Shown one piece after another: positions 1-64,000 of a stretch of 64,000 nt of DNA. The DNA is from Candidatus Bathyarchaeota archaeon (GTDB lineage Archaea > Thermoproteota > Bathyarchaeia > Bathyarchaeales > Bathycorpusculaceae). A program made the translations under genes and the position numbers. The notes beneath the pieces are model-generated. The model had not been told where the DNA came from and did no database searches. It saw only the letters and a program-made list of their open reading frames with translations. The stretch covers positions 832,001 through 896,000 of the forward strand of contig CAWHXY010000004.1 of NCBI GenBank assembly GCA_963833575.1, in the 5' to 3' direction. Position 1 is the first letter of the stretch, and each line of letters starts with the position of its first letter.

Positions 1-1
1 G

Positions 2-529
2 ATCAGGCCTAAGAAAAGTGGTTTAGGTACAGCCATTACTGATGGCTTTAGATTCTTTTTATCACTAAAACAAATGCCAAAATATGTTATGACCATGGAT
101 GCTGATTACTCGCATAATCCTCAGGATATTCCAAGGCTGCTCTCAACCATGTATGCAAATGATTGCGCGATAGTAATTGGCAGCCGATATGTTAAAGGTG
201 GAAAAATAGAAGGTTGGCCTTTCACTAGAAAAATAATTAGCCGAACAGCTAACTCCATAGCAAAATTTTCGCTTAGTCTAAAGCCCCTTGATTGTACAAG
301 TGGCTTTCGCTGTTACTCAACCAAGTTCTTAACAGAAGCTATCAGCAATCTTCACAGTCACACTTACGAAATCCAAATAGAAACCATAAGACAAGCATCT
401 CTCAGAAATTTCAACATGAAAGAGACTCCTGTCTTATTTGTTAACAGAAAAAGCGGAAAATCAAAACTCACATCAACTGAAATCCGAAGCTACCTGACCT
501 ACACATTAAAGGCAATCTCTCGTTCATAA
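2..529 (+). CDS. GT2 polyprenol-phosphate mannose synthase-like glycosyltransferase (5' truncated by window edge)
   Basis: Frame is open from base 2 (RPKKSGLGTA...). Contains MDADYSH (DxD), IGSRY and DCTSGFR motifs. Confidence 0.85.
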   Translation: MRPKKSGLGTAITDGFRFFLSLKQMPKYVMTMDADYSHNPQDIPRLLSTMYANDCAIVIGSRYVKGGKIEGWPFTRKIISRTANSIAKFSLSLKPLDCTSGFRCYSTKFLTEAISNLHSHTYEIQIETIRQASLRNFNMKETPVLFVNRKSGKSKLTSTEIRSYLTYTLKAISRS

Positions 530-731
530 TTGTACTTTTTTCAGATTGTTTCAGCTCAACAATGGTTACCTTTTGTGATTATAGTACTTTCGTTTACCCA
601 AGTCTCATAGTTTATTGCATATTTTTTGGAGGTTTGACCATTATAGTGCATTTTCTCTTATGTCCGGTATATAGTTAAATTTAGGAAAAGCAATTATTAA
701 AATAACTTATTTAAAGAGGGAGCAACGAAAA

Positions 732-1955
732 ATGGAGGTTTCTCGAGACTTCGTTTATCAAAAATTCTGCGATTACTACCGAGATCCCTCCACAGTTATA
801 CCTGCACCAGTTTCAAGTAGCCAAAGAGAGTTTGCCTATCTGCTTTTCAAAGAACGATTTATGGTTAGACACAAAAGATTTGAGAAAATTGAAAACTTAC
901 GGTCAGTGCTAAATGAAACTATCCCATCAGACGTTTATCACTCGTGCGCGTATTATGAAAACCCAGATTTCGACATGAACAAAAAAGGTTGGCTAGGCGC
1001 CGACTTAGTCTTCGACATAGATGCGGACCATATTCCCACAACCTGTGACAAAATCCATGACGAATTCACATGTGTAAGATGCGGATTCAAAGTCAGAGGA
1101 ATAACTCCAGAAACTTGTCCCGCTTGTGAAGCGACAAAATTTGAAGCCAAAACCTGGCCTTGCGAAATATGCATAAAATCTGCCAGAGATGAAACCGCCA
1201 AACTGATTGATATGCTGGAAAATGATTTTGGCTTTTCTCTAGATGAGTTACACGTGTTTTTTTCCGGGCATAGAGGATACCATGTCCATGTCGAGGAAGA
1301 ATCAGTGAGGTCATTAGATGCCATGGCAAGAAAGGAAATAGTTGATTATGTCACTGGATTAGGCTTATCTTTGTTTGACAAAGATGCTAGGTCAAAACCT
1401 GGCAAGCGTGCTACTCAAAAATTTAGTTTACACAATTTTGGATGGAACAGACGACTAAAATTAGGAATGCAAAATTTTCTGTTAAACGCCACGAAGGAAG
1501 ACCTGAAAAAAATAGGTTTAAGAAATAACGCAGTTCTAAAAAATAAGGAAATTATTATTAAACGCTGTATAAATGAGGGCCGATGGGACAGCGTTAAGGA
1601 CATAAGCATTCAAACGTGGCTAAAACTTGCTGATCATATACGCGAACTGCAATCAGCTAATATAGATACGGTTGTTACAACTGATGTGCACCGGCTTATC
1701 AGGATGAATGGTACTTTGCATGGCAAAACAGGATTGAAAAAAGTTGAGTTCCCAGCTAAAAATCTGGAGGATTTCGATCCTTTTACTGGAGCGGTAGCTT
1801 TTAAAAAGGGCGCTGTAAAGGTGTTGGTCTCTGATGCGCCGATGTTTAAGTTGGGTGGAGAAACTTTGGGTCCATACAAGGATGAGACAATAGAATTGCC
1901 TGTTGCGGCAGCGGTTATGCTTATTTGTAAGGGTAGAGCAAAGGTGGCGAATTGA
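732..1955 (+). CDS. priS: DNA primase small (catalytic) subunit
   Basis: LVFDIDAD, FSGHRGYHV and ID..VT.D..RLIR..GTLHGKTG motifs; sits upstream of gins15. Confidence 0.95.
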   Translation: MEVSRDFVYQKFCDYYRDPSTVIPAPVSSSQREFAYLLFKERFMVRHKRFEKIENLRSVLNETIPSDVYHSCAYYENPDFDMNKKGWLGADLVFDIDADHIPTTCDKIHDEFTCVRCGFKVRGITPETCPACEATKFEAKTWPCEICIKSARDETAKLIDMLENDFGFSLDELHVFFSGHRGYHVHVEEESVRSLDAMARKEIVDYVTGLGLSLFDKDARSKPGKRATQKFSLHNFGWNRRLKLGMQNFLLNATKEDLKKIGLRNNAVLKNKEIIIKRCINEGRWDSVKDISIQTWLKLADHIRELQSANIDTVVTTDVHRLIRMNGTLHGKTGLKKVEFPAKNLEDFDPFTGAVAFKKGAVKVLVSDAPMFKLGGETLGPYKDETIELPVAAAVMLICKGRAKVAN

Positions 1956-2558
1956 ATGTATAATGAACTTTATGCAGCATGGCAAAGAGAAATCGAAGAA
2001 AGATCGCTTGGAGGTTTACCACCTGACTTCTACGCTAGAATAGCCGATTACCTGCGACACATAAACGAAGAGAACAAAATGCTTGACAAAAAATCCATCA
2101 AAGTAAACCTGTTAGACCATGAAGCTCAGAACGTTAAGCGGATGCTTGAGGAACTGCTTTGGGCAAGATACAGGAAACTTGTTAAAACCATCACTCAAAG
2201 CAAGAAGTTGCCATCTGACTTGTTAACGGTTGAAGAAACCAAGATGTGTGAAAGTTTTGTCGCCTTCGCTGATGTATACCAAAGGTTCGCTAGAGACATC
2301 CTTCAAGGGCAAATCATCAAAGTGGCAGTTGTCGCCGCCATTGACTCGAAGGCAGACTTGAAGATAGAATCCAAAGTGGAAACTCCAGTTACTCATAAGC
2401 GAGTAGCTTTACGATTCATAAAGAATATTCCAACTATCATTGGGGCCGATATGAAGACTTATGGTCCATTCGTAGTTGAGGATGTTGCTTCTTTACCTGT
2501 TGAGAATGCTAAAATGTTAGTTAAACAGGGTTTAGCTGTGTCGATTGAGGTTTCATAG
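1956..2558 (+). CDS. gins15: GINS complex subunit Gins15/51
   Basis: LPPDFY A-domain and C-terminal IIGADMKTYGPF...LPVENA..LVKQG B-domain; conserved priS-gins15 synteny. Confidence 0.85.
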   Translation: MYNELYAAWQREIEERSLGGLPPDFYARIADYLRHINEENKMLDKKSIKVNLLDHEAQNVKRMLEELLWARYRKLVKTITQSKKLPSDLLTVEETKMCESFVAFADVYQRFARDILQGQIIKVAVVAAIDSKADLKIESKVETPVTHKRVALRFIKNIPTIIGADMKTYGPFVVEDVASLPVENAKMLVKQGLAVSIEVS

Positions 2559-3603
2559 CGTTATCTATGATAGAATCGACTTTCTTTGTCTTTATCTTCC
2601 GCCATAAACCTTGACTCACAAGAATAATTAGTGGATAACAAACAATCCAGATAATCGCATATATGGGGCCGTAGTAGTAATGGAATGTTTGCACTTGGGC
2701 CGAGTCTATGCCATATTCTGTACCAATTGTAAAGATTGTGACTATTCGCAAGACGTTTATGAAGTAAGTAACCCCTGCTCCGAAGGCGAAGTATCCCACC
2801 TTAGCTTTCCAAGAGATTGGCATCCGCTGCAAAAACAGCAAAGTAACAGCCGTGAAAATTAGAAGACTTTCAATGCCTGCACAAGGCCAAGCTATCGCAA
2901 ATTTAGCTGTTCCTAATGATCCTGTTACTTGCAAGGTTGGCATGCCATTTTCTGTTCCAGTCAAAACGGCGTATCCCATTAAGCCCAGAACAAAAGCTGC
3001 AAGGGTGGCAGTTGTTGGAACTAATAGTTGAAATGGAGTAAATTGGCCATAAGGAAATATATTATCAATGGCATAAATTACCCCGACTAAACAGACAAAT
3101 AACGCAGGTAATGCAAAACCAGTCAAACCCTTTTTTCCAAAAAATAAGAAAGTGATTAAAAGGCAGAGAACTGAGAAAACAAGGTACTCCATCGCAATCG
3201 GCATGGACAAGAAGAAGGTAATCCCGATTTGTTTGGATGCATTTGCAATCGTCCAGTTTAGACCAAAATAATACTCCGAAATTACATACAACGTTGGAAG
3301 CAACAAGGCAACGGCGACTGCGATAAGTCCTGCCTTGTTTTGTTTGTTAATTTTCAGCTGAATATTTTCCCAGCTGAGAATGAACTCTAATGCTATTAAC
3401 CAAATAAAGAACAATTCGAAGGTTCTGCCCTTCCACATTAATTGAAACGAAAACTGGGAACTTGGTCCAAGGTATGGATCAGGCAGATTTAGCCAATACA
3501 GCAAAGCCAGCGGAACAACGAACGCAAATAACGGAAGCATTTTTATGAAGAATGCTGAGTGACTTTTGATTTTCATAAAAAGTTGCGATGTCAATGCATT
3601 CAT
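2521..3603 (-). CDS. Archaeosortase/exosortase-family membrane transpeptidase
   Basis: Multi-TM protein with the Cys/Arg/His triad motifs WPCAG, NVLRI and FHYYYG. Confidence 0.85.
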   Translation of the reverse strand: MNALTSQLFMKIKSHSAFFIKMLPLFAFVVPLALLYWLNLPDPYLGPSSQFSFQLMWKGRTFELFFIWLIALEFILSWENIQLKINKQNKAGLIAVAVALLLPTLYVISEYYFGLNWTIANASKQIGITFFLSMPIAMEYLVFSVLCLLITFLFFGKKGLTGFALPALFVCLVGVIYAIDNIFPYGQFTPFQLLVPTTATLAAFVLGLMGYAVLTGTENGMPTLQVTGSLGTAKFAIAWPCAGIESLLIFTAVTLLFLQRMPISWKAKVGYFAFGAGVTYFINVLRIVTIFTIGTEYGIDSAQVQTFHYYYGPIYAIIWIVCYPLIILVSQGLWRKIKTKKVDSIIDNAMKPQSTQLNPV

Positions 3604-3831
3604 ACCTGCAGACTAGATATGATGTAACATTACTTTCAGTTTAAAAAAGGCTATGGCTTTTTGTCAAATAACGGGTTACTGAGAGCATCCACCAGAATTA
3701 TGATGGATAAATAAGCTTTGTAGATTCGATGGACGGTAGTTCAATGGGTGAATGCCTCGAGTTTTTATCTCATAAGTGAAAAAGTATAAGAATGCGTATG
3801 TTTCTTCTATGCAAAGCTGGTCGTGAAGAAC

Positions 3832-4107
3832 GTGAACGTTCCCAAAGAAGTTAAAACTTACTGTCCAAAATGTAAAGCTCATCAGATTCACAGTGTAACC
3901 CTTTACAAGCCTGGGAAGCGCAGAGCGTTAGCTCACGGTGAGCGTGCCCATGCTAGAGAAAAAGAGGGTTACGGCGGACAAAAATATGCACTTCAAAGAG
4001 AATTTGCTAAAACAACTAAGAAACAAACCTTGCGCCTTAAGTGCAAAGTCTGCAATTTCATGAGGCACAAGGATGGTATTCGACTAAGAAAACTAGTTAT
4101 ACAATAA
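3832..4107 (+). CDS. rpl44e: 50S ribosomal protein L44e
   Basis: PKEVKTYCPKC..H..H, GYGGQK, KTTKK..LRLKC..C. GTG start chosen at 3832. Confidence 0.95.
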   Translation: MNVPKEVKTYCPKCKAHQIHSVTLYKPGKRRALAHGERAHAREKEGYGGQKYALQREFAKTTKKQTLRLKCKVCNFMRHKDGIRLRKLVIQ

Positions 4108-4121
4108 TGGAGAAAACTGTT

Positions 4122-4319
4122 ATGTCTGAATGGAGTAAACTTATTCCGAAACCACGAAGCGTCTTCCTTAGAGTTAAATGTCCAAAATGTGGTAACGAAC
4201 AATTGGTCTTCAGCAATGCTGTTAACAAAATTAACTGCAACGTTTGTGGGGAAACCTTAGCCGAACCTTCTGGTGGAAGGGCAAAAATCAAAGGCGACGT
4301 ACAAGCAGTTCTTGAATAA
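4122..4319 (+). CDS. rps27e: 30S ribosomal protein S27e
   Basis: IPKPRS.FLRVKCPKCGNEQ...CNVCG..LAEPSGGRA. Alternative ATG at 4107. Confidence 0.95.
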   Translation: MSEWSKLIPKPRSVFLRVKCPKCGNEQLVFSNAVNKINCNVCGETLAEPSGGRAKIKGDVQAVLE

Positions 4320-4335
4320 GGGATGAAGTAACTTA

Positions 4336-4500
4336 ATGGCTGAGCGTAAGCCCGAGTGGCGAGAAGCCGGCAACTTAACAATAACCAGTATGAAAACATT
4401 CACTGACTTCGGCGCTTATAGTGAACTTGACGAAAATAATAAATACATTTTAGTCGCCAACAAAGCATGTGGGCAAGACATTTTCAGAAGGGAAGATTAA
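4336..4500 (+). pseudogene. Internally deleted remnant of translation initiation factor aIF2 alpha subunit (54 aa)
   Basis: Manual translation MAERKPEWREAGNLTITSMKTFTDFGAYSELDENNKYILVANKACGQDIFRRED. The N-terminus matches the aIF2-alpha S1-domain start (PE.G.LV..T....DYGAY..LDEY) and the end resembles its C-terminus. It occupies the conserved rps27e-aIF2a-nop10 slot. Confidence 0.8.
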
Positions 4501-4668
4501 ATGGTATGGCAACTGCGCAAATGCGTAAACTGCGAAAAATACACTCTGCAGAAGGATAAATGCCCTTTCTGTGGAGGACCAGTTAGGATTCCACATCCGC
4601 CGAAATTTTCTCCTGATGACAAATATCTAAAATATCGAATGGCTATGAAAAAGAGTTGTACTGAATGA
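4501..4668 (+). CDS. nop10: H/ACA RNP protein Nop10
   Basis: Not in ORF track. Manual translation MVWQLRKCVNCEKYTLQKDKCPFCGGPVRIPHPPKFSPDDKYLKYR... Confidence 0.93.
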   Translation: MVWQLRKCVNCEKYTLQKDKCPFCGGPVRIPHPPKFSPDDKYLKYRMAMKKSCTE

Positions 4669-5438
4669 AAGAAACCTACATTAAAGAATTCATGGAAATT
4701 GAGCCAAACAATCCTGTTCTTATCGAGGGTCTCCCAGGTTTAGGCCTTGTGGGCAAAATTGCACTTCGTTACCTGATTAAACAATTAAAGGCCAAGAAAA
4801 TTGCTTATCTTTACTCGCCTCATTTTCCTTACTTCGTCTTAGTTAACAAAAAGGGCAACGTTCGTCTATTAAGAGGGGCATTTTACTTTTACAAAAATCC
4901 AACTGGATCAAACGATATAATCTTGTTCACCGGAGATAGCCAATCACAAACAATTGAAGGCCAATACGAAATTGCTGATCGCATCCTTGATTTCTCAGAA
5001 AAATACGGCGTAAAAACCATAGCGACCATTGGAGGGTACCGAATGGAGCCACAAGAAAAACCCAAAGTTTTCATCGCTGCAACATCACAGGAGGTATTGG
5101 ACAAAGCTTTGCAAGCAGGCGCAACCTTGAGCACTTCAGGAAGCCCCATTGTTGGCACAGCAGGATTAATTCTTGGTCTAGCCAAATTCAAAAAAATAAG
5201 CGCTCTTTGCCTCCTTGGTGAAACACGAGGTTATCTGCCTGATCCTCTTGCGGCAAAAAGCATTTTAGAAGTCTTAAAATCTACTTTTAACTTCGACTTA
5301 GACTTAACCGGATTAAACGAAGAAATTACTCGGGCAGAAACAATGGTGGCTCGTCTACAGCAAATTGAAGAAAAGCGTGCTTTGCAAGCAGAAGAAACAC
5401 GTAAAGAAGATGATAAGAAAACCACTTACATTTCTTAA
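4665..5438 (+). CDS. Proteasome assembly chaperone (PAC2) family protein
   Basis: LIEGLPGLGLVGKIA, IVGTAGL, CLLGET.GYLPDP; conserved position after nop10. Confidence 0.9.
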   Translation: MKETYIKEFMEIEPNNPVLIEGLPGLGLVGKIALRYLIKQLKAKKIAYLYSPHFPYFVLVNKKGNVRLLRGAFYFYKNPTGSNDIILFTGDSQSQTIEGQYEIADRILDFSEKYGVKTIATIGGYRMEPQEKPKVFIAATSQEVLDKALQAGATLSTSGSPIVGTAGLILGLAKFKKISALCLLGETRGYLPDPLAAKSILEVLKSTFNFDLDLTGLNEEITRAETMVARLQQIEEKRALQAEETRKEDDKKTTYIS

Positions 5439-6526
5439 GTGGCAAAGCTTTTCTTTATTATTTCGAGAATTTTTTGGGCTGCAGTACCATCTCCGAAGGG
5501 TGAAGTAAACGGCAAACTCGTTTTCTTTTCTACAGCTTCTTCTATAGCTACTAAAATGTCTTTCTTATCAGTTCCAACGACTTTGGCGAATCCTGCTTCC
5601 ACTGCCTCTATTCTTTCAGTTGACAAACGCATTACTATAACTGGTTTCCTTATGTTTGGAGCGGTTGCTTCCTCTTGGATACCGCCTGAATCGGTGATTA
5701 ATAGTTTACAGTTTTTCAACAAGACCAAAAAATCCAAATATCCTTGGGGTGGAAGTATTAGCAGATTTTTTAGCGCTTCCATTTTCGTTAGTAAGTTGTT
5801 TTGTTGAAGTTGTTTTCGTGTTCTCGGATGCATCGGGTAAACAAAGGGGATGGGTGATTTCGAGAAAATGTAAATCAAAGATTCAAGAAAGGATGGGTCA
5901 TCAACATTTTCTGCTCTGTGCGCAGTTGTTAAGGCGAATGTTTCAAACGGAATTGTTTTCATGATTGATGATTTTTTTTCGGCGATTGTTAAATTTTCAA
6001 TTACGGCGTCAATTGCTGTGTTTCCAGTTAGGTAGATTTTGCCCCAGACATTTTCTTTTATAAGATTTGCTTTTGCTCGTTCGGTAGGTGCAAATAAGTA
6101 CTCAGATATGTGGTCGGTTAAGCGTCGGTTATGTTCTTCAGGCATGCGAAGATCAAAGCTTCTTAAACCAGCTTCTACATGGCCAATAGGTATCGTTTGT
6201 TTATTGGCCGCTAAAGCTGTTGCCAAAACACTATTTGTATCGCCTTCAACCAGAACTATTGAGGGTTTGATCTTTTCCAGCAACTGGTTCATTTTCGCCA
6301 TTATTTCTGCTGTTTGAGATCCTGGGGACGAGGCTTTAATTTTAAAAGAGAAGTCTGGTGGTGGCAATTCGAGGTTTTCGATGAATTGCTGAGACATGTT
6401 GTAATCATAGTGTTGACCGCAGTGGACAAATACTGATTTCATTTTTGTCTTGTTTAAGGCTCTGATTACCGGAGCCATTTTGATTATTTCAGGTCTTGTC
6501 CCTGCAACTACTAGTATTGGGTTCAC
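5435..6526 (-). CDS. wecB: UDP-N-acetylglucosamine 2-epimerase (non-hydrolysing)
   Basis: GTRPEIIK, GQHYD, HVEAGLRS, PEEHNR, TDSGGIQEEA. Confidence 0.95.
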   Translation of the reverse strand: MNPILVVAGTRPEIIKMAPVIRALNKTKMKSVFVHCGQHYDYNMSQQFIENLELPPPDFSFKIKASSPGSQTAEIMAKMNQLLEKIKPSIVLVEGDTNSVLATALAANKQTIPIGHVEAGLRSFDLRMPEEHNRRLTDHISEYLFAPTERAKANLIKENVWGKIYLTGNTAIDAVIENLTIAEKKSSIMKTIPFETFALTTAHRAENVDDPSFLESLIYIFSKSPIPFVYPMHPRTRKQLQQNNLLTKMEALKNLLILPPQGYLDFLVLLKNCKLLITDSGGIQEEATAPNIRKPVIVMRLSTERIEAVEAGFAKVVGTDKKDILVAIEEAVEKKTSLPFTSPFGDGTAAQKILEIIKKSFAT

Positions 6527-6544
6527 GGCGACTTCTCATTTCGG

Positions 6545-8581
6545 CTAAGTTTTCTTTAAACATCCTTCTCTGGGTTCATAGATTGTCCCTTCACGTAGCA
6601 GCTGGCTAATCATGCGTTCAATTTCTCCTCTTGGGATCTTATGCTTGGTTTCTAATTCGGTGACAAGTGCTTCTTTCTCAACTATGCCTGTTACTTTTTC
6701 CATATCCATCAAAGCTGACAAGATAATATGTAATCTATCTCGCATGCTTTTTGGTCTGCCCGTCATGATCAAGTCAATGTCCACTTTGTAGGAGGACAAG
6801 TCGATTCCTACTTCTTCTAAAGACCTCTTCATTATGTTTATTGCCGCTCCTGCATCTTCAGCCGTCACTTCTTTGCGCAATGCAACACGGGCTCGAGCTT
6901 CTGAAATCCGGACCAGAGACTCTAATTGTCGTGCCGTTATTGCGACAGGTGAACCTTCAGTTTCGCTTGCTCCACGCATAGCTAAGTAAAAATCACTTAG
7001 TTGCTTTGACGCTTCAACACTAAGCACTGGTTTGATCCCTTTTGCGAAGCTAACATATTTTCGAAGTAATTCCACATCGACTTGAGCTTCTACAGGGCTT
7101 ACTCCTCTACGGTGAATTTCTAAAATGTGGTGAGACATCTTGCCGTCTGATTCCTTATTGGGTACGTCTCGCAAAACGAAAATTAAGTCGAAACGGGAAA
7201 GGATTGTTACTGGTAGTGGAACGTTTTCGGCAACTGTTCTGTTGGGTTCATACCTGCCCAAGGATGGGTTGGCGGCTGCAAGTACTGCTGTTCTAGCGTT
7301 TAATGTGGCTACGATTCCGCCTTTTGCAACGGAAACCGTGTGTTGTTCCATGGCTTCGTGGATGGCAACTCGGTCTTCAGGACGCATTTTGTCCATTTCG
7401 TCAATGCAGGCAATTCCTTTGTCAGCTAGTACAAGTGCTCCTGCTTCAAGGCTCATGCTTCCGCCTTTTTCTCTCACAACTGCAGCGGTTAAGCCTGCGG
7501 CGGTGGTTCCTCTACCGGAAGTGTAGAGTCCCCTTGGCGCTATTCTGGCCACATATTGGAGTAGTTGGCTTTTTGCAGTACCAGGATCTCCAATAAGTAA
7601 AGCATTCATTTCGCCCCTAATGTTAACATCTGGCAGACTTTTTGATACCCCGCCGAAAAGCAAGTACATTATTGCTTCTTTTATGTGCTCATAACCGAAG
7701 ATAGACGGTGCAATTGACTGCATGATTTTTTTGTGAACCCATGGATCTTGAGAGAGTGCACGGATTTTTTCTTCTTCTTCAGGCGTTGGAGGTGAAGTTT
7801 CTGGTTCTTTTCCGAGCACTTCCACAGAGTTAGCATCAAGCTGAAGAATGAATGTTCGAAGTTTTCCCATTCCCATTAGCGAAGGTGCAAAAGCGCGGAC
7901 AATGCCAACTATAGAAATGTGATCTCCGGGTCTTGCAACATCAACTATGTCGTCGCCGATAGTCTTTACAGCCAATGTGCGTGGCAATTGCCCCGGAGGC
8001 AGATCTTCAGGTTTTTCTTGTAGCCGTAGATCTTGGGAATCAATAAATGTGGATTCTTCTTGAGTAAATTCGAAGGGGCCATCTCTTCCACAGTCGGGGG
8101 CTTGGCATATGGTTGGGGTTTTTAGGAATTGCCCGGTTTGTTCTACTAGGTTCATTGTTCCACAACGTTTGCATTTGAAAGCTCCTTGTAGAACCATTGG
8201 TCGTACTGGTGTGGCTCTAACTACAATGCCTTCAACCATGATTAACTTTGACATTTGTCTTGAGCCAAGTTTTCTTAGAACCTCTTTGCCTAGAAGCTGA
8301 ACAATTCTTACATTGATTTTTTCTATTTTCTCAGCGTATTCAGAATCTTCTATGCGGAGTTGTTCGTAGGCTCCTTTTCCCGCATGCTGCAAGTATTCTT
8401 CAGGCTTGTTGAGCAATTGTTCAGCTAGTGCCTGATCGAACCCATAAAGTTCTTCGAAATCAATTACTATTGAGTTCTTTCCAGAGATGGCTAACTGTGC
8501 TATTCTCTGTCGATATTTTTCTTTTTTGAAGAACTCTTGGAAAAGTTGTTGTGGATCTACCATTAATTGGTCGTTAGCCAT
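6545..8581 (-). CDS. mcm: MCM replicative helicase
   Basis: Zn finger, GDPGTAKSQ Walker A, IDEMDKM Walker B, SRFD arginine finger; no intein. Confidence 0.97.
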   Translation of the reverse strand: MANDQLMVDPQQLFQEFFKKEKYRQRIAQLAISGKNSIVIDFEELYGFDQALAEQLLNKPEEYLQHAGKGAYEQLRIEDSEYAEKIEKINVRIVQLLGKEVLRKLGSRQMSKLIMVEGIVVRATPVRPMVLQGAFKCKRCGTMNLVEQTGQFLKTPTICQAPDCGRDGPFEFTQEESTFIDSQDLRLQEKPEDLPPGQLPRTLAVKTIGDDIVDVARPGDHISIVGIVRAFAPSLMGMGKLRTFILQLDANSVEVLGKEPETSPPTPEEEEKIRALSQDPWVHKKIMQSIAPSIFGYEHIKEAIMYLLFGGVSKSLPDVNIRGEMNALLIGDPGTAKSQLLQYVARIAPRGLYTSGRGTTAAGLTAAVVREKGGSMSLEAGALVLADKGIACIDEMDKMRPEDRVAIHEAMEQHTVSVAKGGIVATLNARTAVLAAANPSLGRYEPNRTVAENVPLPVTILSRFDLIFVLRDVPNKESDGKMSHHILEIHRRGVSPVEAQVDVELLRKYVSFAKGIKPVLSVEASKQLSDFYLAMRGASETEGSPVAITARQLESLVRISEARARVALRKEVTAEDAGAAINIMKRSLEEVGIDLSSYKVDIDLIMTGRPKSMRDRLHIILSALMDMEKVTGIVEKEALVTELETKHKIPRGEIERMISQLLREGTIYEPREGCLKKT

Positions 8582-8582
8582 C

Positions 8583-9137
8583 TTACTTTTCTCCTTCGGT
8601 TTCTATTATTTCAGTTTTCCATTGCGAGATTATTTTGACGAGTTGTTCGAAGAGGATTTTTTCTTCGCTTGTAAGTTTCTTTAAAATCTGATCGGTTTGT
8701 GTGGGGGCAGAGGATAAAGCCACTATTTTTTTTAACCGTGAATTTACAATGTCGCGTGCTAAATGTTTTGCTTTATTGTATTCTTGATATTTTTCGGTTT
8801 CTTTTGATGCCTGATCTTTCAAATCGAAAATAAACCTACGGAGTTTTGGGTAAAAATCATCTGGTAGTTCAGAAATTTGCCCTGGAATTTGTACGCCTTC
8901 TTTCCACTGCACCTTAAACAGTTTTGTGGCATCCAAAACATCGTCTTCTCGGAAATGAACCATTCCCGAACTCGCTAATTGTTTTGCCACCCAGAAATAA
9001 ACTTCATATTCATTTCCTTCATCAAAAGGGCCAACCGTTAATCCCGCAAGCTTAATCTCAGGACAATTCCTATTAGCAACAATCTTGACCAGTGAATTTT
9101 CATAACGGAAGTCTAAGGTACAGATTTTTGCTGCCAA
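8583..9137 (-). CDS. gins23: GINS complex subunit Gins23
   Basis: Immediately upstream of mcm. B-domain first (GPFDEG..YEV.FWVA..L), then LPDDFY...RLKKI. TTG start at 9137 preferred over 9200. Confidence 0.8.
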   Translation of the reverse strand: MAAKICTLDFRYENSLVKIVANRNCPEIKLAGLTVGPFDEGNEYEVYFWVAKQLASSGMVHFREDDVLDATKLFKVQWKEGVQIPGQISELPDDFYPKLRRFIFDLKDQASKETEKYQEYNKAKHLARDIVNSRLKKIVALSSAPTQTDQILKKLTSEEKILFEQLVKIISQWKTEIIETEGEK

Positions 9138-9239
9138 GTTACTTTTTCCCTTCCCAAACCCGATTGTTTTCCCTTTTGTGGGGTTCAACAGATATAGCAA
9201 GACTGGTTTTAAGGGTTTGCATAAAACGGAAAAGATTGT

Positions 9240-10490
9240 TTATGGCCATAGTCCCAGCGTTTTTATGGCGTTAGCTACTCTTCCCACACCCAGCATTAAG
9301 GCCCCTGTGCGCATGTCACTCTCCTCCTTCTCAGCAATGCCAACCACATCGGTAAATGCTTTGGTCATTTTGGCTTCAAGCCTCCTGTTTACCTTCTCAA
9401 GCGGCCACTGCTCACGCGTCAAGTTTTGTACCCATTCAAAGTAACTTACAGTAACTCCGCCACTGTTGGCAAGGATGTCTGGGATGAGGCAGATTTCTTT
9501 TTCATATAACACCTTGTCCGCGTCAGGTGTGGTTGGTCCGTTTGCTGCTTCAGCAACCATCTTTGCTTTGATTTTGTCAGCGTTTTTGATGGTGATTTGA
9601 TTCTCTAAAGCTGCAGGAATAAGCACGTCACATTGCATTTCTAGCAGTTCTTCGTTAGTTATGTTTTTGCAGCCTTTGTAGTTCTGGATAGAGTTAGCTT
9701 TTTCTTTATGGGTTAAAACGTCTGGAATGTTTAATCCATCTTGGCAGTAGATTCCTCCTGTTGAATCGCTGACAGCTATTACTTTGGCGCCTATTTCTTG
9801 GGCTGCAACTGCAGCGTTATAGCCGACGTTGCCGAAGCCTTGGATTGCTATGCTGGCGTTTTTGAGTTTTACGCTGTTGTTTTCTGCGGCTTGTTTTACG
9901 CAGTGGATGACGCCTCTGCCAGTGGCTTCGGTTCTGCCCCATGAACCGCCGATTTCAACAGGTTTGCCAGTGACGCTTTCGGGTATGCTGTAGCCTTTCA
10001 GTTGGCTGTAGGTGTCCATTATCCACGCCATGGTTTGTGCGTCAGTGTACATGTCTGGCGCGGGAATATCGCGTTGGGGTCCGAGGTACTCAAAGATTAG
10101 GCTGACGTATCTTCTGGTTAATCGTTCAAGCTCGTGTTTGCTCATTTTCTTAGTGTCAACGCATATGCCGCCTTTTGCTCCTCCAAAGGGTATGTCGGCG
10201 ATGGCGCATTTCCAAGTCATTAGCATAGCCAACGCTGTTACTTCGTCAAGGGTGATGTTTGGGTAGTAGCGGATTCCGCCTTTGAATGGCCCACGTGCAT
10301 CCCAATGTTGGACTCTTAAGCCGTTGAATACGCCAACGGAACCGTTGTCCATGCGGATGTCGATGCTGACGCTGATGGAGCGTTTTGGTGAGCTGAGCAT
10401 TTTATGCATCCCGGCATCTAACTGTAACTTTTTACATGCAAGTTTGAGTTGAGAGAGAGCGACCGATAATCCAGTATGTTCTTCTGACAT
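9240..10490 (-). CDS. gdhA: Glutamate dehydrogenase (Glu/Leu/Phe/Val family)
   Basis: GPFKGGIRY, MTWKCA, GGAKGG, DIPAPD, QGFGNVG, NSGGVTVSYFEW. Confidence 0.93.
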   Translation of the reverse strand: MSEEHTGLSVALSQLKLACKKLQLDAGMHKMLSSPKRSISVSIDIRMDNGSVGVFNGLRVQHWDARGPFKGGIRYYPNITLDEVTALAMLMTWKCAIADIPFGGAKGGICVDTKKMSKHELERLTRRYVSLIFEYLGPQRDIPAPDMYTDAQTMAWIMDTYSQLKGYSIPESVTGKPVEIGGSWGRTEATGRGVIHCVKQAAENNSVKLKNASIAIQGFGNVGYNAAVAAQEIGAKVIAVSDSTGGIYCQDGLNIPDVLTHKEKANSIQNYKGCKNITNEELLEMQCDVLIPAALENQITIKNADKIKAKMVAEAANGPTTPDADKVLYEKEICLIPDILANSGGVTVSYFEWVQNLTREQWPLEKVNRRLEAKMTKAFTDVVGIAEKEESDMRTGALMLGVGRVANAIKTLGLWP

Positions 10491-10783
10491 AACAAGGCCT
10501 TCTGAATTAAAAGTAATTGGGGTTGGCTAGATAAGAATTGCCGTCGCGTATTTTGTGGGTTTGGTTGATGCTTTTGTATACAGAGTTCGTGTTTAATTTT
10601 TGTTAAGACTTTTGATCCAAATAAGGTGCCTCTGCACTTTTGCTTTCTCGGTCAAATTTGTGCTCAAAATATAGTTCAACATACTTTAATATAGACTGAA
10701 ATTTGTACATTCTGACATAAAAATTCTGATTTTCAATATATTTTAAGTTAAAATTATTGATGTTACGACAAGCTGTTTTGACA

Positions 10784-11092
10784 TTATTTTGATGGTTTAC
10801 TTGATGCTTCTTTATCTCTAAAAATTTCCAGAAAGCCCTTCATTTTCCAATAAGTATCTAAGAATTCTAAGCCACGGGGTGTGGCAAAATAGAGGTTTTG
10901 TTCATCTGTGGTGAGTTTTCTTGTTAATCCATAATTACTGAGTGCTTCTAAGATAGATCTGAGGCGGTCGACTGGGACGCCTACACCGTAGGAGAGGCGG
11001 GTGATTTTTCCACCTTCGGGGTAGCGTATGAGCACCTCTAAAACTTGTGCATAAAGGTCGGTTTTGGAACGCTTAGTTTCTCGGTCCCTCAT
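10784..11092 (-). CDS. Winged helix-turn-helix protein (ArnR1/HTH_45-like)
   Basis: KRSK.DLYA.VL...ITRLSYG...Y..TPRG.EFL pattern. Confidence 0.7.
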   Translation of the reverse strand: MRDRETKRSKTDLYAQVLEVLIRYPEGGKITRLSYGVGVPVDRLRSILEALSNYGLTRKLTTDEQNLYFATPRGLEFLDTYWKMKGFLEIFRDKEASSKPSK

Positions 11093-11116
11093 TTGTAATG
11101 TTCTCCAGGGGTTTTC

Positions 11117-12349
11117 TTAGAATGGCGGGTTAGGTAGAATAGTGACCTTTTTTGGAGGTTCGCTTATAACCGCACCGAAGTCAATCTTAAGCTCATTTGT
11201 ATACGTCACTTGCTCTGCAGCTGAACCCTGCTCCAACTTTACTGTGTCCGCGAAAATGCGTCCTACCCTGCACATCGGTCCGATTACAACTTCAGTCGCA
11301 TAAATGTCGTCAACTCTGGCCATCCCTCCCGCAATAGCCCATTTTGTCGCCCAATTCATTCCCCATCCGACATAGCTTAAGTCCGCACTTTTGCCAACTT
11401 CCACTCTTTCTCCGATCAGAAATCCTTCACATCGGCTTCCGCTACGCACCGTTAACTGTTTAGCTTTGAGCCCCAAGTCGGTCTCTATTTTACCGCTAAT
11501 ATCCGCTTCTTCACGGGCAATTATCTTGTTTGCCTCTAATTTGCCGCTGATTCTAAGAGTGTTCGTTTCTAGTGTGCCCTCGATTTCTGTATTTCCGTAA
11601 CCTTCAACCCTGTCTGAAAACAATGAACCAGAAACTTCCAATTTCCCACCGATTTCAACACGTTGCGCATGACAATCGCCTTGTATTTCTATGGAGCCAC
11701 CAGCTTCGATAAAGTCGCAGGTGAGGTTACCGTCTACTTCGAGTTTACCATAAGTTGAGACTCGGTGTCCCTTGCAGTTAGCAGGCAAAAAGCCCTTACC
11801 ATAAACTAGTAGTTCGCCAAATTCAAGTTGTTGTTTGCTGCTGAATTTTCCCCCGACTGTTATGTTGCCTGAGATAGAGCCTCCTCCAAACTCAGCTTCG
11901 CCGCCAACGCGCAAGTCGCCCAGTTTGACCATGCCAGAAGCATTTACTTTGCCGCCTACATCAACGCTGGAGGCTTCAAACGCGTTCTGGATATCAGCTC
12001 GCCCGCCTACCCTTATCCGATTGCAGATTATAGCGCCAGCAAAAATTTTTCCGCCTACATCAATGTCTTGAGCATTAATTATGCCTTGTACCTCTATTGA
12101 GTGTCCTACATCGAGCCTTTTGTGAACCGTAAGGTTACCGTTTACTTCAAGTCTTCCGCGATGACATTCCAGTGAATCACATTCTAAGTCCCCGCTTATT
12201 TTAGCACTGCTTTCGAAAAACACGCCTTTGGTTACAACTATAGTTTTGCCGTTTTCAGCTTGGATTCTTGCGTCGTGGCCTACTTTTAGTTCTCCCTCAA
12301 CTTTGTCAAGGGTTGCGATCTGTCCGCTTGGAATCCGTAAATCTGACAT
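11117..12349 (-). CDS. Bactofilin-like (polymer-forming cytoskeletal, YhbE/F-type) beta-helix repeat protein
   Basis: Serial G.L.V.G.L.C..I.VGG repeats along most of the 410 aa; C-terminal A.EV.IG..C.V..I.A..V.LE segment. Confidence 0.7.
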   Translation of the reverse strand: MSDLRIPSGQIATLDKVEGELKVGHDARIQAENGKTIVVTKGVFFESSAKISGDLECDSLECHRGRLEVNGNLTVHKRLDVGHSIEVQGIINAQDIDVGGKIFAGAIICNRIRVGGRADIQNAFEASSVDVGGKVNASGMVKLGDLRVGGEAEFGGGSISGNITVGGKFSSKQQLEFGELLVYGKGFLPANCKGHRVSTYGKLEVDGNLTCDFIEAGGSIEIQGDCHAQRVEIGGKLEVSGSLFSDRVEGYGNTEIEGTLETNTLRISGKLEANKIIAREEADISGKIETDLGLKAKQLTVRSGSRCEGFLIGERVEVGKSADLSYVGWGMNWATKWAIAGGMARVDDIYATEVVIGPMCRVGRIFADTVKLEQGSAAEQVTYTNELKIDFGAVISEPPKKVTILPNPPF

Positions 12350-12414
12350 GGTTTTTAGTACAACTCCTGTGCTTTTAAGGGTGATTCACTTTGCGTTACT
12401 ACAACCACGCCATT

Positions 12415-13278
12415 TCACTCCGCTCTTAGGGCTTTTTTCGCAACCAAGTACCCTACGATGGTGAACGCCAAAGCAAAGATTACCAGATATAGCATGTCCC
12501 AAGCGAAAGTAGCAAATTGACCGCTTGATAGTGTGCTATTAATTATTAGTAGTCTTGCTGCATCGTTAGCTTTAGAGATGGGGTTGACTTGAGCTACGGT
12601 TTTCATCCAGTCTGGAAACGATGCTGTTGGGAACATGGCGTTGCTGAGGAATACTACTGGGAACGCTATGAAATTGATTATCGCCACAAGGGAATCAACG
12701 GTTCTTACTGAGAATGCCACAGCGGTGAATATGCAGCAGAAACCAAATGCTAACAACGAAATAGTAGCGAAAACTCCAAGCAAGCCTAAGACGCCAAAGC
12801 CCTGCGCTAACTCCAAGCCGCTAGGAATAACCAAAGCTACAATAAACGCTAACACCGCGATAACCATGGCTTTAACAAAGTTCTGCATTACGCCTGAGAA
12901 GAATATCGATGCTCTGCTAATTGGCTCCGTTAAGAGCGTGTTTAGATACCCAAGTTGTCTGTCAAGCACTATGTCTATGCCGCCGTAAGCCATGTTGATC
13001 ACGACTATGAGCCCTATGATGCCTATTGTTAGGAAAGTTATGTAGTTTGGGGCACCGCTGAAAGTTTGCGTTAGAATAGTGGAGCGGACTTGCTGGAGCA
13101 TTTCCGGCGAGAGTGAGACGCCGCTGATTTGGGAAGGTATCATGTTAGTTGGGTTAAACGAGCTTCCGAAAAGTGCCAGCCAGAAAATGGCCGTGAAGAG
13201 TCCTGGCATAATTGCTGCTGGGTTTCTTATCCATTTCTTAAGTGAGCGTGCTGTTAAGGTTAAGGTGTCATTGAACAT
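12415..13278 (-). CDS. ABC-2 type exporter permease (DrrB-like)
   Basis: About six TM segments; DRQLGYL..LL..P.SR and FP...FPDWM...AQVNPIS. Confidence 0.9.
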   Translation of the reverse strand: MFNDTLTLTARSLKKWIRNPAAIMPGLFTAIFWLALFGSSFNPTNMIPSQISGVSLSPEMLQQVRSTILTQTFSGAPNYITFLTIGIIGLIVVINMAYGGIDIVLDRQLGYLNTLLTEPISRASIFFSGVMQNFVKAMVIAVLAFIVALVIPSGLELAQGFGVLGLLGVFATISLLAFGFCCIFTAVAFSVRTVDSLVAIINFIAFPVVFLSNAMFPTASFPDWMKTVAQVNPISKANDAARLLIINSTLSSGQFATFAWDMLYLVIFALAFTIVGYLVAKKALRAE

Positions 13279-13279
13279 T

Positions 13280-14275
13280 TTACTTCAGCCTCTCAATCAG
13301 CACATGTTGTCCAAAACCGTCGCCATTTGTTGACCCATCGCGCATGGTGTTGCCTGTAATTTGCAGGAACACTTGGTCTAGTGTCGGTTTTGTCAAGTTA
13401 ATGTCGGATATTTTGAGTCCTTTCTTGGTTACGGCTTCAACTATTGCTGGTAGTGCGGTTTCGGTTCGTGCAAGTTTTATATTGTAAGTGTCGTTTTCTT
13501 TTGTAACTGTGGTCACGTCTTGGAGTTTGCTCAGTGGCTCCGACATATCAGCGCCATCAATCAGTTTCAAAGTTAGAATGGTTGCTCCAAGTTTGCCTTT
13601 AAGCTCCGAGGGTGAACCTGACAGTTTGATTTCTCCATTGTCAATTATGGCAATTCTTCGGCAAAGCGAATCTGCCTCTTCTAGGTAATGAGTTGTCATA
13701 AAAACGGTGATTCCATCCTTCCGGTTTAGTTCTTCAATGTATGCCCACATTTTCTGCCTGGTTTGAATATCTAAACCCAAAGTGGGTTCATCTAAAAACA
13801 GGATTTTTGGGTCATGAATCAACCCCATCGCTAGTTGTAATCGCCTGCGCATGCCGCCTGAATATGTTTTAACTTGCCTCTGGGCAGCACTTTCAAGCTC
13901 TAAAAGTTTCAGCAAATCCTGCGCCTTATTGTGCGCTAAAGCGTTTGGAACATGGTGAAGCTTAGCTGCAAGAAGCAGGTTTTCAATGCCTTTTAGCTCA
14001 TCGTCTGCAGTAAGTTCCTGAGGTACTATTCCTATCGCTTTGCGGACTTCTGCAGGGTTTTTACCCACCTCATAACCTGCTACTGTCGCTTTTCCAGAGG
14101 TTATGGCTGCTAGTGTTGTTAGCATTTTTATGGTTGTGGTTTTTCCAGCGCCGTTGGGACCAAGAAACCCAAATAGTTCTCCTTCTTCAACCGAAAAAGA
14201 AATGTCGTCCACAGCTTTTACCGATTTCTTATATATTTTGGTGAGTTTTTCAGCCTCGATTATCATATTTTTCAT
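13280..14275 (-). CDS. ABC exporter ATP-binding subunit (DrrA-like)
   Basis: GPNGAGKTT, YSGGM, LFLDEPT, TTHY. Confidence 0.95.
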   Translation of the reverse strand: MKNMIIEAEKLTKIYKKSVKAVDDISFSVEEGELFGFLGPNGAGKTTTIKMLTTLAAITSGKATVAGYEVGKNPAEVRKAIGIVPQELTADDELKGIENLLLAAKLHHVPNALAHNKAQDLLKLLELESAAQRQVKTYSGGMRRRLQLAMGLIHDPKILFLDEPTLGLDIQTRQKMWAYIEELNRKDGITVFMTTHYLEEADSLCRRIAIIDNGEIKLSGSPSELKGKLGATILTLKLIDGADMSEPLSKLQDVTTVTKENDTYNIKLARTETALPAIVEAVTKKGLKISDINLTKPTLDQVFLQITGNTMRDGSTNGDGFGQHVLIERLK

Positions 14276-14325
14276 TCAATTCACATCTTTCTTTGTAAAT
14301 CATCTAAATGCAATAAATAGTCAGT

Positions 14326-14364
14326 TCACAGTTGGTAATCACAATACGTACTCACAATAAGTTA
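14326..14364. promoter_or_regulatory. Three TCACA direct repeats with 13-bp period upstream of the ABC operon (candidate operator)
   Basis: tcacagttggtaa-tcacaatacgtac-tcacaataagtta, starting at 14326, 14339 and 14352. Confidence 0.4.
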
Positions 14365-14408
14365 GCAAGAAAACAACAATTCGCAAGAAAGATAGAATAC
14401 GGAAAAAA

Positions 14409-14747
14409 CTATAATTTTTCTATATATTCTTCAAAATGTTTTCTATCCCTCAAACATTGAGGGCAGACGCAACTAAAAGGTTGATCTTTTGTGGCGCATA
14501 ACTCATTGTATTTGCACTCTGAACATGGAAAGTTTTTTCCACATCGGATGCATGTTTGAGAAAAAACGACTTCAGTGTTTAGTATAGAAGCGACTGTGTC
14601 AATTACTTTTTCAATATTGTTATAATTTTTGATGGAATAGAGGCTTTGCTCCCGGTTATAGTCTAAGCCTAAGCGTATCAAGAGCATAAATTTTTCTTTT
14701 TCAACCCTTGGAAGCTTGAAACCTTTTGGATTCAAAACAATAACCAA
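14409..14747 (-). CDS. Hypothetical Cys-rich (Zn-binding) protein
   Basis: CxxC..CxxC...C...CxCxxC; directly downstream of rfcL on the same strand. Confidence 0.7.
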   Translation of the reverse strand: MVIVLNPKGFKLPRVEKEKFMLLIRLGLDYNREQSLYSIKNYNNIEKVIDTVASILNTEVVFSQTCIRCGKNFPCSECKYNELCATKDQPFSCVCPQCLRDRKHFEEYIEKL

Positions 14748-14760
14748 TGTTTACATTCCT

Positions 14761-15990
14761 CTAGTACCTGTTCATTTTAACTAGGAAATCAACCTCTTCA
14801 GGTGTAAGCTTAAGCCAAGAAATCAATGCGCTTGACTTTTGCTTTTGCAGCATAGATTTTATGAATGGCACAAATTCATGTTTAGCTATTGAAATGGAAA
14901 CATGACATTGAGCCCCAATTTTTCCGCAAATGCCGTTAAGCATTGTTCTTTTGCCTTTAGTCAAAAACAATGTAATGATCCTAATCGGCGGCGAAATAAA
15001 TTCAAAGGGCTTATACGATTCAGGGGCGACTGCGGCTGCTTTTGACAAATCATTGAAAAAGTACTTTAGAAGATGCCAATACTCTGTTCCAATTCGTCCT
15101 CGGAAAAGGTCTGCTTGAGAAATATAATCGTAGGCGACTGCAAGTTCATCTGGGTTAGTGTATCGTCTGGGAAGGTTGTCGCTTATCGACATTAAAAACT
15201 CATCATAGTCAACGTTTGAGCGGAAAAGTAACGATGAAGCCTCATCAACTGATTTTGCACTGAAAAAGCCTCTAAGTGTTTCGTCCATGCTGATGTCTTT
15301 ATTTCTTGGAGCCAACGCCATTGTGTCCTGCAGTGTTAAGACCTGATTTTCTTCGCTTAGACTTTGCAGATCGTTTATTGCTGAGCGGACGTCGCCTTTG
15401 CTATTTTGAGCTATGTGTTCAAGAGCTTCAAAATCTGCCTTCACATGCTCAAGCAGACAAATCTTTTGCAGTAATGTTATAACGAGCGGTAGTCGGATTT
15501 GGTGAAAACGAATCAGCAAACAAACTTTCTTTAAAGGTCTTAACTTGTCTACGTCAGGATCGTTTGCTGCCATTATAACCGGGACTCTTGATTTTTCAAC
15601 AATGTCTATAATGGCGCTTACTCCACCCCTGTCCTCGTTCCCTGCAATACCATCAACCTCGTCGAGAAAGAGGAGGTTGCCTTTGCTTTCAGCAGTAAAA
15701 GTGTCAAGTGCCAAATAGGAAGTGGCTGGTTTAGCAATCTCATTAACAGCTTTTTCTGATCTTGTGTCGCTGGCGTTCATTTCAATGATTGTAAAGCCGA
15801 ACTCTTTTGCGGCAGCATTAACCATCGCTGTCTTGCCAACGCCGGGTGAACCATAAAGTAAGACTGCTTTCTTGGTTTTGCGCTTGTTTTTTAGCCATTC
15901 GATGAAGGTAGCTTTAGCTTCTTCGTTTCCAACGATGTCTTCTATTTTTTTTGGGCGGTACTTTTCCACCCACAGAAGATCATTTCTCAA
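14761..15990 (-). CDS. rfcL: Replication factor C large subunit
   Basis: WVEKYRPK, GSPGVGKT, EMNASD.R, LDEVDG, GDVRSAINDLQ. Confidence 0.95.
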   Translation of the reverse strand: MRNDLLWVEKYRPKKIEDIVGNEEAKATFIEWLKNKRKTKKAVLLYGSPGVGKTAMVNAAAKEFGFTIIEMNASDTRSEKAVNEIAKPATSYLALDTFTAESKGNLLFLDEVDGIAGNEDRGGVSAIIDIVEKSRVPVIMAANDPDVDKLRPLKKVCLLIRFHQIRLPLVITLLQKICLLEHVKADFEALEHIAQNSKGDVRSAINDLQSLSEENQVLTLQDTMALAPRNKDISMDETLRGFFSAKSVDEASSLLFRSNVDYDEFLMSISDNLPRRYTNPDELAVAYDYISQADLFRGRIGTEYWHLLKYFFNDLSKAAAVAPESYKPFEFISPPIRIITLFLTKGKRTMLNGICGKIGAQCHVSISIAKHEFVPFIKSMLQKQKSSALISWLKLTPEEVDFLVKMNRY

Positions 15991-16988
15991 TAAGTTTCCC
16001 CTAGGACTTTACCGAATTTTCCAAATTGAGCAAGCAGAGCACTCAACTGGATGTCACTGTTCGCGCCTTGTGTTAAGCGGTAATCATATTCGCCGATTAC
16101 GTTTGACAGATCTGCTTTTTGTTCAGGTGTAAGGTCAGACATTTTAAAGATTTCCCGTTGGATTTGACGAATTATTTCGGTGCCTGAAAAGCCAAAAGAC
16201 CCCATTATTTCATACATTGTCTTCCTTGATTCCATGAACTCGCCAAAAAGTGCCTTTCTAATCATTTTTTGAACCTGCATTGGGCTAGCTTCCCCGATAA
16301 CAAGTGAGATTGTTTTTTCATCTATTTCTCCTCCTTCCTTGTAGGCTGACGCTGTCTGCAAAGCATTTATTGCGTGTCTAAGGTCGCCCTCAGAGAAATC
16401 TACTATTCTCTCAGCTGCTTCAGGTAAAAGTTTAACTTTTTCTTTTTTGGCGATGCACTGCAGTTGTTCTTTCATCGCTTGTTTGTCGAGCCTTGAAAAC
16501 CTGAATATGGCGCATCGGCTTTGGATGGGTTCAATTATTTTGCTTGATTGGTTACAAATTAGAATAAATCTGGATGTGCGGGAGCTTGTTTCCATAATTC
16601 TTCTTAGCGCTGTCTGAGCAGGACCAGTCATTTGGTCGCATTCATCAAGAATAATTAGTGCAAACGGGATATCTCCAAAACCTGCACGGCTATAACGCGA
16701 GAAATCCTTAACTCTTTCACGCACTGTGTCAATGCCTCTTTCATCGGAAGCATTAAGCTCAAGGGTGAAGTTTTTCCAGTTTGGACCAAAAAGTTCATGA
16801 GCAATACATAAAGCAAGCGTAGTTTTTCCAGTTCCCGGTATCCCCGCGAACATAAGATGAGGCATCGTTTTGGGATTTCTCATAAAAGCTTTAAGACTTT
16901 CGACGATATCATGTAAATCTACAACTTCATTCAGGTTTTTCGGACGGTATTTCTCAACCCACATAAGTGCTTCTTCATTAACAGCCAT
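15987..16988 (-). CDS. rfcS: Replication factor C small subunit
   Basis: WVEKYRP, GIPGTGKTT, ELNASDERGID, AQTALRR.ME, IQSRC; no intein. Confidence 0.97.
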   Translation of the reverse strand: MAVNEEALMWVEKYRPKNLNEVVDLHDIVESLKAFMRNPKTMPHLMFAGIPGTGKTTLALCIAHELFGPNWKNFTLELNASDERGIDTVRERVKDFSRYSRAGFGDIPFALIILDECDQMTGPAQTALRRIMETSSRTSRFILICNQSSKIIEPIQSRCAIFRFSRLDKQAMKEQLQCIAKKEKVKLLPEAAERIVDFSEGDLRHAINALQTASAYKEGGEIDEKTISLVIGEASPMQVQKMIRKALFGEFMESRKTMYEIMGSFGFSGTEIIRQIQREIFKMSDLTPEQKADLSNVIGEYDYRLTQGANSDIQLSALLAQFGKFGKVLGETY

Positions 16989-17095
16989 TAAGATAACCTT
17001 CAACAATAAATTATACAGTAAAGTGGTTTAATTAAAGAATTTAACTTTTCCCTAGCGACTTACTCTAATCTAACAGAACCGTGAATTCTACATTA

Positions 17096-17428
17096 CTAGC
17101 CTATTTTGCTTCCTTCCAAAATATCCTTCTCTGGTTGAAGCACGGTAACGTTTCCTTCGCTGTCCTCGGCCGCTAAAACCATACATTGTGATTCCACTCC
17201 AGCTAACATGCGTCTTTGAAGGTTCAATAGAAAAACACATTTTTTCCCTACCAACTCCTCAGGCTGATAATACTTAAGTAGACCTGCAACCGCCTGCCGT
17301 TTTTCCAAGCCAAAATCAACCATTATTTTGATGAGTTTTTTCGAATTAGGAATTGGAATTGCTTCAACTATTTTTCCAATGCGCAAATCAAGTTTTTGAA
17401 ATTCATCGAATGTTACTTCTTCAGCCAA
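17096..17428 (-). CDS. Stand-alone tRNA-binding OB-fold protein (Trbp111/CsaA/MetRS C-terminal-like)
   Basis: FDEFQKLDLRIGKI, NL..R.LAGVESQ.MVLAA. Confidence 0.88.
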   Translation of the reverse strand: MAEEVTFDEFQKLDLRIGKIVEAIPIPNSKKLIKIMVDFGLEKRQAVAGLLKYYQPEELVGKKCVFLLNLQRRMLAGVESQCMVLAAEDSEGNVTVLQPEKDILEGSKIG

Positions 17429-17452
17429 ATGTTTTCACGCTCTAGCGATAGT

Positions 17453-18142
17453 TTAGTTTTCAGTGATATTTACTTTGCTTTCAAGTGTAAGCCTGATTCT
17501 TTCTTTTGTGGCTAAATTATGAGCTTGAAACAGCGGTTCGGGAATACGATTTTTGGCACAGTGCTTAACGATTTTTATTGCTGTTTCAAGGGAAACCATG
17601 TGGCCAATACTTACGAAAACAGGCTTGGTGTTTTGCTTTGTAGTTACTACCGCACCGATAATTTCGTCTTTATCAACCAGAAAAGTCTCCCCGTCACGCT
17701 CAATTTGTATACCAATCAATCTGCTTTTTGCAGCTCCAATAGTCGGCTTGTCTAAAGCCAGCCCAAGATGGCTTGCAAATCCACACCTGTAGGGATGGGC
17801 AAGTCCATGTGCATCAACCAGAAACATGTCAGATTGAACTTTGAGTTTTTTTATTGCCGCTATCGTCGGTGGAATTTCTCTAAACGAAAGCAAAGTAGGA
17901 ATGCACGGAATTTTAACTTGACAAGTTGCAACCTGAGTTTCCAAAAGCCCCAAAGAATCAAAATCTAAAACAACTACAGCACTAACACCTAATTGTCCTA
18001 CATAAGAAACATCGACGCCTGCCACAGTTTTTATTTTTGACGATAGTCTATCTTCTAAAATAATTTTTTGCGATAAACACTGTTGCGTTCTGTGAGCTTT
18101 TTTTGCAGAAAAAACCTTCATTAGCTTAAACGGTTCACTCAA
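17453..18142 (-). CDS. nfi: Endonuclease V
   Basis: AGVDVSY, LSFRE, LVDAHG.AHP..CGFASH, PTIGAAKS, PVFVSIGH, RIPEP. Confidence 0.92.
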   Translation of the reverse strand: MSEPFKLMKVFSAKKAHRTQQCLSQKIILEDRLSSKIKTVAGVDVSYVGQLGVSAVVVLDFDSLGLLETQVATCQVKIPCIPTLLSFREIPPTIAAIKKLKVQSDMFLVDAHGLAHPYRCGFASHLGLALDKPTIGAAKSRLIGIQIERDGETFLVDKDEIIGAVVTTKQNTKPVFVSIGHMVSLETAIKIVKHCAKNRIPEPLFQAHNLATKERIRLTLESKVNITEN

Positions 18143-18801
18143 ATCTTAGCCTTTTTCGATTTTCGTTTAGGGGTTCGTATTGCTGGGTCAAACTTTTTTA
18201 AGTAATCTTCAAGAGATTTTCTGCGAACTTCAACTGTGACATCGCCGCGCGTCGACTCTATTATTCTTCTTGCTGTATCTGATTTGTGTCTAAGTCCTGG
18301 GACAAACATGTAGGCCTCGTCAAGAGCCAAGAGTTGGATAAATATCTGATCCATAATTTCTAAGCATTCTTCGCCTTTTCTTACTTCACCTTCACGCAAA
18401 TCATCTAGCGCTAGGCGTCTGTATTCGCCAATAACGTCTGCTAAACCAAGAACGTAATCAACCGAAGGCACGCCTACTTCAGCAGGCGTTATAAAACGTG
18501 ATTCTTTGATAAGTGTTAAAAATATTCGTGCTTCAGAGTGTTCCTGAAGTGCTGCACTAAACATGCCACCATAAATAATCTCGGGATATTGTTTAGCTAA
18601 ATCTTGAAGATTCGAAATTTTTTCTTTAGCATTTTCTATAAGCTCTTCAGCGTCAGCATATTTCTTTTGGTGAATTAGAAGTATTGCTTGTTTTGAAAGG
18701 CTTGTTGCTTTCCGCATGCTTTCATGAGCTTGTTCACGTACATCATTTTTCTGCATAAGGTCGTTTTTAATTTTTTGAAGGACAGTTTCTAGGGCGGACA
18801 A
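18139..18801 (-). CDS. Translin/TRAX-family protein (archaeal C3PO-like)
   Basis: ALQEHSEA and YVLGLADVIGEYRR motifs; LRHK.D.AR.IIE.T. Confidence 0.85.
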   Translation of the reverse strand: MSALETVLQKIKNDLMQKNDVREQAHESMRKATSLSKQAILLIHQKKYADAEELIENAKEKISNLQDLAKQYPEIIYGGMFSAALQEHSEARIFLTLIKESRFITPAEVGVPSVDYVLGLADVIGEYRRLALDDLREGEVRKGEECLEIMDQIFIQLLALDEAYMFVPGLRHKSDTARRIIESTRGDVTVEVRRKSLEDYLKKFDPAIRTPKRKSKKAKI

Positions 18802-18918
18802 AAATTCACCAAATTATTAAATGAATTAAAGATACTTATTTCAATTTCCCAAAAAAACTTGGCTACGTTTTCTTATTTTAATTCGGAAGTCAATTTTCTA
18901 TGAAAGGCTTGGTATCTT

Positions 18919-19058
18919 CTAATGAAAGCTAACTTTAACGAATGCTGAATCTAATATTTTAAATGGAAGTATACTGTCCTCTGCTGTTTCTTTAGGCAAA
19001 CAGAATAGATACTTGCCATCTTTTTTTTGAATAAGCGTACTTTTCCTTCACTTACAAC
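18919..19058 (-). pseudogene. Degraded small protein gene (possibly AbrB-like), frameshifted in an A8 run
   Basis: Minus strand reads VVSEGKVRLFKK, then after a 1-nt shift DGKYLFCLPKETAEDSILPFKILDSAFVKVSFH-stop. It resembles a small bathyarchaeal protein family as I recall it. No start codon. Confidence 0.45.
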
Positions 19059-19148
19059 TTTAGCAACTGCATGATTGGTAATCAAGCACATAAGGGAAAA
19101 AAATAACTATTTACGTTTAACCGAAGACTGAATTGCCCAAGAAAAATA

Positions 19149-20135
19149 CTAACTATTGCCAACTTGAATAGGCTTTTCCAATCTGCTTAACAAAACCACT
19201 CTGCTTTCTGGCGCTTCATTAATTATCTTATACCCAGTTTTCTCGGATAACTGGAGAGCAAAATCCTTCACTTCCGTATGCATTGGCATACGTTCAAAAC
19301 CTAAACGTAAGTTTGAAAAACCAATGTGCATGTATGCCTTGGTTTCTATGTAGGTAGGATTCGCTTTCTCAATAAGTTTAGCATATTGATCTACATGTTC
19401 CATGTTGTGTTCTTTTACAAGCGTCGTTCGAACTACTGTTGGGCAACGGAAACTCTGCAATAAACATAGTGTCTCGTTTAATTTTGCCCAAGCGCCGGGA
19501 AAGTGAGGACGGCAAACCTGCTTGTACACTTGATCGTTGGGGGCGCACACGGAGATATAAAGTTGGGTAGGTTCTTTGCTAAGTCTTGAAAGTTTGGAGG
19601 GTAAGGTGCCGTTAGAAACAAGAAAAGTCGTTAAACCTTTTCTGGAAAATGTTTGAATTAACTCTCCTAAGGGTTCATAGATTGTCGGTTCGCCTGTTAG
19701 ACTTATGGCAACCTGCTTTGGAATTAGGGCTTCTTGGAATTTACGCCAGTTGGTTTTTGGGTTTCCTTTGTAACCGGTTAAAATTTTTTCTTGGGCTTTG
19801 AAGCAGCCTTCCACAATTTCTTCTGGCGAGTCAATTTTTGGAATTTTCAGCTCGTCCCAAGTCACTTGTAAGTCTCCGCTTTGAGCTCTCCAGCAAAACA
19901 AGCATTCTTGCGTACAATAATACAGAGACGGTGACATTTGGATACATCTATGCGATTTTATTCCGTAAAATTTTTGTTTATAGCAGGCTCTATCATTTAC
20001 TATAGATTCGTAGAGCCACTTGCACCTTTTAACCGCAGAATGATTGCCTACTAAATGGTATTTTTGTTTCTTTAAAGCTCCCGAAAGCACAGTTGCAGTG
20101 GTTTTTTCCAAGGGTTCACCGAACTTGTTAACCAA
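19149..20135 (-). CDS. taw1: 4-demethylwyosine synthase (radical SAM)
   Basis: HSAVKRC.W, CYKQKFYGI.SHRC, CTQECLFCWR, AISLTGEPT, KAYMH.G.S. Confidence 0.95.
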   Translation of the reverse strand: MVNKFGEPLEKTTATVLSGALKKQKYHLVGNHSAVKRCKWLYESIVNDRACYKQKFYGIKSHRCIQMSPSLYYCTQECLFCWRAQSGDLQVTWDELKIPKIDSPEEIVEGCFKAQEKILTGYKGNPKTNWRKFQEALIPKQVAISLTGEPTIYEPLGELIQTFSRKGLTTFLVSNGTLPSKLSRLSKEPTQLYISVCAPNDQVYKQVCRPHFPGAWAKLNETLCLLQSFRCPTVVRTTLVKEHNMEHVDQYAKLIEKANPTYIETKAYMHIGFSNLRLGFERMPMHTEVKDFALQLSEKTGYKIINEAPESRVVLLSRLEKPIQVGNS

Positions 20136-20323
20136 GGAAACCCGATCATTTAAAAACTGTGTGGTATAATGATTGTTTTAATGGGAATAATGTTTATTCT
20201 AACCCGTTTAAGTCAATTTGTGTCTTTATGCAACGATTAAATGGCAAAGTTTAAAATCATCTCTTAGTTAAATCATGAGTCATTACGGAAAAGGATAGGA
20301 ATAAATCGGGAGAGCAGAGCGGT

Positions 20324-22435
20324 TTGAATAATAAAATAGTTACGATCATTCTCTTAGTTATGATGTCATTAGCTATGATGTATATGCCATCAAAACTAGC
20401 CTCTGGTCAATACAATCAGGTATCAATTTTGCAGGTTCAACCTGCAGGTCAAACTCTTAATAACGGATCAAGCACATTGACCGGACCCGTAGGCTATGCG
20501 TTGAATCTTCAAGGGACAATTTACACTTCTAATAGTAGCTATGACGTAATATTTGCCAACCAAGTTGTCGCTAGCGGCACATCTGAGGGATACTACGTAA
20601 ACGCGAATTTCAGTGTGCCTGCAGTTCCAACTGGCACTTATGCACTAAGGCTCAGAGACGTCGTGCTTAACACAAATTCAACTGAAGATGACTTTCAAGT
20701 TACAACATCCTACATCTTAAATGCCCTCCCTTCACAAGTTCAAGAAGGCAGTAGCGTAGTGATCAATGTAGGTGTTACTGGCGGTGCTCCTAGCACCCCC
20801 TATTATGCTAATGTTTCTGTCGTGCTTCCAAGCCCGCTCACCACACAATACTCACAAATAGTATCATTAGGAACAACCAATCAAGCTGGAAGTGCAAGTG
20901 CTCAAGTTACTTATCCGGGAAGTGCCTTCCTACCAAGCGGTTCGGTTACCGATTATTCGGGCACATACTCCCTCAACTTTAATCAGTCGTTGGCCCAAAG
21001 CCAATTTTCAGTAGGTTTTCTCGATTCATCAACATACCATAGAGGTCAAACAGTTACAATACGAGCGGTAGGCTATTCATCGGGTGAAACCGCGACTTTG
21101 AGCGTTACCGGCACCTCAGGTGGTGCCAATCTCGATTCTGAGACGGTAACAGCTGGAACCGATGGCGTTATTAGTAAAGCATGGGTAGTTCCATCCAACG
21201 CTGCAGTTGGAAGTTATAAGGTAACAATAACTCCTCAAGGTACCGCGAAGGGAATAGAAGATTCACAGACTTTTTCAATTAATGGATACGCTATTCAAGT
21301 TAAAACAGTAAACTTGGCTGGTGATGTGGTTCCGCAGATACAAGTTCAAGCCATTGATGGACCAACCAATACACCATATAATAGCACAAGTGCAGCAAAC
21401 GGCATCGCAAGTCTAAACCTTGAATCAGGAACCGATGTTTTGAACGCATTTAAAAACGGCGTTAACATTGGAACAACCAACATAACAGTTACCGGCAATG
21501 CAACGTTCACTTTTCAATGCCAATTAACCAATCTCAAGATTGAAGTCCAGAACCAAAACAGCATTGCAATGCCATTCGTTGACTTAGCCATTACATATCA
21601 ATTTCAACCAGCAGCTGGAGGTTCCCAAACTGGAAGTGCTTCCGGGCAGACAGATTCCACGGGCGTCTTCATCTTAAACTCTACTCTAACGGGAGTAAGT
21701 TACACAATAAACGCTTCATTATATGACAAAGTTTTCAATTCAGGTAACAACACATTTAACAATATTCCAGCACAACCAATTACAACCGTAGTCATAACTT
21801 GTCCAAACGAAACTGTGTCTCTTAATGTAGTCGGTTACAACCAAGAAGCAGTCCCTAATGCACGAATAGAACTAGTTGAATTAACAAATGGCATATTCTA
21901 CGCAGCAACAACAGATACTTCAGGCTCAGTAACAAGCCAAGTTAGCTTTGGAATGTATCGAGCAAGATTCTACAAAGATAATATTCTAATTAACCAAACA
22001 GACATCTCAGTGTTCAGTAACACTCAAACGCGAGTAGTTTGCAGTCTTTACGGAATTCAAGTTTCAGTACGAGTTGTTGACTTTTTCGGTAGCCCAATTT
22101 CAAACGCTAACGTGACATTAAATGGGCCAGCAACAGAGCGGTTCTCTGCTATGACTAAAAGTGATGGAACTGCAACCTTCAGTAATGTTGTTGGCGGCGA
22201 TATGCAAGTAGTAGCTTTTGCTTCAAGCGGACAAAATGATTATCAAGCCTTAACGCTAACCGTCGATCAGCCAACCACAGTTCAACTAAAAATCGATAGA
22301 TACGTTGCTCTTGGGTCTCTTTTGATTCCTGTAAGTTCATTGATTGCTGTTCTGGTCATTTTGATGGGCATAATCTTGTTGGTCATTGTGGAAGTCTATA
22401 TGCGAAAAAGAAGTAAACATACTTCTGGAAGCTAA
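20324..22435 (+). CDS. Secreted, C-terminally anchored surface protein with Ig-like/carboxypeptidase-regulatory-like repeats
   Basis: N-terminal signal peptide, S/T/N-rich beta repeats (T...G.A), many NxS/T sequons, C-terminal TM followed by RKR. Confidence 0.8.
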   Translation: MNNKIVTIILLVMMSLAMMYMPSKLASGQYNQVSILQVQPAGQTLNNGSSTLTGPVGYALNLQGTIYTSNSSYDVIFANQVVASGTSEGYYVNANFSVPAVPTGTYALRLRDVVLNTNSTEDDFQVTTSYILNALPSQVQEGSSVVINVGVTGGAPSTPYYANVSVVLPSPLTTQYSQIVSLGTTNQAGSASAQVTYPGSAFLPSGSVTDYSGTYSLNFNQSLAQSQFSVGFLDSSTYHRGQTVTIRAVGYSSGETATLSVTGTSGGANLDSETVTAGTDGVISKAWVVPSNAAVGSYKVTITPQGTAKGIEDSQTFSINGYAIQVKTVNLAGDVVPQIQVQAIDGPTNTPYNSTSAANGIASLNLESGTDVLNAFKNGVNIGTTNITVTGNATFTFQCQLTNLKIEVQNQNSIAMPFVDLAITYQFQPAAGGSQTGSASGQTDSTGVFILNSTLTGVSYTINASLYDKVFNSGNNTFNNIPAQPITTVVITCPNETVSLNVVGYNQEAVPNARIELVELTNGIFYAATTDTSGSVTSQVSFGMYRARFYKDNILINQTDISVFSNTQTRVVCSLYGIQVSVRVVDFFGSPISNANVTLNGPATERFSAMTKSDGTATFSNVVGGDMQVVAFASSGQNDYQALTLTVDQPTTVQLKIDRYVALGSLLIPVSSLIAVLVILMGIILLVIVEVYMRKRSKHTSGS

Positions 22436-22547
22436 GAAATGCAATTTCCCCCTTATTAGGAAAAAAGTTTATATTGTTATCAATGAACATAGAGAAAATA
22501 CAAGGACAAACAACTAAGATTTTGATTTGACACTTGAGGTGTATCTA

Positions 22548-22838
22548 TTGGATCAATCAAAAGCTTGCTCTCCAAACTGCAGCTCTTTTAAATGCGCCCA
22601 AAACAATGTTTTCTACCGTAGAGACTCTATAGGGTGTAGATTAACAGAGGAAAAGTGCGACATTGCCAACTGCACATATTCAATGTGCATGAAACGACGA
22701 TTGCTACCTGGAGGAGTTTGCGGTGAAACAGTCAAACGCAAAACTGTTGAAAAAGACGTTGACGACGATTTATTAGGTGAATCGATAAGGATTAAAGGTA
22801 AAGCACTGCGGAAACTCGGAGACAAGGAAATCTATTAA
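22548..22838 (+). CDS. Small Cys-rich hypothetical protein
   Basis: Eight Cys; GAGGTG RBS before a TTG at 22548. Confidence 0.7.
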   Translation: MDQSKACSPNCSSFKCAQNNVFYRRDSIGCRLTEEKCDIANCTYSMCMKRRLLPGGVCGETVKRKTVEKDVDDDLLGESIRIKGKALRKLGDKEIY

Positions 22839-22868
22839 AAAATTGGTTTGAAAAAATCAAAAATAAGT

Positions 22869-22891
22869 TACTCGTAAAAGAATAACGAGTA
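22869..22891. terminator. Inverted repeat between convergent genes
   Basis: TACTCGT-N9-ACGAGTA. Confidence 0.4.
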
Positions 22892-22899
22892 TCCCTTTC

Positions 22900-23061
22900 T
22901 TATTTTGATTGAACACGTTTTACTACTGGCGGCTTAACTTTCTTTAGAATCCTATAACCGCAAATGATACATTTTGTTTCTCCGCCGCGTAGCTCTAGTT
23001 CTTCAGATGGCACTCTTGCCCCGCATCTCATGCATTCGTAAACAATTCCTGACTTTTCCAT
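22900..23061 (-). CDS. rpoP: RNA polymerase subunit Rpo12 (RpoP)
   Basis: Not in ORF track. Manual translation MEKSGIVYECMRCGARVPSEELELRGGETKCIICGYRILKKVKPPVVKRVQSK. Confidence 0.9.
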   Translation of the reverse strand: MEKSGIVYECMRCGARVPSEELELRGGETKCIICGYRILKKVKPPVVKRVQSK

Positions 23062-23142
23062 TAGAAACGCCTCTTCCTACAAAGAAAAGTATTTTGCTTT
23101 TAAACATTTCCAATACTTACCCATTTAATGAGGATATGTTAG

Positions 23143-24009
23143 TTGACTAAACGCTTTCGCGAAAAGCTTTCAATGTCCCTTGATCCTGAAGAGTTAGCTA
23201 AAGTATACGCTTCCTTTGACATAGTTGGCGATATTGCAATTATTAAAACTCCAAACAACGACAATGTTAACGCAAAAACTGTAGCTACCCAAATAATGGC
23301 TACGCACAGGGGGGTAAAAACAGTTCTTTTACAAACTAGCCCTGTCTTAGGCAATTTTAGAATCCGAAAACTAAACCTGTTGATTGGGGAAAATAAAACA
23401 AATACTATATACAAAGAAAGTGGCTGCGTTTTTGTAGTTGATGTGGAGAAATGTTATTTTTCACCTCGGCTTTTGAATGAACGATCAAGGATTGCACGCT
23501 TGGTTTCGTCGGGCGAGACAATTGTTAACATGTTTGCAGGTGTAGGGTGTTTCAGTATAATAATCGCCAAGAACGTAAATCAAGCTAAGGTTTTTTCAAT
23601 TGACATTAATCCAGTAGCGGTTCAATGTATGAGTGAGAACATTAGAATTAACAGAGTTTTCGGTAAAGTGATTCCTTTGCTCGGCGACTCAAAGGAAATA
23701 ATCCAATCCCAAATGACTGGTATGGCTGACCGTGTTTTGATGCCTCTACCTGAAAAAGCTCTCGAATATTTGCCTTATGCACTTTCTGCACTTAAAAAAG
23801 AAGGAGGTTGGATCCACTACTACGATTTCCAACACGCGATTGGACTGGAAAATCCAGTCGAAAAAACCAAGAGGAAGGTCGCAGATCAGCTTGATAACAA
23901 AGGCGTAGCTTATACTTTTGCTTTTTCACGCGTAGTGCGTAGTACAGGTCCTAACTGGTACCAGACCGTTTTAGATATACATGTTAATTCGATGCCAAGT
24001 AAGTTTTAA
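23143..24009 (+). CDS. Trm5/Taw2-family SAM-dependent tRNA methyltransferase
   Basis: FDIVGDIAII, YKESGC.F.VD, YFSPRL..ER, NMFAGVG, DINP, DRVLMPLP. Confidence 0.85.
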   Translation: MTKRFREKLSMSLDPEELAKVYASFDIVGDIAIIKTPNNDNVNAKTVATQIMATHRGVKTVLLQTSPVLGNFRIRKLNLLIGENKTNTIYKESGCVFVVDVEKCYFSPRLLNERSRIARLVSSGETIVNMFAGVGCFSIIIAKNVNQAKVFSIDINPVAVQCMSENIRINRVFGKVIPLLGDSKEIIQSQMTGMADRVLMPLPEKALEYLPYALSALKKEGGWIHYYDFQHAIGLENPVEKTKRKVADQLDNKGVAYTFAFSRVVRSTGPNWYQTVLDIHVNSMPSKF

Positions 24010-24045
24010 TAACTCAGCCTTTAACTAATTAATCCGTGAAAAATA

Positions 24046-24315
24046 ATGAAGCGGAAATTGATGGAAATTTTAGCTTGCCCAATTGATAAGTATCACCCTC
24101 TTGAACTACATGTTTTTGAAGAAAAAGACGAAATAACGGAGGGCTTAATCGTATGCCCGAAATGTTTACGTTGGTATCCAATAAGAGATGAAATTCCAGA
24201 AATGCTACCTGATGAATTGCGAAAGGAAGCAGATGATCTGCCATTTTTGAAGAAATGGAAGGCAAAAGTTCCAGAAAAAATAGTGACTGAAGGAAAACCT
24301 TTCAACCTAAAATAG
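24046..24315 (+). CDS. trm112: Trm112-family methyltransferase activator
   Basis: LMEILACPIDK..PL, EGLIVCPKC.RWYPI.DEIP.MLPD. Confidence 0.9.
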   Translation: MKRKLMEILACPIDKYHPLELHVFEEKDEITEGLIVCPKCLRWYPIRDEIPEMLPDELRKEADDLPFLKKWKAKVPEKIVTEGKPFNLK

Positions 24316-24318
24316 TCT

Positions 24319-25269
24319 CTATTTTTCTAAGCTGATTGCTCTATTTTTAGCTGAAGATTGCATTGCTGCTTGAGCAACTTCTAATGCTTTTAAACCGTCT
24401 TCTCCAGTTATGAGTGGCTTTTTCTTTTCCTGTATGCATTCTGCAAAATGTTGAAGTTCACATTTTAGTGGTTCTTGGAATGGATATCTAGGTTGTACGC
24501 TTTCTTTTTGCTGCTCAATCCATAGATCTTGAGTTATGTAATCTAATCTCATTATGGCTTCTGATCCTGTGACGGTTAGTGTTCTTGTTTTGTAGGGTGT
24601 TAGCCAGTTAGATTCAATGAAAGCGCTTTCTCCACTTTTGTATGTTAGCATTATGTGTGCGTAATCCTCGAATTTTCGGTGCTTCATGTTTCCCATTTTT
24701 GCGTAAACGGTAATTGGGTCTTGTTTGGATATGAACCGCATAACGTCTATGTCGTGAATTGCTGTGTCTTTTACTACTCCAACGTCTCCAATTCGTTCAG
24801 GCCACTGGGAAACACGTTTTGCGTTTGCACATACTAACTGACCGATTTTTTTGCTTTCTACTGCGTCTCGAATACTTTGTAATCCAGGTATAAACCTCAT
24901 CAAGAAACCGACAGTTAATACAAGACCATTCTGTTCTGCGGTTTCACAGAGTTTTTGAGCCTGCTTTGTGTTTGTGGCCATGGGTTTTTCAACCAGAACA
25001 TGTTTTCCTGCTCTAAGTCCTTTGAGCGCTTCCTTGGCGAGAACCGTTGACCAAGTGCACACGCTTATGGCTTCTATTTCTTTATTTTTCAGCATTCGAG
25101 CACTATTAGTATATGCTTTTACGCCAAACTGGCCAGCGACAGTTTTGGCTCTTTCTGAATCAACATCACAAATAGCAACTAATTCAGTTCCGGGCAGTTC
25201 CTTGTATACTCTTGCGTGATTTTTCCCCCAAAAACCTGTACCAATAACTGCTACTCCGAGTTTCTTCAA
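24319..25269 (-). CDS. Gfo/Idh/MocA oxidoreductase (WlbA-like UDP-sugar 3-dehydrogenase)
   Basis: IGTGFWG, VEKP, DVGVVKD.AIHDID. Confidence 0.85.
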   Translation of the reverse strand: MKKLGVAVIGTGFWGKNHARVYKELPGTELVAICDVDSERAKTVAGQFGVKAYTNSARMLKNKEIEAISVCTWSTVLAKEALKGLRAGKHVLVEKPMATNTKQAQKLCETAEQNGLVLTVGFLMRFIPGLQSIRDAVESKKIGQLVCANAKRVSQWPERIGDVGVVKDTAIHDIDVMRFISKQDPITVYAKMGNMKHRKFEDYAHIMLTYKSGESAFIESNWLTPYKTRTLTVTGSEAIMRLDYITQDLWIEQQKESVQPRYPFQEPLKCELQHFAECIQEKKKPLITGEDGLKALEVAQAAMQSSAKNRAISLEK

Positions 25270-26585
25270 TGCTGCTCTTTACCTCTTCCCAATCCACGAT
25301 ATATGAAGCCTTCTGCTTCCACTTTTTTTGGCTCAAACGCACCTGCTAAATCTACAAGAACGGAAGGTGTTTTCGTTAATGCTTTAAGCTTCTTGAGGTT
25401 TAAGTTTCTAAACTGGTCTTCTGCTGTGACTATTACTATACAATCGGTGCCTTCAACCGCCTCATTGAGGTTAGTTTTTACCACTCCTAGATCCAACACA
25501 TCTTTTTTTGATAAGGGATCATAAAGGCTGGGTTTAGCGCCCTTTAACTGCAACATTTTAACAAAAACGCCAGTTGTCTCATTGGCTGTGCCTAAAATGG
25601 CAACTCTTGCTCTCCTCAACGTTTTATTACAGCTTCGCAGGGCATCTTGTGTTAAATTAACTGCATGTTTAACCATATCTTCGTTTATCTGCCTAGCCAA
25701 TGCTGGAAGTCTAAGCTTAACGCTAATATTGTCTGCACCGTCTAATAGCAGATACGCTTCGTTTCTGTTCCCTTGATCAATAGTTGTGGGTAAAAAACTC
25801 GCATCATTAAAATCTAGAAACTTTAGAACTTCAAAATAGTCGATGCAGGCGCTTTCACAGAAAACCGCCAGCTCATTGGCTAACGCGGTGTTTGTATCCT
25901 GTTTTGCAATTGCAAAAAGGGTTGCTATTTCCGCAGTTTTTACATCGCTTACTTGCTTTACTTTCTTAGCTATTGTCTCTAGAACATTTGTTGCGGAATC
26001 TATATTGCTTTTTCCGATTGGAGCGATCTTAAACTCCATGTTGACCAATTGCTTTGGATTTTGCATCGGAACATAAGCTAAATCGACTTCTTGTCCAATC
26101 TTCAGACCGGATGTGTTCTCTATTGTTTGTTTTACTATGTCTTCGTTAAACCCGAAGCCTGCAACATTAGAGATGACAACTAACATGCCACTGTGAATTG
26201 CCGATGCAACTTGTTTGCAAGCGTTCACTGCTTCCGTGTAATCAATTTTTTTCTGGTCGTCAATTTTTGCGCCTGTAGTAATAATTATTATGTCGCTTTG
26301 TGAAACCATTTTTTTTAATTCGCTTGTTACGTTTAATTTTCCTGAATTGATTAGGCCTCTTAGTTTGTTTTCAGCTTCTTGTCCCGCGAAAGGTGCTTTA
26401 CCTTTTGCAACTTTTTTTATTACGCTTAACTCGGCGTCTGAACATGCAACTTTGAAGCCTGCATGAGCAAACTCAATAGCTAGCCAGATTCCTCTTTGCC
26501 TGCATCCAATAACACCTATCGTATATTTTGAACGTTTTTCAGCACTGTCAACGTCTTCTGGCTTTATGTTTAGGACTTCAGGCAC
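25266..26585 (-). CDS. Nucleotide-sugar dehydrogenase-family protein with degenerate catalytic motifs
   Basis: Overall UDP-Glc/ManNAc dehydrogenase layout (NIALANEL-like, ARQINE.M, D.IVIVT...F, F.YRGLGRG), but GxGxxG, the catalytic Lys and GGxC are absent. Confidence 0.75.
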   Translation of the reverse strand: MPEVLNIKPEDVDSAEKRSKYTIGVIGCRQRGIWLAIEFAHAGFKVACSDAELSVIKKVAKGKAPFAGQEAENKLRGLINSGKLNVTSELKKMVSQSDIIIITTGAKIDDQKKIDYTEAVNACKQVASAIHSGMLVVISNVAGFGFNEDIVKQTIENTSGLKIGQEVDLAYVPMQNPKQLVNMEFKIAPIGKSNIDSATNVLETIAKKVKQVSDVKTAEIATLFAIAKQDTNTALANELAVFCESACIDYFEVLKFLDFNDASFLPTTIDQGNRNEAYLLLDGADNISVKLRLPALARQINEDMVKHAVNLTQDALRSCNKTLRRARVAILGTANETTGVFVKMLQLKGAKPSLYDPLSKKDVLDLGVVKTNLNEAVEGTDCIVIVTAEDQFRNLNLKKLKALTKTPSVLVDLAGAFEPKKVEAEGFIYRGLGRGKEQH

Positions 26586-26613
26586 AGAATGGATTCTCCG
26601 ATTGTTGAATCTG

Positions 26614-27984
26614 CTATTGCAAGGTTTTGAGGCTTTTTTGAAGCATCAGAGTGTAATCCTTGACTAGCTTTAAGGCTTTTTCTTGGTTTTTTGCCTCAGC
26701 ATATAACCTAAACACTGGTTCTGTCCCGCTTGGTCTAATAAGTATGGCACTGTTATCGCTGAACCAAATTTTTACGCCGTCAAGCGTGTTAATGTTTTCG
26801 CCTTTCACTTGCTCAACGATTTTTTTAAGCAATGGTTCTTTTTTCTCGTCGGGGCACTCGATTTTCCCCTTCTCAATGAAATATTGCGGTTGCTCAGCCA
26901 CTAGAGCAGAAAGCTTCTTTCCAGTTTGAGCCATTATGTCAAGAAGCAAAGCAGTTGTCATTGCGCCATCTCTAACTGCTTGGTGGGGACCGTAAAAAAT
27001 TCCACCGTTTTCTTCTCCACCCAGTTTAGCATCTAGCTCTTTCATCTTCTGTGAAACGGTGACGCTTCCAACTTTGGTCCAAATTAGCTCGCCTTTGTAG
27101 GCTTGTACAGTGTCTTTGATTAATGTCGAGGAGCTTACAGGTGTGATTATTTTTGCTCCTGAGTTTTTGGTTAGGAATTGTTTTATGACCACGGCAAAGG
27201 TTTTGTCGCCCCAGTAGATGGTGCCGTTTTCGTCTGTGAAGATTGAGCGATCAGCGTCGCCGTCAAAAGCTACTCCCATATCTGCGCCGATTGCTTTCAC
27301 AATTGAAGATAAATCTGTGAGGCTTTCAGGTCTAGGCTCAGGAAGTCTTCCGGGAAAAGTGCCATCAATGTTAGCGTTAATAGTTGTTATCTTACAGCCA
27401 AGTTCCCTTAGCAAGGGAGGCGCAGTGAGACCGCCCACGCTATTCGCTGCATCTACGACAACATGGAAGTGCTTTTCAGCAATTTTCTTTATATTTACAT
27501 GTTTTTTTATGGCTTGGATATATTCATCGTTAATTGCTGATAAATCACGTACTGTTCCAAGCTGATCCCATTGTGCAAAAACTAGTTTGTTATCAAAGTA
27601 AATATTTTCTATTTCTGTTTCTTGCTCGTGTGAAGTTTCAATTCCGTCGCTCCAAATGACTTTAATGCCATTATATTCTGGTGGGTTATGTGAAGCTGTT
27701 ATTATTACTCCGCCATCCATTTTGTGATTCTTAACAGCAAATTGCAGGGCTGGTGTTGGAGCCATACCAGCGAAAAACACGTTGCACCCAGTTGCTGTTA
27801 AACCTGAAATTACTGCTTTAGCAAGCATGTTTCCGCTTGTTCTAGCGTCAAATCCTAAAAGTAGATTTTTTCTTCCAAAAAAAGTTCCAATTGCACAGCC
27901 TACTTTTATGGCCATTTCAGGTGTTAATTCTATGTTAACTAATCCCCGTATTCCGTTTGTTCCGAAAAGCTTTCTTTCGCTCAT
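26614..27984 (-). CDS. glmM: Phosphoglucosamine mutase / phosphohexomutase
   Basis: FGTNGIRG, TASHNP, FDGDADR, GGEENGG, RPSGTEP. Confidence 0.9.
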   Translation of the reverse strand: MSERKLFGTNGIRGLVNIELTPEMAIKVGCAIGTFFGRKNLLLGFDARTSGNMLAKAVISGLTATGCNVFFAGMAPTPALQFAVKNHKMDGGVIITASHNPPEYNGIKVIWSDGIETSHEQETEIENIYFDNKLVFAQWDQLGTVRDLSAINDEYIQAIKKHVNIKKIAEKHFHVVVDAANSVGGLTAPPLLRELGCKITTINANIDGTFPGRLPEPRPESLTDLSSIVKAIGADMGVAFDGDADRSIFTDENGTIYWGDKTFAVVIKQFLTKNSGAKIITPVSSSTLIKDTVQAYKGELIWTKVGSVTVSQKMKELDAKLGGEENGGIFYGPHQAVRDGAMTTALLLDIMAQTGKKLSALVAEQPQYFIEKGKIECPDEKKEPLLKKIVEQVKGENINTLDGVKIWFSDNSAILIRPSGTEPVFRLYAEAKNQEKALKLVKDYTLMLQKSLKTLQ

Positions 27985-28004
27985 AAATTTCACTTCATTG
28001 CTAT

Positions 28005-29096
28005 CTAACAGTGAATCTTGGGTTTTAAAACGTTTTCAGCCACTTCTTTACCTGGACAGATCTTGCCTGAAAGTTCGAGATTGTCTCTAACTTTTGCGTA
28101 GTCAGCAATTATGCAGTCACTGCAAATTTTCACATTTTTTCCAATACTTGCTGCCTCGCCAATTATTGCTCCCTCGATTGATACGCAATCGTCTATTGTT
28201 ACATCTGCAAAGATTACGGAATTGCTTATTTGTGCATTTTTGCCGACCTTAACATTTTTTCCCAAAATGGCATAAGGCCCAATAACCGACTTTTCCCCAA
28301 CAGAAACCCCTCTATCGAGGGCAACTGGGTTTCTTAACTCAAAGTTTTTTCCTTTTTTCAATTTGGTATTTTTGTTTAGTGAATCAAGTATTATTCTGTT
28401 TGTCTCTAGGTACTCTTCTGGTCTACCTATATCCATCCATAAGCCATTAGTGATGTAACCGGAGAGTTTACCTTCTTCGGCAAGTTTAGGGAAAACTTCT
28501 CGTTCCACTGAAACTGCTTTTCTAGAAGGAATATAATCGAAGACTTTAGGGCTTAGAACGTAAACACCTGCATTAATGAGGTTACTTGGAGCTTGGTCTT
28601 TGGGTGGTTTTTCGATGAATCGTTTTATGCAGTTGCCATTTCCCATTTCAGCCACCCCATATCTTGAAGGATCGTTAACCTTGCAGAGGGCAATTGTTGC
28701 TAAAGCGTTCGATTTTAAATGTACATTTAGCAACTCTTTGATGCTTAGTTGTGCAAAAATGTCGCCGTTCAAAACAATGAATGGATCATTGTTTCCAATC
28801 AACTTTTCAGCTTTTTTTACTGGTCCTGCAGTTCCCAGAGGTGTTTTGGACGGATCAATCGAAAACTTTATTTTCAAACCGTGCCTGCGGAGACGTTGCT
28901 GTCTTATGTGAAATTGTGTTAATGCATTAACTGCCAATATAGCTTCATTAACGCCATTGTTGGATAATCCTTCAAGAATCCATTCCAGCAAGGGTTTGTT
29001 AACTATTGGAAAAAGAGTCTTAGGTCGAGCGCAACTTAGTGGTCTGAGCCTTGTTGCGAAGCCTCCTGCTAAGATTACTGCTTTCAGTTGTGACAC
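28005..29096 (-). CDS. NDP-sugar pyrophosphorylase (mannose-1-P guanylyltransferase-like) with left-handed beta-helix
   Basis: LAGGFATRLRPL, LGTAG, NGD, EKP, WMDIG; hexapeptide tail. Confidence 0.9.
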   Translation of the reverse strand: MSQLKAVILAGGFATRLRPLSCARPKTLFPIVNKPLLEWILEGLSNNGVNEAILAVNALTQFHIRQQRLRRHGLKIKFSIDPSKTPLGTAGPVKKAEKLIGNNDPFIVLNGDIFAQLSIKELLNVHLKSNALATIALCKVNDPSRYGVAEMGNGNCIKRFIEKPPKDQAPSNLINAGVYVLSPKVFDYIPSRKAVSVEREVFPKLAEEGKLSGYITNGLWMDIGRPEEYLETNRIILDSLNKNTKLKKGKNFELRNPVALDRGVSVGEKSVIGPYAILGKNVKVGKNAQISNSVIFADVTIDDCVSIEGAIIGEAASIGKNVKICSDCIIADYAKVRDNLELSGKICPGKEVAENVLKPKIHC

Positions 29097-29152
29097 CTTG
29101 TTTTGGGGTAATGTATTGGTTCTTTTTTACTTAAACAGTTTTGGGAACTATT

Positions 29153-30703
29153 TTACTCCCACTCGATGGTTGCAGGTGGCTTATGAGTAATATCATAAAC
29201 CACACGAGTGACTTGTGGAATCTCATTTGTAATCCTAGTTGAGATTTTTTCAAGCACTGGATAAGGAATTTGGGCAAAATTGGCTGTCATAGCTTCTCGG
29301 CTTTCCGCTGCACGAACCGCCACTACGTACCCATATGCTCTGGAGTCACCTTTAACGCCAGTTGCTTTTGTATCTGTTAGCACCGCAAAGTATTGCCACA
29401 GCTTCTCTTCTAAGTTATTTTTCTCAATTTCCTGACGGACGATTGCATCGGCTTTCTTGGCAACACTTACTTTCTCCGGGGTCAGTTCACCTATTATTCG
29501 AACTGCCAATCCTGGTCCTGGAAATGGTTGTCGATTGACCAGTTCCTTGGGTAAGTTAAGCATTGTTGCAACTTTACGCACCTCGTCTTTGTAGAGATCA
29601 CGGAGAGGTTCAACGATTTTTTTAAAACTTATGTTTGTTGGCAGTCCAGCGACATTATGGTGGGATTTTATTACATCTGAGTTTTTTCTTATGCCTGATT
29701 CTATTCTGTCTGGGTAAATAGTGCCTTGAAGCAGATATTGGGCGCCGGACTTTTTTGCTATTTCCTCAAAAACCCTGATAAACTCTTCTCCAATTACCTT
29801 GCGTTTCTTTTCAGGGTCGACTACTCCGTTGAGCTTTTTCATAAAGCGGTCTTGTGCATCTGCCACAATGAAGTTTATGGGGAATTTTCCGAATGTTTCG
29901 CGGATGGCCTCAGGTTCGCCTTCCCGCATGAATCCATGATCAACGAAAACGGCTGTGAGTTTATCTCCTAATGCTTTTGCAGCTAATACGGTGGCGACGC
30001 TTGAGTCTATTCCGCCGCTCAAGCCTATTATAGCTTCGGCTGAACCAACATCAGTTTTTATCTCATTAACCATTTTTTCGATTATATCTTCTACTTTCCA
30101 ATTAGCTTCACATTTGCAGACCTCAAATATGAAATTGCGAAGCATGCGGGCGCCTTTTTCTGTATGGATCACTTCTGGGTGCCACTGCAACCCGTAAATG
30201 GGTTTTTGTTTATGTCTGAAGGCGGCAACTGGGCAGTTGTCTGTATGCGCTAACACCTCAAAATCCGGCGGTAAGGCAAAAACTGTGTCGCCGTGGCTCA
30301 TCCAAACTTTTTCTTGCCCGCTTGACCCTTCTAGCACCCCTACCGGCTTGTCAATAGCTACTTGTGCGATTCCATATTCTTTGCATGCTGCTGGTTCAAC
30401 TTTTCCGTTGGTTAGTTGAGCTAGGAGTTGGTGTCCATAACATAGTCCTAAGACAGGTAAATTTACCTCTAAAATGCGAGGATTAAGTTTAGGGGCATTT
30501 GGTTCATAAACGCTTGAGGGACCGCCGGAGAGAATTAAGCCTTTAACATTGAATTTTTCATTCAGAGCTTTAATTTCTTCAGGTGATATGTCATGCGGGA
30601 CAATTTCTGAGTAGACCCCGTTTTCTCTAATTCTTCTGCCGATAAGGTGGCAGTATTGCCCTCCAAAGTCCAGAACTAATATCGTATCATATTTTACTTG
30701 CAT
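29153..30703 (-). CDS. guaA: GMP synthase (fused glutaminase and synthetase)
   Basis: LDFGGQY, GLCYG, QWHPE, SGGIDS, KSHHN, KPPATIEWE. Confidence 0.97.
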   Translation of the reverse strand: MQVKYDTILVLDFGGQYCHLIGRRIRENGVYSEIVPHDISPEEIKALNEKFNVKGLILSGGPSSVYEPNAPKLNPRILEVNLPVLGLCYGHQLLAQLTNGKVEPAACKEYGIAQVAIDKPVGVLEGSSGQEKVWMSHGDTVFALPPDFEVLAHTDNCPVAAFRHKQKPIYGLQWHPEVIHTEKGARMLRNFIFEVCKCEANWKVEDIIEKMVNEIKTDVGSAEAIIGLSGGIDSSVATVLAAKALGDKLTAVFVDHGFMREGEPEAIRETFGKFPINFIVADAQDRFMKKLNGVVDPEKKRKVIGEEFIRVFEEIAKKSGAQYLLQGTIYPDRIESGIRKNSDVIKSHHNVAGLPTNISFKKIVEPLRDLYKDEVRKVATMLNLPKELVNRQPFPGPGLAVRIIGELTPEKVSVAKKADAIVRQEIEKNNLEEKLWQYFAVLTDTKATGVKGDSRAYGYVVAVRAAESREAMTANFAQIPYPVLEKISTRITNEIPQVTRVVYDITHKPPATIEWE

Positions 30704-30919
30704 TTTAGTGGGCTCTATTTATTGGGGTTTAAGCTAGTAATTTAAGATTACTATCTGTTTTCTATAAAGTTAAGTGTCTTTAGAACCTCACAGATTTAGT
30801 TTAGTCAGCGGTTATATTTTAGTGGAAAATACTAAACTTTTATTAAGATAATCATATGATAATTAAAATTCGTTTCAAGAAGACTGACCAAATTGAATGA
30901 ACGTTCAGGAAAGTTGATT

Positions 30920-31363
30920 ATGGACTTAAATGAAACAGACTTAAAAATTCTTAAAGGTCTCTTAGAGGACGCACGGTTTTCAAGTAGACAAATAGCCAAA
31001 AACGTCGGTGTTTCAGTTGGGACCGTTTTGTCTAGAATTAAAAAGATGGAGGACGAAGGTCTCATCAAAGGATATTCAGTCCTTTTGGACCATGAAAAAC
31101 TTGGTTTCCAATTGACTGTAGTAACTGAAATTACTGTTTCAAAAGGCAGGCTTGTGGAAACTGAAAATGAAATCGCTAAAATCTCCAACGTTTGTAGCGT
31201 TTATGATGTAACAGGCTTAACTGACGCCATAATTGTTGCAAAGTTTAAGAGCCGAGAGGATCTTGGCGCGTTTACTAAGAAGCTTTTGTCTTTGCCATAC
31301 ATTGAGCGGACAAACACTCATGTGGTTTTGACGACAGTTAAAGAAAACTTCCGTCTGCTCTAA
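30920..31363 (+). CDS. Lrp/AsnC transcriptional regulator
   Basis: N-terminal HTH (RIKKME.EG.I.GY) and RAM domain (VYDVTG..D). Confidence 0.93.
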   Translation: MDLNETDLKILKGLLEDARFSSRQIAKNVGVSVGTVLSRIKKMEDEGLIKGYSVLLDHEKLGFQLTVVTEITVSKGRLVETENEIAKISNVCSVYDVTGLTDAIIVAKFKSREDLGAFTKKLLSLPYIERTNTHVVLTTVKENFRLL

Positions 31364-31374
31364 TTACCTATTTT

Positions 31375-32439
31375 TTAGGTATGGTTTTCTTTCTTATATT
31401 TTAGTTCTGGCGCAGAGATAGTTATTTTTGTTCCTGAAGCTACAGGGGAGGTTACCCAAACATTTCCCCCGATTACGACATTGTCGCCTATTACTGCTTC
31501 TGCTCCCAGAAGTGTTGCCCCTGAGTAAATAACTACATTGCTGCCAACGGTTGGATGTCTTTTTCTTCCTTTGATAATGTTTCCTTTCTCGTCTTTTGGA
31601 AAGCTAAGTGCGCCCAATGTTACGCCTTGGTAGAGTTTGACGTTGTCGCCTATTTCTGCTGTTTCTCCAATAACAACACCTGTGCCATGGTCTATGAAAA
31701 AGTTCTTGCCAATTCTTGCTCCAGGATGAATATCTATTCCGGTTAAAGAGTGAAGGTGCTCGCTCATTATTCGTGGGATCAATGGAACGCCGCTAAGGTA
31801 AAGTTCATGAGCAATTCTGTATGTTGTAATCGCTAGTACACATGGGTAGCTTAGGATAACTTCATCAGTGCTTACCGCTGCGGGGTCGCCTGCGTAGGCT
31901 GCTTGGATGTCACCGCTTAAGGTTGCCCTGATTTCAGGTAGTTTTTCAAGAAGACCTTTGACGACAATATTTGCTCGCTTTTGGCAAACATCTTGGGGGC
32001 ACGCGATTTTTCTGCAAATGTACTTTAGACTTTTCTCAATCTCAACCGTAAGCCGCGCATAAACAGAGGTCAACGTGTTGCCTAAACGATATTTAATATT
32101 AGCTTTTGTCATTTCTTCCTTTCCAAGATAACCTGGAAAAAGAATGGTGAACAAATCCTCTAAAACTTCGGTTACTACTTTCTTTGATGGTAAATCTCTG
32201 CCTTCAAGATGATCCATGCCACCGAAAGCTTGATAATTAGAAATGATCTGATCGACTAAATTCGGTAAGCCCTTTTCAACCCAGTCCTTCTCTACTTCAT
32301 CATTGTTCTTCATTAATGTGTCAAGCATGCGATCTGGGTTCCAGCAGTCGATATCTCGATTCTGCTCTGCGCATTCTTTGCAGTTCTTTGGTCGAGGCTG
32401 GTTTGTTTTTGTGGACATTATGCTTCCCTTTTCGCTCAA
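31375..32439 (-). CDS. cysE: Serine O-acetyltransferase
   Basis: GDPAA, YRIAH, TGIDIHPGA, FIDHGTGVVIGET, YQGVTLG, KRHP. Confidence 0.93.
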   Translation of the reverse strand: MSEKGSIMSTKTNQPRPKNCKECAEQNRDIDCWNPDRMLDTLMKNNDEVEKDWVEKGLPNLVDQIISNYQAFGGMDHLEGRDLPSKKVVTEVLEDLFTILFPGYLGKEEMTKANIKYRLGNTLTSVYARLTVEIEKSLKYICRKIACPQDVCQKRANIVVKGLLEKLPEIRATLSGDIQAAYAGDPAAVSTDEVILSYPCVLAITTYRIAHELYLSGVPLIPRIMSEHLHSLTGIDIHPGARIGKNFFIDHGTGVVIGETAEIGDNVKLYQGVTLGALSFPKDEKGNIIKGRKRHPTVGSNVVIYSGATLLGAEAVIGDNVVIGGNVWVTSPVASGTKITISAPELKYKKENHT

Positions 32440-32484
32440 TAATGAAGAAAGGGGGATATAAAATAAGCGTCTTTAAGTCGAGAC

Positions 32485-33435
32485 TTAGATGCTTGAGTTT
32501 GTGTTTGCAGGTTCTTGAAATAATACTGTGCTAAGGTAACGCTCGCCCGTGTCCGGTAGGATGACAACTATTAGTTTGTCTTTGTTTTCGGCTCTTTTCG
32601 CTATTTCGATTGCTGCGTAGGCTGCTGCGCCTGACGATATGCCAACGAGTAATCCTTCTTTTTGAGCTAGTTGCCTTGCCGTCTGAAGTGCTTGATCGTC
32701 AGTAACTTTGAATATTTCATCCACTATGTCGAGCTTTAGTACATCTGGTTTGAAGCCTGCGCCTATTCCTTGTATTTTGTGGGGTCCTTTCTGCCCTCCA
32801 CTTAGAACTGGAGAGGCAGCGGGTTCAATGGCTATCGCTTTGAACTCTGGTTTCTGTGGCTTAATGAATTGAGCTATGCCCGTTATGGTTCCGCCAGTTC
32901 CAACACCTGCAACTACGATGTCAACTTTGCCGTCGGTATCTTCCCAAATTTCTGGCCCAGTAGTTTCTCTATGAATTTTGGGGTTGGCTAGGTTTTTGAA
33001 CTGCTGGGGCATGAAACTGTTAAGGGTTTCTTTAACGAGTTCTTCGGCTTTTTTGATTGCGCCTCCCATACCCTCTGATCCTGGAGTCAGGACGAGTTGT
33101 GCGCCGTAGGCTTTGAGGAGGTTGCGGCGTTCGACACTCATGGTTTCTGGCATGGTTAGTATTAGTTTGTATCCTTTTACTGCTGCTACCATGGCTAAGC
33201 CGATGCCTGTGTTGCCGCTTGTGGGTTCGATGAGAGTTGCGCCGGGTTTGATTAAGCCTTGTTTTTCTGCTTCAGCTATCATGCTTAGGCAGATGCGGTC
33301 TTTGACGCTTCCTCCGGGGTTGCGCGCTTCAAGCTTGGCTACTACAGTTGCGTTTGTGTCTTGGGTTAGTTTGTTTAGCTTTACTAGTGGGGTTTTTCCT
33401 ATGGTTTCTAGGACGTTTTGGTAGATTTTTGTCAT
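32485..33435 (-). CDS. cysK: Cysteine synthase A
   Basis: [44 protein letters not shown]. Confidence 0.96.
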
Positions 33436-33446
33436 ATAATCACCTG

Positions 33447-33465
33447 ATTATAACACTGTTATAAT
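33447..33465. promoter_or_regulatory. Perfect palindrome just upstream of the cysK RBS (candidate operator)
   Basis: ATTATAACA-C-TGTTATAAT. A minus-strand BRE/TATA-like GGAAAAGTTTATTT lies about 10 bp further upstream. Confidence 0.6.
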
Positions 33466-33616
33466 TCTCGAGGAAATAAACTTTTCCAATTACAAAAAAT
33501 AATCAGCAACTTCAAATTTATAAACAAATCTAACGACCAACCGCACGCAACCGCAAAGTAAAGCCTTTAAATGTCAAGACTAATTCTATATTTCGCACCA
33601 GCTCAAAAAATTCCAA

Positions 33617-33704
33617 GCGGAGGTCGCCCAGCATGGCCAAAGGCGTAGGACTGAGGCTCCTATCCCGCAGGGGTTCGTGGGTTCAAATCCCACCCTCCGC
33701 ACCA
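33617..33704 (+). tRNA. tRNA-Leu(GAG), long variable arm, encoded CCA, no intron
   Basis: Acceptor GCGGAGG/CCTCCGC-ACCA; anticodon arm TAGGA-CTGAGGC-TCCTA; T-arm GTGGG-TTCAAAT-CCCAC. Confidence 0.95.
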
Positions 33705-33843
33705 TTAAACTTCAATGCAGACTTATTTAGCTAAAAGGAGCAGCGTTTGTAGGATTAAGGCTCTCTGGGTTGCTGTTGCAGAAAATGGTTTGCTTGTTTT
33801 GAAGCAAGGGCGGTAATATACACAACGGAAAGGTGCAAATATG

Positions 33844-34194
33844 TCAGCTATCTACAGAATGTTTCTGAATCATAGATTTCCAAGAAGAAAGGAGTTCTTT
33901 TCTGCTTGCTTGCAAGATTAAAGCTTGTTCCTTTTTGGTTTCAATCAAGAAGTCTAAAGCTTTCTCGATCGATAACGCCGAAAACAGTGCAGGACGCTCA
34001 AGAGTAGCATTTACTATGCCTTTCCTCTGGAGACGTTTCAGACTTCTATAGAGTTGTTGCTTGTAAAGTTTTAGCGCTTCAGCTATGTCTGTTGCTTTTT
34101 GGAGACCTTCGGTTGTGAGATAGACGTAGATTTGGGCGTCTGTTTCTGAGAATCCTACACTTACGAGTGTTTTGAGCATCCAGTCTTTACTCAA
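33844..34194 (-). CDS. Short TrmB-family HTH protein (HTH plus coiled coil only)
   Basis: GFSETDAQIYVYL...DIAEAL...QLYRSLKRLQRKGIV...RPA.F.A. Confidence 0.85.
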   Translation of the reverse strand: MSKDWMLKTLVSVGFSETDAQIYVYLTTEGLQKATDIAEALKLYKQQLYRSLKRLQRKGIVNATLERPALFSALSIEKALDFLIETKKEQALILQASRKELLSSWKSMIQKHSVDS

Positions 34195-34263
34195 TCGAAC
34201 CGCATCCTCCTGGAAAGATAAAACGGAAAAAATGAGGAAAGAAATTTGTAAGCTGTTTGTTTG

Positions 34264-34854
34264 CTATAGAGGCCAACCGCCGATTAGGCCGAAGTGGCGT
34301 ACGACATAACCCGTTGAAACTCCTCCCATTGCAGATCCATCACCATGCACATTGCTGAACATTTTAGTACCGCTTAATTGGAAATTGCCAAACTCTTCCC
34401 AATGGCTGATATCCATAGCAGGAGATAGAATTAAACCCGAAACTTTCTCCTCCGCCCGACCGTTCAAAGTTGGATGCCCAGGCAAGTTTTTGAAGGTAAG
34501 TGTCTCCTGAATTATATCTAAACCATATCCCGTGACATAATTGAGTTCCATGTGGCCGGCATAACTGTAGTCAAAATCCTTAGGATAATTATACACCACG
34601 CCGTTTATTGTGACACTAGCCGATACTATAGCTGCTTCTGTACTATAGATTTCTTGGACGACGACTGGGAAACCGCTGGTATCCATGAGAGTATTGACGA
34701 CACCGGCCGGGTTAATACTTACTTTGAAGTCGTAGATTACATATTCTGGTTTGGGTTTACAGGGCAACCCTGCTTGGGACAGTGTTAACATCGATGATGA
34801 TATGAGTATAGTCGTTAATGCGATGATGGAGATTAAAAGAGTCTTTCTTTTCAT
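34264..34854 (-). CDS. Secreted hypothetical protein
   Basis: MKRK plus hydrophobic signal peptide; beta-rich mature region; GGAGGTGA RBS. Confidence 0.75.
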   Translation of the reverse strand: MKRKTLLISIIALTTILISSSMLTLSQAGLPCKPKPEYVIYDFKVSINPAGVVNTLMDTSGFPVVVQEIYSTEAAIVSASVTINGVVYNYPKDFDYSYAGHMELNYVTGYGLDIIQETLTFKNLPGHPTLNGRAEEKVSGLILSPAMDISHWEEFGNFQLSGTKMFSNVHGDGSAMGGVSTGYVVRHFGLIGGWPL

Positions 34855-34981
34855 TTTTTCTCACCTCCCTACAGATTAGTGGATGGTTCGTTTCAAATCA
34901 TCGAAAAACAATTAAGCCCTTGACGTTACTTAAACTTGGACGAGTGACAAAGTCTATCACCGTACGATCGGGGTAGCTGGA

Positions 34982-37036
34982 TTGAGCGAGGAAACAATAA
35001 AAAAAGTTCTCATGAATTCTGGCTTAACCGAAAAAGAGGCAGAGGTGTACATTTTCCTCGCCAAGCGCGACGCGATGAAAGTTACCGAAATCGCCAGACT
35101 GCTTGGGAAAGATAAGGCGCAGGTTTTTCACATTCTAAATAAGCTTCAAGCCAAAGGTTTTGCAGAGTCAACTGCAGAGTTTCCCACACACTTCACAGTA
35201 GTTCCATTCGAGAACATTCTAGACTCGATTATTGGAGCTAGGCAAAAAGAAGTTACCCTTATAGAGAAAAGCAGGAAAGAACTCCTTGACTACCTAAAGA
35301 AAAAACACAAGACAGAGCTGGAACCTTCCTTAGAAAAGTTTGTCGTATTCAAAGGAAACAAAAGAATCTACTCAAGAATATCCAAGATGATTCTAGATAC
35401 TAAACATCAACTGTTGACAGCAACGACTGTTCCAGGTCTGATGCGTGCTGACCAATTTGGCATTTTTGACATGGCCTTTACTCATCCTTTGAGGTCACAA
35501 ATTACGTATCGTTTTCTCACCGAATTGTCAGAAAAAAACCTGAATATTATGAAAACCGTTCTCAAGAGAGCACGTAAGACCGACTTCAATCTGAAGGCAA
35601 GAAATCCTGATTTAGGCCTGAGTCTTTTTCCCAGAATGGTCACAAGAGATAACGAAGAAATATTGTTCTTCATCACGCCAAGATCGGACAAGACAGAAAA
35701 GGATGACGTATGCCTTTGGACGAACTGTAAGTCTCTGGTACAAGCTTTTACAGCTGTCTTTGAGGATTTGTGGACTAACTCCACAGACATAAATGAAAAA
35801 ATTTCGGAGATTGAAACTGGTAAACCAACACCGACAACGCGCGTTATCAGTGACGCTCACACTGCCCTTGAGACCTACAATGAGACCCTGAGGTCAGCTC
35901 AAGAGGAAATCATGATAATGACCTCTTCAAAAGGTCTCATTGAATCTTGGAAACATATTTCCATGCTGAAAGAACAGATTGAACGAGGAATCTCTGTTAA
36001 AATCATGTCGCCCATAATCAAGGACAACTTGCAGGCTGCTCAAGAGTTATTGAAATGCTGTGCTGTCAAGCATGTGATTGCAAGCTACTCTGACACAGTT
36101 ATTGTTGATGGAAAACGCCTCTTCCAGTCTCAAGCATTCTCCAATCAGAAATCTGCCTTAACGCCGCATTTCTATACTGATGATTTTGAATACGTGGTAA
36201 AGACCAAAAAGATGTTAAATGAAGTTTGGAAAAACTCATCCGTTCCTTCAGTCATCACTCTGGACTCTATCCTGAAACCTCCAATACCCGCAAGCGTTCC
36301 TCCTCCTGAAGAAGAACACGCTTGGTCCAAGCCAGATGGGGCATACCAGAAAATGATCCATGCGGTCGTGGAGAAACCTGGGATAATCACAGAAAAAGAC
36401 GTTTTGAACAAGATCGTCAACGCCGAGAAATACCCGCTCAAAGACTGGGCTAAGGATATAATAAGAGTTTACGGTAGCAGCGGACACGCCGTTATTCACC
36501 CGCCAGACAGCTTTAACCTGCCTGATATGATGATTTGGGTCAACCATTTCAACAAGCAATCCCAGCAAGGTGGCGGGGACAGGCTAATAGTCTACTTGTG
36601 GCTTGAAACACCTAAGGGCTACGCTTACGTGCCAGTAGTTGTCGTTACAGACAACCCCCGAGCTGTGGAGTCTGAGAAGGTACAAAATGCAGGCACTCCT
36701 GCCGGAGAAAACGTTCATCTCGTCAGGAAAAACGAGCTCCAGGTACGAGTTCAAGGTAACATTGTTTTCGCTGGATGGACTAAGCCTATCCCACTTCTTC
36801 CATCACTTAGTCTACCACCTGCTTGCATATTGCTTGAAGGCTACAGTAAACTCAACAGCGGCGTTGTTGAGTATGTGTTACCTTCCGGCGTAAAGACAAA
36901 TATTGAGTATAATGGTTTCGATGCGTTTGTAACTTTCTTTCATCCAGCGTCAAAATATTCTGGTCCCGGAACTGAAGGAACAATCGGCAGAGACATAGTT
37001 ATAACCATGTACCCACCTCGAGCGACGGAAACCTAA
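34982..37036 (+). CDS. Large TrmB-family regulator (HTH, two effector/PLD-like domains and an unknown C-terminal domain)
   Basis: GLTEKEAEVYIFL...EIAR.....V..IL.KLQ.KG; two repeats ending FEDLW.NS and LNEVWKNS. Confidence 0.85.
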   Translation: MSEETIKKVLMNSGLTEKEAEVYIFLAKRDAMKVTEIARLLGKDKAQVFHILNKLQAKGFAESTAEFPTHFTVVPFENILDSIIGARQKEVTLIEKSRKELLDYLKKKHKTELEPSLEKFVVFKGNKRIYSRISKMILDTKHQLLTATTVPGLMRADQFGIFDMAFTHPLRSQITYRFLTELSEKNLNIMKTVLKRARKTDFNLKARNPDLGLSLFPRMVTRDNEEILFFITPRSDKTEKDDVCLWTNCKSLVQAFTAVFEDLWTNSTDINEKISEIETGKPTPTTRVISDAHTALETYNETLRSAQEEIMIMTSSKGLIESWKHISMLKEQIERGISVKIMSPIIKDNLQAAQELLKCCAVKHVIASYSDTVIVDGKRLFQSQAFSNQKSALTPHFYTDDFEYVVKTKKMLNEVWKNSSVPSVITLDSILKPPIPASVPPPEEEHAWSKPDGAYQKMIHAVVEKPGIITEKDVLNKIVNAEKYPLKDWAKDIIRVYGSSGHAVIHPPDSFNLPDMMIWVNHFNKQSQQGGGDRLIVYLWLETPKGYAYVPVVVVTDNPRAVESEKVQNAGTPAGENVHLVRKNELQVRVQGNIVFAGWTKPIPLLPSLSLPPACILLEGYSKLNSGVVEYVLPSGVKTNIEYNGFDAFVTFFHPASKYSGPGTEGTIGRDIVITMYPPRATET

Positions 37037-37081
37037 TTTCTTCTATTAAACTTCACCAAGCTATTTTTGCCGGTAAAATAA

Positions 37082-37106
37082 GGTTGAGATCCCATCCTCC
37101 GCACCA
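37082..37106 (+). repeat. Degenerate copy of the tRNA-Leu 3' end (att-like)
   Basis: 22/25 match to 33680-33704, including the terminal CCTCCGCACCA. Confidence 0.75.
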
Positions 37107-37177
37107 AATTAATTGTAAAGTTGCAACAGCAAAAATGTAATATAATTGTTTTTTATACTCTGACCACTGTGACTAAA

Positions 37178-37630
37178 ATGGCTTTAGCGGTTAGGTATTA
37201 TTTTAGCCAGCGTTTTGCTTTCCCTGCCCAGAAGGTGTTCGATTGGTGCACCGATTTTGATCCTAAGGACCATGTGCTAATGGGTGACGCGAATGCTAAG
37301 CGACAAATTAGCCACATCACTGATGATACCATAATATTGAAAGATGTTTTTCTAACACCATCAGGCCCTTTGGAAAAGGAAAAGCTTGTACAACTTTATC
37401 CAAACCGACTATCATGGACATCAACGCATTTAACAGGTCCAAACAAATACTCACAATTTCTATACAAGATTACTTCAGAGGGTAAGGGCTTTTCAGCTTT
37501 GAACTTTACTGCTCTCCACATTGAGTATGACGAAAAAGCGGATGCTAAGCTGCTTGCCGATCGATTGTGCAAGGAGGATGCGGCTGCTTGGAAGCTTTTG
37601 GCAAAAGCAATGGCGGAAGAATGCACTTAG
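37178..37630 (+). CDS. Hypothetical protein, possibly START/SRPBCC-like
   Basis: PAQKVFDWCTDF N-terminus and a C-terminal helix with W..L. ATG start chosen at 37178. Confidence 0.55.
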   Translation: MALAVRYYFSQRFAFPAQKVFDWCTDFDPKDHVLMGDANAKRQISHITDDTIILKDVFLTPSGPLEKEKLVQLYPNRLSWTSTHLTGPNKYSQFLYKITSEGKGFSALNFTALHIEYDEKADAKLLADRLCKEDAAAWKLLAKAMAEECT

Positions 37631-37758
37631 TTTCCACGTAATTTAGTTGCATAACTGAATTGGAAAGCACCTTTTTTGATTAAAAATTCATTTTTCTTAA
37701 GTAATGGTTAAAAGCTAATGATGCACACAATATCTAAAACCGAAAGGTTTGGTTAAAA

Positions 37759-38382
37759 ATGCAGTCTGCTAAAACCGAACAAAAAAGAAAATTCGTATCT
37801 GTTGACCCTGGTAAGTGTATTGGCTGTGGAATCTGCGAGTACGCTTGCACAGTAGAAAAGGGAGAAGGCGTATGGAACCCAATTAGGTCCCGAATTCGAG
37901 TAGTTCGTATGGCTCCAGTTTTCAATTTTGCATTGTCATGCCGCGCCTGCAAAGACGCTAAATGCGTAAAAGCCTGCCCGGAAAGAGCAATTTCTCAATC
38001 AGAAAGTACAGGTTTACTAATTATCGATGAAAAGAAATGTAAAGGCTGCGACTGGTGCGTACAAGCCTGTGACCACGGCGGAATAACCATACATGCTGAC
38101 ACGGGAATAGCCATAGCCTGCGATTTGTGCCAAGGCGAACCAAAATGTGTCGACTCTTGTCCAGAAGAAGCTTTGCAAATCGTTGATTCCGATGAAGCGG
38201 CAGACAAACTCTTCAACGACGCATTAGAAAAATTGCCTGCACAAACTGAACAGTTAACAACTACCATCAAAAATAAGGACTGGAAACCGCTGCTTGCAAA
38301 TGCAGAGAAAAGATCCGAAAAAGTAACAGAGAAACTTGTTGCCTTAAACAAGAAGGCAATGGCGTCGCAAAAACAAAAGTAA
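37759..38382 (+). CDS. 4Fe-4S dicluster (DmsB/HycB-like) electron-transfer protein
   Basis: CIGCGICEYAC, CRAC...CVKACP, CKGCDWCVQAC, CDLC...CVDSCP. Confidence 0.9.
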   Translation: MQSAKTEQKRKFVSVDPGKCIGCGICEYACTVEKGEGVWNPIRSRIRVVRMAPVFNFALSCRACKDAKCVKACPERAISQSESTGLLIIDEKKCKGCDWCVQACDHGGITIHADTGIAIACDLCQGEPKCVDSCPEEALQIVDSDEAADKLFNDALEKLPAQTEQLTTTIKNKDWKPLLANAEKRSEKVTEKLVALNKKAMASQKQK

Positions 38383-38391
38383 ATTTTTTCG

Positions 38392-39240
38392 TTAGAGGTT
38401 TTCTTCATAACCTCTCAATAAATTATCTATATCCAATCCCACATTTTCACCAACGTAGCCGCCTTCTAAAACAAAGAACGTGGGTTTTTGTAATTGTGCA
38501 ATTCTTTTGCCAATTTTCTGGTAGTCAGCACAAATTAAACCCAAAGATGCCAAGTCTTTAAGGTGTGTGTCAAAACCACAGGAAACCGCGACTTGCTCAA
38601 TCTTATCCAACTGAACCATACATAACGCCTTGTCAAGAGTCTTTAGATAATTTGCGCCGCCGCATTCTGGTTGTAAAGCGAAATTGATGCAATTTCCTTC
38701 TGTTAAAGCTCCTGTTCCTGGAAAATTTGGTGACTGATGCAAGGATACATAAGTCACTTTGTCGTCGTTTTGAAAAACCTCTTGTGTTCCATTTCCGTGG
38801 TGTCCATCAATATCTAAAATCAAAGTTTTTTTGTCCAACTCTTTAACTGCGATTGCTATGTTGTTGAAGTAGCAGAATCCACGGGTATAGACACCTAAGG
38901 CAGCGCCGTACCTGCCAACATGATGCCCTGGCGGACGCATAAGTGAGAATCCATTAATTTTGCTGGCTAAAAGTGAGCCTCCGACTGAGAGTCTCGCAAA
39001 TTCGAAGATGTTGTCGTATGCGGGAGTATCGGAATCTTCGACCAGCCCTTTCTTGACTTTCCAAATATACTCTGGGTCATGAACAGCTAAAATATCATCT
39101 TCGCTTGCAGGTGTTGGCGTCAAAAACTCATAACCTTTAGTTTTCAAAATGTCATGTGCAGTTTTAACTCTTTGCGGGCCTTCAATATGCCAGGTGCCAT
39201 AGCCTAAACACTTTTCTGAATAGACTACCTTAGTTTTCAT
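38392..39240 (-). CDS. Histone-deacetylase/AcuC-family Zn deacetylase
   Basis: RPPGHH, GFCYFNN, DIDGHHGNGTQ, SLHQ, GFD, LEGGY. Confidence 0.93.
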   Translation of the reverse strand: MKTKVVYSEKCLGYGTWHIEGPQRVKTAHDILKTKGYEFLTPTPASEDDILAVHDPEYIWKVKKGLVEDSDTPAYDNIFEFARLSVGGSLLASKINGFSLMRPPGHHVGRYGAALGVYTRGFCYFNNIAIAVKELDKKTLILDIDGHHGNGTQEVFQNDDKVTYVSLHQSPNFPGTGALTEGNCINFALQPECGGANYLKTLDKALCMVQLDKIEQVAVSCGFDTHLKDLASLGLICADYQKIGKRIAQLQKPTFFVLEGGYVGENVGLDIDNLLRGYEENL

Positions 39241-39333
39241 GGCTAAATGCATCCATTAGACAGATAAATGCGCGTACACATTTAAAAAACATAACGCAAA
39301 CAAAGTAAGCGTCAACTAGAAAACGGGCGAAAA

Positions 39334-41286
39334 ATGATGATTTCAGTAAATCCGTACGAACAATTTCGACTAGAGTGCGAAAATGCGTTAGCAAACGCGC
39401 TAAAAAAAGCGTTGCCAGAAATTAAAACGCCGACTATTGCACTAAATAAAACACCTAACATTGATTATGGTCAGTTAGCGTCCTCGCTTAGTTTTGAATT
39501 GGCAAAAAAACTCAACGAAAAACCGCTAAGCGTTGCAAATATTATTGTTGACGCAATCGACAAATCCAGTTTTGAATTAATCGAAAAGGTTACGTGCGCG
39601 GGCGCAGGGTACATAAATTTTCATGTTAACTTCGAAAAGTTTTCAGCTTCAACTCTTCAGTCGGTTAAGCAATTGAAGTCAGATTACGGCTTTGTTAAAG
39701 CTGCTAGACGCACCAAAATCATTGTGGAGCATACAAGCGTCAATCCTCTTCACCCAATTCACATTGGACAAGCCAGGAATCCTATGCTTGGTGATGCGTT
39801 AGCACGAATTCTAGAATGCAGAGGGCATGAGGTTTCGCGACATTATTACATTGATGATGTGGGCAGACAATCATCTGTGGTTGCTTATGGCTATGAAAAG
39901 CTTGGAAGACCCAAGCCAACCGAAAAACCAGATCTTTTCGTTGGCAAAATCTACACAGTTACTAGTTGCATTGTTGAAATTAATCGACAAAAAAGAGTGC
40001 GTGAACTCGCTATAGTTGTCCAGTCGATAGAAGATTTGGCCAAGGCAAATAAGGAAATTGACGAGTGGATGTCAATCGCGGCTGAACTCAAAGAAAAATT
40101 CCCTGTTCTTTTTGATCTTTTAATGACTAAAATCGGAGAAGACGAAAACCCAGAGGAAGAAATAAACCGCCTAAACCGAGCTTACGAGGACGGAGAACCC
40201 CACGCTAAACAGCTTATCCGTGAAGTCAGCGATTTGTGCCTTGAGGGTTTTAGAGAAACAATGAAACGGGTTGATGTCACCTATGATTCGTGGGATTGGG
40301 AAAGCGACTTTGTTTGGAGCGCTCAGGTTAATGAGGTTTTGCAGAAGCTCAAAACTTCACCTTTTGTTTATAATGAAAAAGATGTGCTGGAGTTTGATGC
40401 TGACAAAGTATCCAACGTTTTGAACTTGAGAGGCAAATTGGGTTTAAGTGAGAACAATGAAGTTCCTCCGTTAACGCTTGGGCGAGCAGACGGCACAACA
40501 CTCTACACAACACGTGACATTGCTTACACGTTATGGAAGTTTAAGCGGGCACAAAAAGTCATAAATGTCATCGGTATGGAACAGTCACTTGCACAACTGC
40601 AATTAAAAATTGCACTCTATGCATTAGGCTACACTGAATGTGCTGAGAATTTAGTTCATTTTGCTTACAACTTGGTTACATTACCAGGTTACAAGATGAG
40701 CAGCCGCAGAGGACACTACATTACCTTCGACCAAGTTCTTGACGAAGCGGTCCAACGCGCATACGAAGAAGTTTCGAAACGCTCGCCACAACTATCCGAG
40801 GAAGAAAAACGTAAAATCGCGAATTTTGTAGGTTTAGGCGCCGTCCGTTATGCCCTTGTTGATGTAGACAGTTCAAAACCAGTCATCTTCACCTGGGAAC
40901 GTGTCCTCAATTTCGAAACTAACAGTGCCCCATATGTGCAGTATACTCATGCAAGGGCATGCAGTATTTTACGCAAGGCCGCCAGAGAACCAGAAAAACC
41001 AGCTTATGAACTGCTATCAGAAAAGCTTGAACGCGAACTTATCTTGAATCTTGCAAGTTTCCCGGACACATTCATAGACGCCGCAGAATACCTCAAGCCA
41101 AACTTGATTGCTGATTACGCAAATGCGTTGGCAGACAAATTTAACACTTTCTACAATGCGCTCCCCGTCATAAAAGCCGAATCACAAGAGCTAAGTGACG
41201 CACGATTAACCTTGACACAAGCTATACAGATCGTAATGCATAACGCCCTAACCCTGATCGGTGTCGTTGCTCCCGAGAAAATGTAA
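39334..41286 (+). CDS. argS: Arginine--tRNA ligase
   Basis: EHTSVNP..PIHIGQARN (HIGH-like), KMSSRRG, PYVQYTHARACSI. Confidence 0.97.
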   Translation: MMISVNPYEQFRLECENALANALKKALPEIKTPTIALNKTPNIDYGQLASSLSFELAKKLNEKPLSVANIIVDAIDKSSFELIEKVTCAGAGYINFHVNFEKFSASTLQSVKQLKSDYGFVKAARRTKIIVEHTSVNPLHPIHIGQARNPMLGDALARILECRGHEVSRHYYIDDVGRQSSVVAYGYEKLGRPKPTEKPDLFVGKIYTVTSCIVEINRQKRVRELAIVVQSIEDLAKANKEIDEWMSIAAELKEKFPVLFDLLMTKIGEDENPEEEINRLNRAYEDGEPHAKQLIREVSDLCLEGFRETMKRVDVTYDSWDWESDFVWSAQVNEVLQKLKTSPFVYNEKDVLEFDADKVSNVLNLRGKLGLSENNEVPPLTLGRADGTTLYTTRDIAYTLWKFKRAQKVINVIGMEQSLAQLQLKIALYALGYTECAENLVHFAYNLVTLPGYKMSSRRGHYITFDQVLDEAVQRAYEEVSKRSPQLSEEEKRKIANFVGLGAVRYALVDVDSSKPVIFTWERVLNFETNSAPYVQYTHARACSILRKAAREPEKPAYELLSEKLERELILNLASFPDTFIDAAEYLKPNLIADYANALADKFNTFYNALPVIKAESQELSDARLTLTQAIQIVMHNALTLIGVVAPEKM

Positions 41287-41507
41287 TAAACTGTTGAATT
41301 TAGGATTTTGACACTGAAAACACCAATCCTTCTTTTCAATTTTGATAAAATAGAGCAATTAATCATCAATAACAAACTATCAATAACTTGTTTAGAATGA
41401 GAAAAGAGCCTGCGCTAGAGAAAACAGTTTATCCAGATTATTTTGCTATTTGTTTCGATGACAAATTTCATATAGAAGCCTAATAATTTACAACGAGGTG
41501 CACCATA

Positions 41508-42572
41508 ATGAGTGATCCATACTTCAAAAAGAAACTTGAACCAATCCACGTTAAACAAAAAAGCATTTCACAACTTTTATCAGAAATGAGCAAAACCGCT
41601 TACCAAGGACGCAAGCTTGGCGAAGCAGTTGATGTTTGGGAAAACATGCTTAAAGAAAAAAATCTCACCATAGCTATGGGCTTTGCCGGTTCCATGAGCA
41701 CAGCAGGGCAATGGACAATTATTAATTGGCTTATAGAAAATCGCTTCATCGATGTTCTGGTTTCCACGGGCGCGAACGTTTCCGAAGACATTGTGGATGC
41801 CATGGGCTTAGGCTACTATCAAGGTAGCCACATGGTAAACGACGAGCAACTTCTCCAAGATGACGTCAACCGATACTACGACGTTTACGGAAAAGAAACA
41901 GACTACCGTAAAATGGAAGAAGTCGTCACCGACTTCGTAATGACATGCAAAGAAGATTACAATTACACTTCAGCAGAATTCCTCTACGGACTTGGCAAAT
42001 ACTTGGGAAAGAAAAAGATTCCTGCAATCTCCGCAGTTGCAGCAGCAAATGGCGTTCCAATTTTCAGCCCAGCAATGGTTGACAGCGCATACGGTGAAAC
42101 CTTCCTCTTAGCCAAAAACCAAGGCCATAACGTCCACATCGACAGTGTCAAAGAATTCGACCAATTCGTTAGCATAGGCACAAAAACCAAAGAAGTCGGT
42201 GTAGTCTACATTGGTGGCGGCGTCCCCAAAGATTTAACCCAACTCATCGCCATCTCAGTTTCACCATTCACCTGTGATGAAGGAGTAAAAGGCAGAAAAG
42301 GTGGCCTGCGCAAAGGTCTACAAGAATACTACTACCCCCACAAATACGCCATACAAATAACCACAGATTCACCACAATGGGGAGGCTTAAGTGGATGCAC
42401 ACTGGAAGAAGCAATCAGCTGGGGCAAAATAAACAGCAAGGAAGGTACAAGAGCAGTATGCTACTGCGACGCCACAATCGCACTGCCACTAATAGCCCAC
42501 GCACTATGCGAAAGAGTGCCAGAAAAACGCAAAGGGCCAGATATGAGCTGGCTCTTCAATGGCGTCCAATAA
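41508..42572 (+). CDS. Deoxyhypusine synthase-like protein (paralog 1)
   Basis: GFAGSMS, STGAN, IGGGVPKD, QITTD.PQWGGLSGCTLEEAISWGK, CDATIALP. Confidence 0.88.
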   Translation: MSDPYFKKKLEPIHVKQKSISQLLSEMSKTAYQGRKLGEAVDVWENMLKEKNLTIAMGFAGSMSTAGQWTIINWLIENRFIDVLVSTGANVSEDIVDAMGLGYYQGSHMVNDEQLLQDDVNRYYDVYGKETDYRKMEEVVTDFVMTCKEDYNYTSAEFLYGLGKYLGKKKIPAISAVAAANGVPIFSPAMVDSAYGETFLLAKNQGHNVHIDSVKEFDQFVSIGTKTKEVGVVYIGGGVPKDLTQLIAISVSPFTCDEGVKGRKGGLRKGLQEYYYPHKYAIQITTDSPQWGGLSGCTLEEAISWGKINSKEGTRAVCYCDATIALPLIAHALCERVPEKRKGPDMSWLFNGVQ

Positions 42573-42607
42573 AACGCCCCTTTACTTTTTTGTTTTTCTC
42601 TGCAATG

Positions 42608-43579
42608 TTAAGGTTTTTTCTTTTTGCCCAGCCTGTCAAGGAGTGCGCTTGTCATTATTGGCATTATTACTGTGGCGTCGCCTTCTATCATTATGCGTTT
42701 GGCTTTTTCGTTGATTTTTCCCCACGAAACGGCTTCTCTGGGGCGTGCGCCGCTGAGGCTTCCATCCCACTCGTCTGCTGTGGTTATGTAGACGACGTAG
42801 TCTAAGCCGTCTTTGAATTGGTTCCACCAAATCGTATGATGCTTGCTGATACCTCCGCCAACGATCAGGGCGCCGCTTTTCTTAGCGTCGAAAACGATGT
42901 TGTTTAGGTCGCCTTCGTCTTTTAACAGGTTAATTCTGAAGTCGTGATGGTCTTGGCTGAAGAACCAGAGTTGGTAACCTACTGATCCATCAGTTATGCC
43001 TGGTACGAAGATGGGAATGTTGTTTTTGGCTGCCCAATAAAGAATCGAGCTCTCATTGCAACAGCGTAATCCAATTTCGCGGCACAGCTCAGTGGTGGAG
43101 AGTTCCCTTTTGCCTTCCTTGTATAGTTCTTCAAGAAGCCCGAGGATTTTCTTTTCTATAATTATGCCGTAGCTGTCATTTGGGACAAGTACGTTTCCCA
43201 GGCGGTTTAGGCCTTCTTGGTGAAGTTTGGAATCGTTCATGATGAAGCTGCCTTTATAGTAGTCTTTCCAGCTGCGTGCAACGTCGTGATCAAGCGTCCC
43301 ACATGTGGTGATTACGACATCAACTAGTCTGCGTTTCACTAGTTCTTTGATAACGCCTCGTGTCCCAGTAGCCACTATGTCGGCGGTGAATGAGAGAAAC
43401 TTTACGCAGCCTTTGGCTTTTATCATGGATTCCATGATGCTGACGCCTGTTGAGAGCTTTCCTGCCGTGAAACCCCACGCCTTATCCATTTGCCCAACAA
43501 GTTTATTTACCGTCATTTTTTCAGTAAACTGATAATCTTCAACTGGTACCTTATGTGCCTCTGTTTCTTTATGCGCCAT
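42608..43579 (-). CDS. dys: Deoxyhypusine synthase (canonical archaeal type)
   Basis: TTCG.LDHD, NRLGN, GGGISKHH, DGSLSGARPREAVSWGK, GDAT. Confidence 0.92.
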   Translation of the reverse strand: MAHKETEAHKVPVEDYQFTEKMTVNKLVGQMDKAWGFTAGKLSTGVSIMESMIKAKGCVKFLSFTADIVATGTRGVIKELVKRRLVDVVITTCGTLDHDVARSWKDYYKGSFIMNDSKLHQEGLNRLGNVLVPNDSYGIIIEKKILGLLEELYKEGKRELSTTELCREIGLRCCNESSILYWAAKNNIPIFVPGITDGSVGYQLWFFSQDHHDFRINLLKDEGDLNNIVFDAKKSGALIVGGGISKHHTIWWNQFKDGLDYVVYITTADEWDGSLSGARPREAVSWGKINEKAKRIMIEGDATVIMPIMTSALLDRLGKKKKP

Positions 43580-43644
43580 AACAAGTCACTCGATGCAGTT
43601 TGTTAAGAAACGTTAGGATAAATACGTGTCGAAAACGTCGGCTT

Positions 43645-44535
43645 TTATTCTGATAGGTAGGAGATGATCCGATTGTAGATGTCTTTGTCGGATGAGTCTT
43701 CGTATCCGGCGTAAATGCTTGGGTTATCGTTAACTTCTACTACAACGTAGTTGCCGTTTACTTCTTTGATGTCAACGCCGTAGAGTCCTTTTCCGACAAC
43801 GCTGCATGCTTTCAAAGCTACTTCTCTAAGTCTAGCAGGCAACTCTTTTTTGTGGAGGCTTACTGTTCTGCCCCATATCACTGTTGGTTTTCCGCGGAGT
43901 TTGGCGCCATGTTTCCATTTGCCTTTTGGAATCATGTATTTGCACACGTACAGTATGTCATTGTTTAGTACGCCGACTCTCCAGTCAAACGCTGTTGGCG
44001 TAAACTGTTGAATTGCCAAAACATCAGATTTCTTAAAGAACCGTTTCGCTACATCTCTGAAACTTGTTTCGCAAGCAGCCTTTTCTACGTAGCGTGAGAA
44101 GCTTGTATAAGGTGCTTTTATGACAACTGGTTTTCCAAGTTCGTCGAATATGTCGCTAATTTTCTTGTGGTGCAGTTCGTCTTTGTTTAGGAAAACGGTG
44201 GGTATGTGTGGAACGTTGAACTTTTCGAATAAAGCGTATTGGTGGATTTTGTTGCCGCAGATTGTTATGGATTCAGGATCATCAATGACTTTTAACCCTA
44301 GTTCCCATGCTGTTTTGGAAACCACATAGGCCGTATTCAAAGGGTCGGTTGTTGCCCTGATGAAGACAGAATCATATTTTGGGACGTCAGAGATGTTTTC
44401 GCGAAAAAGGAAACTAAATTCGCTCCCTTGTTTTTCTGCGGCTGACTTGAAGTTTTGGAGTGCGCCTTCTTCTCGGGGATCAGTAAAATTATATTTCTCA
44501 ACAAAGCATGCGATCTTAGACACCGAAGTGTTCAC
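43645..44535 (-). CDS. RimK-family ATP-grasp alpha-L-glutamate ligase
   Basis: FIRATT.P, PVVIKAP..SFS, FDWRVGVL, GLYGVDIKE, EVNDNP. Confidence 0.9.
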   Translation of the reverse strand: MNTSVSKIACFVEKYNFTDPREEGALQNFKSAAEKQGSEFSFLFRENISDVPKYDSVFIRATTDPLNTAYVVSKTAWELGLKVIDDPESITICGNKIHQYALFEKFNVPHIPTVFLNKDELHHKKISDIFDELGKPVVIKAPYTSFSRYVEKAACETSFRDVAKRFFKKSDVLAIQQFTPTAFDWRVGVLNNDILYVCKYMIPKGKWKHGAKLRGKPTVIWGRTVSLHKKELPARLREVALKACSVVGKGLYGVDIKEVNGNYVVVEVNDNPSIYAGYEDSSDKDIYNRIISYLSE

Positions 44536-45217
44536 CCTGCTCAGAAATGAGCATGACCTCTTTGGAGATCTGTTGCAAGTCTATCTCTGAAAGCTCCTCT
44601 TTGCTTACGGGTTGCAATCCACACAAATAAGCTTTATCTACTGTTTTTTGTATATGCAAATTGCAAACTGGAATCTTGAATGTTTCAAATACACGTTTTG
44701 CAATTTCCTGTGTCTGCGAATCTTGATTTGTTGTTTTCCCGAAGAATGATTTGATGGTGATAAGCTCACCTTTAAGCGGTTGGGCACAAACGGCGAATTT
44801 GTAGTTCATTCCTAGACTTTTCATGCCTCGATAAAGCGCGCTTTTATTATTGGCGATTTTGTAGCCGTCGTAAATGAATGGGTTTACTGCAAAAAGAATG
44901 ACGGGATAGCCAAGTTCAGCAGTTATTTTTCTAACGGAATCTGTGACGAGAAACGGTAAGGTTGGAACTCCAGCTCTTGCTGCTCTCAAAATTAGAATAG
45001 GAGTTCTGCTTGAATCAATAATGTTTTCACATGATGGAATTACTTGGTTGCCGAGAATTTCGGCATGCATCGAGACGTAATAGCCTGTTTTCATGTATCG
45101 GTATTCGTTGTTAATGTTGATAGTGGTTTCTTTGAGTGTGGAATCTAAAAACGTTGCGGGCTTCATTATTTGCATATTGGTTGTTAGGTCGATGTTTGAG
45201 ACGACCAACACGGTCAT
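44516..45217 (-). CDS. RimK-like ATP-grasp N-terminal-domain protein
   Basis: IN...Y.Y...GYYVS..AE..G..VIP motif; overlaps the downstream RimK gene. Confidence 0.75.
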   Translation of the reverse strand: MTVLVVSNIDLTTNMQIMKPATFLDSTLKETTININNEYRYMKTGYYVSMHAEILGNQVIPSCENIIDSSRTPILILRAARAGVPTLPFLVTDSVRKITAELGYPVILFAVNPFIYDGYKIANNKSALYRGMKSLGMNYKFAVCAQPLKGELITIKSFFGKTTNQDSQTQEIAKRVFETFKIPVCNLHIQKTVDKAYLCGLQPVSKEELSEIDLQQISKEVMLISEQGEHFGV

Positions 45218-45324
45218 GAGACACCAGGTTGCTTAAAACCCGATATTGGTGCAGTTATATTTAAGATTAACTATGACATATTTATGCCAAAAATCGAAGG
45301 TTAAAATATAAGAGGTAAAATCCT

Positions 45325-46512
45325 ACGTTTAAACCGCTTGAAGTCTTAGGGCCAGAACATGAATTTTCTCTCGTTAACCCAGAGCTAAAAGTTCTGCCAA
45401 TCTCAGACAAAATTATAAAAGACTACTGCGGAAAAATCGTCAACTTTGTTGAGTTGACGTCTTTCACATTTGGGAAAGAACTGCAAATGCATGTCATGGA
45501 GGTAAAAGCAAACTCGCCTTTCAAATCCCCTGTGGAATTTGAAGAAACAATGCAACAGGCAGTCACAACCTTAAACCAAATTGTACAGAAACGTGGCGCC
45601 AAACTTCTCGGAACTGGAATGCATCCTTTACTTAAACTAGAAGACACCGCCATCTGGCCTCATTACCACAAAAAAATCTACTGCGAATACGGCAAAATCT
45701 TCAACCTAAATCAGCATGGATGGCTAAACATACAAAGCTTTCACTTAAATCTCCCGTACCAAAAAGAACCCGACGGCGTTCAAATCCATAATCTGCTTGC
45801 TAATTTGAGTGCATATCTACCTGCTATTGCTTCTTCCTCGCCAATTTATGAATGCAAAAATGGACCCGACATCGATAACCGACTTCAATTCTACAGGGTA
45901 AACCAGAAAGAAATTCCGTCAATAACTGGCGAAGTTATCCCAGAATACGTCACTTCATTTAGCCAGTACAAACATGACGTTATCGAACGATACTCAGAGG
46001 ACTTAGCTAAATCCGGGGCAAGCAAAACCTTGCTGAATCGGGAATGGGTTAATTCAAGAGGCGTAATTTTCCGTTTTGACCGTTGTGCTCTTGAAGTACG
46101 AGTGATGGATGAGCAAGAATGCATTAAGTCTGATGTTGCTTTGAGCTGTTTTGTACGGGCTACCCTCAGAGGATTAATCGCTTTAAAGGCTGAGCTTTCT
46201 CCACATGACTTGATAGTTAAAGACTTCAACATAATAGTTAAGGAAGGATTAGACGCTCAGGTTTCAAGCTCTTACGGCAAGACAGCAAGGCAGGTTTGCC
46301 AACATTTCCTACACTTGGCTTGTGAATTCGCAAATGACGATGAAAAAAAGTATTTGTGGATTATAAAGAAAAGACTAGAAAACGGCAGCCTATCAGAAAT
46401 TGTGCGAAATCGCGTCTTGAGGCGAGCAGAAAAAACCGATTTCCACGAAGCAATCATAAATGTCTTTTCAACGCTTATTAAGTGCCTCTCCGATAATGAA
46501 CCCTACTTCTAA
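45325..46512 (+). CDS. Glutamate--cysteine ligase family 2 (GCS2/YbdK-like); start codon uncertain
   Basis: The frame extends upstream of the track ORF to (T)FKPLEVLGPEHEF. Also has KELQ.HV.E, GTGMHP, NIQSFHLNL, ASSSP, NSRG...RF.R.ALEVR..DEQEC. Confidence 0.85.
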   Translation, partial: TFKPLEVLGPEHEFSLVNPELKVLPISDKIIKDYCGKIVNFVELTSFTFGKELQMHVMEVKANSPFKSPVEFEETMQQAVTTLNQIVQKRGAKLLGTGMHPLLKLEDTAIWPHYHKKIYCEYGKIFNLNQHGWLNIQSFHLNLPYQKEPDGVQIHNLLANLSAYLPAIASSSPIYECKNGPDIDNRLQFYRVNQKEIPSITGEVIPEYVTSFSQYKHDVIERYSEDLAKSGASKTLLNREWVNSRGVIFRFDRCALEVRVMDEQECIKSDVALSCFVRATLRGLIALKAELSPHDLIVKDFNIIVKEGLDAQVSSSYGKTARQVCQHFLHLACEFANDDEKKYLWIIKKRLENGSLSEIVRNRVLRRAEKTDFHEAIINVFSTLIKCLSDNEPYF

Positions 46513-46529
46513 AAAATGGCGAAATCGCA

Positions 46530-47081
46530 ATGCCTGAAGACAACGAAGGAGCAACTTTCTCATTTGATGTATGTAGCCAGTGCAAAAGCATCTGTTGTCA
46601 AGACGCAAAACCACCGCTAACTGAAAACCGAAAAAAAATCGTAGAAAAATATCTAAGAGAACAGAAAATTAACATTGAAAAACCATTCGCAAAAGAAGAT
46701 TATTCTTATCCAGCTGTTGATGAACTTGTTTTTTGTAGGCTGTTCAATAAGAAAACTGGTAAATGTTCGGTGCACGTTGTCAAGCCTGAAACCTGCGTGG
46801 CGGGACCAGTTACTTTTGACATTAACTTTTCAACAAAGAAAGTTGAGTGGTTTCTTAAGAAATCGGAACTTTGCGCTTTTGCCGGAATACTGTATAGGGA
46901 CAAAGCTGCTTTCAAACAACATTTGGAAGCGGCTAAGAAAGAATTAACTGAGCTTATTTGTCAATTAGACGCCGAAGAGTTACGGGCGATTGTGAGAATT
47001 GCTGAGCCTCTAACATTCAAAGTTGGCGAAGATGACTTGCCTTTAGGCGTAAAGAAAAAACTTGGGTTAGTAACGGCTTAA
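46530..47081 (+). CDS. YkgJ-family Cys-cluster (Fe-S/Zn) protein
   Basis: C..C...CC, C.LF.....CSVH..KP.TC..GP. Confidence 0.85.
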   Translation: MPEDNEGATFSFDVCSQCKSICCQDAKPPLTENRKKIVEKYLREQKINIEKPFAKEDYSYPAVDELVFCRLFNKKTGKCSVHVVKPETCVAGPVTFDINFSTKKVEWFLKKSELCAFAGILYRDKAAFKQHLEAAKKELTELICQLDAEELRAIVRIAEPLTFKVGEDDLPLGVKKKLGLVTA

Positions 47082-47419
47082 AGTAATCCTGCATCCCTCA
47101 ATTTTAGAGCTAAACTTATGTCACCATTAAAACGGATTCTTCCTGTAAAAAAAGCCTTTTCCGTGCTTAATTTTCCATTTAACATGTCCATGAAGTCATT
47201 TTCCGAAACCCTGATCGATAATGAGGCTGATGGATTAGTTCCTTCTGTCACTTGCAGTTTCTGGTTTTTTATGATTATTACCCAGTTTTGTTCCTTTTGT
47301 CCGCCGCTTAAGCTCAATTGAATTACCGTATCGATGCCTGCTGCTTTGTCCGGTTTGAATCTTGCGGGAAGCTGTTTCTCGAAAAATTCCTCAGGATTTT
47401 TGACTTCCATCATGTTCAA
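47078..47419 (-). CDS. SCP2 sterol/lipid-binding domain protein
   Basis: F.P.KA.G....IQ..L.G, NGKL....AF..G.I...GD..LA.KL. Confidence 0.88.
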   Translation of the reverse strand: MNMMEVKNPEEFFEKQLPARFKPDKAAGIDTVIQLSLSGGQKEQNWVIIIKNQKLQVTEGTNPSASLSIRVSENDFMDMLNGKLSTEKAFFTGRIRFNGDISLALKLRDAGLL

Positions 47420-47471
47420 CTCGTGTTTTCAGGTAAGTTACACACTTGAGCTATTGAACTTTGTTGAAAAA

Positions 47472-48230
47472 TTATCTGAAGAGGTCTTTTTCTTTGGCTC
47501 TAATAAGTTCGGTAGTTGATGCGCCCTCAGTTGTTTGGTACTTGTATCCTCGAATGATAGCAACAGGTATTCCCTCGTTGGCTTGTCCAATCACAAGTTC
47601 CGCTGCCGAAGATAATTCATCGGCAATGGCGGTTTGTTTTATTCGAAGAACGTATCCAAAGAGATCTTTTTCTCCACGTCTATCCCTAATTGGTTTAATT
47701 CCTGCAACACCAACTGCCACGTTTATTTCTCCTAAACGTAGAGGTCTTCCATGAGTATCAGAAATGATTACTGCAACGGTGGCTCCGGTTAACCGTTTTA
47801 TTCCCCGTCTTATGTTTTGTGCAGAAACGTTTGGGTTTTTTGGCAATGGTACCACGTTGCGGTCGCCTGAAACATTTGACCTGTCAATTCCAGCATTTGC
47901 ACAAATTATTCCGTTTTTAGTCTCCGTTATAATGCTGTTTTGTCCCAATCGCACTATTTCTTTAGTTTCTCTAAGAATGACCTCGACTAGAGCAGGCTCT
48001 TTGTTAGTTTCTTCTGCTAACTCCATTGCTCTCTCAGAAGGAGTCACTTTGTCAAGGTCGATAATGTTTCCTTCAGCTTTTGAAACTACCACATGAGTAA
48101 CAACTAATATGTCGTTTTCCATTAGTGGTGTACCCTGTTTTTCTGTAGCGTTTGAAATGAGCTCTGCTAAATTATCTCCATCTTTTATTAGCGGTAGATT
48201 TTCAACAGCAATTATCTTTATAATATCCAT
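47472..48230 (-). CDS. cofE: Coenzyme F420-0:L-glutamate ligase
   Basis: VVSKAEG, ICANAGIDRSN, IISDTHGRP.R.G, DLFG..L, ADEL, DLFR. Confidence 0.95.
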   Translation of the reverse strand: MDIIKIIAVENLPLIKDGDNLAELISNATEKQGTPLMENDILVVTHVVVSKAEGNIIDLDKVTPSERAMELAEETNKEPALVEVILRETKEIVRLGQNSIITETKNGIICANAGIDRSNVSGDRNVVPLPKNPNVSAQNIRRGIKRLTGATVAVIISDTHGRPLRLGEINVAVGVAGIKPIRDRRGEKDLFGYVLRIKQTAIADELSSAAELVIGQANEGIPVAIIRGYKYQTTEGASTTELIRAKEKDLFR

Positions 48231-48396
48231 TTTTGTGCTTCCTTCTGAATTAAAGAGGCTACGGGAAAATCACTTTAAAGCTTATCTGTTCAGCTATTCG
48301 TTACTGGTGTCCAAAATTAGGTAAATACTGACAAGTTTTAAGAACTACTTACGGCTACATACAATAGTTGTCTGTTTTCTAATTGGTGTTTAATGG

Positions 48397-51063
48397 ATGG
48401 GCATCGAGAAACTTGAGAATTTATTCAATCCTAAACGAATAGCAGTTATCGGTGCAAGCGACAGAGAAGGTTCCATAGGCGCGAAAATTTTAGGAAATCT
48501 AATTGGAGTCGGTTATAAAGGCGCGGTTTTCCCCGTAAATGCATTTAGAGACACTGTACACGGAATAACCGCTTATCCAAGCATTTGCAAAATCCATCGT
48601 TTAATCGATCTAGCGATAATTGCCGTTCCAGCCCATACTGTGCCACAGATCGTTGAAGAATGTGGTGAAGCTGGCGTTTCTGGAATCATAATCTGCTCCG
48701 CCGGTTTTAGAGAAGTTGGTGAAGAAGGCGTTCTACTCGAAAGGAAAATCCTTGAAAGCCAAAAGAAATACGGAATGCGGATTATTGGTCCCAACAGTTT
48801 CGGAATCATCAGACCCAAAGCAAATCTTTATGCTACATTTGCAGATGAAAAAGCAGTTTCTGGAAAAATCGCTTTCATATCCCAAAGTGGGGCTTTGTGT
48901 GCTTCGGCGCTTGATTGGGCGTCTGAAGCTCAAGTTGGATTCAGCGCCGTTGTGTCTACCGGTTCAATGCTTGATGTTGATTTAGGTGACTTAATAGATT
49001 ATTTTGGAGCTGATGCTCAAACTAAAAGTATTGTTTTGTATGTTGAGTCAATTAAGAACGCCAGGAAATTTATGAGTGCTGCACGTGGCTTTGCCAGAAC
49101 CAAACCTATTGTGGTTGTTAAAGCTGGACGTTTTCAGGAGAGTGTCATTCCAACCCTGTCTCATAGTGGTTCTTTAGGCGGGGAAGATGCAGTTTATGAC
49201 TCAGCTTTTAGACGTGCCGGAGTAGTCAGAGTCGAAAGCATGATTGATCTGTTTAATTGTGCCGAAGCATTAGCTATGCAGCCAAATCCTACAGGACCTA
49301 ATTTGACCATTATTACCAATGCAGGAGGCCCAGGTATTATGGCTACTGACCAGCTTATCGACAAAGGTGGAAAGCTATCGCCGCTAAGTCAGGAAACTAT
49401 ACAATCTTTAAAAAATATACTGCCTTCCTACTGTAACACAACAAATCCAATTGATATTTTTGAGGAAGCAACGGCGGCAAGGTTCAAGGATGTTATGAAC
49501 GTTTGTTTGAAAGATCCAAACAGTAATGGTTTTCTTTTGATCTATGCTCCTCAAGCAGCATCAGATCCGTCGGCCTTAGCGAATGCAGTTGTAGAATTGT
49601 CGCACCAAACGCAAAAGCCAATACTCACCTGTTTAATGGGCCAAGACTCGAGATGTGGTGAAGCTCGTAGGTTTCTTCAAAAAAGCGGTATTCCAAATTT
49701 TCCGACTCCTGAACAAGCTGTGTCAACTTTCATGTATATGTACCGTTACACCCAAGATTTGGAACTTCTTTATCAAACACCTGAAGAGATTTCTGAAGAG
49801 CCAGCAAATTCAAAAGTACTAAAATCCATTTTAAAGCAAGCTTATCAACAAGGGCACCAGGTCCTTGGGTTAGTTGACTCTCTCAGATTTTTAGAAGCCT
49901 ACAAAATACCCGCCATCAAGACTTTGGTAGCGAAAACCTCAGATGAAGCTGAAGTTTTAGCTTCTAAAATGGGGTTTCCTGTAGTAATGAAAGTCTTGTC
50001 TCCGCAGGTTACTCATAAATCCAGAATCGCAGGGGTTATCCTCAACATATGCTCTAATGAGGCCGTTCATAATTGCTTTGATGAATTATCTGAAAAAGTG
50101 AAGCAACTAAGTAATAGCACTGAATTTGAAGGCGTTGCAATACAGCCTATGATCTGCAAAAAAAGTTACGAATTGTTAATCGGATCCAAAAAAGATCTTC
50201 AATTCGGTTCTGTCGTAATTTTTGGTAGGGGTGGAACAGATGCCGAGTTACTTAAGGACGTTAGTATAGGTTTCCCACCTTTGAATCAGGTGCTTGCAAG
50301 AAGACTAATTGAGGATACTAATGTCTACAAGTATGCGGCGTTGTCAGATTTTCCATTAAACGTTAAAGCAATTGAAGAAACCTTGGTGAAGTTTTCTCAG
50401 CTAATTATTGATTTTCCAGAAGTCAAAGAAATAGACATAAACCCTTTGATTGTGGATAAAAATAGCGTTGTTGCGGTAGATGCACGCATCGTTATGGATA
50501 TGGATCGTATAACTCAACGAGTTAGGTCTTATGAACATCTTGTCATCGCTCCTTATCCAAGTAAGTATAAATCTAGTTGGAAAGCCAAAAATGGAGTGGT
50601 ACTTCAGTTGCGGGCAATAAAACCTGAAGATGAAGATAGATTCAATGAACTTTTCAAATCTCTTTCTCCACAAACAATGCATTTCCGCTTCTTTGAGATA
50701 ATAAAAGAGCTTTCTCATGAAACATTGACACGATACTGTAATTTAGATTATGATAGAGAAATTGCTGTAGTAGCCGAAATTCCAGAGAGCAGACAAATCA
50801 TTGGCGTAGCCCGATTAATAGTAGATGCCACTGGAAAAAGCGGCGAATACGCTGTCTTAATTGGAGACGACTGGCAAGGCTTTGGGGTAGGTGGCAAACT
50901 GATGGATTATCTAATAAAAATAGCTAAGGACAAGAATTTAGAGAAAATTTATGGTTACGTCATGGCGGATAACACTAAAATGGTAAACCTTTGCAATAGA
51001 CTTGGATTCGTAACTGGAACTCTTGATTCTGAGACCTTAATTACATCCTTAATTATATCGTAA
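48397..51063 (+). CDS. ADP-forming acyl-CoA synthetase-like alpha+beta fusion with C-terminal GNAT domain (Pat-type)
   Basis: IAVIGAS, GPNSFG, SQSGA, SHSGSL, TNAGGPG, HKS..GV.L, EIDINPL, VDAR; GNAT motif WQGFGVG. Confidence 0.9.
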   Translation: MGIEKLENLFNPKRIAVIGASDREGSIGAKILGNLIGVGYKGAVFPVNAFRDTVHGITAYPSICKIHRLIDLAIIAVPAHTVPQIVEECGEAGVSGIIICSAGFREVGEEGVLLERKILESQKKYGMRIIGPNSFGIIRPKANLYATFADEKAVSGKIAFISQSGALCASALDWASEAQVGFSAVVSTGSMLDVDLGDLIDYFGADAQTKSIVLYVESIKNARKFMSAARGFARTKPIVVVKAGRFQESVIPTLSHSGSLGGEDAVYDSAFRRAGVVRVESMIDLFNCAEALAMQPNPTGPNLTIITNAGGPGIMATDQLIDKGGKLSPLSQETIQSLKNILPSYCNTTNPIDIFEEATAARFKDVMNVCLKDPNSNGFLLIYAPQAASDPSALANAVVELSHQTQKPILTCLMGQDSRCGEARRFLQKSGIPNFPTPEQAVSTFMYMYRYTQDLELLYQTPEEISEEPANSKVLKSILKQAYQQGHQVLGLVDSLRFLEAYKIPAIKTLVAKTSDEAEVLASKMGFPVVMKVLSPQVTHKSRIAGVILNICSNEAVHNCFDELSEKVKQLSNSTEFEGVAIQPMICKKSYELLIGSKKDLQFGSVVIFGRGGTDAELLKDVSIGFPPLNQVLARRLIEDTNVYKYAALSDFPLNVKAIEETLVKFSQLIIDFPEVKEIDINPLIVDKNSVVAVDARIVMDMDRITQRVRSYEHLVIAPYPSKYKSSWKAKNGVVLQLRAIKPEDEDRFNELFKSLSPQTMHFRFFEIIKELSHETLTRYCNLDYDREIAVVAEIPESRQIIGVARLIVDATGKSGEYAVLIGDDWQGFGVGGKLMDYLIKIAKDKNLEKIYGYVMADNTKMVNLCNRLGFVTGTLDSETLITSLIIS

Positions 51064-51119
51064 ACGACATCTTTTTAAACACAACTTGCGATTACTTTTG
51101 TTTTAGGAGCGAACCATGT

Positions 51120-51404
51120 ATGGATTACCCTAAATTAGTTGAACTTGTTCCATCCGAAAAGTTAGGACCTTTGTCGGATCAACTTCTTAACTTTATTTTA
51201 ACCACAAAAAATGAAGGAAAAATGCCGACCAAAGTGGCCAATTGTATGCTGAGCGCAATGCAGATGGGTGCAATCAAAAACAAAACCGGTGTATCTGTTC
51301 TGTTAGAAGCGGCGTTATTGCTTGAGCCAGAAAAAACCCTGACTGCGCTAAATGAAATGCAAATGGCGACATTGGTTGACGAGATAAGGAAAGGAGGCAT
51401 GTAA
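51120..51404 (+). CDS. Small hypothetical protein upstream of mer
   Basis: 94-aa ORF with GGAG RBS, ending 1 bp before the mer start. Confidence 0.65.
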   Translation: MDYPKLVELVPSEKLGPLSDQLLNFILTTKNEGKMPTKVANCMLSAMQMGAIKNKTGVSVLLEAALLLEPEKTLTALNEMQMATLVDEIRKGGM

Positions 51405-51405
51405 T

Positions 51406-52401
51406 TTGGCGCTCAAGTTCGGAATCGAATTCGTTCCAAAAGACCCCTACTGGAAACTAGCAGCCTACGCTATACAAGCAGAAAACAGCGGTTTTGATAA
51501 CCTCTGGATAACAGACCACTATGGCAACCGTAATGTCTACGTGACCCTTGCAGCCGCAGCCATATATACAAACAAAATTGTCTTCGGCACAGGCGTAACC
51601 AACCCATGGATGGTTAACCCAGTCATAACCGCACAAGCCATCGCAACACTAGACGAGCTAGCGCCGGGAAGAGTTGTGCTCGGCATGGGTGCAGGAGACA
51701 AAACCACTCTTGAAGCAGTTGGCATAGATATGGGCAAACCCTTAGCGGCAGTAAAAGAAGCAATAGACATGTTCCGCAAACTAACAAACGGCGAAAAAGT
51801 AGCTTTCCAAGGCGAAGTCTTCAAAGCTGCCGGCGCCAAATTCAACTTTAAACCAGCACACAAGATTCCCGTTTACATCGGCGCTCAAGGGCCAAAAATG
51901 TTAGAGCTAGCCGGAAAAATCGGTGATGGTGTCCTCATCAACGCAAGTCACCCAAGCGATATAGAATTCGCTGTTAAAATGGCAAATGAAGGCATAAAAC
52001 AAGCAGGCAAATCACCAAGCGATGTTGACATAACAGCTTACACATCATTCTCAGTTAACGAAGATCCGAAAAAAGCAGTAAAAGCTGCAACGCCAGTCGT
52101 AGCTTTCATAGTCGCAGGCAGTCCACCGCCAGTACTTGAAAAACACAAAATTGATGTTGCCAAAGCAGACGAAATACGCGCAGGTCTCAAAGCAGGAGAT
52201 TTTCCCAAGGCATTAGCAGCTGTAACACCGGAAATGCTTGACGCCTTCTCAATATGTGGTACACCCGACATGTGCATTGAAAAAATCGCAGCACTACAAA
52301 AAATCGGCATAGGTCAATTCGTCGTAGGATCTCCAATCGGCACTAACGTCAAGAACTCAATTGACCTCATCGGCAGCAAAATCATCCCCCACTTTAAATA
52401 A
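51406..52401 (+). CDS. mer: F420-dependent methylene-H4MPT reductase
   Basis: FGIEFVP, WITDHY.NR, GVTNP, G.GAGD, YIGAQGPKML, DGVLINASHP, FVVGSPIG. Confidence 0.93.
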   Translation: MALKFGIEFVPKDPYWKLAAYAIQAENSGFDNLWITDHYGNRNVYVTLAAAAIYTNKIVFGTGVTNPWMVNPVITAQAIATLDELAPGRVVLGMGAGDKTTLEAVGIDMGKPLAAVKEAIDMFRKLTNGEKVAFQGEVFKAAGAKFNFKPAHKIPVYIGAQGPKMLELAGKIGDGVLINASHPSDIEFAVKMANEGIKQAGKSPSDVDITAYTSFSVNEDPKKAVKAATPVVAFIVAGSPPPVLEKHKIDVAKADEIRAGLKAGDFPKALAAVTPEMLDAFSICGTPDMCIEKIAALQKIGIGQFVVGSPIGTNVKNSIDLIGSKIIPHFK

Positions 52402-52508
52402 ACAAGCATTGCCCTTAGGGGCATCTAAATATTTTTAGGCAACCAAACCAAACAAACTAAGAACATAGCAGTAGCGTTCAACAATGTCGCTAAAGGAGTT
52501 CCTTCACA

Positions 52509-53147
52509 ATGGTTGTTTACGCGATAGTTCCAGTAAAAAAAATTGGCGTTTCCAAAAGACGTCTCTCTCAAAGCCTCAGCCTGCACGAACGCAAATCTTT
52601 AACCGTAGCCATGCTGGAGGACGTTTTAAAAGCACTACAAACATCGGTTGTCAACAAGGTTTTGGTCGTTAGCAACGACCCCAAGGTTCGCCCCATAGCC
52701 GAACGGTTTGGCGCCGACTTTTTTTCTCCGTTTCGCAAGGGCCTGAACTCCGCTATTGAAGAAGCGTGGGCTTGGTGTATAAGAAATAAAGCTGATTCAG
52801 TTTTGGTTTTGCCCGCTGACATTCCACTATTGGCCTCAAAGGATATTGATTGCATAGTCCAATTAGGTTCAGGTAACCGCCATGTGGTTTTAGCTCCATC
52901 CAAAGATTGGGGCACCAACGCTTTTTACCAGTGCCCACCACATATTGTTCACGCAAATTTTGGAAACGACAGCTTCATAAAACACACAAAAGAAGCGCAT
53001 AGCAAAGGGGCTTGCGTCAAATATTACTATTCACAGGGGGTCGGTTTGGATGTTGATTCTACCGATGATCTCCAAGTTTTGCTTAAGGTTAAGAATGAAA
53101 CGTTAAGTAGACAAGTTTTGCAGGGTTTCAAAATAACAAAAAGTTGA
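52509..53147 (+). CDS. cofC: 2-phospho-L-lactate/PEP guanylyltransferase
   Basis: IVPVK....KRRL, AMLEDV, GLN, PADIP, GTNA, DVD..DDL. Confidence 0.92.
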   Translation: MVVYAIVPVKKIGVSKRRLSQSLSLHERKSLTVAMLEDVLKALQTSVVNKVLVVSNDPKVRPIAERFGADFFSPFRKGLNSAIEEAWAWCIRNKADSVLVLPADIPLLASKDIDCIVQLGSGNRHVVLAPSKDWGTNAFYQCPPHIVHANFGNDSFIKHTKEAHSKGACVKYYYSQGVGLDVDSTDDLQVLLKVKNETLSRQVLQGFKITKS

Positions 53148-53151
53148 AAGT

Positions 53152-53172
53152 AGTAGGCAAAAACTGCCTATT
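53152..53172. terminator. Hairpin between convergent cofC and fno
   Basis: TAGGCA-AAAAC-TGCCTA core. Confidence 0.4.
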
Positions 53173-53185
53173 CTTTCTGTCGAGT

Positions 53186-53857
53186 TTAAGCTGGTGGAAC
53201 ACCGACTAATTGGATGCCTGCGCCTTTGATCTTGTAGCGTATGTTTATAGCGATTAGGGCTGCTGTCATGGTTTCAACGACTACTGCGTTCTCGATTGCG
53301 CCTGCATCGTAGGCGTCTATGCCGATTTTCTTTATCATGCCTATAATCATGTCGCGTGTTTCTCTATTTGCGCCGACGACTAGAACGTTTGTTTCTATTT
53401 TCTCGTCAAATTTTTCTAGTTGCTCTGGGCTTATGTTCTGGAATGCATCAACTACTTTTGCTTCAGGACCTAGGAAATTTTGTATTTCCTGGGCGATTGA
53501 GCCTGCAGGGTTGATTCTTGCTCGGCTTTTCTTTTCAGCATCAAGTGATGAGGCTATGTTGATTATGATTTTTCCTGGTGTGACTGGTTTGATGTCTTCA
53601 AGTATGGGTTTCATTCCGTCGTATGGAATAGCGAGGAGTACAATGTCGGCTTTGGCTGTTGCGTCGCGATTGGTGGAGCCTTCAGCTGTAAGAACGTTGA
53701 ATTCGGTGTTGAGATTATAAGCCGCGTTTATGGCCTTTTCAGAAGAACGAGATCCGATAATTGTGCGAAAACCTGCTCTAGCAAATCTAGCGGCAATCGC
53801 AAATCCTTCTTTACCCGTTCCACCGATTATAGCTATTGAGGATTTATTTTGCGACAT
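53186..53857 (-). CDS. npdG: F420H2:NADP+ oxidoreductase (copy 1)
   Basis: IIGGTGKEG..A.R, IGSRS.EKA, GS.A, AFQNIS, DAG...NA..VE..T..LI.IN. Confidence 0.9.
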   Translation of the reverse strand: MSQNKSSIAIIGGTGKEGFAIAARFARAGFRTIIGSRSSEKAINAAYNLNTEFNVLTAEGSTNRDATAKADIVLLAIPYDGMKPILEDIKPVTPGKIIINIASSLDAEKKSRARINPAGSIAQEIQNFLGPEAKVVDAFQNISPEQLEKFDEKIETNVLVVGANRETRDMIIGMIKKIGIDAYDAGAIENAVVVETMTAALIAINIRYKIKGAGIQLVGVPPA

Positions 53858-53890
53858 TTTTAATCATCCTATATGTTTATATTTTAGACT

Positions 53891-53907
53891 TTGCTTTCAC
53901 AAAGCAA
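53891..53907. promoter_or_regulatory. Perfect palindrome abutting the TATA box of fno copy 1
   Basis: TTGCTTT-CAC-AAAGCAA followed by TATATAAA, which reads TTTATATA on the minus strand. Confidence 0.55.
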
Positions 53908-54009
53908 TATATAAATGTTTCTGACCTGTAGTATGTTTTTGCACAGTTCTTTCATTCAAATGCACAGTTGACCGATTATATGTTACTATCGAGCGCGGTT
54001 AGAGCCCTC

Positions 54010-54345
54010 CTACGTGTATGCTTTTTTTGTTTGTTGTGTGATTATTTCTCTTATTAATCGGCACAGATGAATTATTTTTGGGCTAGCAATCTGATAATAA
54101 ACTACTGCTCCGTCTCTCCTGACCGTTATGATTTTTTGTTGCCTCATGAGAGCTAAATGCTGCGAGAGATTGCTATGACTTACACTGACTATTTCCATTA
54201 GGTCCGTCATAGTTTTTTCACCTCCTTCCAGAAAATGTAGAATCATAAGACGTGTTGGGTGCGCCATGTTTCTTAGCAACTGAGCTTGCATTTCGCAGAG
54301 CATGATGTTAGATTTGATTGCCGCTTGCCTCTGCTCTTTCTCCAT
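54010..54345 (-). CDS. ArsR/SmtB-family transcriptional regulator
   Basis: MAHPTRL.IL..L, NLSQHLA.MR, RRDG..VYY. ATG start chosen at 54345. Confidence 0.92.
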   Translation of the reverse strand: MEKEQRQAAIKSNIMLCEMQAQLLRNMAHPTRLMILHFLEGGEKTMTDLMEIVSVSHSNLSQHLALMRQQKIITVRRDGAVVYYQIASPKIIHLCRLIREIITQQTKKAYT

Positions 54346-54474
54346 ATTCTCCTGCTCCTCCACCTTAAGACAATTTACAAGCAAGTGTATAGATTAAGTT
54401 GCAATATAACAACATTAACACGGGTTCATATGATTTCCTCCAATTTAACTAATATAGAATAAGTAGTAAGAGAG

Positions 54475-54504
54475 CTAGCTATGCTTGTACTAGCTGTGCT
54501 TGTA
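54475..54504. repeat. Tandem 15-bp direct repeat
   Basis: CTAGCTATGCTTGTA CTAGCTGTGCTTGTA (14/15 identical). Confidence 0.6.
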
Positions 54505-54821
54505 TCTGTTATGAAGTAAAGAGTGTAGACGCCTTTCCTATTGGCAGCCCTTGCTTGGGACAATGAAAAGCCAATTTGAAAACTACTCCATTTTGGTTGT
54601 GCGCGCTGGCTGTCCAAAATTAAAATATCTTATAACTATAAATGCGGTCGGCATTTGAAGAATGAATTAGCACAAGGAAGTTGAATCCCTCGCCTTTCTG
54701 ATCAGAATAAAACTTAGCGCCATGTATGCGGTTCTCTCTTCAGGCATTTGAGATAGCGATACGATTACAAATTTTATATCACTATGTTTGCTCCTTTCTC
54801 GATTAGACGTTGTGATATTTT

Positions 54822-55007
54822 ATGGCTGCCAAACCAGATTCTATTGACTTGTTAAACCAAACGGTAGAACGCGAGTTCCACGTAGCAGTACAGTATTTCC
54901 TTCAGCACGATAAAATCGAGAAAGTCCGTTTTTTTATGTATTTTATTCAAAAAGAATCATTTTTTTCTGCAAGTTCCATTGTTAAAATGCCCGTTAGCAA
55001 GGTTTAG
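54822..55007 (+). pseudogene. N-terminal fragment of a ferritin/bacterioferritin-like gene
   Basis: DLLNQTVEREFHVAVQYFLQH resembles ferritin-like helix A (LN..L..E.....QY..H). Similarity is lost after about 35 aa. Confidence 0.5.
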
Positions 55008-55077
55008 GAAAAATACTTAAAGCCGAAAGCACCCAATTAAATGCAAATATAACCGAACTCAGTGTTGAGGTTGATTT

Positions 55078-55530
55078 GTGTCAGTAGAGAAAATTGATAG
55101 AATCATCGATAAATATGCTGACCAAAAAGGTGTTTTGATTCAACTTTTATTAGATGTACAGAAAGAGTTCAATTGGATACCGAAAGAAGCCGTTATCAGA
55201 ATAAATCAGAGATTGAAAATTCCAGTAAGCGAAATCTACCGAGTTGCAAGCTTCTACACTTCATTAAGCCTCAAACCGCGAGGACGCCATCTAATACGCG
55301 TGTGCCTCGGTACCGCCTGCTACGTACGTGGAGGCCCAAGAATTCTTGATTCTGTAGAGCGATGTTTCACCGTAAAGCCTGGCGAAACCACAGCTGACGG
55401 TCGTTTCAGCTTAGAAACAGTAAGTTGTTTAGGTGCATGCGATTTGGGACCCGTTATTGAATTGGATGGAAAATATCATGGAAGGCTCACTCCGACAAAT
55501 CTCGGGGAGATTCTTTCCAAGTATAAATAG
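55078..55530 (+). CDS. NuoE/HydC-like [2Fe-2S] subunit
   Basis: VASFY, CLGTAC, CLGAC.LGP. Confidence 0.93.
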   Translation: MSVEKIDRIIDKYADQKGVLIQLLLDVQKEFNWIPKEAVIRINQRLKIPVSEIYRVASFYTSLSLKPRGRHLIRVCLGTACYVRGGPRILDSVERCFTVKPGETTADGRFSLETVSCLGACDLGPVIELDGKYHGRLTPTNLGEILSKYK

Positions 55531-55557
55531 GTAAAAAGAGCACGGAGGAAAAAAAAG

Positions 55558-57480
55558 ATGCCCTTCTTAACTTCCCCTGAGGATTTAGAACAGCTCCGAC
55601 GAGTTCTACTAGCCATAAGCGACTACAAAAAGCCCACAGTCATATTATGTGGAGCTACAGGTTGCGATACTCTTGGAGCAAAAGAAGTCGTTAAAGCTTT
55701 TAAAGAAGAATTTGAGAAACGAAACTTAGAAGGCAAAGTAGACATCAAAGAAACCGGCTGTTTGGGATCGTGTGAAAAAGGACCACGTGTCACCATACAG
55801 CCTGAAGAAATCGCTTATTTCCGTGTGAAAGCGTCTGATGTCGCTGAAATAGTTGAAAGGACCCTGCTTAACAAAGAAATAATTGAGCGGCTGCTCTACA
55901 TTGATCCGACCACGGGCGTGGTAGCTCGATATCTTTACGAAGTGCCTTTTTACAAATATCAAAATAGGCTTCTCCTAGACAGAAATGCAAAGCTTGACCC
56001 AAAAAACATAGAAGACTACATTAAATTAAACGGTTACCAAGCTTTAGCTAAAGCTCTATTTCATATGACCCCAGACCAAGTGATTGAAGAAATCAAAAAA
56101 TCTGGGCTCCGAGGACGAGGGGGAGGGGGATTCCCAACTTTTCAGAAGTGGGACTCAGCTCGCAAAGCAAATGGCACCCCCAAGTACGTAATCGTCAACG
56201 GCAACGAGAGCAACCCTGGAACGTTCATGAGCCGCATTTTAATGGAAGGAAACCCGAACGTTATCCTTGAAGGCCTAATAATTGGAGGGTACACAATCGG
56301 TGCACATGAAGGCTTTATCTACTTACGTCAAGACTACCCGCTTGCCTTAGAAAACATGCAAGCTGCCATCGATCAAGCAACGGCTTTTGGGCTGCTCGGA
56401 AAGAACATTCTCGGATCAGGCTTCGACTTTGAAGTTAAGATCTACCGAAGTGCAGGAGGCTTCGTTTCGGGAGAATCAACCGCCCTCATGAAGGCGATTG
56501 AAGGCAAAGCAGGTGAACCAAGGCCTAAGTACATACGTAGCTCAGAAAAGGGGCTTTGGGGTAAACCTACAGTTCTCAACAACGTAGAAACATGGGCAAA
56601 CATTCCATTAATTATCAACAACGGCGCAGAATGGTTCTCAGGAATAGGTTTAGCAGGAAACAAAGGTACCAAAATCTTTGTTTTGTCAGGAAACGCTATC
56701 AACACTGGATTGATTGAGGTTCCGCTAGGCGTAACCATGAGAGACATAGTCTTCAAAATTGGCGGCGGCATACGAAATGGAAAAAAGTTCAAAGCGGTTC
56801 AAATAGGTGGACCCGCAGGTGGCATGATTCCTGAGCAATACCTTGATGTCCCAATAGCCTTTGACGAACTCGAAAAATTGGGTGCCAAGATGGGTTCAGG
56901 TGGATTAATCGTAATGGATAATGAAACCTGTATGGTTGATGCAGCGCGTTACTTTGTTAACTTCCTCTCCAAAGAGTCCTGTGGCAAATGTGTACCCTGT
57001 AGAGAGGGTCTGCTACAGGCAAACGAAATACTTACTAGGATCGTGTCGGGAAAAGGTGAAGAAAAAGACATCGAGAAACTTCGGCAAATCGCCGAGACAT
57101 CTAGCCTTGCTTCTCTTTGTGCTTTGGGAGCGACATCTGCTAATCCAATGCTTACATCTCTTCGGTATTTTGCGTACGAATACGAAGAGCACATAAACGG
57201 GAAAAGATGCCCCGCGCTGTCTTGCAAGCCTCTGATAAACTTCTACATTGACCCATTGAAATGCATGGCCTGCACGCTCTGCTCAAGAAATTGCCCAGTG
57301 AAAGCCATCGATGGCGCGCCAGGCAAGATCCATATCATTGACCAAAATAAATGTGTTAAATGCGGTACTTGTTTTGACCAATGCAAGTTCAAAGCGGTTA
57401 CAAAGATATCTGGAGAACCCGTTCCTCCGCCAATTCCCGAGGAGCAAAGGATAAAAAAGCCAGTTGGACGGGCGAACTAA
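55558..57480 (+). CDS. NuoF/HydB-like FMN/NAD(P)H subunit with N-terminal [2Fe-2S] and C-terminal 2x[4Fe-4S]
   Basis: CGATGC/GCLGSC, GLRGRGGGGFP, NNVET, QIGGP.GG, ESCGKCVPCREG, SLCALG, HINGKRCPALSC, two CxxCxxCxxxC. Confidence 0.93.
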   Translation: MPFLTSPEDLEQLRRVLLAISDYKKPTVILCGATGCDTLGAKEVVKAFKEEFEKRNLEGKVDIKETGCLGSCEKGPRVTIQPEEIAYFRVKASDVAEIVERTLLNKEIIERLLYIDPTTGVVARYLYEVPFYKYQNRLLLDRNAKLDPKNIEDYIKLNGYQALAKALFHMTPDQVIEEIKKSGLRGRGGGGFPTFQKWDSARKANGTPKYVIVNGNESNPGTFMSRILMEGNPNVILEGLIIGGYTIGAHEGFIYLRQDYPLALENMQAAIDQATAFGLLGKNILGSGFDFEVKIYRSAGGFVSGESTALMKAIEGKAGEPRPKYIRSSEKGLWGKPTVLNNVETWANIPLIINNGAEWFSGIGLAGNKGTKIFVLSGNAINTGLIEVPLGVTMRDIVFKIGGGIRNGKKFKAVQIGGPAGGMIPEQYLDVPIAFDELEKLGAKMGSGGLIVMDNETCMVDAARYFVNFLSKESCGKCVPCREGLLQANEILTRIVSGKGEEKDIEKLRQIAETSSLASLCALGATSANPMLTSLRYFAYEYEEHINGKRCPALSCKPLINFYIDPLKCMACTLCSRNCPVKAIDGAPGKIHIIDQNKCVKCGTCFDQCKFKAVTKISGEPVPPPIPEEQRIKKPVGRAN

Positions 57481-57481
57481 A

Positions 57482-58954
57482 ATGACGACAAATAATGCGG
57501 AACCGGCGGTTAAAGAAATCACTTTAAAAATAGATAACCAAGAAGTCAAGGCAAAAGAGGGCGAAACCATCCTCGACGTTGCCAAAAGGCTGAACATAAA
57601 CATACCTACACTATGCTTTGTGAAGGCGCTCTCTCCGTTTGGCGCTTGCCGCCTGTGCTCAGTGGAGATCGCCGAAAAAAATGGAAAAAGCCGCATGGTG
57701 ACTAGCTGCAATTATCCTGTTCAAGAAGGCTTGGTCGTTTTTACGAGATCCGAAAAAACCATAAAGATTCGCAAAATGTTGCTTGAACTGCTGCTGGCGC
57801 GTTGCCCCAAGGTTGCGAAAATTCAAGAGTTAGCCCTTGAATATGGCGTTAAAACGACGGGTTTTTGGGTAGCCGATGAAAATGAAGACTGTATCTTGTG
57901 TGGTTTATGCACTCGTGTATGTGACGAACTTGTAGGCGTAAACGCAATAGATTTTGCCAACCGTGGGCTTGAACGTGAAGTCACTGCTCCGTATCACGAG
58001 TTTTCCAATGACTGCATAGGTTGTGGTGCCTGCGCTGCCATATGCCCAACTAAATCAAAAAGAACAAGGATAACCACGTACCCGGTATTAGAGGAAGACG
58101 CTAAGAAAATTAACGAGCAGTTCCTCAAAGGCACTTGCGACGAGAATATAGGCGTCTATCAAGAAATAATCGGAGCTAAAAGCTTGGTTGCCGGCCAAGA
58201 CGGCGGCATGGCCACAGCACTTTTGATCTCAGGCATGCAAAAGGGCATGTTTGATTCAGCAATCGTTGTCCAACGAAAAGATGGCTATCAAGCGGAAGCA
58301 GTCGTAGCAGAAAACATTGATGATATTATGAAAGCCAAGGGCACAAAGTATCTTCGTGTAAAGATGCTTTCTTTGCTGACTGATTTGGTGGCCAAGGGAA
58401 AGCGTAAAATTGCCTTGGTAGGCACGCCCTGTGAAATCCGTGCGGCACGAAAGATTCAGCAAGCACTTCTTGAGGCGCACCCTGATTTGCAGTTAACACT
58501 TGTGGGCCTGTTCTGCTTCGAAGCATTCGAATACGACAAACTCAAGGAGGCAGCACAGCAGCTTATGGGCGTCGACATTGACACCGTCGAAAAAACACAG
58601 ATAACCAAAGGCAAATTTATTGCAACCGTCAACGGAACCGACCACACAATACCCGTTAAAGAAATGAGCGCTGCACAGGCGCATGGCTGCAACTTCTGCG
58701 ATGACCTCACTAACAAATTCGCTGACATCTCTGTAGGTTCAGTCGGAACTCCAGAGGGCTTCTCAACCATCATAGTCAGGTCCGACATCGGAGCTAAGCT
58801 GCTAGAAAACGTTGAGTTCACTAAAATAGACGTCAACAAAGACGAACTTACGAAGCTGTCAGGATTCAAAAAGGGTCGGGCGAAAAAGAACTTCGCCAAG
58901 ATTATGCCGCCTGAACCTCCAATTCAAGTAGCACCAAAACTCGCAGTTCAATAA
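57482..58954 (+). CDS. Fusion of HydA/NuoG-type N-terminal Fe-S domains and an F420-binding FrhB domain
   Basis: IPTLC...GACRLC...TSC [2Fe-2S]; CILCGLC, CIGCGAC; then the FrhB motifs GQDGG..TALL, GTKY, VGTPC, GLFCFE.F, GC.FC.D, ADISVGS. Confidence 0.9.
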   Translation: MTTNNAEPAVKEITLKIDNQEVKAKEGETILDVAKRLNINIPTLCFVKALSPFGACRLCSVEIAEKNGKSRMVTSCNYPVQEGLVVFTRSEKTIKIRKMLLELLLARCPKVAKIQELALEYGVKTTGFWVADENEDCILCGLCTRVCDELVGVNAIDFANRGLEREVTAPYHEFSNDCIGCGACAAICPTKSKRTRITTYPVLEEDAKKINEQFLKGTCDENIGVYQEIIGAKSLVAGQDGGMATALLISGMQKGMFDSAIVVQRKDGYQAEAVVAENIDDIMKAKGTKYLRVKMLSLLTDLVAKGKRKIALVGTPCEIRAARKIQQALLEAHPDLQLTLVGLFCFEAFEYDKLKEAAQQLMGVDIDTVEKTQITKGKFIATVNGTDHTIPVKEMSAAQAHGCNFCDDLTNKFADISVGSVGTPEGFSTIIVRSDIGAKLLENVEFTKIDVNKDELTKLSGFKKGRAKKNFAKIMPPEPPIQVAPKLAVQ

Positions 58955-58992
58955 TTGCTTTTTCTTCCCTTACTTTCGCTAAACCCACGGGG

Positions 58993-59730
58993 TTATGTGC
59001 ATCCGTTGTATGCAGAGGGAATCCACGGTACTACTCGAATTGACGGTTCTTTAAGCTCGTTAAGGGTGGCTACGGTTAGCAGGAGAGGAACCATGGCTTC
59101 AATCAGTCTGGAGTTTTCTAGAGGGCCTGCTTTCAGTGGTCTCAAGTTAGGTATTTCGCAGATCAGCTTAGCCACTTCAGTGACTGACCAGTCATCGTTG
59201 CCTGCTGCAAAAACATCGATATTTAGTGATTTCTCTGTGTCACTCAAGTACACCGCGGGAATAGTGTGAAACGAGGACACTACGCTGGCTGGTCTTACAA
59301 TTTCCTGAATTAGCTCTGCAACTGATTTCTGTTCTGCTGCTTCAGCCTCAAAGCTTCCCGCGGTAGAGTTTGAAATTGGTATGTGCCTAAAGATACCTTG
59401 ACTTCTTTTCATTGAGACTATTGTTGAAATGACTATTTGATTTTGATGAAAATATGGTTTCAGTTCTTGCATTGCTTGAAGAGTAGCGTCGGCTGGAATG
59501 GTAACGATTACCGTTTCAGACTTTTCTACCGCATCCTTAGCAGAAGCACCATTAATGCTTCCCAACATGTTACTCTTATGAAAGTCACGGGCGTCAGCTT
59601 CAAGCCTTTTCGCGGTTTGAACTGCTTTTTCATAGTTCCTTGAAGTAATGAGCACATCGTGGTTTTTTGCCATCCTAAAGGCAAGACCTCTGCCCATTCT
59701 ACCCACTCCACCAATAATGCCTATTTTCAA
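58993..59730 (-). CDS. npdG: F420H2:NADP+ oxidoreductase family (copy 2, divergent)
   Basis: IGIIGG.GRMG.GLA.R, ITSR..EKA, SVAE, FHTIPA, AGPLENSRLIE...PLLL. Confidence 0.8.
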   Translation of the reverse strand: MKIGIIGGVGRMGRGLAFRMAKNHDVLITSRNYEKAVQTAKRLEADARDFHKSNMLGSINGASAKDAVEKSETVIVTIPADATLQAMQELKPYFHQNQIVISTIVSMKRSQGIFRHIPISNSTAGSFEAEAAEQKSVAELIQEIVRPASVVSSFHTIPAVYLSDTEKSLNIDVFAAGNDDWSVTEVAKLICEIPNLRPLKAGPLENSRLIEAMVPLLLTVATLNELKEPSIRVVPWIPSAYNGCT

Positions 59731-59920
59731 ATCAGCAACCCCTTAATTCATAATTTATTAAAATCAGACTTTGACTACAATAAACTTTGTTTTCCAAGAA
59801 TTAAAACATTATTTGTTTTTAGCTCTCGCACTTTTCTGAAAGAACAACAATTGAAATTGCCATTTTCTGGAAAGACCGTTTTGAGTTGCTTTTTTGATTT
59901 AGAGCTTTAATCGTTTGCAG

Positions 59921-59990
59921 ACAGTGTCCCAAAATGTCCCTAAATGTCCAGAATTGTCCCCATTTGTCCTTGTTTGTCCCCAAATATCCC
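59921..59990 (+). repeat. Seven tandem 10-bp units with TGTCC(C) core
   Basis: acagtgtccc aaaatgtccc taaatgtcca gaattgtccc catttgtcct tgtttgtccc caaatatccc. Confidence 0.85.
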
Positions 59991-60120
59991 GAAAACTCAA
60001 CCTTTGAAACTCTTAGGGGAAGTCTTGTTTTGAAGAACGAGGTTTCTACATTGGCTTTTCCCGCAGTTTTGTTCTTTGAAGTTTAGATTGCTTTTTGGTT
60101 TGGGTTTGAATTGGTTGCAG

Positions 60121-60200
60121 GATGAGTCTAAAAAAGTTTAGATAAGTCAAAAAAAGTTAGAAATAGATTAAGAAAGTTTGAAAAAGTCAAAATTAGTTAA
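60121..60200 (+). repeat. Eight tandem 10-bp units with an in-register AGT core
   Basis: gatgagtcta aaaaagttta gataagtcaa aaaaagttag aaatagatta agaaagtttg aaaaagtcaa aattagttaa. Confidence 0.7.
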
Positions 60201-60408
60201 ACCGCTACAATGTTCATAGTGGATTTCTTAGTCTACCCGTGGCTTAGGGATTTCAGCGAAAAAAAGACCTATGGCAAAACAAAGGAGCAAGAAAATCAAA
60301 TTATGAAAACGTTAAGTGATATGTTAACCCAGACAGATTGATTAACTGCTTTGGAGAATTACAAAACAATCGCTACCACGGAACTGTAGCGAAAGAGAAG
60401 GCGATTGA

Positions 60409-61950
60409 ATGGCTCCTAGTATTGAGCTCATTGTAGCGGCGTTTCTGCTTATGGCTTTCTTAGCCGCGGTTCTATCTAACAAGCTCAAGATACCGTACAC
60501 TTTGATTTTAGTTTTGGCAGGAGTATTGGTCACTGTCATCGCATCTTCGCTAACATTGCAAGGTGGGTCTTTCCAAAACCTGATTTCTCAACTGAGATCA
60601 ATTTATACTCAATTGCTTCAAGGCGGTGGAGGCGGACTTTTCGTGGGTTTAGTGGTTCCACCATTGATTTTTGAAGCAATGATTCACCTTCGCGCCAGTG
60701 ATCTAAAGGCTGTAATCAAACCTTCATTAGCTTTAGCGACCGTGGGTGTCTTGATAGCAACCTCGGTTGGGGGGTTAATCTTGTGGAAGGTAGTTGGTCT
60801 TTCTCCATATGTTTCTTTTCTTTTTGCTGCCTTAATTGCTCCAACGGACACAGTCACGGTTTTAGAGGTTTTTCGACGAGTCAAGGTTCCTTCTAAACTA
60901 TCTACGCTACTCGACACCGAAGCAGCATTCAACGATGCCACTGGAATTGTTATCTTCTCAGTAATTCTTTCAACTATCAGTCTTCAAAAAGTCGCGATAA
61001 CACAAACAATCTTCAGTTTCGGGTTTAATCTAGGCGCAGGTGTCTTAATCGGCATCGGAGTCGCATTTCTAGGCGAATTGCTCTCAAGTCTAATAGAAGA
61101 CAAAGTGGCAGAAACCATTCTAGCGGTAGCCGTAGTGTACGGGTCCTACGCTTTAGCAACGGGAATAGGTGCTTCTGGACTGATAGCGGTTGCGGTTGCA
61201 GGTTTATACTTTGGTAACTTCACAATGCGATCTGCAATGGAACCAGCATCAAAAGAAGCCGTGACTACCTTCTGGCAGATAGCAGCATTCTTAGGCAACT
61301 CGATTGCGTTCACAATCATCGGTTTCGAAACAAACCTTATTACACTTTCGCAATCAGTTTTTGTCATTGTTGCAGCCTACGCTGCAGTGACCATAGCAAG
61401 AGCTGCCACAGTTTACCCAATTCTCACAATATTCAATAAATTCGGAGACAAAATATCCACAATTTGGCGTAACATTGCTATGCTTGGCGGAGTCCGAGGT
61501 GCATTGTCCATTGCTTTAGTAGCTACGATAACAACTTCTGCAGTTATCTCTCAGGGAGACATTAACATGCTAAACACAATGGTGCTTGGAGTAGCCTTCA
61601 TCTCAATTGTTCTTCAGGTGCCCTTGCTCTTCCGCTACGTAAGTAAAAAAATACCGCAAACGGAAACTGTTTCAACTACAGAAATTGACGAACAATTCGA
61701 GCTAATAGCCTCGCACATGCAAGAATTGAAAAAACTAAAATCAGAAGGCAAAATATCCAACGAGGAATTCACAAAAAGAATAGACGTAAACAAAAAGAAA
61801 CTCGACGACCTGATCGCAACTACGCCCATCACGATAGAAACAAGAAAAATTATCCGCGCAAGAGCTGCCGCATTATATACTTCTTTCCCCAAAATCCCAA
61901 AACGTAAAACCAAAAACAAGGAAACAAAAACTAATACAGTTGAAGAATAG
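60409..61950 (+). CDS. CPA1-family Na+/H+ antiporter
   Basis: IPYT..LV..G, PPLIFE, IAPTD.V.V, EAAFNDATG, GGVRGALSIAL. Confidence 0.93.
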   Translation: MAPSIELIVAAFLLMAFLAAVLSNKLKIPYTLILVLAGVLVTVIASSLTLQGGSFQNLISQLRSIYTQLLQGGGGGLFVGLVVPPLIFEAMIHLRASDLKAVIKPSLALATVGVLIATSVGGLILWKVVGLSPYVSFLFAALIAPTDTVTVLEVFRRVKVPSKLSTLLDTEAAFNDATGIVIFSVILSTISLQKVAITQTIFSFGFNLGAGVLIGIGVAFLGELLSSLIEDKVAETILAVAVVYGSYALATGIGASGLIAVAVAGLYFGNFTMRSAMEPASKEAVTTFWQIAAFLGNSIAFTIIGFETNLITLSQSVFVIVAAYAAVTIARAATVYPILTIFNKFGDKISTIWRNIAMLGGVRGALSIALVATITTSAVISQGDINMLNTMVLGVAFISIVLQVPLLFRYVSKKIPQTETVSTTEIDEQFELIASHMQELKKLKSEGKISNEEFTKRIDVNKKKLDDLIATTPITIETRKIIRARAAALYTSFPKIPKRKTKNKETKTNTVEE

Positions 61951-62110
61951 ACCGCAAAAATATGTTCAATCCAAATGAGCGCTTCTCCAATCTCTGAAAA
62001 GCATTAAGAAACAATGGCATTTAAATTTGTCAATTCCGTTAGTAAAATAATTAATCCGTTTAGTGGAATAGAAGGTTTTGTAGTCGGAATCCGATCAAAC
62101 AAAAAAACCA

Positions 62111-64000
62111 TTGGAAGAAACCCCATTTTCGGTCTATGTTAAAACTGGGTTATCTTCAGAAGAGGTAGTTCGAAAACTTCAAAAGTACGGCAATAACGAA
62201 ATCCCTGAAAAGAAAATTAGTCCTTTTCGCAAGTTTTTAGGTTATTTCTCGGGACCCATTCCTTGGATGATAGAAATTGCCTCGGTTCTATCTATAATTA
62301 TACAACACTATGACGATTTTGCAATTATTTTCACGTTGCTAATTGTGAATGCAGCAGTGGGATTTTGGCAAGAACGGAAAGCCGACAATGCTATAGAATT
62401 GTTAAAAAAGCGACTTGCCCCTAAAGCCCGCGTGTTAAGAGATGGAACATGGAATGAGATAGCTTCAAAGGAACTTGTCCCGGGAGACATTGTACGTGTC
62501 CGTTTGGGTGACATTGTCCCTGCTGATATCAAACTTATGAAAGGAACCTACTTGCTTGCGGACGAATCTGCGTTAACGGGGGAGTCGCTTCCTGTAGAGA
62601 AACATGTTTCTGACATTGCCTATGCTGGAGCTATCATTAGGCAAGGCGAAATGGACGCTTATGTTGTGGCAACAGGAATAAGCAGCTTCTTTGGAAAAAC
62701 CGCAAAACTGGTGGCGGAAGCCAGAACCATAAGTCACTTCCAAAAAGCAGTTATACGAATAGGAAACTACTTGATCATCCTTGCTGCAGTAATGGTTTCT
62801 GCTGTTGTTATCGCAGCTCTTTTTCGGCATGCCAATCCGTTAGCTATTCTGCAGTTTGCGCTGATTTTGGTTGTAGCTTCAATACCTGTCGCGTTGCCAG
62901 CCGTTTTGACAGTCACTATGGCTGTTGGGGCAATCGTGCTCGCTAAAAAAGAAGCCATCGTAAGCAAGTTGGTTTCAATTGAAGAAATGGCTGGAGTTGA
63001 CGTGTTATGCTCAGACAAAACAGGCACAATAACGAAGAATGAACTTACTATTGCAGAAGCAAAAACTTTAGGAAAATTCGAAATCGACGATGCCCTCCTA
63101 TTTGGAACATTGGCATCCAGAGGAGAAAATCACGATCCCATAGATGATGCTGTCATCACCAAAGCTAGGTCGATCAGAGCAGTAGCCGATGCTCTTGGTC
63201 AATACAGCGTAGTTGATTTTAAGCCGTTTGACCCTGTTTTGAAGAGGACAGAAGCCACGGTAGAGAGTCCAGATCATGAACGATTCAAAGTGGCCAAGGG
63301 TGCGCCGCAGGTTGTTTTGTCTCTTGTTTCTAACAAGACGGAAATCGAAGATAGAGTTAACGAAATTGTAAACACTTTTGCAATCAAAGGTCACCGAGCG
63401 TTAGGAGTAATTAAGGGAGACGAAGAAGGTAATTGGGAATTTGTTGGTCTCCTTGCAATTTACGACCCGCCCAGAGAAGACTCTGCTGAGACAATAAAAA
63501 CAGCCCAGAAAATGGGTATAAACGTCAAGATGGTTACTGGCGATCATATTGCTATAGCTAAACAGATTGCGCAAGAAGTCAATCTGGGCACAAACATAAT
63601 ACCCGCATCCGCCTTCACAGACAAGCCCGACAGCGAAGCTAAAGGCATTATTGAGGGTGCAGATGGTTTTGCCCAAGTTTTTCCTGAGCATAAATATCGC
63701 ATCGTTGAGTTGCTCCAAGAACAAGGACACATTGTAGGCATGACAGGCGATGGAGTTAATGATGCTCCGGCGTTAAAAAAGGCTGATGCAGGAGTTGCCG
63801 TTGACGGAGCCACTGACGCGGCTAAATCGGCAGCGGACGTGGTATTAACGAAGCCGGGTCTTTCCGTCATCATTGACGCGATAAAAGAGAGCCGCAAGAT
63901 TTTCGAACGTATGACCAATTACGCCGTCTACCGAATCGCTGAGACTACTCGAGTGTTAATTTTCTTATCGCTTGCAATCCTTGCCTTCAACTTTTATCCG
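62111..64000 (+). CDS. P-type IIIA plasma-membrane H+-ATPase (3' truncated by window edge)
   Basis: Not in ORF track because there is no stop. Has YGNNEIPE, GPIPWMIE, DESALTGES, ASIPVALP, CSDKTGT, KGAP, DPPR, MVTGD, TGDGVNDAPALKKA. TTG start at 62111 is uncertain. Confidence 0.92.
   Translation, partial: MEETPFSVYVKTGLSSEEVVRKLQKYGNNEIPEKKISPFRKFLGYFSGPIPWMIEIASVLSIIIQHYDDFAIIFTLLIVNAAVGFWQERKADNAIELLKKRLAPKARVLRDGTWNEIASKELVPGDIVRVRLGDIVPADIKLMKGTYLLADESALTGESLPVEKHVSDIAYAGAIIRQGEMDAYVVATGISSFFGKTAKLVAEARTISHFQKAVIRIGNYLIILAAVMVSAVVIAALFRHANPLAILQFALILVVASIPVALPAVLTVTMAVGAIVLAKKEAIVSKLVSIEEMAGVDVLCSDKTGTITKNELTIAEAKTLGKFEIDDALLFGTLASRGENHDPIDDAVITKARSIRAVADALGQYSVVDFKPFDPVLKRTEATVESPDHERFKVAKGAPQVVLSLVSNKTEIEDRVNEIVNTFAIKGHRALGVIKGDEEGNWEFVGLLAIYDPPREDSAETIKTAQKMGINVKMVTGDHIAIAKQIAQEVNLGTNIIPASAFTDKPDSEAKGIIEGADGFAQVFPEHKYRIVELLQEQGHIVGMTGDGVNDAPALKKADAGVAVDGATDAAKSAADVVLTKPGLSVIIDAIKESRKIFERMTNYAVYRIAETTRVLIFLSLAILAFNFYP

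What the first reader, a model, noticed from the sequence alone, without database searches (positions are those of the whole stretch)
4336..4500. aIF2-alpha reduced to a 54-aa in-frame remnant inside its conserved operon
Seen: between rps27e and nop10, where a roughly 260-aa aIF2-alpha normally lies, only 165 bp remain. They encode the recognisable N-terminus fused in frame to a C-terminus-like tail, and the stop abuts the nop10 ATG. Conserved residues have drifted (WREAGN for W/LPE.GD/E; DENN for DEY), which argues for decay after an old deletion rather than a fresh mis-assembly. Inference: either natural loss of a core initiation-factor subunit (to my recollection dispensable in Haloferax) or relocation of the gene. 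The mini-ORF may be kept to preserve translational coupling to nop10.
Basis: partly seen in the sequence, partly recalled or inferred. Interest (0 to 1): 0.7.

Follow-up and report, generated by a model that had tools for sequence, protein, structure and literature searches.

The report
In-frame aIF2-alpha scar kept before nop10
The 54-codon ORF is what remains of one of two aIF2-alpha gene copies in a Bathyarchaeia genome; the other copy is intact elsewhere, and related species keep similar scars open, probably so that ribosomes still reach the next gene, nop10.

Summary
Window 4336-4500 is a 54-codon ORF between rps27e and nop10. It consists of aIF2-alpha codons 1-36 joined in frame to the last 18 codons, and its stop abuts the nop10 ATG.

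The factor itself is not lost. An intact 263-aa paralogue ("B", S1 + EIF_2_alpha domains) lies about 375 kb away on the same contig, and aIF2 beta and gamma are intact.

In the genus (Bathyarchaeia, 120 genomes) aIF2-alpha is duplicated:
- 25 genomes have only the operon copy A.
- 29 have A and B.
- 59 have only B.
- 7 incomplete genomes show neither.

All 66 A-less genomes keep an open ORF in the 62-303 bp gap. It ends within 2 nt of the nop10 start in 52.

The scar middles change at the rate of fourfold-degenerate sites, with an omega-like ratio of 0.84. Yet none of 243 substitution events creates a stop, against 10.7 expected. In this genus nop10 mostly starts with TTG or GTG directly after the upstream stop.

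Best reading: a gene-loss scar kept as a translational relay. The origin is shown; the relay function is inferred. An independent 14.5-kb contig rules out mis-assembly.

The parts
3823..4107 (+). rpl44e, first gene of the operon. Its TAA stop overlaps an in-frame ATG at 4107 by one base (TAATG).
   Evidence: Pfam Ribosomal_L44, 83.2 bits; sequence read.
4125..4319 (+). rps27e. It may start at ATG 4125, or at ATG 4107, which overlaps the L44e stop.
   Evidence: Pfam Ribosomal_S27e, 77.5 bits; ORF list.
4320..4335 (+). 16-nt gap between the S27e stop and the scar ORF. It holds a GGGATGA motif that recurs across the genus.
   Evidence: Alignments of spacers and column conservation. Duplex with the 16S 3' end is only -5.2 kcal/mol, which is background level.
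4336..4443 (+). Scar ORF, 5' block: homologue of aIF2-alpha codons 1-36, the beginning of the S1 domain only.
   Evidence: 77 of 108 nt identical to the G003 operon gene. The first 18 nt are conserved among scars, with 0-0.5 events per site.
4444..4500 (+). Scar ORF, 3' block: homologue of the last 18 codons plus stop of aIF2-alpha. The last 21 nt are conserved and abut the nop10 start.
   Evidence: 39 of 57 nt identical; last 21 nt: 0-0.43 events per site; junction conservation.
4501..4668 (+). nop10, the presumed beneficiary of the relay. It starts with ATG here, but with TTG or GTG in most of the genus.
   Evidence: Pfam Nop10p, 83.4 bits; start codons.
4665..5438 (+). PAC2-family gene. Its start overlaps the nop10 stop (ATGA).
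   Evidence: Pfam PAC2, 154 bits.

Best explanation
The ORF is the in-frame deletion scar of the ancestral operon copy ('A') of aIF2-alpha. It lies in a Bathyarchaeia genus in which the gene was duplicated.

The function of aIF2-alpha is supplied by the paralogue 'B', about 375 kb away. This is inferred from its intact domains and from B being the only copy found in 59 of 120 genomes.

The scar peptide itself is probably meaningless. What appears to be maintained is an open, translated frame that starts at the old aIF2-alpha start and stops at the nop10 start. Terminating ribosomes could then reinitiate on nop10, and onward on PAC2.

Shown: homology of both ends, the paralogue, the duplication, recurrent loss, open frames in all 66 A-less genomes, neutral-rate change without stops, and non-ATG nop10 starts abutting the upstream stop.

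Inferred: that the scar is translated, and that nop10 translation depends on it.
For: Origin:
- Searches show homology of the N- and C-terminal blocks.
- Searches show an intact B with S1 (41.8 bits) and EIF_2_alpha (89.8 bits).
-, a tree of 74 proteins: the A+B clade has support 99, B is monophyletic at 99 and A at 87.
- All 13 full-length outgroup copies lie beside operon genes. For the 12 whose nop10 junction was fetched, nop10 starts with ATG.
- classes the 120 genomes as A only 25; A+B 28, plus 1 with a broken A; B only 58, plus 1 with two non-operon hits; none found 7.
- Loss of A needs at least 5 changes on the B tree (49 rows). It needs 8 on a flank-gene tree (103 genus rows), of which well-supported branches force 4.

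Relay:
- 66 of 66 A-less spacers (62-303 bp) hold an ORF. It covers at least 76% of the spacer in 65.
- The ORF ends at 0 nt from the nop10 start in 46, at +1 in 3, at -1 in 2, at -2 in 1, at -5 in 1, at -12 or -13 in 10 and at +28 in 3.
- In 47 of the 66 loci (11 alignable groups) the scar middle changes at about the fourfold-site rate of S27e+Nop10, for example 0.65 against 0.54 and 0.94 against 0.97.
- The omega-like ratio is 0.84, against 0.14 for Nop10 and 0.20 for S27e by the same method.
- 0 of 243 middle-region substitution events create a stop. Position-permuted events give 10.7 +/- 2.8, and 0 of 5000 permutations were as low.
- The codon-conditioned expectation is 9.7 stops among 289 events.
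- The nop10 start is TTG or GTG in 34 of 36 A-containing loci and 61 of 67 scar loci of the genus. It is ATG in 12 of 12 outgroups.
- All junctions in the window are of the coupling type: TAATG, TAA|ATG and ATGA.
- Literature: reinitiation needs overlap or a very short distance, about 20 nt nearly abolishes it, and the last 15 nt of the upstream gene suffice (PMC10666635, abstract and section 7).
- RNA-library contigs bridge scar to nop10 (4393-4561). In a relative they bridge S27e, a 121-nt scar and nop10.
Against: - G000 itself has an ATG start on nop10, so it may depend on coupling less than its relatives do.
- G000's own clade (3 genomes) has no power: 0.85 stops expected, 0 seen.
- Small indels within scar groups show no excess of multiples of three: about 3 in frame against about 6 frameshifting (read from the alignments). 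Thirteen scars end at -12/-13 or +28.
- Two A+B genomes carry full-length A copies with an out-of-frame middle containing stops: G087 (88% complete) and G089 (85% complete). Either continuous translation from the A start is dispensable at least for a time, or these assemblies carry indel errors.
- One scar (G049) has lost its start codon.
- The region before nop10 pairs only weakly with the 16S 3' end: -5.9 kcal/mol, against a background 25th percentile of -5.5.
- No conserved RNA structure was found.
- There is no direct evidence of translation. RNA-library contigs do not prove transcription, let alone coupling.
- The stop test counts unique variants against group consensus sequences, not events on a tree. 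19 of 66 loci could not be used.
Confidence: 0.6

Rival explanations
1. Same origin (scar of the lost operon paralogue), but the scar is a neutral relic. Only its last ~21 nt (the nop10 initiation region) and its first ~18 nt are constrained as cis-elements. The open frame is incidental and has no role.
For: - There is no 3n bias among small indels within groups, and 13 of 66 scars end off-register.
- Broken full-length A copies exist in G087 and G089.
- G049 lacks a start codon.
- G000's clade alone shows nothing beyond chance.
- nop10 in G000 has its own ATG.
Against: - 0 stop-creating events were seen against 10.7 expected in regions changing at the neutral rate. 0 of 5000 permutations were as low.
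- No scar among 66 ends more than 13 nt before the nop10 start.
- Nearly all distinct deletion architectures keep the old start in frame with the old stop.
- TTG or GTG nop10 starts directly after the upstream stop point to dependence on upstream termination.
Confidence: 0.3
2. The mini-ORF encodes a functional micro-protein, for example a fragment that still binds RNA or another aIF2 subunit.
For: - The ORF is open in all relatives.
- The first 6 and the last ~6 codons are conserved.
Against: - Lengths range from 14 to 103 codons with different junctions.
- The omega-like ratio is 0.84 and the middle changes at the fourfold-site rate.
- Only about half of the S1 domain's first strands remain, and nothing of the EIF_2_alpha domain.
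- There is no Pfam hit.
- The conserved ends coincide with the two translation junctions.
Confidence: 0.05
3. Assembly collapse or chimera in this MAG: the real genome has a full-length gene here.
For: None found. The raw reads of the source sample were not available as such.
Against: - A 14,556-nt contig from another public DNA run covers window 3733-5497 without a gap, with 102 differences.
- Two other species' genomes (G009, G101) have the same architecture at 83-87% peptide identity.
- 63 further genomes have other scars at the same place.
Confidence: 0.01
4. Real natural loss of aIF2-alpha function in this organism.
For: - aIF2-alpha can be deleted in H. volcanii (PMC3828320).
- In four other A-less genomes (G108, G121, G125, G129) the B copy reads with one or two frameshifts.
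Against: - G000 has an intact 263-aa B copy with both domains.
- It is 95% identical to that of G101 and sits on a short branch, so it looks conserved.
- The frameshifted B copies keep 79-92% identity in most pieces (the C-terminal pieces of G108 and G121 are about 59-61%), so they may be assembly indel errors.
Confidence: 0.02

Closest known systems
aIF2-alpha / eIF2-alpha family (Pfam S1 PF00575 + EIF_2_alpha PF07541)
   Same: The scar's first 36 codons and last 18 codons are homologous to the two ends of the family's genes. It sits in the family's conserved place, L44e-S27e-aIF2alpha-Nop10-PAC2.
   Different: 207 internal codons are missing. No Pfam domain is detectable and no fold can be expected. 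It is a remnant, not a member.
Gene pairs translationally coupled by termination-reinitiation in Haloferax volcanii and E. coli (Huber et al. 2019, PMC6728339, listing and start of abstract only; Huber et al. 2023, PMC10666635, abstract and section 7 read)
   Same: Same-strand ORFs whose stop and start overlap or abut. A short 3' part of the upstream ORF is enough. Distances of about 20 nt nearly abolish coupling. This fits the fact that no scar ends more than 13 nt upstream.
   Different: Here the upstream ORF is not a gene with a product of its own but the remnant of a deleted one. The coupling is inferred from evolution, not measured. Huber et al. link coupling to subunits of one complex, whereas aIF2-alpha and Nop10 are not known partners (recalled).
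Redundant initiation-factor genes and the viable aIF2-alpha deletion in H. volcanii (Gaebel et al. 2013, PMC3828320, abstract and passages)
   Same: Initiation-factor subunits can be encoded twice and replace one another (aIF1A and aIF2beta there). One copy can be lost.
   Different: There the alpha subunit is single-copy and its deletion gives a severe growth defect. Here alpha is the duplicated subunit, and one or other copy is missing across species.
In-frame, non-polar deletions used by geneticists to spare downstream genes in operons (recalled, not searched)
   Same: Removing a gene while keeping its first and last codons in frame preserves expression of the next gene.
   Different: Here nature appears to have done it repeatedly: at least 4-8 independent losses, with many secondary deletions.

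Membership tests
aIF2-alpha (functional gene) | S1 RNA-binding domain (PF00575) | tested here: not met
   No Pfam family at E<=10 for the 54-aa ORF. Only codons 1-36 of the roughly 82 that hold the domain in the intact copies remain.
aIF2-alpha (functional gene) | EIF_2_alpha middle/C-terminal domain (PF07541) | tested here: not met
   Deleted (codons 37-243). The only PF07541 hit in the genome is the paralogue at C4:460461-460787.
aIF2-alpha (remnant by descent) | Sequence homology of what is left, and conserved position between rps27e and nop10 | tested here: met
   E 7.4e-9 to 7e-11 against full-length copies. 77 of 108 and 39 of 57 nt identical to the G003 operon gene. Same flanks as 12 intact operon copies and 12 outgroup loci.
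Termination-reinitiation coupled ORF pair | Same-strand ORFs with overlapping or abutting stop and start | tested here: met
   TAA at 4498-4500 is followed by ATG at 4501. The ORF ends within 2 nt of the nop10 start in 52 of 66 scars.
Termination-reinitiation coupled ORF pair | Downstream start poorly suited to independent initiation (non-ATG start, weak Shine-Dalgarno) | tested here: inconclusive
   TTG or GTG in 61 of 67 scar loci and 34 of 36 A-containing loci, but ATG in G000 itself. The duplex with the 16S 3' end is -5.9 kcal/mol, at background level.
Termination-reinitiation coupled ORF pair | Downstream translation falls when upstream translation is stopped early | not testable with these tools
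   Needs a reporter assay or ribosome profiling. The only indirect evidence is the lack of stops: 0 seen against 10.7 expected.
Neutrally decaying pseudogene | Substitution rate and pattern of unconstrained DNA | tested here: met
   For the middle only: it changes at about the fourfold-site rate with an omega-like ratio of 0.84. The first 18 and last 21 nt are conserved.
Neutrally decaying pseudogene | Accumulation of stops and loss of the reading frame | tested here: not met
   No premature stop in 66 of 66 scars. 0 of 243 events create a stop.

The most novel reading that the evidence does not exclude
After a core gene was lost, selection has kept an otherwise meaningless ORF of 14-103 codons open in at least 66 Bathyarchaeia species. 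Its only role would be to carry ribosomes to the TTG- or GVG-type non-ATG start of nop10. That would be a natural, many-times-repeated 'non-polar deletion'. It would show that termination-reinitiation is obligatory for this operon in an uncultured archaeal class, and that gene loss inside coupled operons is channelled into in-frame scars.
Probability: 0.55. Interest if true: 0.6.

Novelty: new variant of a known kind. Interest (0 to 1): 0.45.

Why it matters
The headline reading, that an archaeon lacks aIF2-alpha, is wrong, and automated annotation could make the same mistake in half of this genus.

What is left is a clean natural experiment. A duplicated initiation-factor gene lost its ancestral copy several times, and every loss left an open scar ORF ending at the next gene's start.

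If the relay reading holds, it has three consequences:
- It gives evolutionary evidence for translational coupling in a lineage with no cultures or genetics.
- It explains a class of tiny 'hypothetical' ORFs inside conserved operons.
- It shows a constraint on how genes can be deleted from coupled operons.

It also flags that aIF2-alpha exists as two diverged paralogues in 29 of 120 species. That raises the question of whether the two copies differ in function.

Tried and rejected
- **Pfam on the mini-ORF** gave nothing even at E<=10.
- **Rfam on window 3500-5600**, both strands, at E<=1 gave nothing.
- **Conserved RNA structure** at the scar start and at the scar-nop10 junction: RNAalifold found none.
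- **Shine-Dalgarno pairing** with the genome's own 16S 3' end: all five operon starts fall within background. I dropped the claim that the conserved 3' block is a strong SD.
- **First version of the stop test** (332 events, 14.0 expected, 1 observed). It mis-framed parts of groups G6-G8. I replaced it.
  - In those, frameshifted members (L047, L059, L066), the pair L052/L076 and 14 singleton architectures were left out. That leaves 47 of 66 loci.
  - Only the parts of G6-G8 upstream of the frame change were used.
- **The one 'stop' event on a consensus background** is not a real stop: all six G3 sequences are open. The same artefact gives 5 'stops' in S27e and 1 in Nop10.
- **3n bias of small indels** was looked for in the alignments and not found.
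- **Sequencing runs.** No run held more than 0.24 of the sampled words. Parts of the stretch without cover in X1, X15 and X16 are not evidence of anything.
- **Literature.** Two searches listed no paper on aIF2-alpha paralogues in Bathyarchaeia, or on gene remnants kept for coupling. Only listings were seen, so this is not proof of absence.
- **Closed or unused resources.** Supplementary files were not consulted.
- structure prediction, complex prediction and the large protein searches.

Full report
**What is there**

Window 4336-4500 (+) is an ATG-to-TAA ORF of 54 codons. Its stop (4498-4500) is followed at once by the ATG of nop10.

The neighbours are rpl44e, rps27e, nop10 and a PAC2-family gene, all on the + strand (Pfam). 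Every junction is of the kind seen in translationally coupled genes:
- L44e stop and an in-frame ATG: TAATG.
- Scar stop and nop10 start: abutting.
- nop10 stop and PAC2 start: ATGA.

The mini-ORF has no Pfam match. No Rfam family matches the 2.1 kb around it on either strand.

**It is an aIF2-alpha remnant**

Residues 1-37 match the N-terminus of full-length aIF2-alpha proteins:
- The genome's own copy: 54% identity, E 7.4e-9.
- The copies of relatives: up to 59% identity, E 7e-11.

An alignment with the intact operon gene of relative G003 gives two blocks:
- Gene codons 1-36: 77 of 108 nt identical.
- The last 18 codons plus stop: 39 of 57 nt identical.

That is one in-frame deletion of 621 bp. 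Other references shift the breakpoints by a few codons.

**The factor is not lost**

A Pfam EIF_2_alpha search of the whole assembly (94% complete, 8 contigs) finds one hit, at C4:460461-460787. It lies in a 263-codon ORF with S1 and EIF_2_alpha domains, like the operon genes of relatives.

This ORF sits about 375 kb from the scar on the same contig. aIF2 beta (142-aa frame) and aIF2 gamma (421-aa frame) are present.

**The genus-wide picture**

Titles of close relatives name Bathyarchaeia/Bathyarchaeota, including Bathy-6 and Ca. Bathycorpusculum records.

In 120 genomes of the genus, nop10 was found in 120 and EIF_2_alpha in 113. I classed the EIF_2_alpha hits by adjacency to nop10:

| Class | Genomes |
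|---|---|
| Operon copy A only | 25 |
| A and a second copy B | 28, plus G089 where A reads in two pieces |
| B only | 58, plus G092 with two non-operon hits (G000 is in this class) |
| Neither | 7, all 52-88% complete |

A tree of 12 A, 49 B and 13 outgroup proteins shows the following:
- A+B form one clade against other families of the order (SH-aLRT 99).
- B is monophyletic (99).
- A is monophyletic (87).

All 13 outgroup copies lie beside the operon genes. For the 12 whose nop10 junction was fetched, nop10 starts with ATG.

So aIF2-alpha was duplicated at or near the base of the genus, and one or other copy was later lost. Loss of A needs at least 5 changes on the B tree. On a tree of the flanking genes it needs 8, of which well-supported branches force 4.

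G000 belongs to a well-supported clade of 9 species that all carry scars. Its loss is therefore old.

**The scars**

I fetched the S27e-nop10 gap of all 66 genomes that lack A there. The gap is 62-303 bp, against 798-815 bp in 12 loci with the gene.

Nearly all gaps begin with the old start and first codons (MAERKP-like) and end with the old last codons (FRREK-like).

All 66 hold an ORF, which covers at least 76% of the gap in 65. Its end, measured relative to the nop10 start, falls as follows:

| End position | Scars |
|---|---|
| 0 | 46 |
| +1 | 3 |
| -1 | 2 |
| -2 | 1 |
| -5 | 1 |
| -12 or -13 | 10 |
| +28 | 3 |

No scar stops earlier than -13. One (G049) has lost its start codon.

There are at least two dozen different deletion architectures, from 14 to 103 codons. 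Most keep the old start in frame with the old stop.

**Is the open frame more than history?**

In 11 alignable groups (47 of the 66 loci) three things hold:
- The first 18 nt and the last 21 nt of the scars are conserved.
- The middle changes at about the rate of fourfold-degenerate sites in S27e+Nop10 of the same genomes.
- Replacement and silent changes are near their neutral proportions. The omega-like ratio is 0.84, while the same crude method gives 0.14 for Nop10 and 0.20 for S27e.

Yet stops do not appear:
- The codon-conditioned expectation is 9.7 stop-creating changes among 289 events.
- I also re-dealt the 243 middle-region events to other positions with the same base. That gives 10.7 +/- 2.8 stops, and never 0 in 5000 trials. 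The real sequences have 0.

This is the signature of a frame that must stay open while its peptide does not matter.

**Why nop10?**

In the outgroups the aIF2-alpha stop mostly overlaps an ATG start of nop10 (TAATG in 9 of 12).

In this genus nop10 starts with TTG or GTG directly after the upstream stop. That holds in 34 of 36 loci with A and in 61 of 67 scar loci. The next Met lies near the end of the protein, so TTG must be the start.

Experiments in H. volcanii and E. coli show two things (PMC10666635, abstract and section 7):
- Reinitiation needs overlap or a very short distance and is nearly lost at about 20 nt.
- The last 15 nt of the upstream gene suffice.

This fits scars that may shrink to 14 codons but never stop early.

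**Against the relay reading**

- G000, G009 and three other scar genomes have an ATG on nop10.
- G000's clade alone has no statistical power.
- Small indels within groups show no excess of multiples of three.
- 13 scars end off-register.
- Pairing with the 16S 3' end is at background level.
- No conserved structure was found.
- G087 and G089 carry full-length A copies whose middle is out of frame with stops.
- Four B-only genomes read B with frameshifts.

The last two points may reflect indel errors in lower-quality assemblies. Completeness is 88% and 85% for the two broken A copies, and 64-92% for the four frameshifted B copies. I could not check this.

**Assembly**

A 14,556-nt contig of another public DNA run covers 3733-5497 with no gap and 102 differences.

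Contigs from RNA libraries bridge scar to nop10. In a relative they bridge S27e, a 121-nt scar and nop10. RNA-library contigs do not prove transcription.

**Verdict**

- Loss of the factor is refuted.
- Relocation holds in the sense of duplication followed by loss of the ancestral copy.
- The coupling idea is the best-supported account of why the scar stays open (about 0.6), with neutral relic as the main rival (about 0.3).
- Two literature searches listed nothing on this.

Noticed in passing
window 4501 and the nop10 loci of relatives (L005-L224): The nop10 start codon changed from ATG in 12 of 12 outgroup genomes to TTG or GTG in most of the genus. It reverted to ATG in G000, G009 and three other scar genomes.
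   Followed up: partly
window 4323-4331: A two-codon ORF (ATG AAG TAA) lies within a conserved GGGATGA motif between the S27e stop and the scar start. In other clades this ATG is in frame with the scar and adds four codons, leaving only 3 nt after the S27e stop.
   Followed up: partly
L001 1049-1387 (-) and 2234-2536 (-), beside the intact paralogue: The B copy is flanked by two small ORFs (112 and 100 aa) with no Pfam family. The 112-aa ORF recurs beside B in 26 of 48 other B loci and the 100-aa ORF in 15 of 48. A class I methyltransferase gene lies next to them here.
   Followed up: partly
L229 (G087) and L230 (G089): These are full-length operon copies of aIF2-alpha whose middle part is out of frame and holds stops, while both ends and the total length (262 codons) are kept. 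They are either early pseudogenes or assembly indel errors.
   Followed up: partly
L225-L228 (G121, G108, G129, G125): In four genomes that lack the operon copy, the only other aIF2-alpha copy reads with one or two frameshifts. Identity is 79-92% in most pieces and about 59-61% in the C-terminal pieces of G108 and G121. If real, these species would lack an intact aIF2-alpha.
   Followed up: partly
L051 (G096): nop10 itself reads with an internal TAA in this 80%-complete genome.
   Followed up: no
window 3781-3795: An A/T-rich TATA-like stretch lies about 30-40 nt before the GTG start of rpl44e. That would give the operon a very short leader. This was read by eye and not tested.
   Followed up: no

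Follow-up and report, generated by a model that had tools for sequence, protein, structure and literature searches.

A Bathyarchaeia operon encoding a probable F420-linked member of the Bfu (HydABC-type) family

What does an enzyme with the flavin core of the Bfu (HydABC-type) family do when the catalytic domain fused to its third subunit is an FrhB domain? The question is raised by three co-directional open reading frames, bfuC-bfuB-bfuA, on the forward strand (55078-58954) of a 64,000-nucleotide stretch of a Bathyarchaeia genome (Candidatus Bathyarchaeota archaeon) that we call the window (Table 1). The initial annotation had described a three-gene operon for a HydC-like, a HydB-like and an A subunit, and we find these reading frames within the span that it gave, except that translation of bfuA likelier starts at ATG 57482, one base past the TAA stop of bfuB, than at 57464. 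The resulting BfuA of 490 amino acids is as long as its 96% identical homologue P0004. Based on sequence comparisons, we propose with a probability of about 0.6 that the three products form a soluble heterotrimer of the Bfu family, Type 1, with F420 as the third substrate (F420-Bfu), an enzyme that would probably pass electrons among F420, NAD(H) and ferredoxin.

Table 1. The bfuCBA operon and neighbouring genes (coordinates within the window; bit scores against model cut-offs)
Gene	Coordinates	Strand	Product and evidence
cofE	47472..48230	-	F420-0:gamma-glutamyl ligase; TIGR01916 299.5 vs cut-off 180.65 bits
mer	51406..52401	+	F420-dependent methylene-H4MPT reductase; TIGR03555 444 vs 348.7 bits; NF002619 450 vs 276 bits
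cofC	52509..53147	+	2-phospho-L-lactate guanylyltransferase, F420 tail synthesis; TIGR03552 153 vs cut-off 105 bits
fno-1	53186..53857	-	NADPH-dependent F420 reductase; TIGR01915 167.9 vs cut-off 149.8 bits
ArsR/SmtB-family regulator	54010..54384	-	NF033788 76.5 vs cut-off 55 bits
bfuC	55078..55530	+	150 aa; NuoE/HydC-like, thioredoxin-like [2Fe-2S] subunit; PF01257 over full length, E 2.5e-49
bfuB	55558..57480	+	640 aa; NuoF/HydB-like FMN/NAD(H) subunit; Pfam and PDB chain matches
bfuA	57464..58954	+	NuoG-type Fe-S relay fused to FrhB domain; Pfam, NCBIfam, PDB and Foldseek
fno-2	58993..59730	-	second NADPH-dependent F420 reductase; TIGR01915 160.7 vs cut-off 149.8 bits

In the available text of Schut et al. 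2022 (PMC9304861), the Bfu family is circumscribed by an invariant BfuBC core of six Fe-S sites and an FMN domain, all of which are found in BfuC and BfuB of the window and shared by 27-28 of 28 homologues. The C1 cluster of BfuC is represented by C76, C81, C117 and C121 (invariant, 28/28), while BfuB combines part of PF01257 at residues 25-101, the FMN/NADH domain PF01512 at 179-350 (E 2e-40), PF10589 at 461-545 (E 5.8e-29) and two Fer4 motifs at 563-613. Its ligands comprise the N-terminal [2Fe-2S] site B5 (C31, C36, C68 and C72; 27-28/28), the [4Fe-4S] site B1 (C475, C478, C481 and C521; 28/28), the B2 site (C458 in TC458MV, H545, C551 in C551-P and C556; 28/28) and the C-terminal 2x[4Fe-4S] pair B3/B4 (C569-C579 and C599-C609), all eight cysteines of which recur in 28/28 homologues. 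The N-terminal [2Fe-2S] site, the TCMV...H.x.CP...C set and the two C-terminal [4Fe-4S] clusters had already been noted in the initial annotation and are borne out by the Pfam matches and by alignment to the A. mobile NiFe-HydB chain 7t2r_B, where the B2 ligands correspond to C438, H525, C531 and C536 (numbers taken from Schut et al. 2022, PMC9304861). The fifth B2 position, occupied by Cys or Thr in the solved enzymes (Thr in the FeFe ones), is C476 in 7t2r_B, which has a [2Fe-2S] cluster at B2, but V496 in BfuB; the 28 homologues have Val (23), Ile (2), Thr (2) or Ser (1). At the NAD site, BfuB carries a GES motif, as does the WorB chain 9mqx_B. Such features were further said to mark bifurcating HydB/BfuB. 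The Hox-type NuoF paralogue of the same genome is devoid of the C-terminal ferredoxin domain (B3/B4) but retains Cys, His, Cys and Cys at the aligned B2 positions, so that the B2 ligands taken alone do not identify a bifurcating enzyme and, judged from these alignments, are necessary but not sufficient for Bfu membership.

BfuB matches bifurcating BfuB/HydB chains in the PDB over its full length with 590-719 bits, the best being 7t2r_B (719 bits) and then 9mqx_B (698 bits), and the scores against chains titled electron-bifurcating are 719 for NiFe-HydB, 698 for WorB, 671, 657 and 626 for HydB and 618 for NfnB. Non-bifurcating NuoF/FdsB reach 344-358 bits over residues ~38-546 only, at least 230 bits less. 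In a BfuB tree of 68 rows rooted on the Hox-type paralogue, the window BfuB falls into a 32-row clade (SH-aLRT 100) that includes all 28 rows with an FrhB-bearing A subunit, and it is placed with Methanotrichaceae F420-type and Dehalococcoidales rows; clade 45 of the 1558-sequence Bfu tree is described by Schut et al. 2022 (PMC9304861) as holding the F420, Wor, Bam and Mbh sub-clades. Bit scores and tree thus agree with the initial expectation that BfuB would group with bifurcating BfuB/HydB and not with NuoF/FdsB-type diaphorases.

These results weigh on a reading that we consider unlikely, in which the enzyme, as an NAD(P)H:F420 or ferredoxin:F420 oxidoreductase of the non-bifurcating kind, exchanges electrons between F420 and a single partner and the extra clusters of BfuB and BfuC are a storage or regulatory relic. 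The standard potentials of NAD and F420 are nearly equal (Table 1 of Schut et al. 2022, PMC9304861), so that simple exchange is feasible and bifurcation is not thermodynamically required, and the Hox-type paralogue illustrates that a B2 set can persist without B3/B4. However, the B2-B5 and C1 ligands are kept across three archaeal lineages, homologues of the non-bifurcating kind are without these clusters as far as described by Schut et al. 2022 (PMC9304861), BfuB is much closer to bifurcating chains, and two small Fno enzymes are already available for simple pyridine-nucleotide exchange.

The N-terminal part of BfuA consists of a PF13510 [2Fe-2S] domain at residues 17-96 (A1: C51, C62, C65 and C82) and a 2x[4Fe-4S] domain at 140-197 (A2/A4: C143-C153 and C184-C194), and it matches the WorA chain 9mqx_A over residues 21-196 (E 3.4e-38). 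The Pfam search gave no match to PF10588 (A3-type), and the 18 Pfam families listed for BfuA include no H-cluster domain of hydrogenases and no molybdopterin or NiFe domain, in line with the [2Fe-2S] plus 2x[4Fe-4S] relay free of H-cluster, Mo/W and NiFe domains that had been annotated. The complete FrhB domain claimed for the C-terminal half is likewise present, with FrhB_N (PF04422) at 243-305 (E 4.6e-15), FrhB_C (PF04432) at 314-451 (E 4.7e-39) and [4Fe-4S] ligands at C323 (VGTPC323), C351 (GLFC351) and C409-x-x-C412; all 17 ligand cysteines of BfuA are invariant in 29/29 homologues. BfuA is the sole PF04432 match in the genome. It falls short of the NCBIfam cut-offs for FrhB (PRK09325, 197.4 vs 269 bits; TIGR03289, 170.2 vs 331.5 bits) and for FpoF (NF040616, 159.6 vs 475 bits), and by these scores its FrhB domain forms a branch of its own within the family, distinct from FrhB and FpoF proper.

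Could this domain work without F420, using another acceptor or serving as a second flavin site for a different cofactor? Precedent exists in ferredoxin-dependent HCAR, an FrhB-family enzyme that acts on a chlorophyll intermediate and ranks 13th among the structural matches, and both the scores below the curated equivalog cut-offs and the fact that no Fo synthase was found leave some room for this view, which we nevertheless regard as improbable. The PDB sequences nearest to the FrhB half are the F420-reactive enzymes Fsr (2.3e-41), Frh (FrhB, 1.2e-38) and, from Ca. Ethanoperedens, F420-reducing CODH and Fwd, whereas HCAR, at 7e-9, is 30 orders of magnitude weaker, and the Foldseek ranking agrees, with F420-reactive enzymes as all of its top twelve matches. 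The operon moreover sits among the genes for Mer, CofC, CofE and two Fno enzymes, all at most 8 kb away and all above NCBIfam cut-offs. While searches of the genome for Fo synthase (CofG/CofH) found neither gene, and CofH was likewise not found in any of 31 genomes of the same family (31/31), so that F420 supply would depend on uptake of Fo, CofC and CofE are intact together with CofD, which is present elsewhere in the genome, and F420 would thus be made from Fo.

Very improbable, finally, is a role of the trimer as the electron-input (N-like) module that a membrane Fpo/Hfo-like complex is missing, docked there to couple F420H2/NADH oxidation to ion translocation in either direction. Subunits C and B and the N-terminal part of A do have NuoE, NuoF and NuoG as their homologues, the FrhB part is homologous to FpoF, a NuoH homologue lies beside a NuoD-like NiFe-family reading frame on contig 7 of the genome, and complexes without FpoF/NuoEFG are described for these lineages in the available text of Loh 2021 and of the Methanothrix paper, but neither the surroundings of the operon in the window nor the 32 related loci contain membrane-complex genes, BfuA has neither the NuoG C-terminal domain nor an A3/N5-type cluster, and BfuB retains a ferredoxin-facing B3/B4 domain that would be superfluous in a docked N-module.

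The idea of an F420-linked Bfu enzyme is not new. As the initial annotation had suspected, such members were predicted earlier, in Methanosaetaceae, by Schut et al. 2022 (PMC9304861), whose F420-Bfu (a Type 1 BfuABC) is described there from two sequences, only from this family, with F420H2 supply for biosynthesis as the proposed role. The window system has the same three subunits and is a further member of this type, and the BfuB proteins of the Methanotrichaceae loci L042 and L043 are 57-60% identical to that of the window and fall into the same strongly supported clade; it differs in its host, a member of the Bathyarchaeia, and in having genes for Mer, CofC, CofE and two Fno enzymes beside it. 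Chadwick et al. 2022 (PMC9012536) noted in ANME an FrhB8/'NuoF-Trx' cluster in which an FrhB paralogue is likewise grouped with a thioredoxin-like gene and one for a divergent NuoF. Going by its published description, we infer that this cluster is the C-B-A module, which we find in nine Methanophagales/ANME-1-type loci with A subunits 52-57% identical to BfuA. A literature search mostly covering sources other than subscription journals found no characterised F420-Bfu member.

Among solved enzymes, WorABCSL of Acetomicrobium mobile (PDB 9MQX), which is known to bifurcate electrons to NAD and ferredoxin (PMC12318220), offers the closest BfuA N-terminal domain and the second-best B chain. As far as described in that paper, WorA is also without A3 and passes electrons along A4-A2-A1, but its C-terminal end is formed by a zinc finger and an adaptor helix, and the third substrate, an aldehyde, is oxidised on separate WorSL subunits, whereas in BfuA the relay and the catalytic FrhB domain are directly fused. 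Nfn-Bfu (NfnABC, PDB 9N5U) and the FeFe/NiFe-HydABC(SL) enzymes (7P5H, 8A6T, 7Q4V and 7T2R) share the same BfuBC core (B chains at 618-719 bits), and Nfn-Bfu is also assigned to Type 1 by Schut et al. 2022 (PMC9304861), with a hydride-carrier flavin domain fused to A. The catalytic domain on A differs, being an NfnB-like NADPH site in Nfn-Bfu, an H-cluster or NiFe subunits in Hyd and FrhB in the window. The FrhB fold with FAD and [4Fe-4S] is shared with Frh (9R51, 6QGR and 4OMF), Fsr (7NP8), CODH/Fwd (8RIU and 8RJA) and FpoF, in two of which, Fsr and FpoF, a 2x[4Fe-4S] ferredoxin domain comes before it, as is the case in BfuA. Unlike BfuA, none of these is joined to a NuoEF-type flavin core, but they set an example of other redox enzymes gaining F420 reactivity through FrhB.

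For F420-Bfu working in the oxidative direction, these parts suggest a path. Hydride from F420H2 would pass to the FAD of the FrhB domain, and single electrons would then travel from the FrhB [4Fe-4S] cluster via A4, A2 and the A1 [2Fe-2S] cluster to B1 and the FMN of BfuB. There, the BfuBC core would split four mid-potential electrons from 2 F420H2, two of them reducing NAD+ at the FMN and the other two, at low potential, reaching ferredoxin via C1 and the C-terminal B3/B4. The reaction would be reversible, and the tabulated potentials (F420 -360 mV, NADH ~ -280 mV, ferredoxin ~ -500 mV; Schut et al. 2022, PMC9304861) make confurcation of NADH and reduced ferredoxin to 2 F420H2 slightly downhill. 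The likely consumer or producer of this F420H2 is Mer, which F420-Bfu would feed in a reductive (acetogenic) H4MPT Wood-Ljungdahl pathway and from which it would take F420H2 in the oxidative pathway direction. The genome encodes Mer, Mch and CdhC, while McrA and F420-dependent Mtd were not found in it at 94% completeness, which fits the probably non-methanogenic H4MPT C1 pathway proposed in the initial annotation.

Across genomes, C, B and A adjoin each other in 28 of 32 related loci, the remaining four being cut by contig ends, and these loci belong to Bathyarchaeia, ANME-1/Methanophagales, Methanotrichaceae and other Halobacteriota MAGs. The three-gene module is thus kept as a unit, and no further conserved neighbour was found across the related loci. 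Within Bathyarchaeia the module is rare (4/121 genomes), and the proposed link to Mer is a local one. In the same genus, G000 and G038 carry Mer and the fused A subunit and five other genomes neither, with Mer, CofC and bfuCBA contiguous in that order in G038, but 34 of 37 sampled Bathyarchaeia genomes with Mer are without the fused A subunit, and G123 (92% complete) has it with no Mer found. The ArsR/SmtB-family gene, divergent from bfuC across a gene-free spacer of 693 bases, possibly encodes a regulator of bfuCBA; it is missing from the syntenic locus of G038. On the other side of the operon, fno-2 is convergent with bfuA. A 52% identical copy of it immediately precedes bfuC in G132, with both genes on one strand, and a 34% identical copy lies downstream in the Methanothrix locus L043.

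The two adjacent Fno genes offer an alternative route from NADPH to F420H2. More tentatively, F420-Bfu and Fno might form one hub that carries out the Nfn reaction in two steps with F420 as the shuttle, for a net reaction of 2 NADPH + NAD+ + oxidised ferredoxin <-> 2 NADP+ + NADH + reduced ferredoxin, with the unit of ferredoxin domain, linker and FrhB being a portable F420 cassette. If true, this would tie together all four soluble redox carriers in an archaeon unable to make the F420 head group on its own. In relatives, a 55% identical copy of the same ferredoxin domain-linker-FrhB unit is fused to an RnfD-like membrane protein.

The initial annotation had read a three-gene operon of a HydC-like subunit, a HydB-like subunit and an A subunit that carries an FrhB domain, and we indeed confirmed this arrangement from the ORF positions and from Pfam and NCBIfam matches (see table). 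The operon had thus been correctly read as an F420-type Bfu operon; it is of a kind already predicted (F420-Bfu), found here in a host lineage new to it and among telling neighbors. None of the 18 Pfam matches of BfuA belongs to a hydrogenase, molybdopterin or NiFe family, and NCBIfam places HoxU-like and group-A6 HydA N-terminal models on its residues 19-216 and models for FrhB and FpoF on residues 222-475. The likelier start codon of bfuA is the ATG at 57482, one base past the bfuB stop, which gives a product of 490 aa, the length of a BfuA homolog with 96% identity. Homology to solved BfuABC complexes is the one argument that the three products would assemble into a complex. A 104-aa ORF abutting bfuA (58955-59269, plus strand) was considered as an extra subunit and rejected: without a family match and antisense to fno-2, it is treated as a shadow ORF.

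Genes of the bfuCBA operon and its surroundings in the window
Feature	Coordinates	Strand	Family matches and content
Deoxyhypusine synthase paralog	41508-42572	+	PF01916, E 4.9e-89
Deoxyhypusine synthase paralog	42608-43579	-	PF01916, E 1.2e-108
cofE	47472-48230	-	above NCBIfam cut-off
888-aa ORF	48397-51063	+	ADP-forming acyl-CoA synthetase (alpha and beta parts), C-terminal GNAT acetyltransferase
mer	51406-52401	+	TIGR03555, 444 bits (cut-off 348.7)
cofC	52509-53147	+	above NCBIfam cut-off
fno-1	53186-53857	-	TIGR01915, 167.9 bits (cut-off 149.8)
ArsR-family regulator	54010-54384	-	above NCBIfam cut-off
bfuC	55078-55530	+	NuoE/HydC type, thioredoxin-like [2Fe-2S]; PF01257 full length, E 2.5e-49
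bfuB	55558-57480	+	NuoF-type flavoprotein; part of PF01257 25-101, PF01512 179-350, PF10589 461-545, two Fer4 motifs 563-613
bfuA	57464-58954	+	PF13510 [2Fe-2S] 17-96, 2x[4Fe-4S] 140-197, FrhB_N 243-305, FrhB_C 314-451 (E 4.7e-39)
fno-2	58993-59730	-	160.7 bits (cut-off 149.8)

Schut et al. 2022 (PMC9304861) define the Bfu family by an invariant BfuBC core with FMN, sites B1 to B5 in the B subunit and one cluster in C, and describe B2 to B5, and with them the histidine of B2, as missing from non-bifurcating homologs. All of these core sites were found in BfuB and BfuC of the window. In a residue alignment, the B2 ligands C438, H525, C531 and C536 of 7t2r_B, the NiFe-HydB of A. mobile, correspond to C458, H545, C551 and C556, and the fifth ligand position is occupied by C476 in 7t2r_B and by V496 in the window's BfuB. 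Because B2 holds mononuclear Zn in FeFe, Nfn and Wor enzymes, as reported in the WorABCSL paper of 2025 (PMC12318220), a Cys3His B2 site without the fifth ligand is the ordinary case. Among all PDB sequences, eight chains match BfuB over essentially its full length with 590 to 719 bits: NiFe hydrogenase subunit B (7t2r, 719 bits), the B chain of a bifurcating tungsten aldehyde oxidoreductase (9mqx, 698), HydB of 8a6t, 7q4v and 7p5h (671, 657 and 626), NfnB (9n5u, 618), 9bov_B (613) and 8oh5_B (590). FdsB (6vw7) and NuoF chains of the PDB reach 344 to 358 bits in alignments that end at around residue 546. As an internal control we used the second NuoF of the same genome, which is encoded on contig 1 (G000:C1:19335-30191; L002, L008-L011) in a NuoE-NuoF-HoxU cluster adjoining two NiFe large-subunit genes (Hox-like). 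This Hox-type NuoF of 555 aa retains the N-terminal [2Fe-2S] domain and lacks the C-terminal 2x[4Fe-4S] domain; it also keeps Cys, His, Cys and Cys at the B2 positions, so that the B2 motif alone is no mark of a bifurcating enzyme. The second glutamate of the complex I NAD-site motif contributes to the choice of NADH over NADPH. This motif is G-E-S in 28 of 28 F420-type BfuB proteins and in WorB, which binds NAD, and G-E-E in A. mobile HydB.

For residues 183-478 of BfuA, the best solved relatives in a sequence search are F420-dependent sulfite reductase (Fsr; 2.3e-41) and the beta subunits of F420-reducing hydrogenases (1.2e-38 to 2.6e-34), and 8riu_B and 8rja_E, whose Foldseek titles name an F420-reducing CO dehydrogenase and a formylmethanofuran dehydrogenase of Ca. 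Ethanoperedens, are among the best as well; the ferredoxin-dependent family member HCAR is a far weaker match (7e-9). BfuA scores below the curated NCBIfam equivalog cut-offs of both FrhB and FpoF and is a separate branch of the FrhB family. An AlphaFold2 model built from an eight-row alignment (mean pLDDT 67, with residues 134-221 below 50) gave the same ranking in Foldseek as the sequence search, and this model supports the FrhB fold and gives no support for how the ferredoxin and FrhB domains pack against each other. According to the Fsr paper, the N-terminal 2x[4Fe-4S] ferredoxin domain of that enzyme relays electrons from the FrhB-type [4Fe-4S] cluster. Since residues 183-477 of BfuA align with Fsr 14-323 with their parts in the same order, we infer that the A2/A4 domain doubles as the BfuA relay and the FrhB-side relay. 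On the N-terminal side, BfuA 21-196 matches WorA (9mqx_A; 3.4e-38), which like BfuA has no A3 site and is described as passing electrons along A4-A2-A1 (PMC12318220).

In the oxidative direction, F420H2 would donate a hydride at the predicted F420 site to the FrhB-domain FAD, and single electrons would travel via the FrhB cluster, A4, A2 and A1 to B1 and FMN. The core would then reduce NAD+, the predicted acceptor, at FMN, and the low-potential exit via C1 and B3/B4 would lead to ferredoxin, in line with the route suggested for Bfu enzymes in general (Schut et al. 2022, PMC9304861; PMC12318220). With the potentials listed in Table 1 of Schut et al. 2022 (NADH -280 mV, ferredoxin -500 mV, F420 -360 mV), the mean of NADH and ferredoxin is -390 mV, and the reaction is therefore near equilibrium with F420H2 formation slightly favored. 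In a reductive Wood-Ljungdahl pathway, NADH, which the Hox-type hydrogenase of contig 1 might for example provide, and reduced ferredoxin would yield F420H2 for Mer, and in oxidative mode the enzyme would use F420H2 to regenerate NADH and reduced ferredoxin. Together with an adjacent Fno, an F420-Bfu could run the Nfn reaction through F420.

The operon lies within a run of F420 genes that each score above their NCBIfam cut-off, and the remainder of the window holds archaeal housekeeping genes (MCM, GINS, RFC, primase and tRNA-modification genes). As ligases for the F420 or H4MPT tail we considered the RimK-like and GCS2-like genes at 43645-46512 and rejected them because they score far under the equivalog cut-offs (MptN, 62 bits vs 350). 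Next to them lie two convergent deoxyhypusine synthase paralogs. In the spacer upstream of bfuC (54385-55077), Rfam had no hit up to E 0.1, and direct or inverted repeats of at least 12 bases were not found. Contigs from four metatranscriptome runs of four studies match portions of bfuB, bfuA and fno-1 at 92% to 99% identity; they stem from relatives, and none of them covers two genes. As RNA libraries can contain DNA, they are at most a weak hint of expression, and stretches without a contig carry no information.

The genome itself (2.75 Mb in 8 contigs, 94.3% complete) encodes Mch and CdhC in addition to Mer, and neither McrA nor an F420-dependent Mtd was found in it, which fits the non-methanogenic H4MPT pathway proposed in the initial annotation and resembles the Bathy-6 acetogen type described by Loh et al. 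2021. BfuA is its single PF04432 match, and a NuoH homolog stands beside a NuoD-like NiFe-family ORF on contig 7. For synthesis of the F420 tail, the genome has CofC, CofD and CofE. For Fo synthase, CofG had no match in this genome and the best CofH match reached 27.7 bits vs a cut-off of 374; CofH was absent from all 31 genomes searched in this family, this one included and one of them 100% complete, and the lineage may depend on uptake of Fo from outside.

Among 7999 scored metagenomic proteins, 1428 match BfuA at E up to 1e-3, and at least 120 of them share 62% to 96% identity; the 120 homologs listed appear to carry the same domain marks, and several are named Bathyarchaeota by source. After clustering at 50%, only P0124 (64% identity) and P0126 (42%) among the best 150 representatives cover both halves of BfuA in one stretch, and the fusion is thus a narrow family. 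By record titles, species-representative genomes with the full-length fused A subunit belong to Bathyarchaeota/Bathyarchaeia (53% to 64% identity), Methanophagales/ANME-1 and other Halobacteriota MAGs (52% to 57%), Methanotrichaceae/Methanothrix (48% to 49%) and "uncultured Halobacteria" MAGs (39% to 42%). The C and B genes lie directly beside A in 28 of 32 loci (L016-L047), the other four (L020, L033, L041 and L044) ending at a contig edge, and their order is C-B-A except for A-C-B in L027-L029. ORF clustering of the 32 loci gave C, B, A and antisense shadow ORFs without any further conserved partner, and no Hdr, Fpo or ferredoxin genes travel with the module. The Cys/His cofactor ligands are kept in 27 to 28 of 28 B, 28 of 28 C and 29 of 29 A homologs.

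We calculated a BfuB tree of 68 rows (IQ-TREE quick search, LG+G4, SH-aLRT support only, rows with a B match below 520 aa removed) that was rooted on the Hox-type paralog of the same genome. All 28 F420-type rows fall into one clade of 32 (support 100), in which Bathyarchaeia (15 rows) and Methanotrichaceae (2 rows) form separate sub-clades with a support of 99 each and the 9 rows of the ANME-1 group form another with a support of 100. The four remaining rows of the clade are two Dehalococcoidales, L045, with its A gene cut by the contig end, and L053 of a Methanophagales MAG, with a different A subunit. The A ORF of L053 comprises 623 aa, of which only the N-terminal 184 residues match BfuA and the C-terminal part is different.

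Across 121 Bathyarchaeia-class genomes of at least 90% completeness, four including the window's own encode the fused A subunit (E up to 1e-100 over residues ~3-489) and 37 encode Mer above the cut-off. Mer is present in three of the four genomes with fused A, the exception being G123 (92% complete), and the fused A is missing from 34 of the 37 Mer genomes. Within the window's genus, both occur in the window's genome and in G038 and neither in G084, G090, G111, G117 and G135. The G038 locus (L098, G038:C29) is colinear with the window from RimK-like through CofE-ACD-orf94-Mer-CofC-bfuC-bfuB-bfuA, and the window has fno-1, the ArsR gene and a 693-base spacer in addition between cofC and bfuC. 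Between the two loci (positions 52509-58954 of the window), the flanking genes are 80% to 94% identical, CofC 47% and bfuC, bfuB and bfuA 72% to 77%, a pattern that suggests that this segment was replaced or exchanged. G132 has a homolog of fno-2 (52% identity) immediately upstream of bfuC and in the same orientation, and in the Methanothrix locus L043 one with 34% identity lies downstream of the module. Based on these class counts and locus comparisons, the links to Mer and Fno are real but local. The acyl-CoA synthetase-GNAT fusion between cofE and mer is kept in G038 with 84% identity, and the fused-A match of G132 (G132:C9:18994-20433) has one in-frame TGA, which may simply be the upstream bfuB stop codon, included where the match begins.

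The idea of an F420-Bfu is already in print, since Schut et al. 2022 name it as a Type 1 Bfu with BfuB in clade 45, represented in their main text by two uncharacterized sequences of Methanosaetaceae, and the module is present in just four of 121 sampled Bathyarchaeia genomes. For ANME archaea, Chadwick et al. 2022 (PMC9012536) describe a cluster (FrhB8, NuoF-Trx) of an FrhB paralog with a divergent NuoF and a thioredoxin-like gene, which, going by that description, is probably the same module. In the literature covered by our search, which excludes most subscription-journal papers, we found neither a biochemical study of an F420-Bfu nor a description in Bathyarchaeia. Loh et al. 2021 state that the F420H2 source for Mer in the Bathy-6 acetogen type "remains unclear" and note only a lone FrhB homolog. 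In the window's genus, the gene behind this "lone FrhB" encodes the A subunit of a predicted Bfu-type trimer beside Mer. FrhB_C matches turned up in 181 of the 201 Bathyarchaeia-class genomes, for the most part in ORFs of ~350-380 aa of another type than the fused BfuA; in most Bathyarchaeia with Mer, the "lone FrhB" may be such an ORF. According to a 2025 paper, the single frhB of Methanothrix harundinacea is highly expressed in direct interspecies electron transfer; the authors model it with HdrABC, assign F420H2 supply to an HdrABC-FrhB complex and also discuss an earlier Fpo-FrhB proposal. An F420-Bfu next to Mer would be a concrete and testable source or sink of F420H2, and the module also occurs in ANME-1 and Methanothrix. 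We consider it of moderate interest because it offers an answer that can be tested to a question stated as open for some Bathyarchaeia, ANME-1 and Methanothrix; a first characterized F420-dependent Bfu would give the family a new third substrate.

The closest paralog of BfuA is a fusion of an RnfD/NqrB-like membrane domain (PF03116), 2x[4Fe-4S] and FrhB of 716 to 722 aa (L101:7784-9940, minus strand, on G038:C10; G132:C133; P0125), of which the ferredoxin-linker-FrhB part is 55% identical to BfuA 143-476. It occurs in two of the 121 class genomes, both with fused BfuA, and further Rnf genes are absent from the 8 kb around it. This fusion may be a membrane-bound F420 enzyme.
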